From: Somniosus microcephalus
Lineage: Eukaryota
Assembly: GCA_052327205.1 (NCBI GenBank)
Contig: CM126207.1
Coordinates: 27,776,001 to 27,840,000, forward strand
Length of the DNA: 64,000 nt
Reading direction: 5' to 3'
The stretch's first letter is position 1, and every line of letters begins with the position of its first letter. A program made the position numbers and the translations under genes. The notes below the pieces were generated by a model. That model was not told where the DNA came from and ran no database searches. It saw only the letters and a list, made by a program, of their open reading frames with translations. This document shows, piece after piece, positions 1 through 64,000 of this stretch.

Positions 1-205
1 AAAAATCCCAGGCACCTTTTTAAAGCTTTGGGATTGTGTGGCAGGGGCAGTTCCTTTAGGGGGCGTAATCGGTCAGGGTCTGGTCCAATTACCCCATCTT
101 CCACCACACAGCTGAGGATACAGAGACGGGTTGTGTTGAAGACACATTTGTCTTCGTTGTAGGTTAGATTCAGCTTTAGGGCAGTTTTTAAAAATCTCGC
201 AAGAT

Positions 206-2023
206 TTAGATCGTGGTCTTGCTGGTTGTGCCCGCAGATAGTGACATTGTCCAGATAGCTTGTAGTTTATTCTCGTCAACCATGCGGTCCATCACACGTT
301 GGAAGACCGAGACCCCATTTGTTACCCCGAAGGGCACTCTGAGAAAATGGTAGAGGCGTCCGTTCGCCTCAAAGGCGGTGTATGGGCGGTCCTCCGTTCT
401 AATGGGGAGCTGGTGATACGCGGATTTGAGGTCGATAGTCGAGAAGACTCGGTATTGCGCAATCTGGTTGACCATTTCTGATATGCGGGGTAAAGGGTAG
501 GTGTCCAGCTGGGTATAAATATTAACAGTCTGGCTGTAGTCAATTACCATCCATTTCTTTTCGCTATTTTTAACTATGACTACTTGGGCACGCCACGGAC
601 TGGTACTGCATTCAATAATGCCTTCCCGCAGCAGTCTGTCCACTTCCGCCTTGATAAAGTGTCTGTCTTCCAGACTGTACCGTCTACTTTTGGTCGCTAT
701 GGGCCTACAGTTTGGAGCGAGATTAGCGAATAAAGAGGGCGGTCTGATTTTTAAGGTTGATAGGCCACAGACTGTGAGTGGCGGCTGGGACCCGCCGTAT
801 GCTAGCGTGACACTTTCGTGGTGGCACTGGAAGTCCAGGCCCAAGATTACATTAACACAGAGTTCTGGCATCACGAGGAGTTTAAAATCCTTGTAGTCTG
901 TGCCTTTTCCAGTCAGTGTTACCACACAGTAGCCCAAAATGTCTGAAGTGTGGGGCTTAGCAGCCATAGCAATTCTGCTCCGTGTAGGGGTTACCGTTAA
1001 TGAGTGCCGCCGTACCAGGCTAGGGTGGATAAAACTCTCGGTACTCCCACAGTCAATTAAACATTTCGTTAAATTCCCGTTTACCTGTATGTCCATCATG
1101 GATTTTGTCAACGGGTATGGCCTGGATTGATCCACCGTGATCGAAGCCACTGTTGGGCCCTGGGCGGCCGTTGAGTCGGGAAAAGATGGCGGATCCCAAG
1201 ATGGCGGCACGCACGAGGCGGTGACGGAGTTGGAAATCGGATTCCCCCTGCAGACTTTGCTAAAATGCCCCTTTTTCTTACATTTGAAGCATGTAGCGTC
1301 CTTCGCTGGGCATCGTTGTCTGGGGTGCTTGGCCTGGCCACAGAAGTAGCATTTCGGGCCTCGAGACATTGCCGCTGTAGTAGGACTCCTGTGTGGGGAC
1401 TCCGGCGGCGTAGAGCTGGTCTGAGACCTGGATGGGGAAGATGGCTGATTCCAAGATGGCGGCCCCCTCGGCGCGCACGAGGCGGTGAGGGCCGCATGGC
1501 CGGAAGAATAAGAGTCAGAGTTTTTCTGGGCCACGTCCAGCGATCGCGCAGTGGCCACTGCCTTTTTTAAGTCCAGGACCTCCTTCTCCAGCAGTCTCTG
1601 CCGGATATAATTCGATTTGAGGCCCGTGATGAAGGAATCGTGGACCAATTCGTCAGAGTACGCGTTGGCCGTCACGGCCTTGCAGTTACAGTCCCGGACC
1701 AGGTCCTTTAGGCCCTGTAAGAAATCGTCCATTGGTCGCTGCCTGCGTGTAGCCAGCAGATGTCTGGCGTACACTTCGTTTACCGGCCTCTGGTATTGGG
1801 CCTTCAGGATAGTGATGGCCTCCGTGTAAGAGGTGGCATCCCGGATGAACGAATAAATCCGATGACTTACGAGAGTAGTCAGTAGACTCAGTTTATCTAC
1901 CTCGCTAGCGGATGAGGCCCCCGCGAAGAGTTCGAAGCATTTGAGCCAGTTTCCAAATTGATTTGATGCTTCAGCAGAATGTGGATCCAAGTCCAGATGC
2001 TCTGGTTTTAGGAGTCGATCCAT
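206..2023 (-). pseudogene. Gypsy gag-pol, single fused ORF, frameshifted within RT
   Basis: Gag with two Cys/His knuckles (CYFCGQAKHPRQRC, CFKCKKKGHFSKVC), protease IDCGS, RT motifs SPWRAQVV, IDLKSAYHQ and PFGVTNG. After a small deletion near 255-262 another frame reads YLDNVTICGHNQQDHDLNL...GPDPDRLRPL...KRCLGF. Confidence 0.9.
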
Positions 2024-2048
2024 CCTAGTATTCTTTAGTGATTAAAAT

Positions 2049-2335
2049 TGATGGGCCTTCAATAACCACAAAACTAGAAGTTATAGATTTAAACAAGTTG
2101 GCTTTTAATCACTAAGATCAGAGCTAACATCTCAACACGCCGACTGGTTCACAGGAATGAGTCATACAGATCCTGGGATCTTTATGTAAGAGAAGTCAGG
2201 GGCGGAGCCAAGAGCCAAGACCTGGAACCTCCCAGGTTAGTCGGGAAAGAGGAAGTAAAACTATACACAGTGGGGGAGGGTAATATACATGAGTGCAAAA
2301 CGAATACAGGATCAAGACAAACAGATTTCATTACA
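2049..2335 (-). repeat. Putative 5' LTR of the Gypsy element
   Basis: TG...CA termini on the minus strand, a TATA-like CATAAA near 2181-2186 and ATTAAA near 2104-2109. The partner LTR is outside the window, so the outer boundary is unverified. Confidence 0.65.
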
Positions 2336-5300
2336 GTCTTCATATGAGTCCTCTGCCGTAGAACTAGTGTATGACCTCGCCCTCCGGCGAGCTTGCACCT
2401 GCACTTTCCTTTCCCCCCCACCCCAGCCCTGGCTCCTGCACAGTGTGTTTTTCAGTTTCAAACCCAGCAAGAGGAATTTTGAAATATAATTAACAGAATG
2501 CAGGGCATGGTAACTGGATGTTCTGCTACTGATGGTAGAGCGAAGGGAGGAGGATGCTCAGTAGCCCGGACCCTGAAGAGCAGAGAGTGTGAGCTGAGAT
2601 GTAAGGGTGGTGGAATTTTTTTTAGATGGTCTACTTGCTTTAAACCAACATCTATGCAAGAATTGTAACCGATCACTATTTTTCATGTCTAGGGGTTGTT
2701 TGCAAAGAATACTGGGGATTGAAATTTTTATAAAATAGACTCGCAGAAAAAAGCTTCAACGAGCCTAATTTTATGTATCTGGGGCTTGAGTTTGTGTGGG
2801 GGAGGGGAGGAGAAGATCCTCAACTCTCCTGACAGTCACCTTTCTTAAATTAGTTCTATCTGTATTGCAGTTCTATGCAGCATAAAACAAATTGAAAAAT
2901 TTTCAGACACATCTGTTTGGGTTGTGCAATAAGGCACCATAGGGGCATTTAGGACATCCTCAGCTTTGTTTCACTGATCTGAAAGTGCATTAAGTAACTA
3001 ACCCTGTCATTATAAATGTATGAATGTAATTATGCTCAGCTTCACTTTGTGGATTTTGTATAGGTGTCGGGAGCCTGGTTTTAATGTATGCTCTTGGTCC
3101 TCCAAGAAACATCCTTGCTAGTCAGTTATCCCTCCCTTTGAATAATGCGGTCACATAGGAATCATTAAGAATGAAGGAATCATATGTGCAACTGGAGAAT
3201 TTAGCCATAATCAGTGCAATAATGTCAGTGCTTTGGATTTCTTGCACATCAAGTGAGTAGAATCCCTCTTGATTAACTTAATGCATTGGATATTTAAGGA
3301 GAGGCCCATTTCCACAATGTGTATGCAGTCAGCCATTCCCGGTACCTTGGTAATTCAGTTGCGCAGAATTTCTGCTTTTTGGCAGTTGTTTTTAATTTTG
3401 CTTCAAAAAAACACATGAAACATGAAGAATGCACCATCGCAGCTTTGATAACTTGACATTGCGCTCCAAGAGATGCCTGTATAATTCCCTCCAGAGCTTA
3501 AACTTTTTGAGCAATGTGGATGTGCGTACTTACGTGGGTGCAGAAAAGGAGCTGGTATTGAATGGATGAGTTTACTGACCTGGATGTGATCGGGTTGGAG
3601 GGCAAGTCTGAGGCTGCCATCAGGATTATACTTGTCAGCAGCAGCCTTGTTGGGTTTGACGCTGGAAAACACACCCAAGATGAACAGGGCCACTCGAAGA
3701 CATTTTTCTGTTGGGCTTGTGGGCCTTTGCCATTTGGCTTGCTGAAGAACCGTCCTTTGGAGTTGATTTTTAGCCCATCAACTAGCAATTTTCATTCAGT
3801 CACACCCACCTGCAGAATGGCGTCTGGGAGCAGTGATGCGGGCGGGGGCGGGTGGGGGGAATGTAGTAGAAGATTTTAGAATTAGAAACAGTACCAAAAA
3901 GGACTAGATTACTGTACATTAGGAAAACTAGAATTCAAGTTTAAAAGGAAAGAGAGAAAGAATAAGTAGCAACTGAAAGATAAACGAACAGCTGAATGTC
4001 CAAAGCATTAGGTGTGATTGACTGAACACATTGTGCCACAGAATCAGCACTCAGCCTAATGGAGGAGGAAAGAAAATGTTCTTTTCTTTCTAACCTTTTG
4101 GGCAGCTTTAGAAATTCATAATATTTTAAGAGCACATTCAGTGGACACAGACTGTGGCAGTTCTCCCTCAGTGCCCAAGCTCCAGTTTTAATGAGCCAGC
4201 CACTGCAAGCTACACGGAAAAGGTCACTTGCATAATTCAGTTAGTTTCTCTGTAGGTGCACAAAGTGACACCTGTGGGAAGGTTTGCGCAAAGATGCCAA
4301 AGATTTTTATGAATAGGGAAAGGTACACTGAATCTCTCAATCTCTTGCATGCATTGTGGCTGCTGTTCAGTCCAGCCAACCTTGCTTTCACAACTGGCTC
4401 GATATGCCCGCACTCTGTGAGGCACATAATTGGACTGAATAGGCAAAGGGCATCTTGCTTGTCTTGATCCATAATGGTTTCAATTCAGCATTTATAACAT
4501 ACAGAGGAACTACATTTTCCTGTAATTCGTGGTCAAAAATGAACGGATAAAAACCCAGGTCCTGACGTCACAAATCCAATATTCCTTCAAGTTCTACATT
4601 ATAAAAATCAATGTTGCTTAAAGTGCTATGTCATAAAATCGATATTCCTTTAAGCCTTATGTTGTGCGGCATCTTCTCCGTGGTAATGGCACTACAGTGT
4701 AAGACAAAGAATTGCAGAGAAAATTCACTACTTTTTGTATATTATAAACAGAAGCTGATATTCTCACTGAATTCTCAGACAATAATCCATTTTCGATTTC
4801 AGATGTGTGAGTTTCACCCTCTGACACCATCTGAACTCGTCAGCCAGCATTCTTTATCCTTTGTGAACAGGGGTGAGCAATGGTGTATTACATTTTGGAC
4901 AGTGCAATGTTCATTCAGAGAGAGAGTCTAAAAATATCAAATTGCTACAACAAGAATTGCATTAACTTTAATACTCTTACATTAGTTTATGTTTAAACAA
5001 TTTGTACTGTTGACAGTTTCAGGATGGGAGAAGAAATTGATTGTGCTCAGATGCTAAATTGACATTAGTAGATATCTATTTACTCAATGTTCTTTAGTGA
5101 TTTTCTGCTGTCATTTTGACAGTGTTATGGTCGAGCTTTTTAAGCACCACTTGGGTGTCAACAAGCCCACATCAAGTGGGCTGCACCTTTCAAAAGCTGG
5201 AAGTGTATGTCCTGAGTTACCTTATTTAGCAATGAGACTGCAGACTGAAATTCATGTAATGTTCTCACTACATCTCCTGTCTCAGAAAATGGGAAGTATC

Positions 5301-5424
5301 ACACTTAGAACCCAATTAGTACAGCCTAAATCTACTTACAGTAAATCAAATATATTTACACATCATGAATTCCCAGAAATAAAGCTATTAAACCAATACA
5401 ATACAGCACAATATCTGTTTCTAA

Positions 5425-5527
5425 AATAACAACAGAAAATGCTGGAAACACTCAGCAGGTCAGGCAGCATCTGTGGAGAGAGAAACAGAGTTATCGCTTC
5501 AGCTTGATAACCCTTTGTCAGAACTGC
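5425..5527 (-). mobile_element. Penelope-like element terminal fragment
   Basis: AACAGAAAATGCTGGAAACACTCAGCAGGTCAGGCAGCATC is the reverse complement of the ends of the Penelope remnants at 15366-15830 and 46784-47266. Confidence 0.7.
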
Positions 5528-6020
5528 TGGTGAAAATAACAATGCTGTTTTGGCAATAACGAACTCTCGTAATATTTCCCCAAACTATATGCAGGAGTTA
5601 AGTGCTGCAGATTGTTGAAGCACTCTTTCAAAATGCAATGTTGCAACTTAAAAGTACAGTGGTTAAAGTGTCGCTGAGCTCCTCATACCTTGCAGCTTTT
5701 CACTCATATTTTGAGCACATAGCCCCCGTCAAAAGAATGTCCTTATCTTAACTAATTTCTAACCAAACACAATCGATCTATTCTTGCAGTCAGCCCTCTC
5801 TGGACTGCCATTTTAAACTTAAGGAGGAATAGTAATCATTTTAAAATGAGTTAATATTGCCTTTTAAAACTATGCAAGTCTTTAAGGTAAAATGTCCTAT
5901 TTTTGTCAGTCATGTCAATTCATACCCCTCACACCACTGAATTCAGTAAACTCATTTCTCCTGATGTTGCCCAGTTAACCAAAAATGTCTGAAGTGGACA
6001 GAAACAATGAATCGATATTT

Positions 6021-6167
6021 ACATAGAAACATAGAAGATAGGAGCAGGAGTAGGCCATTCGGCCCCTCAAGCCTGCTCCACCATTCAATGCGATCATGGC
6101 TGATCATCCAAACTCAGTACCCTGTCCCTGCTTTCTCCCCATATCCCTTGATCCCCTTAGCTTTAAG
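6021..6167 (-). mobile_element. CR1 3' tail fragment
   Basis: Reverse complement of the CR1 3' end seen at about 19790-19928. Confidence 0.85.
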
Positions 6168-6819
6168 TTGGTCAGTAGTCATGATTCTTTTGAAATATTT
6201 GACTTTTTAAAATGTGTCTTCACTATGACATTGCCAACCTCTTTGCTTTACACTTCACTGATCTGTGCACCTCTCGACTTCTATATCACCAGACCCTGCA
6301 ACCTCCCCATCTCCTGAGTTATTTTGTGACCTTTCTGGGTCCTGTCTTTAAATGCACTCATTTATTTTTCAAGCCTCCAGCCTTGGCCTGTAACAATTAA
6401 ATGTTAAGTCAAATTTGAGAGCAATGCTGTCCGTTCTGGAAGTCGGAAGTTCAGTTCCCAAGCACCACATCACTTGTAATTGATCTAAGATGATTAAAAA
6501 AAACATGGAATGAGAAAAGGCGATTTGGCTCTTGCCTGCTCTTATCACAGCCAGTCTACCATATCATGGATCTTACCTCACCGATTTAATTCCTCTGAAA
6601 GTTCTGCATTAATACTCCATGATCTCCATGTGAAATTTCAGCTACCTTTCTAATATCATCTCTCTGCTATTCAGTTCTAGCCTGCTTCCCTCCACGGACA
6701 CCCCGTGCCCCTGTTGACCCCAGCACAGGAACTATTCCATGAAGCCTCTACTTACCCCTATTACCTTAAGCACCTGGTTTGGAACAAAGCTGATCAGCAT
6801 TTTATTTTGAAAGGGTTAT

Positions 6820-6918
6820 AAATAAAAATAGAAAATGCTGGAAATACTCAGCATGTCAGGCAGCATCTATGGAGCGAGAGAAACAGAGTTAACGTTTCAG
6901 GTCAATGACCTTTCATCT
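6820..6918 (-). mobile_element. Penelope-like terminal fragment with partial hammerhead-like motif
   Basis: Same family as 5425-5527. Minus strand reads ATGAAAGGTCATTGACCTGAAACGTTAACTCT. Confidence 0.7.
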
Positions 6919-7175
6919 ACCACTCCAACTTATTTCAGTAAATTAGAATTGTGCGATACAAATATATTTCATTTTGAAAATAGCTAGAGAATAGAACCAT
7001 TCAGCTGTTGGACAGTGAATTAGATGAATGTTCCATATGTAAGCCTTTCAAATTTATATCTTTGTAAATGAAGCCTTGCTTCGTAAAACAGTTCCTTGGT
7101 ACGAACAAGCAGAAAAAATACACGAAAACTGTTAAAATCATCACCATCTGCTCAAAAGACCTACAGCCAAACTTT

Positions 7176-8020
7176 GGGCGGAATCTTAGCTGGAAGGCCG
7201 AGTTCGAGCCGGGACTGCTAGTTTTCGGGTTCCAGTCCCACCCCCAGCGACGTCTGATGAGCTGACGCTATTTTCCCCTGCGGGCTTGCTGGCCAATTAA
7301 GGGAAAGCTGGTGTCAGATGACGTCAGTTGATGACGCTTCATCTGCTGGTTTTCTTAAAGGCATGTGCACCACACTTGTTTGACAGATGATTTGACAGTG
7401 TTTGACAGCATTAAGGTGCCGTCAAACACTGACAATCACTGTCCAAAGGTGAGCCCTTGCACCCAGGCTCTCCAATTACTCTCTCCTTAGGATAAAACAG
7501 ATGGCAGCTGCAGCTGAGATTGCAGAAGCCATCTGTCACTTCTCCCGATGAGATGAGCCTACACAAACAATTCACAGCTTGTCACCTGCAGAAACATTTA
7601 ACGACAATAAAAATTACTTTCACAACATTTCCTTACCTCTGATACTCACCAGTGTCCCATTGAATCATTTAAACCACTTCTGCAGCTGTCATATATACAC
7701 AAAAATTACAGTAGACCCACATCACGCCTCACTTACCCTGGTGGGGTTCCCCGATGTCGGGCAGCCCACAGCAGCAGTGGAAAAATGAGAAAAAGCCTCT
7801 TTAATTGCCTGTTAGCTACCTCTTAACATGCAGTTAAGTGGCTGTAATCCTTTTCCCGCCTCTAGGAGTTGGGACCCTGCGCAAATCGGGGACCCGACTC
7901 CCGGGAAGATTGGCTGGAGGCGGGTTGGGAGCAGGTTCGGGACCCACTCCCATTTTGGGGGATTTTCCCAGCAGTCCCGCCTCCAGACACACCTCCTCGG
8001 GGCTGGTAAAATCCAGCCCC
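7176..8020. mobile_element. Non-autonomous Harbinger-like DNA transposon
   Basis: Imperfect TIRs GGGCGGAATCTT / AAAATCCAGCCC. Internal sequence resembles, in reverse orientation, the element at 13671-14549. Confidence 0.55.
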
Positions 8021-8720
8021 TTGAGTCCTCCAACTAATTGATCTTAAGTAGCCACAGCTAATGGGAGCATTGCTGCTTCCACTGCATGCATCCCTGCCTT
8101 TCATGGTAAAGTATATCATCTATCCTTTCATAAACATTTGTTTTTAAAGACCTTGAGCGCCACAGCTATGACTTAAGGAAAGCCATCAACCAAGCTAGCC
8201 AGTCCTATAAATCAGGGTCTTAATTTGCTGGCTCACTGTTACGCTGTTGCTTGTTAGAATGTCTTTGTGAATTCATTCAAACAAGCCATGTATCACATTT
8301 ACCGAGCTTCCCATAATACTTCATTACAGTAAGGCAATGTGTGGACAATGGAGGCACCCACAGCAGATACAGTTAGCTCAGACTCTGTGTGTCAGATGAA
8401 GCCTTTTGGTTACTGTTTCTTGCTCCACTGAGCATGAGATTACAGGACATATCTATGTATATTGGGAATACACCACGACAGCATTTTGGAGAATAACTGC
8501 TTTCTGCTTGTCAACTGTAACTGCAGTTCCAAATTGTAACGTGGATTGGTCATGCACATATCCCATTGCTGAAGCTGGACTAAAGGGCAGATATATTATT
8601 CAGAGTCTTTGATACTCCCTCACCCCAAGGGGATAAGAAGAAGTGCAGATGATTAGGCCTTGGCCTTTGAAGCCCCAGTGGCTGAGAATGAGCCATTTGA
8701 TGGCGTGAATTAAAGCTAAT

Positions 8721-9454
8721 GGGCCAGAATTTGCTGTTGAAATAACGGTAAGGCTAATGGCGCTCATTGTTATTTATGTGTAAATGGTACAGCAGCTTCA
8801 GGCGAGGAGCAGAAGAGCAGTTAAATGTGACTATCCAAAAGTTACTGCCCAAGCTGGCTTTGCGATAACAGCATCTCACCCTTAGCCTCCCTGTTTTTTT
8901 AAGAACTTGCTGTATTTGCCCAGTAATTGCCAATTAACCCCGCCACAGAAAGTAAAGTCTTGTCATTACAAGTCTTTTAACACCGTGTTAAGTATTAATG
9001 ACTGCCAATCAACCTCTCTGGCACTGAAAGTTAACTCTTTCAACTGTGGAGTCTCATTCCTTCAGGTTCTTAATTTTTTGGGGACCTTTTAAAAATGTCA
9101 ATTTTTCTTTTACTTTTCCTATCTGTCTCTCTTTCTCTCTCTCTTAATTCAATCTTTCTTTCCCTCACTTTATTTCTTTTCCTGTACCTGATTTGACATT
9201 GAATTCACCCATTCTAATTTACACTTCCTTCTCAGTCTTTCCTGTGTTTATTTCCCAAACCTTAAATTTCATTGGTTAAGGAGAAACCCTGTTGGTTGCC
9301 CTGTTCACTCAGGTCTCAGATGCCCTATTTCCCTTGTTATCAGCTCACACTTTCAGCCACTTTGTGGGCAAAAAATGTTTGAGCTGAAGGGTGCAGGGGC
9401 AAATCTAACTAAATGGCAGATGCGTTAGATGCCCTGCTACAGCAAAATTAGGGC
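8721..9454. mobile_element. Non-autonomous Harbinger-like element abutting a CR1 insertion
   Basis: Imperfect TIRs GGGCCAGAATTTGCTG / CAGCAAAATTAGGGC. Confidence 0.5.
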
Positions 9455-12400
9455 TGGTGTGGGAGAAATGGGTTTTGCTTCCTGGGACACTGGCACCAGT
9501 ACTGGGGCAGAAGGGAGCTGTTCCGTTGGGACGGGCTTCACTTGGCCAGTGCTGGGACTAGAGTCCTGGCAGATCATATAACTAGGGCTGTAGAGAGGGC
9601 TTTAAACTAACTAATGGGGGGGAGGTTCCTAGAGAGCAAATAATAAAAATGACAACAGAGAAGGTCATAGACTTAGGTAGCAGTGGGGAAATTAAAAACC
9701 AGAGCGTGTCAGGAAGGGGCAGAAGGTATGGAGTAAAAGGTAAAGTAATAAAAAGGGCAAAAGCAGGAACTAAGTGTCACAAAACATATTTGAAAGTTCT
9801 CTATCTGAATGCACGTAGCATTCGTAACAAAATAGACGAGTTAATGGCACAAATAACTACATATGGGTATGATCTTGTGGCCATTACAGAAACATGGCTG
9901 CAGGGTGACAATGCCTGGGAATTAAACCTACCAGGTTATTTAACGATCAGGAAGGACAGGCAGGAAGGAAGGGGAGGTGGGGTGGCTATGTTAATAAAGG
10001 AAGGAATCACTGTAATACAGAGAAATGATATTGGGTCAAAAGATCAGGATAATGAAACAGTTTGGGTGGAGGTAAGGAATAATAAGGGGAAAAAAACACT
10101 AGTGGGCGTAGTCTATACGCCTCCGAACAGTTGCAACTCTGTTGGACGGAGTATCAATCAGGAAATAGTTGAGGTTTGTAATAAGGGAGCATCTATAATT
10201 ATGGGGGATTTTAACAATCATATTAATTGGACAAATCAAATTGGGCAGGGCTGCCTTGAGGATGAGTTCATTGAGTGTATTAGGGATGGGTTTCTTGAGC
10301 AGTATGTAACTGAACCGACCAGGGGGCAAGCAACCTTAGATCTGGTCCTGTGTAACGAGACAGGATTAATTAAAAATGTCCTAGTAAAGGATCCCCTTGG
10401 AATGAGTGACCATAACATGGTTGAATTCCATATTCAATTAGAGGGTGAGCAGGTTGGATCTCAAACAAACGTGCTAAGCTTGAATAAAGGAGACTATGAA
10501 GGTATGAGAGTGGAATTGAGTAGAGTGGATTGGGAAAATAGATTAAAGGGTAAGAAGATACATGATCAGTGGTGTACATTTAAGGAGTTATTTTACAACT
10601 TCCAAAAAAAATATATTCCACTGAGAAGAAAAGGGTGTAAAAGAAAAGACAGCCATCCGTGGCTAAGTAAAGAAATTAAGGATAGTATTCGACTAAAAAC
10701 AAGGGCATATAAGGTAGCCAAATCTAGTGGGAGGATAGAGGATTGGGAAAACTTTAAAAGACAGCAAAAAAATAACAAAAAGATTGATTAAGAAAGGGAA
10801 GATAGATAATGAAAGTAAATTAGCAAAAAATATAAAAACAGATAGTAAGAGTTTTTATAGTTATATAAAAAAAAAGGGTGGCTAAAGTAAATGTTGGTCC
10901 CTTAGAGAATGAGACCGGGAAATTAATGGTGGGAAATATGGAGATGGCAAAAACACTGAATGAATATTTTGTATCAGTCTTTACAGTAGAGGACACTAAG
11001 AATATCCCAACACTGGACAAACAGGGGGCTATGGGGGGGAGGAGCTAAACACGATCAAAATCACTAAGGAAGTGGTACTTGGTAAAATAATGGGACTCAA
11101 GGCGGATAAATCACCTGGACCTGATGGCTTACATCCTAGGGTCTTGAGGGAAGTGGCGGTAGGGATTGTGGATGCATTGGTAATAATTTTCCAAAACTCC
11201 CTGGACTCCGCAAAGGTCCCGGCAGACTGGAAAACTGCTAATGTAACACCCTTATTTAAAAAGGGCAGTAGACAGAAGGCTGGAAACTATAGACCGGTTA
11301 GCCGAACATCTGTGGTAGGTAAAATTTTGGAGTCCATTATTAAGGAGACAGTAACAGGACATTTGGATAATCATCATTTAATAGGACAAAGTCAGCATGG
11401 TTTTATGAAGGGGAAGTCATGTTTGACAAATTTGCTGGAGTTCTTTGAGGAAGTAACATATAGGGTGGATAAAGGGGAACCAGTGGACGTAGTGTATTTA
11501 GACTTCCAAAAGGCATTTGACAAGGTGCCACACAAAAGATTATTGCTTAAGATAAAAAATCACGGGATTGGGGGTAATATTCTGGCATGGATAGAGGATT
11601 GGCTATCTAACAGAAGGCAGAGAGTTGGGATAAATGGTTCATTCTCAGACTGGCAATCAGTAACTAGTGGTGTTCCGCAGGGGTCGGTGCTGGGTCCCCA
11701 ACTCTTTACAATCTATATTAACGATTTGGAGGAGGGGACCGAGTGTAACGTATCAAAGTTTGCAGATGATACTAAGATGGGAGGGAAAGTAGTGAGTGAG
11801 GAGGACATAAAAAGTCTGCAAGGGGACATAGACAGGCTAAGTAAGTGGGCAGAGATTTGGCAGATGGAATACAATACTGGAAAGTGTGAGGTTATGCACT
11901 TTGGCAGGAAAAATCGTAGAGCAAGCTATTATCTTAATGGCAAGAAAGTGGAAAGTACTGAAGTACAAAGGGATCTGGGGGCCCTGGTGCACGAAACTCA
12001 AAAGGTTAGTATGCAGGTGCAGCAAGTGATTAAGAAGGCCAATGGAATGTTGGCTTTCATTGCTAGGGGGATAGAATATAAAAATAGGGATGTATTGCTT
12101 CAGTTGTACAAGGTATTGGTGAGACCGCACCTGGAATACTGCATACAGTTTTGGTGTCCATACTTAAGAAAAGACATACTTGCTCTCGAGTTAGTACAAA
12201 GAAGGTTCACTCGGTTAATCCCGGGGATGAGGGGATGGACATATGAGGAGAGGTTGAGTAGATTGGGACTCTACTCATTGGAGTTCAGAAGAATGAGAGG
12301 CGATCTTATTGAAACATATAAGATTGTGAAGGGGTTGGATCGGGTGGATGTGGGGAGGATGTTCCCGATGATGGGTGAAACTAGAGCTAGGGGGCATAGT

Positions 12401-12799
12401 CTTAGAATAAGGGGCTGCTCTTTCAAAACTGAGATGAGGAGGAACTACTTCACTCAGAGGGTGGTAGGTCCATGGAATATGCTGCCCCAAAAAGCTGTAG
12501 AAGCTACATCATTACATAAATTTAAAACAGAAATAGACAGTTTCCCAGAAGTAAAGGGAATTAGGACATGAGTCTAGGTTCGGATCGGACATGGCCCTGT
12601 GGGTAGCGGAGCGGGCCCAGGGGCCGTGTAGCCTGATCCTGCTCCTATTTCGTGTGTCTAATTCTGTTAGATTCAGGAGATGGTTCTGTGATAGTAGATT
12701 GGCGGTTAGGATCAGATCAGCCATGATCTTATTAAATGGCGGAGCAGGCTCGAGGGGCCGATTGGCCTACTCCTGCTCCTATTTCTTATGTGCTTATGT
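9454..12799 (+). mobile_element. CR1 LINE, 5'-truncated (copy 1)
   Basis: Starts in the ORF1 C-terminus (matches 32579 onward). ORF2 EN+RT is split by frameshifts. Ends in the CR1 stem-loop tail CTACTCCTGCTCCTATTTCTTATGTGCTTATG. Confidence 0.95.
9649..12571 (+). pseudogene. CR1 ORF2 (APE endonuclease + reverse transcriptase), frameshifted
   Basis: ORFs 9649-10791 (YLNARS, ITETW, MGDFN, SDHN) and 11072-12571 (DFQKAFD, GVPQGSVLGP, FADD). The breaks lie at A/G homopolymer runs. Confidence 0.92.
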
Positions 12800-13515
12800 T
12801 TGTCTATTCCCTCCCCATTCTCCCTATTACACTGACACAATATGGCCACTTACTTTCTGGCCAGGGCCCATACAGCTCTAAGTCCAGTGTAAAGTTACAC
12901 TGTCTGGTGCTAATAATATCTCGCTTTCACTGTATCGCTCTTCTAATGTGTTTTCCTAATAAGTGACATCCTAGACCTTTGATGACCTGGATCTGTGTCC
13001 TATCAAACTTCAGCTACACATGTGTGGTTTTGTGTCTTCACAATTATGCTATTGGATAAATGTGACTTAATTTGAAACCAGTTCTGTTCACGGCAGTGAA
13101 ATATTAGATTCAAGCGGGTTGATTTTAACCTACTCTGTTGGGCACAAATGGTCCTGAGCTCATGAAAAATGCTATAGAAATGCAAAATTGTTCTTCTTAA
13201 GTTGCCATTCTCGCACAAAGGCTGATGTGAGAAATGGGACCGTATGGAGGGAGCTCTACCATGCATCTAACCTGTGCTATATCTAGCTTGGAAATGTTTG
13301 CTGTAGATAGTGGGTAGAAAATGTTTCCATTCTCCAGACCTCTCATCCTTCACCTTGCTGAGCACAAAAACACACCCTCAAACAAATAAATTGCTAAATA
13401 TTTCTAATGTAAAATATCACAACACCAGAATTGTGACCCCTGATCTATCTGTAAGTTGAGACCCTAAAAATTAAATCTGAATATTGTGGTCGTCATTGTA
13501 GGATACCCTCTCAAT

Positions 13516-13620
13516 GGGGGTAATTTTGTCTTTGTGCGATAGTGACTTCAGTGGAAATGATAACGGGCGGTTGATCCAATATCGCCCGCTTTACACTATC
13601 GCACAAGTCAAAATTACTCT
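13516..13620. mobile_element. About 105-bp palindromic MITE
   Basis: GGGGTAATTTTGTCTTTGTGCGATAGTG ... CACTATCGCACAAGTCAAAATTACTC, with an inner hairpin CGGGCG...CGCCCG. Confidence 0.7.
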
Positions 13621-13670
13621 GAGTTTTTGTTCTGTGACGTCATCACGGGAAGATGACAATTAGAAACCGA

Positions 13671-14549
13671 GGGGGTGATTTTGCCAGCCCTGGGGAGGCG
13701 GATACGGTGGCGGGACTGCCGGGAAAATGGCAGAATTTCCAAGAGGCGGGTAGCCCTCCCGCGCCGGGTCCCGTCTCCTTGGAGGCGGGAAGAGATTAAA
13801 GCCTATTAACTATCTATTAACTACCTGTTAACAGGCAGAAAATAGGATTATCCCCTTTTTGCCCTCAGGTGCGGGCTTCTTGGTGGCTCCAAAACCTGCC
13901 AGCTCAGTGAGGCGAGTACTGGGTCTGTGGGGGTCGGGGGCAGGGGGGGGGTGCAAAAGTGTGGTGTGAAGGTAAGTGATGGGTGCAAGAGTGTGGAGGT
14001 GAGTATCTGAGGTAAGTGCAAAGTGTTAGTGAAAGTGTACTTACCTTTGTTTCTTCCTGCAGGCTTCAGTCGGTTTCTTCCTGCAGGCTTCAGTCGGTTT
14101 CTTCCTGCAGGCTTCAGTCGGTTTCTTCCTGCAGCCTTCAGTCGGTTTCTATGCGGAGAGTCTCGCACCTCCGTGTTGCAGATGAGAGATGGCCATTGCA
14201 TTCTCAGATGCAACAAACATCTCATTTCTGTAAATGAAAGAAGGTTGATGAGGTCTTGTATGCAAGACCTCATCAAACTGCAGAGATTGTCACTGTCTGA
14301 CAGCTTCACAGAGCTGTCAAACGATGACAATTCATCTGTCAAAAAATGTTGACAAATGAAATGTCATACGTTGACGTGCTCTGCAACCGGCTTTCCCTTG
14401 ATTGGCCTGCTAAGCCCGCTGGACGGGCTTAACAAGGTCAATCAAGGGAAAATAGCATGAGTTGGCCACAAATTGATGGAGGTGGAACATCGACCCGACA
14501 AGCAACAGTCCCGCCTCCAACGCGCCTCCATTCACAAAATGCCCCCCCC
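13671..14549. mobile_element. Non-autonomous Harbinger-like element
   Basis: Ends GGGGGTGATTTTG / CAAAATGCCCCC; related to 7176-8020. Confidence 0.55.
14049..14149 (+). repeat. 24-bp tandem repeat, about 4 copies
   Basis: Unit GTTTCTTCCTGCAGGCTTCAGTCG. Confidence 0.95.
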
Positions 14550-14939
14550 AAGTTTCTGCCATCAGGATAGAACGAGTCCACTAAGAGCACTCCTCCAAGC
14601 TTGCTACACAACAGCTTTATCAGAGATCTAGGATCAGGACTCTTATCTGCCTTGTTCAGCTAAAAATGAAGTCTGGCATTGGAGAGATCTGAAAAAAGGG
14701 GAACTGGAGAACAATTCAAAAAAACATATCCCATTCCGTCCTCCCTGAGAGAAAATAAATAGAGGGTAAGTTGGTGAGGCCTATTAAAAAGAGACAGACT
14801 TGCTGGGTCCAATGGTGTGTAACTGTTCCTTAAAAAAAATAAAAAAAAAAATTCTCAAAATTGGCTTTAAAATTGTAAGTTTTTCTGAGAAGTGACTAAA
14901 AGTTATAAATAAGCAAATATGTGTGATTTTGTTTTCCAG

Positions 14940-15053
14940 CTCTTTGAATTCATGAATTTTATGGCTGAGAATTTCATCTTCTGCTACATGGGTGTCGCAC
15001 TATTTACCTACCAGAACCACATCTTCAATGCCCTCTTCATTTTTGGAGCCTTT
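14940..15053 (+). CDS. SLC9A9: Internal coding exon of sodium/hydrogen exchanger 9 (NHE9)
   Basis: Acceptor TTTTCCAG, 114 nt encoding [38 protein letters not shown]. From memory this is closer to NHE9 than to NHE6/7. Donor GTATCCTT. Confidence 0.92.
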
Positions 15054-15179
15054 GTATCCTTTTTTCTAAACATTTTGTTACGATCCTACAGTAACAGAGA
15101 AATGGTGAAAAGGCTTGGTTTATTTTTACCACTTTGCTGAAATAGGAGCGCGTCAGAATCAGTTCAACGGCAGCAGCAG

Positions 15180-17010
15180 CATCAGCAACAACAGCTTGCG
15201 TTTGTATAGCGCTTTTAACATAGAAAAAATTCCCAACGGCACTTCATGGAGGTGTAAGGAAAATATGAACGGCAAGCTGAAGTTGGAGATATTGGGAAGG
15301 GCGACCAAAAGGTTGATCAAAGAGGTGGGTTTAAAGGAGAGACTTAAAGAAAGAGAGGTGGAGGGACTTTACAGCCTTCCGGATTCAGTATCAAGTTCAA
15401 CAATTTCAGATCATAACCTCGGCCCCTATTACATTTTTATACATATATTTTATCCACTCCTTTGTTTTGTGCCCTTCCCCCTTTTTTTCTCTCCCACATG
15501 GCAGCTGTCTCTCATTCTGCCAGCGCATTTCACACCTAATCTAGAGCCGTGTCTTGTCTCTCCACTAGTCCTATCACCATCTCGTCTGGTTTTGAATACC
15601 TCTTAATGTCTCTTCACTTCTCTTTTGTTCTCTTATCCCCATTTCCCAGCCCCCAAACTGGCCTTTTAATCTGTTTCATTTCCTATGTTTTTTTCTCAGT
15701 CCTGACGAAGGGTTTCGACCTGAAACGTTGACTCTATTTCTCTCTCCACGGATGTTGCCTGGCCTGCTGAGTTTTTCCAGCATTTTCTGTTGTTATTTTG
15801 GCTTTCCAGCATTCGCAATATTTTGCTATCGAGAGGTGGAGGGGTTTAGGGAGGGAATTCCAGAGTGTGCGGCCTATGCGCCTGAAAGTGTCAGTGGTGG
15901 GACGAAGGCAAGGTGGATACACAAGAGGCCAGAATCAGAGGAATGTGGAGTTCTGGGGGTGGGTGAGGGTTTGGAGTTAGGGTTGGAAGAGGTTACAGAG
16001 ATGGGAGTGGTGAGGCAATGATGGGGCTTAAATGCAAGGATGAGAATTTAAAATTTGAGGCACTGGGGGACCGGGAGCCAATGTAGGTTAGTGAGGACCG
16101 TAGTGATGGGGGAGCATGACTTAGTGCAGTATAGAATATGGGCAGCAGAGTTTTGGATGAGCTTAGGTTTTCGGAGAGCATTTGGTGACCAAGACCTGGA
16201 TGAGGGTTTCAGCAGCCCAGGGCAGAGGCCGGTGAAGTTACAGAGGTGGAAGTAGGCGATTTTTGTAGCTAAGAATATATGGGGTCAAATACTTAACTCA
16301 GGGTTGAATAGTACGACAAGTTGCAAGCAGTCTGGTTCAACCTGAGACAGTGACTGGGATGGAATTGTTGTCAAGGGTACGGAGTTTGGGGTGGGAACCG
16401 AAGATGATGGCTTCGGTCTTACCAATGTTTAGCTGGAGGAAATTGCTGTTCATCCAAGACTAAATATTTCCACAGACAGTAAAGATGTCCGTGAGCTCCT
16501 CACACTTTTTGTTGGAGGTGCGAGTGAAGGGGCAGCAGAGAGGGATTTAAGGAAATCGTTGATTGTGAAGAAAATAAGCCAGGGGGTTGCTCTTCAAGAT
16601 AATCCTGGACTAGTGGGTGGTTTTGGCAGAGGAGAGCGATGCCTGACGGTGCTTGAGATGGTCCAGCCAGATTCTTTGATTGATGGCTAAACCAGTTGTG
16701 TACCAGATATGTTTAATCTGCACCCCTTGGACTTGAGGGAGTGAAGATGAGGGCCATGCCAGGGGGAATGACTGGGATGGGAGGGAGTAAAGCTTCTGCT
16801 GGGGACAAGGGCATCAAAGGTAGAGGTAAGGGCATGGTTGAGCAGACCGACAGCTGCAGAAGCACTGTGAATGGAAGGCCAAAAGTTATACAGTTGGGAA
16901 TTTGCAAGTACAGTTGCAAGTGACTTTTGGGGGGGAGGGAGAGAGAATTTTCTTCCAAGGACAGTGCAGAAGGAAGTGGGGTTTGAAGGGGTGCAGGGAG
17001 TGCAAGATAC
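15180..17010 (-). mobile_element. Degraded L2-type LINE 3' fragments, interrupted by Penelope
   Basis: The tail CAACAACAGCTTGCGTTTGTATAGCGCTTTTAAC recurs in the window (about 28835, 29240, 47380, 60210). Decayed RT-like sequence follows. Boundaries are approximate. Confidence 0.5.
15366..15830 (+). mobile_element. Penelope-like element fragment with target-site duplication
   Basis: Flanked by the 13-bp direct repeat GAGAGGTGGAGGG (15353-15365, 15831-15843). Contains hammerhead-like CTGACGAAGGGTTTCGACCTGAAACGTTGACT. Confidence 0.8.
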
Positions 17011-18625
17011 AAGGAAGTGGCCGGAGCTCTAGTGTGCCATTTTCCATTTCCCACAACAGACATCTGGCGACCTCTGAGTAAGATTGCCAATTCAGTCTTA
17101 AAATTGCCATTGCCCACTACAAACACTTTGACACTGCACCAATTTCTCATAGGCGCGTTACAACCAACAGGCAGGAGAGACTTTCATACCACAACCCGAG
17201 CTGGATGTAAAAGCCATTGCTTAACCCACTGTGCCATTCATTCCCTGAAATCAGGATTTTCAATGTGATGAGTTCCTGGCTTCAAATATAGATGTTGAAC
17301 AAAGATCAAGCAATTCTGCACAGAGGGGGAAAATTAGAGGGAGCGCCATACAAAATCTCTCTCGTTCACCACATAGCTGGCAATTATTGAGTGATAACTG
17401 TGGATTCTTGGTCTCGATCAGGGCAAGAATGCACAAAATTAGAGTCAGTTGCTGATATGCCAGAAAGTTCTATGGATCCACGGCGGCCCACTCTATTTGC
17501 AATTGCCATGGAGACCATAGCTCTGACCTGATTTAGGAGCCTTTTCATTGTGGCACAGAGATTGTTTCTAATTTGACCCTTTCAGAATTGGAACCTGGAT
17601 AGCTGGAAGATAATAGTGTTTAATTTTGCAGGGTTGTGTGTGTAATTGTCACAATGTGAGCATTCCATTGTTTCACATGCTGCTGAGTCGAACAGCAATT
17701 AGATCAGAAATGAGACATGCCAATGACTGGCTCAATGGGCATCTTATTGTTTAAAACAAATACTCTGGGCTGCGTATCGAAAGCGTATTTTTTAATTAAA
17801 AGGAATCCACCAAGTCCCCCAATAATTTTGCCACTTTCTTGGCTAAATTAAGCATTTTAACCACGCCATATGTAGACCAAGGCTTCAACAGCTTGCATTT
17901 ATGGAGACACATCGCAGAACACTTAACAGATGGGAGAAGCAAATGGACACCAAGTGGGAGGAAAAAGAATAGGCAGAATGGAGGTTACGGGTGGGCCAAG
18001 AGACTAGTTGAAGAGAAAAGTAGTTGTTCGGCTCTTGAGGGCGGGCATTGAAGGGATTTTTACTAGTCCTAGCCCCTTTAGGGTTACCCCAGATCAGGTG
18101 TATTGCTCAGACGTTCACTTTCAACTAAAGTTTGAGGTAGTCGAATCCTAAAGACGCTTAATTGGGTCTAAAGGTCCGGGCTATCTCTCCCTAAAGGAAA
18201 AGGAACAACCCGAGAATGTTACTGATGTAAGAGAACTACTAGGCACTTGGTCAGAGTATTAAACAAGGCTTTAATCGACTGTTTCACAACATGGAAGTCT
18301 AGTTATCCTTCACTAGTTCCTGCTTACAAAATGTCCCTGAGCAAGTTGGACCCGTGCCCGAGTATTTATACTCTCCCTGGACAGCGCCACCAGCAGGCCG
18401 CCCAGTATATTCCCTAAGTCCTTTCTACATAAATGGCACGATTTATGTCAGTTATCGTCCTCCAGATAGCGCTTTTAATAAGTTTAGCTAGACTGTAACG
18501 TCCCAGATATTATGAGGGTCTGGAAAACTCCCTCAGAATTCTGCAACTCTTCACCAAAGAGTGTACAGAAATTGAGTTCACAAGTTTTTGATACAGAAGA
18601 CTTGAGACAATTCTAAAAATATATA

Positions 18626-18979
18626 GGAGGAAAAATTCAGTTGTTTGCGCCTCCCGTTAGCGCCTTAAGAGGGCGCTAATGGGGCGCAAAGCAACTAGTG
18701 CCCGGGCGCGGCGATGTTTACGCCACTCGCGAAATTAACTAGACATTTTGCGGCAGCGCTAAACACTACTGCCACGATCTCCTGCGCCAGCAGATTGTGA
18801 CGTCAGTCAAGTGCGCAACGCCCCGTTAGTGCCCCGGACCGGATATTGAGTGGCGCCCCCTGCCTTACCACCTGCCGCTAGCAACAACAGGTTGAGGGTT
18901 GTGTTTTGCTGTCAGAGGGGAGCGCTATTTAAAGGCGACCGCTTCCTGCCGTTTTTTGTCTGTGACATTTTTGCACCAC

Positions 18980-19010
<31 letters not shown>

Positions 19011-19299
19011 CTTCTGGAGAGATTCAATGCTGTGTGAAGGAGTTTTGAGTACTGAGCAGCACTTTGCAGGTTTATTTTGATTTGCCCTTCCTTGCTTTGC
19101 CAGCGCTCTGAGGTAGTGCCTCGCTCCTCGGCCTTTGCGCCTTAAGACAGGTGTGAAGCGCCTGATTTAGTGCTCCAATCACCTCCAGGGGCGATAAAAG
19201 CCAAGTTTGCTGTCGGAGGCGATAATTAGCGCCAGGCGCTAAACTTTGTGCCTGGCCGATAATGGTGCCGCAAACGGGGCGATACTGAATTTTTCCCTC
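18626..19299. mobile_element. Non-autonomous Harbinger-like element
   Basis: TIRs GGAGGAAAAATTCAGT / ACTGAATTTTTCCCTC with 3-bp TSD ATA; CpG-rich interior. Confidence 0.75.
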
Positions 19300-19604
19300 A
19301 TAGAGATTTATTAAAGAACCGACATGCAATTTACAGTTGGTGAATCAATCAATCGCAACATTAACAGTTTTAAAAAGAGAAAAAATACTAGCTTTTTAAC
19401 AGAGAATCTTTCTTTTAAATCTTAACTTCGCTACAGTATTACAGTACTTAAAGGTTTCATAGACAGGATATCCATCAATATCAAATACCTTTGATCCCCG
19501 AGGTACAAAGAGTGGTAGATTACAGAGCCGCCTCTGAAGCCGAGAATCGCTTTGCCCGATTAAAGTGAGTCTGATATCCCATTTGAGAGTTCAATATTTA
19601 TACT

Positions 19605-19928
19605 CGATGGTCGGGGAGTCCAGAACCAGGGGTCACAGTCTAAGGATAAGGGGTAAGCCATTTAGGACAGAGATGAGGAGGAATTTCTTCACCCAGAGAG
19701 TGGTGAACCTGTGGAATTCTCTACCACAGAAGGCAGTAGAGGCCAATTCATTAAATATATTCAAGAAGGAGTTGGATATATTTCTTAAGGCTAAAGGGAT
19801 CAAGGGATATGGAGAGAAGGCAGGAACGGGGTACTGAATTTGGATGATCAACCATGATCTCATTGAATGGCGGAGCAGGCTCGAGGGGCCGAATGGCCTA
19901 CTCCTGCTCCTATCTTCTATGTTTCTAT
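19605..19928 (+). mobile_element. CR1 3' fragment
   Basis: Encodes ...TRGHSLRIRGKPFRTEMRRNFFTQRVVNLWNSLP..., followed by the CR1 tail. Confidence 0.9.
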
Positions 19929-20770
19929 ACCCTTTTCCAGTGGTATTTCCTTTAAGGTTTTCTGCTGATGCAAGTTAATTATCTTCATTCATCTTTCTGC
20001 CACATCAGCCAAAATCTTGTCTCATCTCCAGGTGTTCTGGGTTGACCATATAAAAATGGTGTGAACGGCAGGTGTTCCTTATTTTATGTTATCTTTATGA
20101 GGGCAGATGTTCCTTATCTTATGTGCCATCTTTACGAAGTTTAACTTAGAACACCTTATCCAGGGTGAACCATTGTTTTTGTTCTCAAAGGTCAGCCTGT
20201 CAGAGCCATGCACCTTCTGTTTCAATGAAGTTATTTATTCAGGGTCAACAACTGTCTTATCTCAATAGCCAGAATTCTTTCATAGCTATTTCATCGTTAG
20301 GTTTCTAAATTTCCAAACTCAGTTTGTCATGTTTTAATAAGTCCAGAGTTCTTTCATAAGATCGTGTAGTTTTCTGGATAGGTTATGTGGCTCATTCCTT
20401 CACAGCATGGTGGCTGAATGGGCAGTGGACAATGGTGGCGTGAAGAGGGCAAAGGATGAGGAGTAGACCAATGTCCCTGTAGTGTCGGTCCTATTTATGC
20501 CCTCTAGCCCTGGAGAGGAGCTTGAACACAACCTTCTGACTTGGAGGCAAGGATTCTTGCAGCTGAGCCAGAATGGTATGAACTCCATATTACCTAAATG
20601 AGTATACTCCAAATGGGTGCCTGGTGAGCTGTCATTGTCTTGCATTGACTGCAAGATGCTTGTTTACGTGCCTTCAGATGGTCTTTTTAAATGTGATACC
20701 TTTTTTTTGCTTTTGTGTTATAACTAGGACAGGAGAATAACTTGTTTTGGAACACAAGTGTGCTAAGTAA

Positions 20771-23700
20771 TTTTTTTTTTTTTATTCATTGATGGGATGT
20801 GGGCGTCGCTGGCTGGCTAGGCCTGCATTTAGTGTCCATCCCTAATTGCCCTTGAGAAGATGGTGGTGAGCCGCCTTCTTGAACCGCTGCAGTCCATATG
20901 GTGTAGGTACACCCACAATGCTGTTAGGAAGGGAGTTCCAGGATTTAGGCCCAGCGACAGTGAAGGAACGGCGATACAGGTCCAAGTCAGGATGGTGTGT
21001 GGCTTGGAGGGGAACTTGTAGGTGGTGATGTTCCCATGCGTCTGCTGCCCTTGTCCTTCTAAGTGGTAGAGGTCGCGGGTTTGGAAGGTGCTGTTGAAGG
21101 AGCTTTGGCGAGTGCTGCAGTGCATCTTGTAGATGGTACACACTGCAGCCACAGTGCGCCGGTGGTGGAGGGAGTGAATGTTGAAGGTGGTGGATGGAGT
21201 GCCAATCAAGCGGGCTGCTTTATCCTGAATGGTGTCGAGCTTCTTGAGTGTTGTTGGAGCTGCACTCATCCAGGCAAGTGGAGAGTATTCCATCACACTC
21301 CTGACTTGTGCCTTGTAGATGGTGGAAAGGCTTTGGGGAGTCAGGAGGTGAGACACTTGCTGCAGAATTCCCAGCCTCTGGCCTGCTCTTGTAGCCACAG
21401 TATTTATATGGCTGGTCCAGTTCAGTTTCTGATCAATGGTAACCCCCAGGATGTTGATAGTGGGGGATTCAGCGATGGTAATGCCATTGAATGTCAAGGG
21501 GAGATGGTTAGAGTCTCGCTTGTTGGAGATGGTCATTGCCTGGCACTTGTGTGGTGCGAATGTTACTTGCCACTTGTCAGCCCAAGTCTGAATGTTGTTC
21601 AGGTCTTGCTGCATATGGACACGGACTGCGTCAGTATCTGACGAGTCTCGAATGGTGCTGAACAGTGTGCAATCATCAGCGAACATCCCCACTTCTGACC
21701 TTATGATGGAGGGAAGGTCATTGATGAAACAGCTGAAGATGGTTGGGCCTAGGACACTGCCCTGAGGAACTCCTGCAGTGATGTCATGTGATTGAGATGA
21801 ATGACCTCCAACAACCACAGCCAACTTCCTTTGTGCTAGGTATGATTCCAACCAATGGAGAGTTTCCCCCTTGATTCCCATTGACTTCATTTTTGCTAGG
21901 GCTCCTTGATACCACACTCGATCAAATGCTGCTTTGATGTCAAGGGCAGTCACTCTCACCTCACCTCTTGAGTTCAGATCTTTTGTCCATGTTTGGACCA
22001 AGGCTGTAATGAGGTCAGGAGCTGAGTGGCCCTGGCGGAACCCAAACTGGGCGTCAGTTAGCAGGTTATTGCTGAGTAAGTGCCGCTTGATAGCACTGTC
22101 AATGACACCTTCCATCACTTTGCTGATGATTGAGAGTAGACTGATGGGACGGATTTGTCCTGCTTTTTGTAGACAGGACATACTTGGGCAATTTTCCACA
22201 TTGCCGGGTAGATGCCAGTGTTGTAGCTGTACTGGAACAGCTTGGCTAGGGGCGCAGCGAGTTCTGGAGCACAAGTTTTCAGTACTATTGCCGGAATGTT
22301 GTCAGGGCCCATAGCCTTTGCAGTATCCAGTGTCTTCAGCCATTTCTTGACATCACGTGGAGTGAATTGAATGGGCTGAAGACTGGCATCTGTGATGCTG
22401 GGGACCTCAGGAGGAGGCCGAGATGGATCATCCACTCGGCACTTCTGGCTGAAGATAGTTGCAAATGCTTCAGCCTTGTCTTTTGCACTCGCGTGCTGGG
22501 CTCCACCATCATTGATGATGGGGATATTTTTGGAGCCTCCTCCTCCTGTTAACTGTTTAATTGTCCACCACCACTCACGACTGGATGTGGCAGGACTGCA
22601 GAGCTTTGATTTGATCCGATGGTTGTGAGATCACTTAGCTCTGTCTATCGCATGTTGCTTCCGTTGTTTGGCATGCAAGTAGTCCTGTGTTGTAGCCTCA
22701 CCAGGTTGACACCTCATTTTTCGGTATGCCTAGTGCTGTTCCCGGCATGCTCGCCTGCACTCTTCGTTAAACCAGGGTTGATCTCCCGGCTTGATGGTAA
22801 TGGTAGAGTGAGGGATATGCCGGGCCATGAGGTTACAGATTGTGGTTGAATACAATTCTGCTGCTGCTGATGGCCCACAGCGCCTCATGGATGCCCAGTT
22901 TTGAGTTGCCAGATCTGTTCGAAATCTGTCCCATTTAGCACGGTGGTAGTGCCACACAACACGGTGGAGGGTATCCTCAACATGAAGACGGGACTTCGTC
23001 TGCACAAGGACCGTGCGGTGGTCACTTCCACCAATGCTGTCATCGACAGATGCATCTGCAACAGGTAGATTGGTGAGGACGAGATCAAGTAGGTTTTTCC
23101 CTCACCACCTGTCGCAGACCCAGTCTGGCAGCTATGTCCTTTAGGACTCGGCCAGCTCGGTCAGTTGTGGTGCTACCGAGCCACTCTTGGTGATGGACAT
23201 TGAAGTCCCCCACCCAGAGGACATTTTGTGCCCTTGCTACTCTCAGTGCTTCTTCCAATTGGTGTTCAACATGAAGGAGTACTGATTCATCAGCTGAGGG
23301 AGGGCAGTAGGTGGTAATCAGCAGGAGGTTTCCTTGCCCATGTTTGACTTGATGCCATGAGACCTCATGGGGTCCTGAGTCAATGTTGAGGACTCCCAGG
23401 GCTACTCCCTCCCGACTGTATACCACGGTGCCACCACCTCTGGTGGGTCTGTCCTGCCGGTGGGACAGGACATACCCAGGGATGGTGATGGTGGTGTCTG
23501 GGACATTGGTTGTAAGGTATGATTCGGTAATTATGACTATGTCAGGCTGTTGCTTGACTAGTCTGTGGGACAGCTCTCCCAATTTTGGCACAAGCCCCCA
23601 GTTGTTGGTAAGGAGGACTTTGCAGAGTCGACAGGGCTGGGTTTGCTGTTGTCGTTTCCGGTGCCGAGTGGTCCGTCCGGTTTTATTCTTACTGTTTTTC

Positions 23701-24042
23701 GTAGCGGTTGTTTACAACTGAGTGGCTTGCTTGGCCATTTCAGAGGGCATTAAGAGTCAACCACATTGCTGTGGGTCTGGAGTCACATGTAGGCCAGACC
23801 AGGTAAGGACGGCAGATTTCCTTCCCTAAAGGACATTAGTGAATCAGATGGGTTTTTGCAACAATCGACAATGGTATCATGGTCGCCATTACTAAGACTA
23901 ACATTTAATTCCAGAATTAAATTGAACTGAATTTAAATTCCACCAACTGCCGTGGTGGGATTTGAACCCATATTCTCAGAGCATTTGACTGAGCCTCTGG
24001 CTTACTAGTCTAGTGACATAACCACTACGCCACCGCCTCCCC
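20771..24042 (-). mobile_element. CR1-group LINE with tRNA-derived SINE-like 5' head and no ORF1
   Basis: Minus strand: A box TGGCGTAGTGGTT (24032-24020), B box GGTTCAAATCCC (23968-23957), about 300 nt of SINE-like body, then the endonuclease (KVLLTNNWGLVPKLGEL, ITES, VGDFN), RT (DIKAAFD, GVPQGSVLGP, FADD), and AATAAA running into poly(A). Confidence 0.88.
20829..23620 (-). pseudogene. LINE ORF2 (EN+RT) broken into several frames
   Basis: ORF pieces 23085-23591, 22730-23005, 22115-22435 and 20829-22274 are collinear parts of one EN-RT protein. Confidence 0.9.
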
Positions 24043-24104
24043 TCATTTGTTGACTATTTTCTATGGGGAGGGAGGTGGGCGATGTCTTGGACAAAAATAC
24101 CTGC

Positions 24105-25300
24105 TCACAATGGTGTTAAGTAAATTGGACATGTTCTCATTAGAAAGTAGAAGGTTGAGAGGTGATATGATTGCAGTTTTTAGCGTTCCAAAGGAACTAG
24201 ATAATGTAGACCATGACGAGCTATTTCACCTTGTTCAGAACAGTCGAACCGTGGAGCATAGCCTGTGCTTGAAAGGAGTAAATTTAAATCAAATCTGTGG
24301 AAACAATGGTCCCGATATTTACGGGGAGGTGGGGAGGTAGCGGGGTGGGGAGGTGGAGATGGGACTTGCAACAGCCGGGAAACCCGGAAGTACGGGTTTC
24401 TTGGAGATCCTGATGAATTTGTGGGTCAGAGGGGACATCTTGCGTGGGGGACCGTGGATAGAGTCGGGGGGAGCGGAGAGATGGAGGGGGGGGGCGTGGG
24501 TAGATCACAGGGGTCCGATTGCATTGAGTGGGACATGGGTTAGCTCGGTGGGGGGGGGTGCTGGTGGGAGGCAGGCCTGCTCCTCCTGGCCTAAAGCAGT
24601 GCTGGAAAAAGCACTTATCAGTTGTATCCGGCTGTTCTTGCCTCCCTTCAGCTACCGGGTTTCCTGGGCCCTAGGAAATCCAAACTGCAGGTGTTAAATC
24701 TAAAATGGAGCTAAAATTTGAGGCACGCAGCCTCATTAAAATAATTAAATGACACACCCACCTCTGGAGAGCAAGTTAGCCACCCACCCTGCAACCCACC
24801 TCTGTTAAAACCAGGTTGGAGGTGGGTTGGGGTCAGGCTTCCCACTTTTGAATTTTTAACCCCTCTCCTGCCCCTACTGGGGGGGGGGGGTTAAAAATCC
24901 CCTGCAATATTTCAGTGAGCAAGTGGTCAACCTATGGAACAGGCTCTCTCGGGAACAATGAAAATAGTTGGTATTGATTCATTCAAATGCAAATTAGATA
25001 GATATCTCTCCGAAATTAACATTTGGGGATACAGTATATGAGTAATTTAAGATATGACATATACTAAGGGTAGTGTGCTTGAAAGGAACAGTTGACTTTA
25101 GATCTATGGTATCCAAAGCTCTCCACCACTGGGGGTTTTCCTCACCTCATGTCTGGGTCTGTTGTAGACTCATTGATAGAGATTGATGGCTGTAATTAGT
25201 CAACAACTCCATTATGATTGTATGACGTGACTGTGAGGAGAGTGGAATGCAAACTAGATGGACCTTGTCTTTTTTCATCCAGTAATTCCTATGTTCCTAC
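24105..25300 (+). mobile_element. Old CR1 3' fragment interrupted by a DNA transposon
   Basis: LDMFSLESRRLRGDMIAVF... continues after 24905 with ...YFSEQVVNLWN and a degraded tail. Confidence 0.7.
24308..24905. mobile_element. Non-autonomous Harbinger-like element
   Basis: Cleanly interrupts a CR1 fragment with 3-bp TSD AAT; degenerate TIRs. Confidence 0.65.
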
Positions 25301-25619
25301 ATTGCAGGAATGTATTTTACAAAGGTGTTTCTGCTTTAGAATCGGAACTCCATTTGAGTCAATTTTAATGATTGTGTGAGATCTTATAAATAATCACATT
25401 TTTATGAATAGGAGTCTCAGTCGGGTGTTATTGATGGAATAAGCTTTTAACATAAGAAATCTGCTCAGCATGTATAAAATAAACCCGAGATTGGCTTTAC
25501 TATTCTATGTTCTTCTCATCCTTTTTAAACATGAATCACTTGCGCCTGAGCTGTGACCAGGGTGAATAAGTTAACAGTCCTTATCAGGGTGAGCCAGCAG
25601 TGAGGGAATGAAAGACGTA

Positions 25620-27357
25620 GGCCGCGATTTTATGAACCTCGGCGGATCCGTGGCGGGCGATATCTGTGGCGGGTCTCGGCCCCGCTGCTGGCTCTATCCC
25701 GGCCTCTGAAATTACTTTCCGATGATTGGGCTTGTTAAGCCCGCCCAGCGCATTTCCCGACCAATTGAAGGAAGCAGGTCTGATGATGTCACATCATCAG
25801 CCAATTTCCTTAAAGGGACCATGCCCCAATTTAGTTCGACATTTATGCTGTCCGTGTTCTACAGCATTGAGGTGCTGCAAGCACTGCACAGAGGTGCACG
25901 TCTGCACCCAGGCTCTCCCATGGCTTCCTCCATATGCTTATGGGGGGAGTCATAGCACGCAGGAAGATTCTCTTCCCTTCCCATGGGCGGAAGAGACCTC
26001 CACAGGACACCAATGTAGCCTGGTTGCACATTGCACAGGAGGACACAAGCAGAGATGTCGTTAAGAGGACCTGGCTGCAGTGGCGCAAATCTTTCAATGA
26101 TCTCAGTAGATAACGAAACGTTGCTGCAAAGCCACACTCTACCTCATCCTGCTGTGCCACTCATCACATCCCCATCACTCTGCCTTCCCTACCATACTCC
26201 TGCACATCCTTACTCACACCAACTTACCTTGCACCTCCACCCATCCCTCTCTACCTACATTATCACATCCACCACACACACTCACCCTTATCCTAGTGCA
26301 ATCATACCAGCTAACAACACACAAGGGTAGGCACTTGGGTGTTTTAGCTAATATTCATGTAAAGTTTCTGTTAATGTGCTGTCAAACATTGAAATCTTTA
26401 TTTTCAACACTTTGTGTTCTTGGACAGATTTGTGTGCACCTTTGGAAGTGGCTTATTGAGTTGCAGTGAATGGTGAAACATAACGGTACCCCCCCGCAAT
26501 AGTGATGAGTGTGAAAGGAATGGCTTGGGCATTGTAGGGATGCTTTATGTTGTTGGTGTGGGGTGGGACCAACCTGGCGCATCATGTGGCAGCCAGGGTG
26601 TACAGCGTCAAGTGAGGTGAATCTAGCCATGGTGAGGCCATCCCTGGCCTCCTGGGCAGCAATGTGGTCGAGTGCTGATGCTCTGTCCTGTGCAGCATCA
26701 GGTGATTGCGGGGAAGGTTGGTGGTGTTGGTGCTGCTGGTGTACCTGGTGATGCTGTTGTTGGGGATGATTGTGGTGAGATTCTGAGGACCAAGGTGAGA
26801 GAGTTTCAAGGGCACCCATATTGATGGAATAGATGGTAGGTGAAGTAGAAATGACCAGATGTGACCTATTAATGGTGGGGAAGGTAATGGGGTCAGACTG
26901 GATGGAGATTTGTGTAATGACTTGCAACATCCTGAATCTGTAGTGGAAATGCAGTTTAGAGAAGCTAGTGGTTAAGGGAACATTTGTCAATCAGCTGGGA
27001 GCTTTGACTTGACATTTGAAGCTGTCAACTCATCAGCTGAAACAATGGCCACTGACCTCCTGCCTCAGCTTCACAGACGAGGTCTAGGCACAGCGGGAAA
27101 CCGGTGGGCAACCTGTCAAATCCAAAAAGCTGGGAAAAAACCATTGATAAGTGGCTGGCTGTAAACAAGCCACTAATGATTTTAATTGCCTCCCCCGCCA
27201 CTGCCTGTCGGGTCTGCTCAGCACCGACAGACCCGACATTGGGCAAGTCCAGTGTGCGCCTTTTGACAGCGGGTTCCCGACCTGCTGTAAATCATTTTAA
27301 AGTTAACAGCTGACCCGCCACCCAGCCCATCCGCTGAATGCCAGCAAAATTCCGGCC
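25620..27357. mobile_element. Internally deleted PIF/Harbinger transposon with remnants of both genes
   Basis: TIRs GGCCGCGATTTT / AAAATTCCGGCC. Plus-strand Myb/SANT-like remnant, and a convergent minus-strand remnant ending EARDGLTMARF that resembles a Harbinger transposase C-terminus. Confidence 0.75.
25886..26113 (+). pseudogene. Harbinger Myb/SANT-like DNA-binding protein remnant
   Basis: Hand translation: APRLSHGFLHMLMGGVIARRKILFPSHGRKRPPQDTNVAWLHIAQEDTSRDVVKRTWLQWRKSFNDL, showing the W..IA and RT..Q.RK.F.DL pattern. Confidence 0.7.
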
Positions 27358-28142
27358 TTAGCTTGCAATCAAACTCCAATCAGTCGACAGCTATTTTCAG
27401 CATCCAGCCTTCCCTGTGTGGAATATGAATTTATAGCTGGGCCATAAATACATAACTTATAAAGTGTCACTTACACATCCACGTTCACAGGTATAAAAAA
27501 ACTGTGAGAAGGGTGACTTTTGCTCTTGAATTTCAGATATAACCACTGCATAAGATTTTAAAAAATTTTGACCATTAAGATAAAACATTTGCAACACTTC
27601 TTACCACCAGGTTGTTCTGAGTTGTGAAGCAGGGGAATTTGCACCAGGCTACTTTAGATAAATTCCTGGAAATTTCAATGTTTTTTTTTTCAAACTAATT
27701 AGAATATTTAAGCTAATCAAGTTTACAAGTTTTCTCATCTTAGAGTAGTCTTCCATTATCAGTGGAACGATTCCTCAAGGGGAATCTTCTCAGAACATCA
27801 TCTGTCATTTCTGTCAGTATAATCGGCCCATTTTTCAAACAGATTGTGAGGATCTGTGTTTTGCTCTATACTCAAACTGATAAAATGTAACAAAACTCAG
27901 CACTGACGTAGGATCAAATGGAGAAAAAAAAACCCTGGATGGCTCCTAACTGGACCGATGACACTAACAGCTGTGATGAGATGTAGAGGGCCTCAGGGAC
28001 GACATCTTGGCTTATGTTTCCTCAGTGGAAGAGAAACATGGGTGTTTGTTTAACAGACCTGTAATTAGGGTGACTCCGAAAATACTTTTTCTGAAGAAAG
28101 CATATAATAATAAACTGCCTATATCCAATCTAAAGCCGAGTA

Positions 28143-28649
28143 CAGTCACATCTAATGTACAAGAGACACCTTGCTGAAGTCCTCTTTTATTCAGACTAAT
28201 ACACCACTGAAATTCACGGTCCAGCATTTATAATACTCTTTGAAGCCACTTAAGTGGAACATTTGTTTTATAGAGATGACCCACTGGGACCTAATTCCCT
28301 TAATACAATCCTCTGGACCTAACTGTTGGATGGCCAAACCTTGTCTATCTGATTAGTTGGGACAACTGCCGTTGAATCTAGATAAAATGTTGTACTTATT
28401 TTAAGCTCAGTTTGCATGCTGGTAGAGAAATTTCAGGTTAAATTCTCAGCATGCTTTATATGTCACTGCTCCAGTTTCTATGACTACACCTGTGGCACAA
28501 CAGCTGTACCTGACAGCCAACTAAAATACCAATCGCTTTGAATATTGCTAAGTCAATGAGGTGTGCAAACAGAACAGTCAACTGTGACCTCTCTTAGGCA
28601 GGATGGTCAATTAATTGGACATGGTATTCTGATTAATTGGCTTGTACTG
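28143..28649. mobile_element. Degenerate Tigger/pogo-like non-autonomous element
   Basis: TA-CAGT ... ACTG-TA termini; the interior is weakly supported. Confidence 0.35.
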
Positions 28650-29014
28650 TATTTCCTGCGCCTAGAACTTATTCTTGGTACTTCCTGTTATTAATCATCT
28701 CAGTTTCTCAAATTTCCAGATTCCCATCATTTCCATTCCTTATACTCCTTCCAGAGTTCTTTCTCTTTTTAGCATCTTGATCTTCAAAATGTCCTGAAGG
28801 GTGTGCTTACAGTTCAACATTCTTATCTCAATAACAACAACTTGCATTTAAGTAGTGCCTTTAACACAGTAAAGCCCAAAGAAGTCTCTTGGTACAATGA
28901 GATGTGTAATGGTTGTCAACAGCACACAGGGTGGTAACCTAAAAGGGATATAGTGTGATGAAAATATTTATCAGCTGATATGTTTGCTATTTTCCTTAAA
29001 ATATGCATCAACAG

Positions 29015-29126
29015 GTTGCCATCTTTGTGGCTCGAGCTTGTAATATATATCCTCTATCCTTCCTGCTCAACTTGCGCCGTAGAAGAAAAATCCCATGGAA
29101 CTTCCAGCACATGATGATGTTTGCAG
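29015..29126 (+). CDS. SLC9A9: Internal coding exon of NHE9 (not in the ORF track)
   Basis: 112 nt encoding [37 protein letters not shown] plus one G; donor GTAAGT. In frame with both neighbouring exons. Confidence 0.92.
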
Positions 29127-30710
29127 GTAAGTCAATTCCACCTGGTTGGTGATGCCTTGCTCTGAACATCACAGTCCATATTTTGTCCAGTAATGCCTCT
29201 GTGAAGCACCCCTCGGATTTTTTTTGTACGTTAAGAGCGCTATATAAATGCATGTCGCTGTTGTTGTCCAGTACAATAGAATCTGCTTGTAGGGATCATG
29301 AAGATATGAGGGTCAAATCCTGGTTGCCAAAACTAAATTTGGCCTTGTGTGCATGTCTTCGTTTGGTTGCACTGATGGGTTTGATGCTGATTCCTGGAAT
29401 GGCCTGCAGGACTGTTCTGCAATGATAAACAGTTGATAAATCTACTGCTTTTCTCTCTTCTCATCCTTGCTTCTTATTTTGTCAAATTCATTTAGTAGTC
29501 CCATTCACTTAGCTTCCAACAGGCACTATGGGCAGACTGTTACCTGACGCCACTCCTTTCCACACCGCCTATTTCCTTTCCTGTGCTTTATTTGGCATAT
29601 AGGTCAACCTGACAGCTTCCTTGCAGCCTCTAAACATATCAAGAACGCTCCCACCCTCTTCCAGAAAGAGCTGTAGCTGTTTTCTGAATCTGTACTTTCC
29701 AAAGAAGTCAGTTGATAGTGTGTATGTGTGTGCACGCAGATACTGAAATGTGCATTTATCCGGTGGGATGGAGGTGGCACCCAAGATTTTAACATGGAGC
29801 TTCCATCAAGGCAAGTGTTTGCAAGATACACAAGACACGCAGTGCTTCTTTGTCCGGAATGGTGTAGAGCTTCGTGAGTGGGCATCGGTCCCTTCAGTGC
29901 TTTTCCATTGAGTGCATACTCACATTCCTTGTTTTTCCTCTCAAAATGTATTGCCTCGCATTGCTCCACATTAAGACACATCTGCCATCCATCAGCCCAA
30001 TCGACTAATCAATCCATGTCCGTGTCCGGCACACCTCTAACTGTGTTGCAACATTTACTTAGTAGGAAATGGAAGAAAATAAATGAAAAACTAAATGCTC
30101 TCCTTATCCTATAGGCAGCCAGTGCCCCTACAGCAAGCGTTGGTTACCACAAGACGAAAAGCCTGCTTGATGAGCATCCAAAGTCTTGAAGTCTTAACTT
30201 TTCAACATTAACAGTGGGCAGCGTAGGATTTTGTGACTGTTGTCAGAGTACCTGCTGTGACTTGCTGAGGGAAGCAATGAACTGCTGATCGAATCACAGC
30301 ATATGAGTTGAGAGCTAACGTAACATGCACCTGTCGCCTGGACTGAATTTAGACAAGACGCATGTGTGAATCCTGGCAGATGGTACTGTATTCAGGTCAT
30401 CCCCATCTGAATAGAATACAATCTGTGGCATAAGTGGGACCCATTTGTCTCCAGGAGGTACAATTGACCATGTAATCATGGTAGTTAAGAGGCTAAGAGA
30501 CTGTCATTTTCAGGTTTTGTAATCTGCCTGGAATCAACTGTACTGGTTGTGTTATGAAGCCAAGGCACAAAATGGCCATGTTTGCATCCTGGAGTTTAAG
30601 GGTGAAGTAGTGTGCAAGTGCGCTTTCCTAATTGACTGAAGAGCACAGGTTTAAACTTTGATGACTTGAATGTAATTTCTACAGTGGGATGGCCAAACCT
30701 CCACGTTCTA

Positions 30711-31064
30711 CGCCGTGGCTCAGTGGGTAGCACTCTCGCCTCTCACTCAAGTAGTTGTGGGATCAATCCCACACCCGAGACTTGAGCACATAGTCCAGGC
30801 TGACACTCCACTGCAGTACCGAGGGAGCGCTGCACTGTCGGAGGTGCCATCTTTTGGACGAGACGTTGACGTTAAACCGAGGCCCCGTCTGCGCTCTCGG
30901 GTTGGACGTAAAAGATCCCGCGGCACTATTTCGAAGAAGAGCAGGAGAGTTCTCCCCGGTGTCCTGTCCAATATTTATCCCTCGACCAGCATCACTTAAA
31001 AAAACATTATCTGGCCATTATCACATTGTGGGACCCTGCTGCGCGCAAATTGGCTGCAGCAAAT
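30711..31064 (+). mobile_element. DeuSINE (SacSINE1-like) tRNA-derived SINE
   Basis: A box TGGCTCAGTGG and a Deu-domain-like GACGTTAAACCGAGGCCCCGTCTG...AAAAGATCCC. Further fragments at about 48240-48370 (+) and 49000-49145 (-). Confidence 0.75.
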
Positions 31065-31782
31065 GAGCTACTCTCTGTCCCAATTTACAGAGGGACACAC
31101 GTCTAAATCTCCTTGGCTTTATATCCTGGCATTCGAGCCTCCTTCTTCCATGCTGCCAGTTATCAGAGCAGTGCCCAGAGCAGTGCCCAAAGAGAGACTA
31201 TGTTGATGAGTAGGATGGAAAATCAGCTGAGGCAAACATCAGTGCCCTCTCAGAAGAAATAGGAGCAGGAGTAGTGTGAGAGTTCTTTAATTGTTATTTC
31301 TCTTTAAATCATTCTTGATAAGATTACTTAAGCAGTTTAAGTAAAGGGGAAAAGTTAAATATTTGGGATTCTGTTGGTTTAAGAAGAGTAAAACAAGGTT
31401 ACACTGCAGTAGGAGTAAATTGGCACAGCAGGCAGTGGAAACCAGTTTTCTAACCAATCAGCAGGGGTGACTCATTTGGCTGTAAACAAACAAACAGTAT
31501 AAAAAAACAGTCCTAGTGCGAGCAAGCACTGAGTGCGAGTCATCAAAGAGTGCTGAGAGTTTGGGTAAGTGGGGTGTTAGGTGCTCTTTTCAAACTTTAA
31601 CTCTGTGGGTTGTAGCTAATAAGGCCTTTCTGGTGCAGAGTGACTGTTGGTAAACCATTTAACTGGTGTAACTAGAGGGATTGAGTTAATTTAAATCCAA
31701 TTAATTAAAGGGGATACTAGCATCTAAAATCGGGCAGAGGGTGTCCATAACTAACAATAAAAAATTTAATTAATTACATAGA

Positions 31783-32735
31783 ATGGAGCAGGTGATGTGT
31801 TACTGTTGCGAGATGTGGGAGCCGGTGAACCCCATTGAGGCTCACGGTGATTACGTCTGTGACAAGTGTCTGCTGCTACAGGAACTCCAGCTCCGTGTTG
31901 ATGAGCTGGAGTCTGAGCTTCAGACAGTGCGACACATCAGGGAGGGGGAGAAGTACCTGGACTCTGTGTATCAGGAGGTGGTCACACCTATGAAGTTAAT
32001 TAATTCAGATGTAGCCCATGGTCAGGGACAGGACGGTGTGACTACGAGTGAGGCAGGTACGGGGATCCAGGAGGTAGAGCTGGAGGAGCCGCAGCCCTTG
32101 CTCTTGTCCAACAGGTTCGAGGTTCTTACTCCCTGTGGGGACAGGAGCAGGGACTGCAGGGAAGATGAGCAACCTGGCCACAGCACCGTGGAATGGGGGG
32201 CCATTCAAAAGGGGGGAGTAAATAGAAATGTTGTAGTGGTAGGGGATAGTATCATTAGGGGGACAGATAGAGTTCTCTGCAGCTGAGAGCGAGAGTCCCG
32301 AAGGCTGTGTTGCCTACCCGGTGCCAGGGTTAAGGACATCTCCTCTGGGCTGGAAAGAAACTTGCAGTGGGAGGGGGTGGATCCAGTTGTCGTGGTCCAT
32401 GTTGGTACAAACGACGTAGATAGGACTAGGAAGCCGGTTCTGTTAAAGGAGTATGAGCAGCTAGGGGTCAAATTTAAAAAAAAACCTCAAGGGTAATAAT
32501 CTCTGGATTATTACCTGAGCCACGAGCGAATTTGGCTAGGACAAATAAAATTAGAGAGTTAAATGCGTGGCTCAAAGACTGGTGTGGGAGAAATGGGTTT
32601 TGCTTCCTGGGACACTGGCACCAGTACTGGGGCAGGAGGGAGCTGTTCCATTGGGACGGGCTTCACTTGGCCAATGCTGGGACTAGAGTCCTGGCGGATC
32701 ATATAACTAGGGCTGTAGAGAGGGCTTTAAACTAA
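31783..32735 (+). pseudogene. CR1 ORF1 (zinc-finger/leucine zipper + SGNH esterase-like domain)
   Basis: CYCCEM...CDKC, coiled-coil heptads, VVVGDS, HVGTND, DGLH. One in-frame stop (32284-32286) and a frameshift at the A run near 32477. Confidence 0.88.
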
Positions 32736-32773
32736 CTAGTGGGGGGGAGGTTCCTAGAGAGCAAATAATAAAA

Positions 32774-35714
32774 ATGACAACAGAGAAGGTCATAGACTTA
32801 GGTATCAGTGGGGAAATTAAAAACCAGAGCATGTCAGGAAGGGGCAGAAGGTATGGAGTAAAAGGTAAAGTAATAAAAAGGGCAAAAGCAGGAACTAAGT
32901 GTCACAAAACATATTTGAAAGTTCTCTATCTGAATGCACGTAGCATTCGTAACAAAATAGACGAGTTAATGGCACAAATAACTACATATGGGTATGATCT
33001 TGTGGCCATTACAGAAACATGGCTGCAGGGTGACAATGCCTGGGAATTAAACATACCAGGTTATTTAACGATCAGGAAGGACAGGCAGGAAGGAAGGGGA
33101 GGTGGGGTGGCTATGTTAATAAAGGAAGGAATCACTGTAATACAAAGAAATGATATTGGGTCAAAAGATCAGGATAATGAAACAGTTTGGGTGGAGGTAA
33201 GGAATAATAAGGGGAAAAAAACACTAGTGGGCATAGTCTATAGGCCTCCGAACAGTTGCAACTCTGTTGGGTGGAGTATCAATCAGGAAATAGTTGAGGC
33301 TTGTAATAAGGGAACATCTATAATTATGGGGGATTTTAACTATCATATTAATTGGACAAATCAAATTGGGCAGGGCTGCCTTGAGGATGAGTTCATTGAG
33401 TGCATTAGGGATGGGTTTCTTGAGCAGTATGTAACTGAACCGACCAGGGGGCAAGCAACCTTAGATCTGGTCCTGTGTAACGAGACAGAATTAATTAAAA
33501 ATGTCCTAGTAAAGGATCCCCTTGGAATGAGTGACCATAACATGGTTGAATTCCATATTCAATTAGAGGGTGAGAAGGTTGGATCTCAAACAAGCGTGCT
33601 AAGCTTGAATAAAGGAGACTATGAAGGTATGAGAGCGGAATTGAGTAGAGTGGATTGGGAAAATAGATTAAAGGGTAAGACGATACATGATCAGTGGTGT
33701 ACATTTAAGGAGTTATTTTACAACTTCCAAAAAATATATATTCTACTGAGAAGAAAAGGGTGTAAAAGAAAAGACAGCCATCCGTGGCTAAGTAAAGAAA
33801 TTAAGGATAGTATTCAACTAAAAACAAGGGCATATAAGGTAGCCAAATCTAGTGGGAGGATAGAGGATTGGGAAAACTTTAAAAGACAGCAAAAAATAAC
33901 AAAAAGATTGATTAAGAAAGGGAAGATAGATTATGAAAGTAAATTAGCAAAAAATATAAAAACAGATAGTAAGAGTTTTTATACTTATATAAAAAGAAAA
34001 AGGGTGGCTAAAGTAAATGTTGGTCCCTTGGAGGATGAGACCGGGAAATTAATGGTGGGAAATATGGAGATGGCAAAAACACTGAATGAATATTTTGTAT
34101 CAGTCTTTACAGTAGAGGACACCAAGAATATCCCAACACTGGACAAACAGGGGGCTATAGGGGGGGAGGAGCTAAACACGACCAAAATCACTAAGGAAGT
34201 GGCACTCGGTAAAATAATGGGACTCAAGGCGGATAAATCACCTGGACCTGATGGCTTACATCCTAGGGTCTTGAGGGAAGTGGCGGTAGGGATTGTGGAT
34301 GCATTGGTAATAATTTTCCAAAACTCCCTGGACTCAGCAAAGGTCCCGGCAGACTGGAAAACTGCTAATGTAACACCCTTATTTAAAAAGGGCAGCAGAC
34401 AGAAGGCTGGAAACTATAGACCTAACATCTGTGGTAGGTAAAATTTTGGAGTCCATTATTAAGGAGACAGTAACAGGACATTTGGATAATAATTTAATAG
34501 GACAAAGTCAGCATGGTTTTATGAAGGGGAAGTCATGTTTGACAAATTTGCTGGAGTTCTTTGAGGAAGTAACATATAGGGTGGATAAAGGGGAACCAGT
34601 GGACGTAGTGTATTTAGAATTCCAAAAGGCATTTGACAAGGTGCCACACAAAAGATTATTGCTTAAGATAAAAAATCACAGGATTGGGGGTAATATTCTG
34701 GCATGGATAGAGGATTGGCTATCTAACAGAAGGCAGAGAGTTGGGATAAATGGTTCATTCTCAGACTGGCAATCAGTAACTAGTGGTGTTCCGCAGGGGT
34801 CAGTGCTGGGTCCCCAACTCTTTGCAATCTATATTAACGATTTGGAGGAGGGGACCGAGTATAACATATCAAAGTTTGCAGATGATAGTAAGATGGGAGG
34901 GAAAGTAATGAGTGAGGAGGACCTAACAAACCTGCAAGGGGACATAGACAGGCTAAGTAAGTGGGCAGAGATTTGGCAGATGGAATACAATACTGGAAAG
35001 TGTGAGGTTATGCACTTTGGCAGGAAAAATCGTAGAGCAAGTTATTATCTTAATGGCAAGAAACTGGAAAGTACTGTAGTACAAAGGGATCTGGGGGTCC
35101 TGGTGCACGAAACTCAAAAAGTTAGTATGCAGGTGCAGCAAGTGATTAAGAAGGCCAATGGAATGTTGGCTTTTATTGCTAGAGGGATAGAATATAAAAA
35201 CAGGGAGGTATTGTTGCAGTTGTACAAGGTATTGGTGAGACCGCACCTGGAATACTGCGTACAGTTTTGGTGTCCATACTTAAGAAAAGACATACTTGCT
35301 CTCGAGTCAGTTCAAAGAAGGTTCACTCGGTTAATCCCGGGGATGAGGGGATGGACATATGAGGAGAGGTTGAGTAGATTGGGACTCTACTCATTGGAGT
35401 TCAGAAGAATGAGAGGCGATCTTATTGAAACATATAAGATTGTGAGGGGTCTTGATCAGGTGGATGCGGTGAGGATGTTCCCGATGATGGGTGAAACTAG
35501 AACTAGGGGGCATAGTCTTAGAATAAGGGGCTGCTCTTTCAAAACTGAGATGAGGAGAAACTTCTTCACTCAGAGGTTGGTAGGTCCATGGAATATGCTG
35601 CCCCAAAAAGCTGTAGAAGCTACATCATTACATAAATTTAAAACAGAAATAGACAGTTTCCTAGAAGTAAAGGGAATTAAGGGTTACGGGGAGCGAGCAG
35701 GAATTTGGACATGA
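32774..35714 (+). pseudogene. CR1 ORF2 (EN+RT) with one frameshift
   Basis: ORFs 32774-34441 and 34431-35714. A short deletion near 34422 relative to copy 1 breaks the frame. Confidence 0.93.
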
Positions 35715-36240
35715 GTCTAGGTTCAGATCGGTCATGGCCCTGTGGGTAGTGGAGCAGGCCCAGGGGCCATGTAGCCTGATCCTGCTCCTATTTCGTGTGC
35801 CTAATTCTGTTAGATTCAGGAGATGGTTCTGGGATAGTAGATTGGTGGTTAGGATCAGATTAGCCATGATCTTATTGAATGGCGGAGCAGGCTCCTGATT
35901 GACCAGAGAGTATCATTGTCAAAAGCCTGCATTCACTTGCCCATCCCCTCCTCAGTGACGATACACTGACTATGAGATTACAGAGGAGGGAAAATAGCAA
36001 TCAAATACATTACTTTGTTTTATTTTAATAAAGATAACGTGGATTTGGTGCTCATCAGGTGAAGGTTATTAATGCTGGGGCATTGAATTTTTCCCATTTT
36101 AAGCACCCAGCATCAAACACTCCCAAGTCAGCTATGGCAAGGCCAGATGCAGAGTAACGCTCCCTGTCCTCTGCCCCAACAATACACCTCAGTCTCAACC
36201 TACCCATCCATGCTGCAGCAGTGACATGTTTTCTGTTTCC

Positions 36241-36510
36241 CTCGGAGTGAGATGATCTCCTGGGGCCTCTCGGAGTGAGATGATCTCCTGGGGCCTCTCG
36301 GAGTGAGATGATCTCCTGGGGCCTCTCGGAGTGAGATGATCTCCTGGGGCCTCTCGGAGTGAGATGATCTCCTGGGGCCTCTCGGAGTGAGATGATCACC
36401 TGGGGCCTCTCGGAGTGAGATGATCTCCTGGGGCCTCTCGGAGTGAGATGATCACCTGGGGCCTCTCGGAGTGAGATGATCTCCTGGGGCCTCTCGGAGT
36501 GAGATGATCA
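36241..36510 (+). repeat. 28-bp minisatellite, about 9.6 copies
   Basis: Unit CTCGGAGTGAGATGATCTCCTGGGGCCT. Confidence 0.97.
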
Positions 36511-37705
36511 ATTGTTCATGTTATAATTAGGGGCAAGTTTATACTGTAGGCTGATGCCCACTCGGAACTGGGTTTAGACTGCCCATACTCATTTCACATA
36601 TGCTGCATGCAGGGAATGTCATTGCTGATGACAACAATAGGGTTCCTGTACAGAAACTATTCAAGTCACCGATTTATGTTGAAACTCAGATTTTTGTTAT
36701 TTCTTTTTAATAGGAAGGGGTAGAAGGCACAACTAGTGAGGGTGAAATATTCATCTTGCAGGTTATTCATATCTTCACTGAAATCTCTCACTTTCTCCAT
36801 GGCCTGGAATGAGCTATCCAACTGCACATGACAAGTCCCCATGAGAAATCTAGGGCCTGAGTCCTGTCACTGTTGCAATCAATGCTGAAGAGCTTGTGGA
36901 GAATTGCACTAAAACTGCTATTTGGAATGCCATTGATTTTTCTTTTATCTGCAGCTCTAGACATTAAAAAACACTATTAATCCCCTGATATCAACTCTTC
37001 TGCACAATTACAACTGCCATTCCCAATAACTGTCAAGCCAGTGTCATCAGAGTTTTCAGGCTGCTTCTGAAAGAAGATGTCTGATTTCCAGTCCTTGTTT
37101 GCCAACCAGTGTTAAGGATAACAGCAGTTCCCTCCTTCTGCTATGTTGTCTCCTGTGCAGTGTGTTCATGAACGGTGGTTATCTTCAATATTTATTGAAC
37201 TTCTACAAACAAATCAGACCAAGAATACTGAGCAAGTAAATAGAAGTTCAGTCTTTTAAAAGAAAAGTAGCTAATTTTTTTTCTCCACATTTTAATATAT
37301 TCTATCGCCCTTTTGGTTCTCCGTTTCCCAGATTTGAGTGCACTCTGACGATTTGCTTCTGTGCTTATTGCAGTGCTGATGTGCAGCTGATTCTTGAGTG
37401 GTTTGCCCTCAGTAAGTTTGCCGTTTCCCCACTGAGGAAATGTCGAACCTTCCCTTGTATGGCATGGCCTGAGATTGGATAATTGCCTTGCGGGAAATCA
37501 TGTCACAAACCAGCAGGGGAGCAAGACTGGAATTTTCTGCTTGGTGAAATTAAAGGAAGTCAACTGCAAACGCTAGAAATCTGAAACAAGAGGAAGATGC
37601 TGGAAATACACAAAAAGGTAGTCAGCAACTGTAAAGGGAACAGACAGGTTAACAATTTGGGTGTAATCCTTCTGTTGTGACAAAACGTGTGCAAAGGTGA
37701 GGAGA

Positions 37706-38054
37706 TCACAGAATCACAGAAACCCCACAGTGCAGATAGAGGCCATTTCGGCCCATCGAGCCTGCACCGACACATATCCCACCCGATCCCCGTAACCCCT
37801 ACACCAACACATATCCCACCCTATCCCCGTAACCCCACGTATTTAATCCCCCTAACACTAAGGGTCAATTTATCATAGCCAATCAACCTAACCCGCGCAT
37901 CTTTGGACTGTGGGAGGAAACCGGAGCACCCGGAGAAAACCCACGCAAACACGGGGAGAATGTGCAAACTCCACACAGACAGTTGCCCAGGGCCGGATTC
38001 GAACCCGGGTCCCTGGCGCTGTGAGGCAACAGTGCTAACCACTATGCCACCGTG
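37706..38054 (-). mobile_element. V-SINE (HE1-like) tRNA-derived SINE
   Basis: Minus strand: A box TGGCATAGTGG, B box GGTTCGAATCC, V-domain TCTGTGTGGAGTTTGCACATTCTCCCCGTG...GGTTTCCTCCCACAGTCCAAAGA, CR1-like tail. Imperfect flanking repeat GTGCAAAGGYGARGA. Confidence 0.88.
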
Positions 38055-38569
38055 CAAAGGCGAAGAAGGTAAAGGTCATTTACCTTCTTCGCCTTCCTCC
38101 TGATACCAACAAGTAAATAAAAGTCTAGTCTGTTTTTAAAAGTAAGCTGTTGAAGTTTATTTCATTTCTCATTCGTATTTTATTCTGCTTCCCCTTTTGA
38201 TTCTCCATTCCTCAGATGAGTGTGTAATCTGGTGAAATGTAATCTTATTTTTAATTTGCAGCCAGGTTTGAAGGGCCTGGTTGGCTGCATTGGATTTGGT
38301 CAGCGATCTCCCTCTGTGTAGCTTGAATCTGTGCTCTTACTGAGGGGTCTTCAGCCTCTCCTTTGGTAGAACCCCACATCAGGACCTCCAACTCTTCAGC
38401 ATCAAAAGGGAGCACTGTTATCCGCATATCTCCGCTGTGCCATTGTGAATAATGAGTCCCTTTTTTTTGCCCACCACCACAACTTACCCTTGATGGCGAG
38501 CTGCAGCCCTTTAAGAGCTGCTGACTCCTCCGATTTTGCACTGCTCAACCACATGTGTTACATGGTAGC

Positions 38570-41500
38570 TGGTGGGCAATGGCCACCCCGCGTTAAAAGA
38601 ATTCACGCACAGGCATCTTCCACCCTTTTAAAATGAAGTTCGGGACCTGGAACGTCAGGACCCTCATGGACAACCCCGACAGCGACAGACTGGAATGCCG
38701 TACTGCTATCGTTGCCCGGGAGCTCAGACGTGTCGACATAGACATCGCCGCCCTAAGCGAGACCCGGCGGGCAGGGGAAGACCAGCTCAAGGAGCAAGGC
38801 GGTGGTTACACCTTCTTCTGGAAAGGCAAACCTGAAGAAGAACGCCGCCTCCACGGGGTAGACTTCATCATAAAAAATGAGCTCGTTGAACATCTCAGAG
38901 ACTCCCCTTGTGGAATAAACAAATGCCCCATGACTCTACGGCTCACCCTAGCCCGGAACCGGTGCGCTTCGGTCATCAGTGCGTACGCCCCAACACTGGA
39001 AACCACAGACGAGACCAAAGAGGAATTCTACTCCAGCCTTGAACAAATCCTTGCCCCGAGTCCCAACGGGTGACAAGCTGATTCTTCTTGGCGACTTTAA
39101 CGCCAGAGTTCGAAAGGACACAGACCTCTGGGGAGGTGTGATCGACAGAGAGAGGGTAGGGAAAGCCAACTCCAATGGTACCCTCCTCCTGATGAAATGC
39201 TTAGAACATGGCCTTGTCATAACCAACACCTTGTTCTATCAGAGATACAAGTACAAGGCTTCATGGCAACATTCTCGCTCAAAACACTAGCATCTGCTGG
39301 ACTACGTCATCATCCAAGCAAGGGACCGCAAAGACGTCCGCATCACCCGCGACATGACAGGAGCTGATGACTGCTGAACAGACCACCACCTAATCCACTC
39401 TGTCATCTCCATCAACGTAGCCCCAAAACAGCGGTGGCAACAGAAGCAGTGCCGCAGGAAAATCAATGCTGGAGCACTCAAAGACCCTGCTAAGAAAGCC
39501 CTATTCAGCCTGCGCCTCACAACCAACCTGACGACTCCCAGTGATGCAGAGACACAAAGTGTCCACAGCGCCTGGTCTGCACTCAAGGCCTCCCTAATCA
39601 GCACCTGTGAAGTGATGCTCGGTCACTCGACCAGGAAACACCAAGACTGGTTCGACGAGAACGACCAGGAGATCCAGGAGCTAATAAGCTGCAAGTGCAA
39701 GGCATTCCTAATCTGGAAACAGCAACACAACTTGAGAGCAAGGAAGCAGCTCTACAGAAGCCTGAAGGCCAAGATCCAACAAAAAACTCGTGACCTAAAG
39801 AACAGATGGTGGATGGAGAAAGCGCAGGAGATCCAGCAGCTAGCCGACAACCACGATGTACGTGGATTCTTTAGTGTAGTCAAGACCACCTACAGCCCAA
39901 GCACCCAAGGTCCTACCCCACTGCTGGCCAAGAATGGAGAGGCACTCATCAAAGACAGAGAGGCAGTCAGTGCGCACAGGAAGGAGCACTTCAAAGATCT
40001 CATTAACCAAGACTCTGTCTTCGACGCGAGTGTCCTCAACTCCATCCCGCAGCATGCTACCCGCCACCACCTCAGCACAACCCCAGCCCGGCATGAAGTT
40101 GAAAAGGCCATCCGACAACTGAAGAACAACAAGGCCCCAGGAGCAGATGGAATCCCTGCCAAGGCGCTAAAACATGGTGGAGAAGCACTATTGGCGCGAA
40201 TGCACAAACTAATTTCTCTTACTTGGAAGGAGGAGAGCATGCCAGGGGACCTCAGAGACGCCGTAATCGTGACCATCTTCAAGAAAGGTGACCAGTCCAG
40301 TTGCGGTAATTACAGAGGAGTTTCCCTGCTGTCTGCCATAGGGAAAGCCATCGCAAGAATCCTCCTCAATAGCCTTCTCCCAGTGGCTGAAGAGCTCCTC
40401 CCAGAGTCGCGATGTGGATTCCGCCCACTAAGGGGCACAATGGACATGATCTTCACCGCGCGTCAACTACAAGAGAAATGCAGGGAACAGCACCAACCAC
40501 TGTACATGGCCTTTCTTTGACCTCACAAAGGTCTTCCGACACTGTCACCCGTGAGGGATTATGAAGTGTCCTCCTCAAATTCGGCTGCCCTCAAAAGTTT
40601 GTCACCATCCTCCGCCTGCTTCACGATGACATGAAAGCCGTGATTCTGACCAACGGATCCACCACAGACCCAATTCACGTACCGACCGGGGTCAAGCAAG
40701 GCTGTGTCATCGCACCAACTCTCTTCTCGATCTTCCTGGCTGCAATGCTTCATCTCACCCTCAGTAAGCTCCCCGCTGGAGTGGAGCTAATTTACAGAAC
40801 AAATGTGAAACTGTTCATCCTCCGTCACCTCCAGTCCAGATCCAAGGTCGTCCCATCCTCTGTCATCGAATTACAGTATGCAGACGACACTTGCGTCTGC
40901 GCTCACTCGGAGGTCGAACTCCAAACCATCGTAAACACCTTCACCGAAGCGTACGAGAGCATGGGCCTTACACTAAACATCCGTAAGACAAAGGTCCTCT
41001 ACCAGCCTGCCCCCATCACACAGTACTGCTCCCCAATTATCAAAATCCATGACGAGGCCTTAGACAATGTGGACCACTTTCCATACCTCGGGAGCTTACT
41101 GTCAACAAGGGCAGACGTCGATGACTAAGTCCAACACCGCCTTCAGTGTGCCAGTGCAGCCTTTGGTCGCCTGAGGAAGAGTGTTTGAAGACCAGGACCT
41201 CAAACCCAGCACCAAGCTCATGTCTACAGAGCAGTAGTGATACCCACCCTCCTGTATGCTTCAGAGACATGTACCATGTATAGCAGGCACCTCAAAGCAC
41301 TGGAGAGGTACCACCAACACTGCCTCCGCAAGATTCTGCAAATCCATTGGCAGGATAGGCGCACCAACGTCAGTGTTGTCGCTCAGGCCAACATCCCCAG
41401 CATCGAAGCTTTGACCACGTTCAATCAGCTCTGACGGACGGGCCACATCGTCCGCATGCCTGATACGAGACTCCCAAAGCAAGTTCTCTACTCGGAGCTC

Positions 41501-41824
41501 TGATACGGCAAGAGAGCCCCAGGTGGGCAGAGGAAATGCTTCAAGAACGCCCTCAAAGCCTCCTTGAAAAAGTGCAACATCCCCACCGACACCTGGGAAT
41601 CCCTGGCCCAAGACCGCACAAAGTGGAGGAGAAGCATTCAGGAAGGCGCCGAACACCTCGAGTCTCTTCGCCGGGAGCAAGTGGAAGCCAAGCGCAAACA
41701 GCGGAAGGAGCACACGTCAACCCAAGCACCCCACCCATTGGACTCATCAGTCACTTGAGAACTCATTTTTAGTGTGGAAGCAAGTCATCCTCGGTTCCGA
41801 GGGACTGCCTAAGAGAAGAGAAGA
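38570..41824 (+). mobile_element. RTE-clade LINE, near full length, degenerate
   Basis: MKFGTWNVRTL...AALSETR, SAYAPT, LGDFNAR, GVKQGCVIAP, YADD. Many stops and frameshifts; 3' tail AAGAGAAGAGAAGA. Confidence 0.92.
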
Positions 41825-42310
41825 TAGTCCAGCCTTTCATGTGCCAGTGACCTATTCCAATGAAGGGGAAGTGAGTATTTGGCTCCTTTGACATTTAGCT
41901 TTTATTAAACAAAAACGGCTCAAATTTTGGCTTTTTGAAAAATCTGCAGCCACGGTTATAAACTGACCACTGTGAATAAACCCAAAACCAGCCCTGGATA
42001 ACCAGGAATATGGCGCATTCTCATTCCATTCAGCAGCATGGATCCCTTTGAGTGTATCAATAGATGAGTAAGGACCCCACCTGCAAGCTAACCACTGGAG
42101 AGAATACCTATCTGCCTACCCACCATTGGATTTAACAGAGTTTAGGTGCATGTCGACCATTTTCTTTCTCTCCTCTCCTCACCGCCCCCCCCCCCCCCAC
42201 CTCCCCTCTTCCACACCTGATAAGTTTGCCAAGAGAGGGAAGCATACTCACCACTAGATGGTGAATCTCCAATCATAGTCAGACTTAATATCCCCTTCCC
42301 AAACCGCCCA

Positions 42311-42311
42311 C

Positions 42312-42348
<37 letters not shown>
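42311..42348 (+). repeat. (CA)n microsatellite
   Basis: Seen directly. Confidence 0.95.
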
Positions 42349-42349
<1 letters not shown>

Positions 42350-42810
42350 AGGAATTGACACTGATTTTTGTTTCTGAGACTCTGGCATCGATGCCTACCT
42401 GTCAGCTACCTTTGTTGGATTGTTAAAATGCACAGACGGATACTGTTTTATCTCGCTACATGTGTCCGTAATTTGAAGGGAAATTGTGGCCATTTATTCT
42501 GAGATGTTCTGAATTCATGCCAAATTGGGACCACTTCTGGTTTACAGTTCAGCTCATCACATCTCTTTCTGACTGAGCTGGCTTGCATTTTGATGGCTGG
42601 AAATCACTTGTCAGCTACTGCATGAGCAGCCAGACCAAAATAGTAAAACCCAGTTTAGGGTATGTGTTGGCTGTGAGCATCTGTGACTAACAGAGATTTG
42701 ATGCTTCCACTTATATTTCTCGTTATTGCCAAATCTAATTATTTGCTGCTGCCCCTGCGTGTATATATGTCTGCGTATTAATGTAATAATTGGACCTTTT
42801 GTTCCCCAAG

Positions 42811-42964
42811 GCCTGCGCGGTGCCATTGCGTTTGCCCTGGCAATCCGAGACACCGACTCGAAACCAAAGCAGATGATGTTCACCACGACCCTGCTGATCG
42901 TGTTCTTCACCGTCTGGGTGTTTGGAGGGGGAACCACTCAGATGCTCACGTGGCTTCATATCAG
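42811..42964 (+). CDS. SLC9A9: Internal coding exon of NHE9
   Basis: Acceptor CCCCAAG, 154 nt encoding [52 protein letters not shown]; donor GTTAGT. Confidence 0.94.
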
Positions 42965-43514
42965 GTTAGTGATCACTGGGTCTTGACAGTAAAATATTAC
43001 CAGGTTTTGCAAAAGCCCTAAATGAATTGCGGCATTGGTTCTGAAAACCTTCAAGAACTAATCACTATAATTTTCTGTAATTTCAGGAAGCAAGGTTCCT
43101 TAATGTTGTACTGCCACTGGCCTAATTACTAATATTAAACAGCCAATCAAATGATATTCCTACTGCCCTGCTCATTTTAAACATACGGTGCCAAGGCCCT
43201 CATTTTAAACTGCCGTCTGCCTGTAGACCGAGCACTTGAAGCAGTCAGCCTCTCGACTTGGGAGTCACCCTTTGTCGCAACGCCAGCACCTTGCCCAAGA
43301 CAGTTTAAGAGTTGCCCTCTTGGCAAACAAGCGAACCGTCAAGTGTTCAGAGGTTTCCCAGTGATGTTGAGCAATGCAATTGAAAAGCCAAGGCTGGGCC
43401 AAGCTACATGCTCAACAGCTATGCGTCCCCATGCTGCTGCCATGTAATTGGTGAACCTCGTAAAGGAAGCAGCAGAGATTTGCACTGTCCTTGAAGTTCC
43501 AGGTCTGACCTATT

Positions 43515-44259
43515 GGGCCAGTAATTCCAGTCCCAACGCGTGAGTACGGACGGGGTACTCACGCGTGGGCCCGTTGGAAGTGCCGGATTTCAGCATGCAC
43601 AGCGCATGCGCGGGAAACCGGCATTTCCTCCAAGGGGTTCAGAGGTCCAACGCGTCTCTGCGCGTACGCGTTGAACTTCCTTCTTTTTGACAGGTTTGCC
43701 CGTGTGTAAGGGCCCGAACTTTTTAGAAATGTAAAAAGGAGACGTAAGGACGTGATTCTTTAAGGTAAGTGGTCTATTATTTAAAATTATAACATTTTTT
43801 CCACAGCTTTATTGTTTTTAAGGACTTTACAGTAAGGTAAGTTTATTTTTGACCCGATTTCTTAAAAAATTATTTTTTTCAAAAATTTGATTAATTGTTT
43901 AAAATAGTTTTTTAAAGTTATTTATAGTTCATTTAATTAGTGGGATGTTTTTAAAAATTTTATTTAAAGTTTAAGTAGTGTTTTGGGCGCCCGTAGTTTT
44001 CATGAGTTTGACAGTTCTTACTATCAAACTCATGAATGAAGTTTCCCCTCCCCTGATTGGCTGCCCAGTGCTCACCTGATCCCAGCCGGCACAGCGCACT
44101 AACTACGCCGCTGGATCAGGCAAGCACAGCGCGCCGACAGCTGAACCGGGCCAGTGACAGGAATTCCAAGCAGCCCCAGGCTTCAGCTGTCGGCGCGCTG
44201 GGTAAGTGCACATCGGGGGCTTGCACGCGCGGCAAGCCCCCGAACCTAATTTCTGGGCC
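43515..44259. mobile_element. Non-autonomous Harbinger-like element
   Basis: Ends GGGCCAGTAATT / AATTTCTGGGCC with 3-bp TSD ATT. CpG-rich arms with internal palindromes around an AT-rich centre. Confidence 0.7.
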
Positions 44260-45322
44260 ATTATAATCATCCATCGCCACTCTGCAAGACCAACCAGAGA
44301 TATACCTACAGTCACGCCTGAGCTCACTATCACATTCATCACTTCAAGTGACCTGGAGGGTGTGGCCAGATTCGAAGTATGCTTTGGAAATTAAGAAAAA
44401 CAAACAAAGAGTAGTTCTTATCAAGTACCCTTTACAAGAAGGATCTGGGCACAGTACAGACCATTGCAGATTTGGCAGGAGTGATGAGATTTTAAGTTGC
44501 TGTAAGAGTTGAGACAATAAAGAACAAAAGAAACAACGTTCAAGTTACAGCCTTAAATTACAGCCTTAGATTCACATTTATTTTATTGTCAATCACATAA
44601 TATCAAAACAATGGCTATCACAATTAAAAGTAGGTCAAATTGCATTTACAGGCTGTGATATCACGACTGCACAATAATATGACCGTGTGATTGACAGAAA
44701 GTGTAAACAAGGAATTATTTTTTAGGTCCAGCACAATTAAGGAGAAAGTAATAGGTGGGAGGAGTGACTATAAGGAAATAATCTCATTGCATTTTATATG
44801 TCACAATGTACAATGAGAACCAAGCTTGAGTGGTCTGTTGTATCTGAACTCTGGAATTAAATTATTTTTCTCTTTAGTCACTGCCATTCACCCAAGTTGT
44901 TTTTTATAAATAAAGGTCACTTGGTTTATACTGGACTAATCGGTGCAGCATTGTTTGTACACTTTTAACATCTGTCAGTTGTATTGCAAAGAACATTGGA
45001 AAATGTCAAATGAAAAGCTGGTACAGTATTCATAGAATCGTAGAACGTTACAGCACAGAAACAGGTCATTCATGCCATTAAGTCTGCACCGGTGCTAATC
45101 TCCGCAGAAGCCCCATACTCCAATCCCACTCGGCTACTTGCTCCCCTTGGAAAAAAAATGTCATCTTTGCAAGCAACGATAAAATCCCCCTTTTTAAAGA
45201 ATTTGTCGATTTGCGCCAGCAATTGTTTGTGGCAGGATCTTCCACGTTCTAATCATCTTCTGTGTAAAGACATTTCTTCTAACCTCCACTTTTAATTCTT
45301 TTAGGTGATTATCATGAATATA

Positions 45323-45656
45323 CAGGAAACTTTGGTTTATCCGGAGGTTGTATGTCCGGAAACCTTGATCTACCGGCAGAAATCAGGAGCCGTTTTGTTA
45401 GGTTTTTTTTTCTTCTCGTGGCTTTGTTTTCAACAGTCGGGCTCTGGAAAGTCTCTCTGAAGCTGTTGCTAAGCTACAGAGACGCTTCCAAGGTACAGGC
45501 CGACTGTTTACAAGCTGTTGCTAAGCAACAGTGTTTGTTGTCAGATACGGAGATGAAAACCTCCGTATGCTTCAACATTAACTTTGTATGTCTGGCAGTT
45601 TTGATAGATCGGCAACAGCTCGGTCCCGTCGGTGCCGGATATAATAAAGTTTCCTG
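45323..45656. mobile_element. Tigger/pogo-type MITE
   Basis: TA-CAGGAAACTTT...ATCCGG and CCGGAT...AAAGTTTCCTG-TA. Confidence 0.8.
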
Positions 45657-45955
45657 TATGCCCCTTTGTTACTGTTTCACCGAACACTGGATTACATAGA
45701 AAATACAACACTGAAAGAAGCCATTCAGCCCAACCAGTCCATGTTGGTACTTAAGCTCCACATGAGTGCGTGTCCTAATCTAGATGGCCACCCTGTTCCT
45801 ATATTACCCTTTCCTTCAACCACCAACTCCAGTAGTACATTCCGCAACCCTCTGTGTGGAAAAAATAAGTTTCTCCTGCTCTGTCCCCTAACTTTCTTAC
45901 ATTTAATCATATCTATGTCCCATCATTCTAGATCCCTTAACAACTGGAAAGAATT

Positions 45956-46757
45956 GGGCCGGAATATCCTCGCTCTGACTTAAATCAAAATTCTATGCCG
46001 AGCTTGCCAACATCAACTTATACTGAAGTTTCCTGGGAACTTCAAAAACATACACTGGAACGTAAAAACCCGCATAAAACAAACAAAAATCAGCGCAAAC
46101 AATGGGGACCCAAGGAAAGCGCGGAACATACACTATCTTCCTTCCTTAAGTCCTTCTTTATCTAACTGATGTTATGTAAATTAAAGTTTGAAGCCATCAA
46201 CCCGTCATTTATGCGCATTAAGCGCAGCACATTTAAGAAAGCACAATTGTGGAAACTTGGCTCTTTTTAATGTAACAGAACCTGATGCCATGAAAAAGCA
46301 TTCAAAGAAATAGAAAGTACAGTGCAGGTTTCAGTAAGGAGAAATAAAATAAATTGCCAAGAAACACCAGAAATAGTGACTTTGGGTCCTCCCGCGCCTA
46401 AAATTTTAGGCATCAATTTACCCCTGTTGAGAACCAGTATAAATACAGGAATCTCCCATTCTCTGGTCTTTTGCATGGGGTCGGAGCTATGTTAATAAGC
46501 TATGTGTGGTTTCAGCAGATAGAACTCTGGAGCAGCGCCAACGATCAAGGAAATTTGCACAGAGCAAGGTTCTGGGGCGCAAGTCACTTAGGCGCAAATT
46601 TCCTCACAAAAAACCTGGCACAATACGGCTCTTACGCCATTGCTGCGCTGAAAATTACGAGGGCGTTCCAGGTCAATCTTGTCGTAATCCTTTGTCATTT
46701 TTTTTTTAAGTTGTTCATTTGTGATTTTGCTGGCTTACAAATGCGAAATTTCAGCTA
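45956..46757. mobile_element. Possible degraded Harbinger-like element
   Basis: Start GGGCCGGAATAT and weak end GAAATTTCAGCT. Confidence 0.35.
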
Positions 46758-46783
46758 ATCGAATGTAAATGTAGTGCAGACAT

Positions 46784-47266
46784 CCGGTCGCTTGTTACTT
46801 TAACTCTCTGCTCCACTCCCACTCTGCCACCTCTGTCCTTGGCCTCCTACACTGTTCCAATGAAGCTCAACGTAAGCTCGAGGAACAGCACCTCATCTTT
46901 CTATTAGGCACTTTACAGCCTTCTGGACTCAACACTGACTTCAACAATTTCAGACTATAACCTCTGCCCCAACTTTTTCACATGGCGGCTGTTGATGATT
47001 CTGCCATCCCCATGGCAACATTTAATCTCTCCTGCCTTCCACCCCATCACCGACTGTCCCTTTTGTTCTTTCCTCCCCTCCCCACTTTCCCTGCCTCTGC
47101 ACCTGCTTAAAACCTGTTACATCTCTAACTTTTTCCAGTTCTGATGAAGGGTTCCAGACCTGAAACATTAACTCTGTTTCTCTCTCCACGGATGCTGCCT
47201 GGCCTGCTGAGTGCTTCCAGCATTTTCTGTTATTTCAGATTTCCAGCATCCGCAGTATTTTGCTAT
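46784..47266 (+). mobile_element. Penelope-like element 3' fragment with target-site duplication
   Basis: Encodes VLGLLHCSNEAQRKLEEQHLIFLLGTLQPSGLN (GIY-YIG endonuclease C-terminus). Hammerhead-like CTGATGA...GAAAC near 47141-47166. 14-bp flanking repeat TGTAGTRCAGACAT. Confidence 0.85.
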
Positions 47267-49914
47267 TGTAGTACAGACATTGCATGTGTGGCACTTTGAA
47301 GTAGAACAGTGATGACTCTTCAGAAGTACTTCATTGACTGTAAACCACTTTGGGACGACCTGAGGTTGTGAAAGGCGCTATATAAATGCAAGTTAGAAGA
47401 TAGGATTGGTGAGTGGTGACTTCTGGTTTGCTTTGAGAAGTGTTATTATTTTTATTTGTAGAGGTTTATAGTGGAGCATATGAGAATGCAATTTAGCGAC
47501 TGAAAGGATTTGGAAAGAATTTTGTGAGCAATGTGTATGAGACCGTTAAGTAGGTGATTAAGTAAGAATCTTCTGAGCGATGTGCTCAAAGTCAGTGAAG
47601 TATGTCAGAGGTGCAATCGCGTAAAAAACTGATAAAAGAATGTATAGCATACACAGTACAGGAACATGATAACTACCAACAGGACTGTTCTGCAATAGTA
47701 GCACATTTCCTGTGACATTGCTTTTGGCAGTTTCGGGGTCTGGAGAATGTTGTAATGTTAACTGCCAACTCGGCCTGTCCCTTTAAGGCCAGTGCGCAGC
47801 CTCTCTGTGTGGAAGTGCTCTAAATAGTTGCAACTGAAGGTCGATTACAGGCTAATTACTGTTGTAGGAAGTTTCTCCAGATTGGCATCTCCTTTAGTTC
47901 TTTCCTTGGGAAGGCGCCAGATTTTCTCAATATCAGAAATACAAGCAGGAAGTGACTAGCTCTGTTTCTCTTTGTGTATACTGTTTTTGAAGGATGTTCA
48001 ATAATGATTCGTTGGTGTTTTATGCAATATATTGCCATTTGAAATGTGATGGATACTCTTAAAGCTTTTTTATTTTATTATAACTATAAAATAGAGCATT
48101 ATTTCTCTGAAAAACAGCCTCTCTTCTATCCTATTATTATACCCCTTTATAATGTAGCACTATAAGGTAAAACAAACTTCTTCCTATCATATGACATGGA
48201 GCTGCATTGTTAAAACTTAGTGGCCTTAATAGTACAACAGCCATCTTACGGGTGAGATGTTAAACCGAGGCCCCGTCTGCCCTCACAGGTGGACGCAAAA
48301 GATCCCGTGGCATTATTTCGAAGAAGAACCAGGGGAGTTTTCCCCCACGTCCTGAACAATATTTATCCCTGGCAAATGGGGGATTGTGTTACTGTAACTT
48401 CTATTCCCTCGGTGAGCAGTCCCACCTCTGCGGAATTATTTTTTTCCCCTCCTTGATTTTTAGGTAAATCAATTCCATCCACGAGTCAGTGAGGGCCAGT
48501 CCTAATGGAAACCTGAATCACGTAGCATGACAAGTCATCTTTCTGTTAGTTGTTGACAGATGGAAGAGAAAATGTAGCAAGTCATGCTGTCCCTCCAACG
48601 TGATATTCCTGAAGGGATTAGTTCTTTTTCTGAGTGGCTTCAAGCAGTTTGCTATTTATACAGCTATAAGAAGAAAAATAGGAGTGTGGAACTTTTTTAG
48701 ATATACGGTTCTTGACAACATTTATTTTCCGGTACAAATTGTGTACGAATCCACATGTCCGCCTTCTCCTGCCATTCCTAATCCATCTATAGTGAAAAAA
48801 GGCGTTGAAGCTGAGAAGAAAGACTGTAATTTACGTTAACATATCTGTTGGAAATGTCCTAAAGTATTTAGCAGACATTTAATTACTTTGAAGTGATTGT
48901 TGTTATCCAGCCATCTTGAGCGCAGCAAGATCTCACGATGAGATAATGACCAGTTAATCTGTATTTGGTAGTCATTGAGGGAAGGACATTGAGCAGTGCT
49001 TACAACAGAGCAACATCCTCTCAGGACTGCACTGAAATGTTAGCCTAGATTATGTGCTCAAGTGTTGGAGTGGGACTTGAATCCACAACCTTCTGACATA
49101 GACATCGACTGATGGGGCCTCGGTTTAACATCTCACCTGAAGGACTGTGCTTTGGGGGAAAAAAAGAAGTAATTGACTCAATCGATATTCATCCTTTGCC
49201 GATATTCATATATCCAGATGCTATGGATGGATCAGCCTTATCAGAATCAGTTTTAAATCTATTTGCCTAGCTTCCCAATGGCCCAGTGTATTACTAATAT
49301 TCTGCCCTCGCAGCGCTTTCCTATGCAGAGCTAGACAGGTAGCTAACAACTTGATATCTTCCCATAAAAATCACAAGGCTTGACTTTTCTTGTAAACTTT
49401 ACTGAAAGATTCTTATTGTGAAACAAATACAATACAGAAATGGAAGCACACATTAGTACACAAGCACATAACTGATATGCATACACAAATTTAGGTAAGC
49501 CTGAGCAACACAGTACATTTGGCATGTAACTTACCAAAACACGTGAAAACACAGCTTACTGTGAATATACATTTAGCAAACTGAAAGGCATTCTCTTACA
49601 TTCACTTTAAATTAGCCCTGTACATAGTGCATCAAAATACAGCTACAAGTTAACCAGCTAGACACAGAGAGCGAGCACTTCACGGCTAGCTGTGCAGGTT
49701 TGCTTACAGAGAAAGGTTACAAACTAAACATTTTCTGCAAAATATAGTGTACACTAATCATCTATAACATTCTCAAGTACTTACAGATAAATAGTGTCCA
49801 AGGCCGAAGCGTAACAAGAAAATAATTTCCCAGACCATGTGTCGAGCTGCAGGTCTTGTGCTATACAGCAGTTTACTTTACTGCGCTTTACTGCACTTGT
49901 TAGGTACCAAATAT

Positions 49915-49930
49915 CCACTAGGTGGCGGCA
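49915..49930 (+). promoter_or_regulatory. Candidate CTCF motif
   Basis: CCACTAGGTGGCGGCA matches the CTCF core CCASYAGRKGGC; motif match only. Confidence 0.4.
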
Positions 49931-51994
49931 CACAATGGAAATCGACCCAAATTACTCAAACCCCTGAATTAACTTGAAAACTAACATAAATTCCTAAAGG
50001 AAGGCAGCACAACTAAGCTTAATGTGGCTACATATTTTCTGTCTGTTCTCAGTTTATTCTCAGCTGAGGTGACAATTGGGGCATTTTAATTGGCCTTAGC
50101 GCCCATGAGCTAGGAACGGCAAAGTTAGCCAGGGCTCCTTCTCCTGATCCCTATCCAATGGCTCATTCTCGGGGATGTGGACATTCCTGTGTTCCTATGA
50201 CAGGATCAGGCTCAGCTGTGATGCCTTTCATAGTCAAATAACCAACGACAGTACGTCAGTTCGGACTAGTCTCACTGACTAAGCTCATACCATGAAGAAT
50301 GGCTACTTGGCCAAATCACATGGACGCATATCCCAGCAAGATCAGTACCTTCAGGAAAACTGGCCATTTTTCTGAGGAGGCTTGAGCTGAGGCTGACTTT
50401 TCTATCTCCTTCCCTAGCAAGTGCCATACCTTTACTCTACCCTCCCTCCAGTGATTATATGGCTATAATTGGGAGCTCACTACAAGAGAGGGGTGATAGT
50501 GAAAGCTAAGGTCTTACCACTTTTGTGACACAACATGTTATCAGTTTTTATGTGTATTTGCACAGCTTTCGGAGGGAATTTTTACACCTACATCCCATCA
50601 CTCCACAGCACACTACATTGGGGCAGCTGGTTGTATCTCTTGATGCTATGATTCGTTTAAACATTCTGAATAACCCAGTTCTTGGAACGACAGAGATGGG
50701 GGAGGAGGAATAGCAAAATTGCAGGAATGTGCAGTGTTGAAACGTGTCATTTTTGTGTATGGTCGATTACAGAAAAGCACAAACATTCTCCTGTTCTCTT
50801 TTGTTAAGAGGAGTTTTCAGTGTCTTTCAACTGAGATTTCTGCTGACCGTCTGAACTGTAGCAACAGAAAACTCGGGCCATCCAAGAATCCGCAGGTCCT
50901 GCTACGCCCACTTGTACTTCAGTGAAAATTGTCTTATTTTGATTATAAATGCTAATTTTTATTAGGAAAAGCTAGCAAACGCAGTTAATGTTAACACAGT
51001 GCAGAATTTGCATCAGCTTGCAATAGAAACAAAAGGTTTAATGAAAAACATATGAATTTGAAATATGAAATGGAAAGATTTAATATCTAAAATATTATAT
51101 ATGATAGAAACTAAAGTAGAGATGCTGTCCAGTATTAGCATTCATAATGGTTACTTTCCCCAACAGAGTCTGCAGCTGCTATTGCTGCGGAGAAAATGGT
51201 AACCTAATTTTTTTTTAAAGCAATACTGATATTTAGTCACATTGACACAAAATATATTAAGGATAATGATTAGGAATGTTTCTATGTTTTTTTAAAAACT
51301 ATTGTTTGGAGAGTATTCTGGGCAAGTCTCCCCTTATTGTCTATAGTCTGTTGGCACATAGCCTGCTTTCCGGCTATTTATTATCAGTGTCAGCCAGGGA
51401 TTGCCATTGTGTGACTTCCCCTGCTCCAGATTTCCTTCTTCCCTCTTGGGACGTGAGGCATTCTCGGCTCCCTGTTCACTGCCGCTTAGACCAGCAACCG
51501 AGTACAGCAAGACTCAAACGTTTGATGGCCCCTACACCGTGGTGTTGAGCATTAACCCAATATCACTGTGCCATCCCAGTAACCCTTGTGTTCTTAATGG
51601 TAACCAGTGTTGTATCACGCCACAGCAGTAGCTTCCTTTTAGAAGAGTAGTTCCCACCAGGGATCTCTGCATTCTGGATGATCTCATTCAAATGCCTCGT
51701 TCAATTTCTGGACTAGTTTTTTTTTTAAATGATCCCATGCAGAATTTTTTCAGCTCCCTTGGGGAATACGAGATGAATCATTGTGATGGGTTGATATGTA
51801 GCTGGTACACAATTGGCAAGCCTCCTACTACAGTAGAATGGCAAGCCCTGTGTCCTCATTGACAACAGATTGATTCTTCCTAGATATTGATGGAAATACT
51901 ACGTGGATACTGCATGTGTTCAGTTATTATGAAGACTTTCTCTCCCCGTTATATGCAGCATTTCACTCCCCGTTTAAATAGAATTCCCTTTTCC

Positions 51995-52675
51995 TTTTAT
52001 GCAGCATTCTCCATCCCCTTTATGCAGCATTCTCCGTCCCTTTTATGCAACATTCTCCATCCCCTTTATGCAGCATACTCCATCCCTTTTATGCAACATT
52101 CTCCATCCCCTTTATGCAGCATACTCCATCCCTTTTATGCAACATTCTCCATCCCCTTTATGCAGCATACTCCATCCCTTTATGCAACATTCTCCATCCC
52201 TTTTATGCAGCATTCTCCATCCCCTTTGTGCAGCATTCTCCATCCCCTTTATGCGGCATACTCCATCCCCTTTATGCAGCATACTCCATCCCTTTATGCA
52301 ACATTCTCCATCCCTTTTATGCAACATTCTCCATCCCCTTTATGCAACATTCTCCATCCCCTTTATGCAGCATTCTCCATCCCCTTTATGCAGCATTTTC
52401 CATCCCCTTTATGCAACATTCTCCATCCCCTTTATGCAGCATACTCCATCCCTTTTATGCAACATTCTCCATCCCCTTTATGCAGCATACTCCATCCCTT
52501 TTATGCAACATTCTCCATCCCCTTTATGCAACATTCTCCATCCCCTTTATGCAACATTCTCCATCCCCTTTATGCAACATTCTCCATCCCCTTTATGCAA
52601 CATTTTCCATCCCTTTTATGCAACATTCTCCATCCCCTTTATGCAGCATACTCCATCCCTTTATGCAGCATTCTC
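51995..52675 (+). repeat. About 23-bp minisatellite, left half
   Basis: Unit TTTATGCA(G/A)CAT(T/A)CTCCATCCC(C/T). Confidence 0.97.
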
Positions 52676-52946
52676 TAATATTTGCATATTGAATTGTCAT
52701 TGGCCCACAGGCATCTGTAAAGAATACCTATTATATTCACATGTGATCACATGCTGAGTTGTCATTGGCCTGCAGGCATCTGTAAGGACTACTGTTGTTT
52801 TGGAAGACCCAGGGTCCTGACTCCATCTTGTCCACACTGCTGTATGTTTAAGATCACAGGCCTGATGCTTCATAAAAGAGTTTAAACTGTAATACTCCGT
52901 TGTCCTGCAATTTATTAGTTTTGTACAAAGTGTGCAAAACAAGACA
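52676..52946 (+). repeat. 5' LTR
   Basis: Near-identical to 57120-57389 but lacks the terminal TG. Confidence 0.93.
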
Positions 52947-55900
52947 TGGTGTCAGAACAGGGATTTGAAATGGACATCGTTGGAGCTCCCTTACCCCGAA
53001 TGAATTGGGAATCTTTGAACTTACATAGAGAATGGCGCAAGTTCAAGCAACACGTGGAGTTAATGTTCTCGGGTCCGTTGAAAAGAAAAGGAGAGGAAGA
53101 AAGATGCAGCTACCTACTCCTGTGGATCAAAGAAAAAGGGAGAGACATTTTTAACACATGGTCTCTCACCACGGATGAAGCAAAGGTACTGAAAAGTTAT
53201 TTTGACCATTTTGAAGCATATGTGATGCCCAAGACAAATACGATATTCGCTAGGTACAAGTTTCAGGAGAAAGTACAAGGCGCTAGTGAGTCATTTGAAC
53301 AGTTCATGACTGAGTTAAAACTGCTGGTAAAAGACTGTGTATATGCAGTTAAAGATGAGATGGTCAGAGACCGCATCGTGTTTGGAATACATTCAGCTAA
53401 AGTGAGAGAGAAACTTTTGAATGTTGGGTCCGGGCTAACGCTGGACAAAGCTATAGACATAGCTAGATCGCACGAGATAGCCCAAGCACAGTTGAAAACC
53501 ATAACCGGCACCACGAGCAGCTCGAGTGAACAGACAGTGCACGCAGTTAATAGACACACACCAAAGAACACCACCCAGAGAGCGTGTTTCAGAACAGAAA
53601 GAACAGCGAGAGTTCTAAAAATGGGCAACACAGACATAAAACGCTTCAAAAACTGTGGATATTGTGGAAACAACTGGCATGGAGAAAAGGAGTACTGCCC
53701 TGCCAAAGGAAGGCAATGTACTAAATGTGGTAAACGGAACCACTTTGCTAAAGTTTGCAAGACTGTTTTCGGAAAAGCAGTACACACAGTGAGTGACAGC
53801 CAAATGCCAGATAGAGAGCCAAATGCAGAGGAACTGTTTATTGATTCTGTGTCACAGAAAAAACATTTCAGAGACTGAGCAAGCTTTTGCCGATATTGAG
53901 ATAGGAAAACGGGGCAAAGAGCTTAAGTTTAAACTAGACACTGGATCTCAGGTTAATGTAATTCCTCTGAGTGAGTATCACAGCTTGAAGGATGAGTGTG
54001 AGCTACAGCCCACCTCACGCAGACTGACCGGCTGTGGAGGTGAGCAGCTCATTGTAAAAGGCACATGCGTGATGAAATGCAAGTACAAAGAAAGCGACAT
54101 GGTGTTGAACTTTTACATTGTTGACACTCAAGCACCACCAGTGCTAGGTCTAAAGGCATGTTTAGATATGGACCTCGTCAAGCTAGTGCTATCATTGACA
54201 GCACCAGTTGATAAGCAGACAGTCATGGAGGAGCTTGCTGCCGTCTTCAAAGGAATCGGACTATTCCCAGGTGAATGCACTATTCACCTTGACCCAGCAG
54301 CAACCCCTGTGGTTTGCCCACCGAGAAGGATACCCCTTGCTCTACGTAGTCACCTGAAGGAGGAGCTGCAGAGCATGGAGAATACAAAACTCATCGTCCG
54401 GGAAACAGAACCGACAGAGTGGGTCAACGCATTAGTAGTGGTTGAGAAACCACGTACAGGCAAGCTCAGAGTCTGTCTCGACCCCAGAGATTTGAACAAG
54501 GCTATCAAGCGCCCTCACTACCCTCTACCAACGCTAGATGACATCACACCCAAGCTAGTGGGAGCACGTTACTTCAGTGTAATGGACGCACGATCAGGAT
54601 ACTGGAATATCAAGCTCATGGAAGAGTCATCTAAGCTAACAATGTTCAACACACCATTTGGACGCTACCGATTTCTGCATTTACCATTTGGTCTTATCTC
54701 AGCTCGGGATGAATTCCAGCGGAAGATCGACGAAACCTATGAAGGCCTCGACGGAGTAGTCACAATCGTAGACGACATCCTCATCTATGGCAGGAATAGA
54801 GAGGAACATGACCGGAACCTCCGTGCGATGCTACAAAGATCACGGGAGAAAGGTATCCAGCTCAACCCCGAGAAAAGCATAATCGGATCCACCGAGATCA
54901 GTTATTTCGGGCATCGCCTCTCAACTGATGGCATTAAGTCGGATCCAGAGAAAATCTCCGCCATCAAGAAGATGGAGCCGCTGAAGAACCGCGCAAAGCT
55001 AGAGACAGTACTAGGCATGGTTAACTACTTAGCCAAGTTTGCCCCGAGCCTCTCCGAAATCAACGCACCCATGCGTCAGTTGCTCAAACAATCCAATGAG
55101 TTCCTGTGGGACAAACAACATGACACAGCATTTCAGAAAATGAAAGACCTAATCACCAGAGAACCAGGACCAGTTCTTGCCTACTTCGACCCCAACAAAG
55201 AGCTCGGACTACAAGTGGACGCGTCAAAGTACGGACTAGGCGCAGTATTACTGAAAGAAGGAAAGCCCATCAGCTATGCTTCCAGATCTCTCTCAGACAG
55301 TGAAATCAACTATGCTCAAATCGAGAAAGAGCTATATGCAATTCTGTTCGGATGTAAGCGTTTCCACCAGTACGTCTATGGCCGACAAGTCATTGTGGAA
55401 TCCGACCACAAGCCCCTCGAGTCAATTATGAGGAAACCACTAGCAGCAGCTCCACCAAGGCTACAGAGAATGATCCTTCAGCTACAGAAGTATGACTACA
55501 CAATCATTCACCGTCCAGGCAAAGACATTCCTGTTGCAGACACGCTCTCCAGAAAGTCTCTCAGCTACCAGGACAGCAGCCTCAGTGAAGGCATGGATGT
55601 GCAGGTGCACATGGTGTACAACAGCTTACCTGTGAGTGACTCAAAACTGAAGGAGATCCGAGCAGGAACAGAGAAAGATGCACAACTCACAATGCTGAGC
55701 AAAGTCATACACGAAGGATGGCCTGAGGAAAGGAGGAAATGCCCTCAGAGCATATCTGAATTCTGGAACCACAGAGACGAACTGTCACAAATCAACAGAA
55801 TCGTCTTCAAAGGGGAGAAAATCATCATTCCTACCAGTCTCAGAGAAGAGATGTTGACAAAAATTCATGCTGGACATATGGACATGGAAAAATGCAAACA

Positions 55901-56905
55901 AAGAGCACGTGACATTATGTTTTGGCCCGGAATGTGCAAACACATTGAGGACATTGTCGGAAAATGTTCCATTTGTCTAGAACGCCACCTATCAAATGTC
56001 AAAGAGCCCATGATACCTCACCGTACCCCAGACAGGCCCTGGCAGGTCGCGGCAACCGATCTGTTCACATGGAACAACGAGGACTACATAGTGACTGTTG
56101 ATTACTACAGCAGATTTTTTGAATTGGACAAGCTTCACAGCACCACATCTGCAGCTGTGATCCACAAGCTAAAGGCAGCCTTTGCCAGGCATGGCATTGT
56201 AGAGACCTTAGTCTCAGACAATGGGCCCCAATACAAATCAAGAGTTTGAGTCGTTTGCCAAGGCATGGGATTTCACACATGTCACATCAAGCCCACATTA
56301 ACCTCAAAGTAATGGTCTTGCTGAAAAAACTGTCCAGATTGCAAAAACACTCATGGACAAAGCCAAAGCGGACAAAAGAGACCCCTACATCAGTCTCCTT
56401 GAGTACCACAACACACTCCGGTTGACAACTTCAAGTCACCAGCACAGCTGTTGATGAGCCGCAGACTTCACTCAATCCTTCCACGCAGCTGCAGCCAGAG
56501 GTCGTCAGCTGCAAGCAAGTGCATGCAAAACGTGTACAGAGACAGCAACACCAAAAGAGATACTATGACAGGTCAGCTAGACTACTGCCGCCGCTGCACA
56601 ATGGAGAATCCATCAGAATCCAGGAGCATGACTACTGGAAGCCAGCAGTCGTCATCCAGCCAGCTGACACTGAGCGATCATATCACGTCCGCACCCCAGA
56701 AGGACAGGTGTACCACCGCAATCGCAGGCACCTCCTGAACACCAAGGAACAACACCGTCATTCCAACGAGAGGATCAGTGCAACAGAGTGTGATGAACAG
56801 AGCAATACACAAAACACATCACACTTACCTGAACCTAAACCTGAACCTGATTTGTTGACCGATTCAGGAGCATGCTCAGTTCCATACCACACAAGGTCGG
56901 GATGA
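52946..56905 (+). pseudogene. Gypsy gag-pol (gag, protease, RT, RNase H, integrase), disrupted
   Basis: Gag knuckles CGYCG...CTKCGKRNHFAKVC, protease LDTGS, RT IVDDIL, RNase H DASKYGLGAVL and SDHKPL, integrase zinc finger and SDNGPQY. Frameshifts near 53860 and 56240, and a stop near 56298. Confidence 0.93.
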
Positions 56906-57119
56906 GAGGTCAAGCCTAGAGTTATCCTTGACTTGTGAACTGTCAAAGGGTGTAGGCGGATCGCTGCCCTAAAAAAAAAACTGTACATCGTTATTGAAAC
57001 GTTGAGATGTTTTCAGTGCTAGTTAAATGCTGAGTTTACTTATATGTTTATGCTACCGAGAACATTAGGTAGAAGAAAGGTTTAAAAGTAATGCATAACA
57101 TTTTTCTTTTAAAAGGGGA

Positions 57120-57389
57120 TGTAATATTTGCATATTAAATTGTCATTGGCCCACAGGCATCTGTAAGGAATACCTATTATATTCACGTGATCACATGCTG
57201 AGTTGTCATTGGCCTGCAGGCATCTGTAAGGACTACTATTGTTTTGGAGACCCAGGGTCCTGACTCCATCTTGTCCACACTGCTGTATGTTTAAGATCAC
57301 AGACCTGATGCTTCATAAAAGAGTTTAAACTGTAATACTCCGTTGTCCTGCAATTTATTAGTTTTGTACAAAGAGTGCAAAACAAGACA
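57120..57389 (+). repeat. 3' LTR
   Basis: TGTAATATTTG...AACAAGACA immediately after the PPT. Confidence 0.95.
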
Positions 57390-58150
57390 TTCTCCATCCC
57401 CTTTATGCAGCATTCTCCATCCCTTTTATGCAGCATTCTCCATCCCCTTTATGCAGCATTCCCCATCCCTTTTATGCAGCATTCCCCATCCCCTTTATGC
57501 AGCATTCCCCATCCCTTTTATGCAGCATTCCCCATCCCCTTTTATGCAGCATTCTCCGTCCCCTTTATGCAGCATTCCCCATCCCCTTTATGCAGCATTC
57601 TCTGTCCCTTTATGCAGCATTCTCCATCCCCTTTATGCAGCATTCTCCCTCTTTTATGCAGCATTATCCATCCCCTTTATGCAGCATTCTCCATCCCCTT
57701 TATGTAGCATTCTCCGTCCCTTTATGCAGCATTCCCCATCCCTTTTATGCAGCATTCCCCATCCCTTTTATGCAGCATTCCCCATCCCCTTTATGCAGCA
57801 TTCTCCGTCCCTTTATGCAGCATTCCCCATCCCCTTTATGTAGCATTCTCCGTCCCTTTATGCAGCATTCCCCATCCCCTTTATGCAGCATTCTCCATCC
57901 CCTTTATGCAGCATTCTCCCTCTTTTATGCAGCATTCCCCATCCCCTTTATGCAGCATTCTCCATCCCCTTTATGCAGCATTCTCCCTCTTTTATGCAGC
58001 ATTCTCCATCCCCTTTATGCAGCATTCTCCCTCTTTTATGCTGCATTCTCCATCCCCTTTATGCAGCATTCTCCCTCTTTTATGCTGCATTCTCCATCCC
58101 CTTTATGCAGCATTCTCCCTCCCTTTCGTGCAGCATTCTTTTTTATGCAG
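57390..58150 (+). repeat. About 23-bp minisatellite, right half
   Basis: Same core TTTATGCAGCATTC with a different set of variants. Confidence 0.97.
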
Positions 58151-58749
58151 TTTTTCTCCCCTTATGCTGAATTCATCTCCCCTTTTTATGCAGCACTTTG
58201 CTACTTTGTTTATTTTGTATTCCTTTCTTCCTATTACAAGTTTTGCTGTTTATGCAGTATTCTCCCATTTTTGTAGCATTGCAAGTATCACATATTTATC
58301 TAGATCTGAACAATTTAAACATTTGAAGACTTTGCCTAATACCACATTACAAGACTAGTTAGATAATATCAAGAATGCTAGAATTATCAAATTTCTTATG
58401 TATCTCCTCTTGTTTAGATGGGTTATGTCTATCGCAATTGACTTCCTAAATGGGCAGAAGGCCAGAGCGCCAACTACCCTAATTCAACATTAATTTTAAA
58501 GAACTAGCATTATATAGTGGCTCACAACATCTCTTAAACATCCCAAAATGCTTCACATACTATGTACCACACTAAAATGACACTCACCCGTTCAGTCTCT
58601 CTCTCTGTGTCTCTCTTGCGCTTAGTCTGTCGCTTGCTCTCTTTCATGTCCACTTTCTCTGTCTCTCATGTGTTCACTTGCTCTCTCTACTCTAAGGCTG
58701 ATACTGGAAGTGCAAATGGCACACTGGTGCATGAAAGGTTTCGGACCAT

Positions 58750-59244
58750 TAAGAACATAAGGAGCAGGAGTAGGTCATTTGGCCCCTCGAGCCTGCTCCG
58801 CCATTCAATAAGATCATGGCTGATCTGATCTTGGCCTCAACTCCACTTTCCTGCCCGCTCCCCATAACCCTCGGCTCCTTATCGTTCAAAAATCTGTCAG
58901 TCTCTACCTTAAATATATTCAATGACCCAGCCTCCACAGCTCTCTGGGGAAGAGAATTCCAAAGATTCACGACCCTCTGAGAGAAGAAATTCCTCCCTCA
59001 TTTCTGATTTAAATGGGTGCCCCCTTATTCTGAAATTATACCCCCTAGTTCTAGATTTCCCCACGAGGGGAAACATCCTCTCTGCATCTACCCTGTCAAG
59101 CCCCTTCAGAATTTTATATGTTTCAATAAGATCCCCTCTCATTCTTCTAAACCCCAATGAGTATAGGCCCAACCTGCTCAACCTTTCTTCATAAGACAAC
59201 CCCTTCATCTCCGGAATCAACCTCGTGAACCTTCTCTGAACTGC
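58750..59244 (-). mobile_element. CR1 3' fragment
   Basis: AVQRRFTRLIPEMKGLSYEERLSRLGLYSL..., followed by a single CR1 tail. Confidence 0.9.
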
Positions 59245-60620
59245 CTGCCATTGTTGGGCTTGAGGAGAGGGAATGCTATGTTGCATCTATGCCTTTTTAT
59301 AATTGGCCTTGGAGCTTTTAATATGGGACCCTGTTTACAAAAAGAGAAAACCTGATCTGTTCCCCAGTAGTAACAACCCTCTGCAAGGGGATCACAAAAT
59401 GCATCAGTTTTTTTTAATGACACTTCGCCATGAAGACATCTGCCCTTTAAGAAAAAATACTAATTCATCCGATAGTTATGTGGGTGGAGCTGGCTATATA
59501 TGCAGCCCTTCAGTTACCTGCAGTGTATTTATTTTAGCCTTTTGCTATTCTGTGTTTGACAGAAATAATTTTACGTTCCAACTTATTATGGCATTAAAAC
59601 GCAACATTTATATAGGTCAGAGCTGGCTACGCTGTAATAGAGGTACTTTGTGACAGAAATAAATCACAGGTCAATTTAATATCAGTGTTCTATCCACAAA
59701 ATTCATTATCTAAAAGTAATGGGATCATTCCTTTCCACCTTACTTGGAAATCTGGGAGAGCCAGTGCAATTAATCTCCGTGATTAATTGTGGTGCGTCGC
59801 AGTGAGGAAGGTAAGCTAGGAGTATGTGTTCAAGAAGGAAGGCTCAATACCTAGGCAATCTTTAAATTCTCAAATGTTTCATTGTTTGTCTAGAAGAATG
59901 CCATATGAGAAACCAAAACTGCTTTCTTTGCTACATAAAGCTCAGTCAACACTGGCTGTGTGGTGATTTGTCATTGAACCTACTTGATTACGCAGATGAT
60001 CCAGATTTCTTCATTGCTTATCAAATATTGAACAATTACACTCCAGAACCATAATAGCCAGTCTAAAGGAAAACACTGATCTGATGTTGCTTTATTCAGG
60101 CAGTTGCTGTGTTAGCAAGTATTTGTCTATATAGCAACAATCACTGCACTTCAAAAAGTAATTAAGTATGCAAAGCACTTTGAATGATTTTGACGTAGCA
60201 GGCACTATATAAATGCAAGTTTTATTACAAAGCCAGTTCCACTTCTATTGTCCTACTCACATGCTGAGGACAAATATGTAGATGCCAAGCAGGAGGGGAA
60301 AATGGATAGGGATAGGGTGAAGGACCATTGGCATGACAGAGAGGAAGGATTTTGACGAGCTTTTTGAAAGGGTGGGGGAGGGAAGTGACCAGGGTGTTCC
60401 AGAGGCCAGGACCATGGAGGCTGGATTAGTGACAACCAGTGACGCAGCAGAGTGAATGGAGGACAAGAACAAGACCAGTGTTAGGGAGGGAGGGAGTGCC
60501 TAGCCATGTAAGGCAGGAGATGGCCATTAAGATATTTGAGCATGAAGACAATAATATGTAAGTTAAGTTACTGGTACATGGGCCTTGGCGAAGGTGGGAT
60601 TATGGGAGCGATTGGACATC

Positions 60621-61155
60621 TCAAATCAACTTTTATTGTCATTGTTAGTGCACAAGTGCAGTACAACGAAATGTAGGCTTGCGGCTCCCGAGAGTGTACA
60701 ATTTGGATTAGGACACTTAAACATTTCAACATACATTTGTACATATATATTAGCATAAATATGACCATAATAAAGTGCATCGGCAGATGTGCAGGCTTTA
60801 GTGTTTATTTGTGGAGTTCAGTAGGATGACAGCCCTGGGAAAGAAGCTGTTCCTAAATCTGGTCGTACGGGTGCGAATGCATCTGTAGCGTCTTCCAGAT
60901 GGTAGGATGAGAACAGACTGTGGCTGGGGTGGGTAGGGTCTTTGATGATGGACCGTGCCCTCCGTAGGCAGCGTTTCTGATATATATGTTCTATGGTCGG
61001 TAGCCGGGTGCCGGTAATGCGTTGGGCAGTTTTGACTACCCGCTGCAGGGCTTTCCGGTCATGGGAGCTACAGCTGCCGTACCATACCGCGATACAGTTT
61101 GTCAGGATGCTCTCTATAGTGCAGCGGTAGAAATTAGAGAGGATCGGGGGTGACA
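60621..61155 (-). mobile_element. Rex1/Babar LINE 3' fragment
   Basis: LSNFYRCTIESILTNCIAVWYGSCS..DRKALQRVVKTAQRITG..DPTHPSH is the characteristic Rex1 C-terminus. Confidence 0.85.
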
Positions 61156-63337
61156 GATTACACCCCTTCAGCCTCTCTGAAAAATGATATTGGATGATGA
61201 TTATTAGATTATAGGACTGCCTCATGAGTCCCTCTTGATGTGGAGAGAACCCCATTTCTAACGAGTCGGCTTCCAGTGGTCCAATTCACTGGCCATGTAA
61301 CTAAATAGAATAACAGTCTTATCACAATGAAAGCACAGGCCATATGTAGAAAATCTCAATTGTTGATCATCTGTTCTTTACCTCTAAAGAAATAGAGTAA
61401 TGTGCGGCACAGATCAGTAGAAGTGGTGCCTCAACGTTTGAATGTTTGCAACACAGAGGCAAAATTTAAACAAACCTTAGAAATTTGGAGATGAGCGGTC
61501 ACCTTGCAATTACTCTGTGAAACATTCCGATGCTGCCTATTTGGTAATGGCTTTCAGTCGCAGCTGATCAGTGTTTAAATTACATTTATTTTGTAACAAG
61601 TTAACGTTTCAGTTGCTTTGTAATTTCTGATCCCCCCCCCCACCCTCTTGAACCCATGTCGGAATCCCCAGCTCTTTCACACTGCTCATTCTCATACTGT
61701 GTTTCTTGACAATTACTACTTGAGGACAGTAAGTGCTCATTGCATGAATGTTTCAACTATTCATAGGCAGAGCATTATCCGTGACTGGTTTAACGTGGCA
61801 CGAACAGTGGTCTTAATTTCTTTCAACCAAGAAGGAGCTTTTTATTAAATAAACAAGTCCTAAAATATCACAAGAACGCGCCATTACCTGCAGAAATGAC
61901 TGGGCTCGCGTATTCGAGTATTGGTAAAATAGCACCGTTCTGTCAATGTAATCGAAAGACAGATTGCTTGGCATTGTAATTCTGTTTCTGGAAAATCCAT
62001 CTTGTGTAGCTCGATGCATTCAAGATGAGATACTGAATTGCTTCTTTTAGTTTCAATGATGTGGCTATTGCCTAGATCATACAGTATATTATGTGCTGCT
62101 ACACAGGGCAATATAAATCACTGTTTAAAAAAAAAAAAAAGTGGTTATTATAATGAGGGATGTCCAGCCTGAAGAGCAGAAATGTTCTTGTTCTGTCTTT
62201 TACAAGGGCACTGTTGATCTGGTGTGATACAGCTCAGCCTTATACTGGGCTCCGTTCAGCCTTGGTACAGAATTCCTTTCTCTGCCCCTACTTAGCCTTC
62301 ACTGGTCCAGCACTGGCCGACCGCATCTTATGAGCTGCATGTGGCTCTTTGAACGCTTTGTTTAGCTGCCCTGCTTGATAGGCACAGTCCCATTGCGAGA
62401 GGTGCAGAATAATAAAGGATGCAATCAGCCACAACAGATCAGAGATTTCCTTCCATTCTGATCTGGCTAACCTAGATAATTTTGAGTTAATTCAAATATA
62501 TTGATTATTTGCTGCTGAGTGTGTAGCAAGAATTGGTGCCATCATCAGCTGTATGCCAACAATGGAGATAGCAATTCCAAACTTTTTGGTTTCACCCCAT
62601 GAAAAATAAAGCCTTTTCTCTTTTTATGATGAAGCTGTTTTTAGAAAATGCACTTTCTGTGTTGCTGAATCAGTCCTGAATGTTTATGTTGGATTTAGCT
62701 TTTTTTTGTAGTAGTAGTTTAATCTGATGGCATTTAATTTTACATTTTAACACGCATAAAACCATGCAAGATTGCAGGTTGTAGCAAGTTGAACTCTTTG
62801 CAAAATGGTTCCTTTAAGCTGATTTTTTATGGAGGCGTTAATGAAGAAATTTTTTTTTAATGATAATTAATGTACAGCCATTGAATTTTAATGTTCATTA
62901 ATTGAGCTTGGCATTACATTCTGCTTTCAGTGATGTGAGCTAGAAAACCCAAGGTTCTCCAATCTACTGACACAGACAGATGTGTTTTTCTTCAAAGTTT
63001 TTCACTGCATTTCTGAGCTAGTCTGTTTTGTTCCCTCTTATTTATAAAAATTCACTGTTTGATATAAGGCAGGAACCTAACTTGCATCAAGCCGATATCT
63101 TAAACCAGTCGAGAATGGCTCTGGAAAAATGATGTAGACAGAAAGTTCTTGGGGTGGAAACGTGGGCACTCTTCAAGTTGACAAGTTTCACCAGATGGAT
63201 GAAGAGCAACCCTTGATCAAAATCTTTTTTTTTGGAGGAAGGGAACAGAAATCAGATCCGAAATGCAGTCGGTGTAGCAAACATGATCATTGAGTTCGTC
63301 TTTTGAGGAAATTGGAGACATTGTTGGAAAAACAAGA

Positions 63338-64000
63338 TGTAATGTATATACCTTTAAGGGGGGAACTATCTTTTACAGCTCATGTATACTGCAGTACCGG
63401 CAGTGACCACACCTGCATATAGCACTGAGTAGCAATCTGTACAGATCAGTTCCACTGTGAGCCACGTTGAGTAAACACCTGTTGTACCGTTCTCCTGCAG
63501 TCTGTGTCTTATTATACACGGACACAACATTGGCGACAAGGCAAGTTCGAACCTACCTGCAACTCTGCATCACCTCCCGGGGATTCGTTCCTGGAGATCA
63601 GTGGATTGGAGGTCAAGGCCAGAGACTCGGGCGTCGACCACAGGCAACCGCCCAGTCATCCAGCAGAGACTCGAGAATTGCGGGGGTGGCTGTCGAGAGC
63701 CAGGCTTGGCTTTCCAGTCGAGGTGGTCCAGCGAAACGGGCTGGCAACAGGTAGTGCGCAGACCCTTCCCGGACAGCGGCGGGCTAGAGCCCGACCGAGC
63801 GGCACAGCAAAGGGCCGAGCAGCGTCGACGGGGGAGAGAGAGAGAGAGAGAGAGAGAGGGCAGAGCGCACAGGGCGCAGCCGGTGTTCAGGGGCCGAGCA
63901 GCGTCGAAGAGAGGGAGAGAGAGACGCGCAGAAACCCGCGAGGCGCCGCCATTGCCACGAGGACCGCCAAGAGCGGCGTTGGCAGCAGCGCAGGAGAAGC
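63338..64000 (+). mobile_element. 5' LTR, PBS and leader of a third LTR retrotransposon running off the window
   Basis: Putative LTR TGTAATG...CACAACA (63338-63529), then TGGCGACAAGG...TTCGAACC (tRNA-Ser-like PBS) and a CpG-rich leader with (GA)n. Confidence 0.7.

Follow-up and report, generated by a model that had tools for sequence, protein, structure and literature searches.

A CR1-group Zenon LINE family of Somniosus microcephalus with a tRNA-like head joined to ORF2

The 64,000-nt window analyzed here (Somniosus microcephalus, contig CM126207.1, positions 27,776,001 to 27,840,000) contains a 3.27-kb element on the minus strand, running from 24043 to 20771, in which a tRNA-type head is fused to ORF2. 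Judged by its sequence, it is an inactivated member of the elasmobranch Zenon LINEs (CR1 group); identity to the named elasmobranch Zenon consensuses was assessed by eye over the first 400 nt only. The fusion of a tRNA-SINE head to ORF2, noticed in the initial annotation, proved to be the fixed junction of an amplified family. We give an even chance to the reading that this LINE codes for its own copying enzyme, with Pol III probably transcribing it from the head, a non-AUG codon probably serving as the translation start, and its own ORF2p doing the copying.

Anatomy of the element and its tRNA-like head

Along the minus strand, the order is tRNA-like head, AT-rich spacer, central block, basic leader, APE endonuclease, reverse transcriptase (RT), 3' UTR, and A tail (Table 1). 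One ORF holds both the endonuclease and the RT, ORF1 is absent, and the element ends in poly(A) with no microsatellite end. Elasmobranch Zenon LINEs (PMC13343379) share the single APE-RT ORF, the absence of ORF1, the poly(A) tail, and a length of ca. 3.3 kb; no structural difference from them was found, and the shark element belongs to that family. By eye, the first 160 nt of SquAca_Zenon-1 and of our older majority show ca. two differences. ORF1 was found neither in the window copy nor in any relative examined. Its absence had been regarded as unusual for the group but is ordinary here, because the element is a Zenon, and all Zenon elements lack ORF1 (PMC13343379). The window copy was inactivated by 14-, 16-, and 1-nt frameshifting deletions and two nonsense codons, which break ORF2 near 23103, 22730, 22631, 22152, and 21113. 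The central block passes into the open frame (from 23711 downward) without an A tract or duplication, as originally described. The endonuclease, which had been placed about 100 nt further on, begins with its motif at 23618; this is ca. 95 nt past the end of the conserved block and ca. 160 nt past the block as it was then quoted.

Table 1 Features of the tRNA-headed Zenon element in the window.
Feature	Positions	Strand	Remarks
Whole element	20771..24043	-	dead full-length copy, young subfamily of tRNA-headed Zenon LINE, ca. 1% from family majority
tRNA-derived head	23948..24043	-	cloverleaf 24036-23948, AGT anticodon loop, long variable arm; ARAGORN, 90% stringency
Pol III A box TGGCGTAGTGG	24022..24032	-	starts at +12 of element; from sequence
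Pol III B box GGTTCAAATCC	23958..23968	-	from sequence
AT-rich spacer	23858..23947	-	83% identity between subfamilies
Central block	23712..23857	-	98.6% identity between young and old majorities; near-invariant by eye in 7 shark/ray consensuses
Basic leader, in frame, without ATG	23619..23711	-	31 codons; near-cognate ACG 23702-23700 as candidate start, this lineage only
ORF2	20842..23711	-	968 codons stop to stop in family majority; broken in window copy
APE-type endonuclease domain	23015..23618	-	Pfam PF03372, PF14529
Reverse transcriptase domain	21435..22163	-	Pfam PF00078, E 2.5e-38
3' UTR and A tail with AATAAA	20771..20841	-	ca. 70-nt UTR; other copies often T run then A; no TSD

The A and B boxes reported for the minus strand are both present at the 5' end of the element. 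ARAGORN called no tRNA in the head at default stringency. At 90% stringency it scored 23948-24036 as an 89-nt tRNA-like cloverleaf with anticodon AGT, and shuffled sequences scored in 1 of 500 cases for the young head and 0 of 500 for the old head. The Rfam tRNA model matched one older head weakly (20.3 bits, E 0.1, under the 29-bit cut-off) and gave only noise and no tRNA match on the window head. In having both boxes in a tRNA-like 5' head, the element agrees with SINE2; being short and non-coding, also SINE2 features, applies to the short derivatives only, the element itself being 3.3 kb long with a 968-codon ORF. Copies begin 11-12 nt before the A box. Identity between the young and old subfamilies was 98.6% in the central block, 92.9% in ORF2, and 77% in the tRNA part, the least conserved region, and the old-subfamily B box has A in place of its first G. 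Both boxes are kept in 7 of 7 elasmobranch consensuses, with a varying arm between them (by eye). In the stem of the variable arm, which lies between the anticodon arm and the T arm, both sides change across subfamilies and species with pairing still possible (by eye). The long variable arm and its stem suggest that the head may have originated from tRNA-Ser despite its Thr anticodon.

The central block had been likened to the Meta domain of MetaSINEs. This identity was not upheld: by eye the block is unlike the MetaSINE alignments, and searches with two 12-nt motifs stayed at chance level (2 and 4 matches in L164 against 3.1 and 6.6 expected), neither motif occurring on the sense strand of the head region. 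In bivalve MetaSINE alignments (by eye), the 66-bp Meta domain directly follows the tRNA region, an arrangement absent from the shark element. The published MetaSINEs (PMC4824008) share with the shark element a tRNA head scored as Thr-like; they differ in that their Meta domain adjoins the tRNA part and is unlike its spacer or central block. Zenon can mobilise Meta SINEs in bivalves (PMC11481361). A 5' UTR hairpin motif beginning GGGCGGATGAG is common to head-less relatives (L205:400-480, L209:180-215) and the hagfish EptBur_Zenon-2 (by eye). Because the EptBur_Zenon-2 consensus has the same TCCTTTAGGGA hairpin as the central block of the shark element, this block may stem from the LINE's own 5' UTR, not from a SINE body. 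No significant fold was detected in the central block (z -0.5), and neither it nor the 3' end gave any stable structure (z -0.8 to +0.5). There was no long complementarity between the 5' and 3' parts (longest 7 nt), and a rough descriptor of HDV-like ribozymes, run without a positive control, gave 0 matches in the first 440 nt.

Other features of the window include two CR1-type LINE copies on the plus strand (9454-12800 and 32579-35900), ca. 98% identical and 23.1 kb apart, and two further tRNA-like ARAGORN calls at relaxed stringency (37985-38056 and 39842-39928, minus strand), probably heads of other SINEs. An open frame at 24017-24340 (plus strand) stands back to back with the head; we take it to resemble a decayed CR1 ORF2 C-terminus. 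There are also 23-nt tandem arrays with duplicated flanking blocks ca. 4.4 kb apart (51843-52753 and 57295-57600) and a near-perfect 28-nt tandem array (36185-36565).

The head-ORF2 junction in the genome and in related species

Using the head plus the endonuclease as the query, we took the best 40 of 7482 candidate matches in the genome. All 40 span the head-endonuclease junction, which thus recurs at 39 loci besides that of the window copy; among these 39 copies, 37 distinct 5' flanks were counted. The tail is reached by 31 of the 40 copies; 30 were aligned, one with an insertion being left out, and these young copies lie 0.9-2.7% from the column majority. Exact matches numbered at least 8634 for a central 24-mer, at least 4987 for an endonuclease 24-mer, and at least 30496 for a tail 23-mer, with 0 for the reversed-sequence controls. 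Older copies (ca. 85-89% identical) were located through diverged fragments. Fifteen of the 45 loci of this older subfamily extend into the tRNA part, and all 15 keep the head-block-endonuclease order. The 5' starts of the remaining older loci are scattered, with no shared alternative 5' end among the matches listed. Relatives with a different 5' UTR or an ORF1, which the initial annotation had named as evidence against a real family, were not found among any examined. Target site duplications (TSDs), suggested as a family test, did not serve as one and are mostly absent: the longest shared flank word averaged 5.3 nt against 5.05 nt in mismatched pairs (34 copies; 4 without the tail motif left out). 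Two nested insertions are associated with target deletions of 3 and 10 nt. Long copies, too, frequently carry internal deletions of varied size (L101, L109, L110, L112, L128, L129, and L313).

The head and central block start 7 of 7 elasmobranch Zenon consensuses published in the supplement of PMC13343379 (by eye, first 400 nt), which represent four sharks and one ray (CarCar, HypSab, RhiTyp, ScyCan Zenon-1, and SquAca Zenon-1 to -3). Since the head is present in all seven shark and ray consensuses, it is, on this sequence comparison, at least as old as the shark-ray split. Among the two hagfish and one coelacanth Zenon consensuses, the head was found in 0 of 3 (by eye, first 400 nt), and these contain T4 runs in their first 400 nt. 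No head with A and B boxes was found upstream of the ORF in 80 more distant metagenome relatives (29-47% identity), whose 5' ends may be incomplete. The word 'tRNA' appears 0 times in the text and supplement of PMC13343379, and 'SINE' occurs a single time in the text, outside any passage dealing with Zenon. The Zenon family and its lack of ORF1 are already known; the tRNA head, the missing AUG, and the short forms of elasmobranch Zenon are not described in that paper.

ORF2 and its missing AUG

When the 30 young copies and the 71 old fragments are each reduced to a majority sequence, both majorities have a single ORF2 frame that stays open over 968 codons, and Met first occurs in it at codon 282, downstream of the endonuclease. 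An in-frame ATG, sought in the consensus as had been proposed, was not present in the majority ORF2 before that codon. The claim that this copy has no in-frame ATG holds for the open frame, because the two in-frame ATGs that do exist just upstream (23750 and 23738) are closed off by TAA at 23714-23712. In the majority, an upstream in-frame ATG is followed one codon later by a stop, and this short frame lies in the central block. A second in-frame stop before the leader is fixed in the young subfamily and found in many old copies, which rules out readthrough from the upstream ATG.

Between the young and old majorities, dN/dS over codons 34-968 was 0.16 (changes at 71 of 2137 non-synonymous and 127 of 668 synonymous sites), and it was 0.13 before the first Met. 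For the private non-CpG changes of the 30 young copies, the ratio was ca. 0.69 (356/2137 and 161/668). ORF2 is under purifying selection, including the part before the first Met; an own ORF2 maintained by selection is a feature of autonomous LINEs. Only 5 of 120 homologues lack Met in residues 2-250. A whole ORF2 occurred in 0 of 30 sampled full-length copies, the longest reaching 824 aa.

The leader frame is intact in 47 of 50 young copies; of the old copies, 11 of the 17 that could be scored keep it, and 4 were not scorable. The leader indels are mostly 6-nt repeat units, so the frame could be kept without selection. Near the leader start, 39 of 50 young copies have ACG, seven ATG, and three ACA; the ATG and ACA variants are the expected CpG decay. 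ACG is ruled out as a universal start, since other species have ACA or AAA at that site, and the out-of-frame ATG present in the leader of consensuses from other species occurs in neither majority here. Translation of ORF2 by termination-reinitiation in L1 and SART1 is reviewed in PMC5972666, in the part available, and provides a precedent for non-standard ORF2 translation past an upstream stop. Those elements differ in having Pol II bicistronic RNAs, a long ORF1, and an AUG at ORF2.

T runs, short forms, and possible routes of expression

The scan of the sense strand for Pol III terminators, proposed in the initial annotation, showed T4 to be absent from both the young and the old majority, and from 22 of 30 young copies. 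Taken alone, this absence is borderline (P = 0.03 young and 0.11 old by synonymous shuffle; P = 0.007 by base shuffle and 0.06 by a Markov null), and the two majorities are not independent of each other. Synonymous shuffles predict 15.6 and 11.6 T3 runs for the young and old majorities, which contain only 7 and 5 (z -3.2 and -2.7); runs of A, C, and G were at expectation in both. The 35 long head-less relatives together had 1011 T4 against 988 expected, and their T3 z values ranged from -2.7 to +2.4, one reaching -2.7. As controls, the CR1-type copies in the window had 9 and 10 T4 runs and T3 z values of +0.1 and -1.9.

Within 35 nt of the anchor, 37 of 150 distinct tails have T4 or longer followed by A, compared with 2 of 150 in the next 35 nt downstream and 176 of 5000 random 35-mers; the other tails comprise 9 with T4 without A and 104 without T4. 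A T run followed by an A tail is the pattern of T+ SINEs (PMC11240701, as far as the available text goes), and homopolymer slippage could also produce such tails. With the T+ SINEs B2, Dip, Ves, and Ere of that text (PMC11240701), the shark element shares a tRNA head, AATAAA, and, in many copies, a T run followed by an A tail. It differs in that those SINEs are <600 nt and non-coding whereas it is 3.3 kb with a selected ORF, and in that only the 37 tails mentioned show the T+ pattern.

It had also been suggested that a related short SINE is an internal-deletion derivative of the long element, and this was borne out at least for the young subfamily. At 30 loci found with the head alone as query, 23 copies were long and 7 short; with the central part alone, 24 were long and 6 short (one in common with the head-only set). 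In a position-ordered sample of 30 central-motif loci, 22 consisted of head and tail (two by eye), 6 ran into ORF2, and 2 were other. Twelve young short copies have 12 different junctions, the 5' part ending at 342-420 and the 3' part starting at 3131-3188. Microhomologies of 1-5 nt occur at nine of these junctions and 1-7 added bases at three; splicing was rejected as their source, with 0 of 12 being GT-AG. The heads of the 12 copies are 98-100% identical to the young and 79-89% to the old majority (heads plus tails, 97-100% and 79-94%). As their junctions differ and they match the young majority better than the old, the short copies arose repeatedly from the long element. One short-SINE junction guessed beforehand had 0 exact matches. 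In the short copies L327, L338, and L340, the junction is the same, position 267 of the majority being followed by 3160; hence certain short forms either multiply or have undergone duplication. In contigs of other organisms (X3, X12, and X16), the end of the central block is joined straight to the 3' tail at nearly one place, the short form there being more fixed than in the Somniosus genome.

In lepidopteran Zenon, Persaeus SIDEs were born repeatedly by internal deletion at microhomologies and are likewise short 5' plus 3' derivatives (PMC6740152). The available part of that paper gives them no tRNA homology or Pol III promoter; the shark derivative, in contrast, has full SINE anatomy because its parent LINE carries a Pol III-type head. 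The bipartite SINEs from RTE and Vingi (Kojima 2018, PMC5786205) also combine a small-RNA head with LINE 5' and 3' parts. Their head, as far as the available text tells, was added after deletion to a non-coding derivative, whereas the shark head sits on a coding parent.

As a tentative model that we place below an even chance, an uncapped 3.3-kb Pol III RNA would have served since the shark-ray ancestor as both mRNA and template, with a cap-independent non-AUG start set by the central block and SINEs formed in one step by internal deletion. In the broader reading, to which we give an even chance, TFIIIC and Pol III would start ca. 11 nt before the A box, so that each full-length copy would carry its own promoter. 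Pol III would read the T4-free body and terminate in the tail or immediately beyond it, at a T run; an A tail would then be added to the RNA, as in T+ SINEs. Ribosomes would start in the leader at a near-cognate codon, past the stop of the tiny upstream frame. ORF2p would bind the 3' tail and carry out target-primed reverse transcription without ORF1, mostly without TSDs. Template jumps at 1-5 nt microhomologies would fuse the terminal 110-170 nt to the initial 340-420 nt, each event thereby yielding a ready SINE in one step. Pol III transcripts generally lack a cap and are short. Since Pol III is weakly processive, an autonomous element has to be transcribed by Pol II, in the argument of Kojima (PMC10886601, available part). 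In the L1 system, Pol III transcripts retrotranspose without ORF1 (PMC2666806, available part).

A chance insertion or one-off template switch at the window locus would have parallels in the tRNA/L1 and Alu/L1 chimeras that occur sporadically in primates (bioRxiv 10.1101/2025.02.02.635956, available part). We give it practically no weight; the identical junction at 39 other loci and in the consensuses of five other species refutes it. It is also very improbable that the long form is a non-autonomous passenger, that is, a chimera of SINE and LINE that relies for its copying on a different Zenon with a conventional head. The absence of a start codon and of an intact ORF in any of the 30 full-length copies would fit such a passenger, and our sample comprised the best matches and the first loci of one contig only. 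However, the headed lineage's own ORF2 is under purifying selection, no other 5' end appeared in the young or old copies sampled, and all published elasmobranch consensuses have the head.

Two further readings are unlikely and deserve more weight than the passenger. One is a division of labor, in which the head would drive a Pol III template while ORF2p came from capped Pol II read-through of genic copies and acted in trans. This would explain the T-run depletion and the T-then-A tails without an uncapped mRNA, and in the position-ordered sample short non-coding forms outnumber long ones (22 versus 6 of 30), from which efficient trans action would follow. Yet strong purifying selection on ORF2 is easier to reconcile with cis preference, and an AUG-less ORF before the endonuclease would still need an odd start on a capped RNA. 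The other, rather doubtful too, is that the head came from a tRNA SINE and the long RNA is made by Pol II, head and block acting as a Pol II promoter or as a translation or packaging signal and the T deficit having another cause. It agrees with the central block, not the tRNA part, being most conserved (98.6% versus 77%). Other Zenon elements are poly(A)-tailed and, in the available parts of PMC13343379 and PMC6740152, have no Pol III promoter, and L1 can co-opt foreign 5' sequences (bioRxiv 10.1101/2025.02.02.635956, available part). Against it stand the persistence of the A and B boxes in all seven consensuses (by eye) while the arm between them changes, the start of copies 11-12 nt before the A box, and the limitation of the depletion to T runs, not A, C, or G runs.

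In reviews, LINEs are coding elements transcribed by Pol II, and SINEs are non-coding ones transcribed by Pol III. This divide is broken by a coding LINE that has retained its Pol III-type head in sharks as well as rays. The literature searched contained no report of a tRNA-headed coding LINE family; Repbase, Dfam, SINEBase, or subscription journals may hold one. Even if Pol II makes the RNA, an AUG-less, selected ORF of 968 codons and a 98.6%-conserved block of 150 nt need explaining. The family offers a route to SINE birth without a fusion step, with many young intermediates in one genome. If the Pol III reading is true, the element would be a vertebrate example of a long Pol III RNA that occurs naturally and is translated. 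It would then allow tests of how translation proceeds on an RNA without a cap and of whether ORF1 becomes dispensable when Pol III supplies the RNA.
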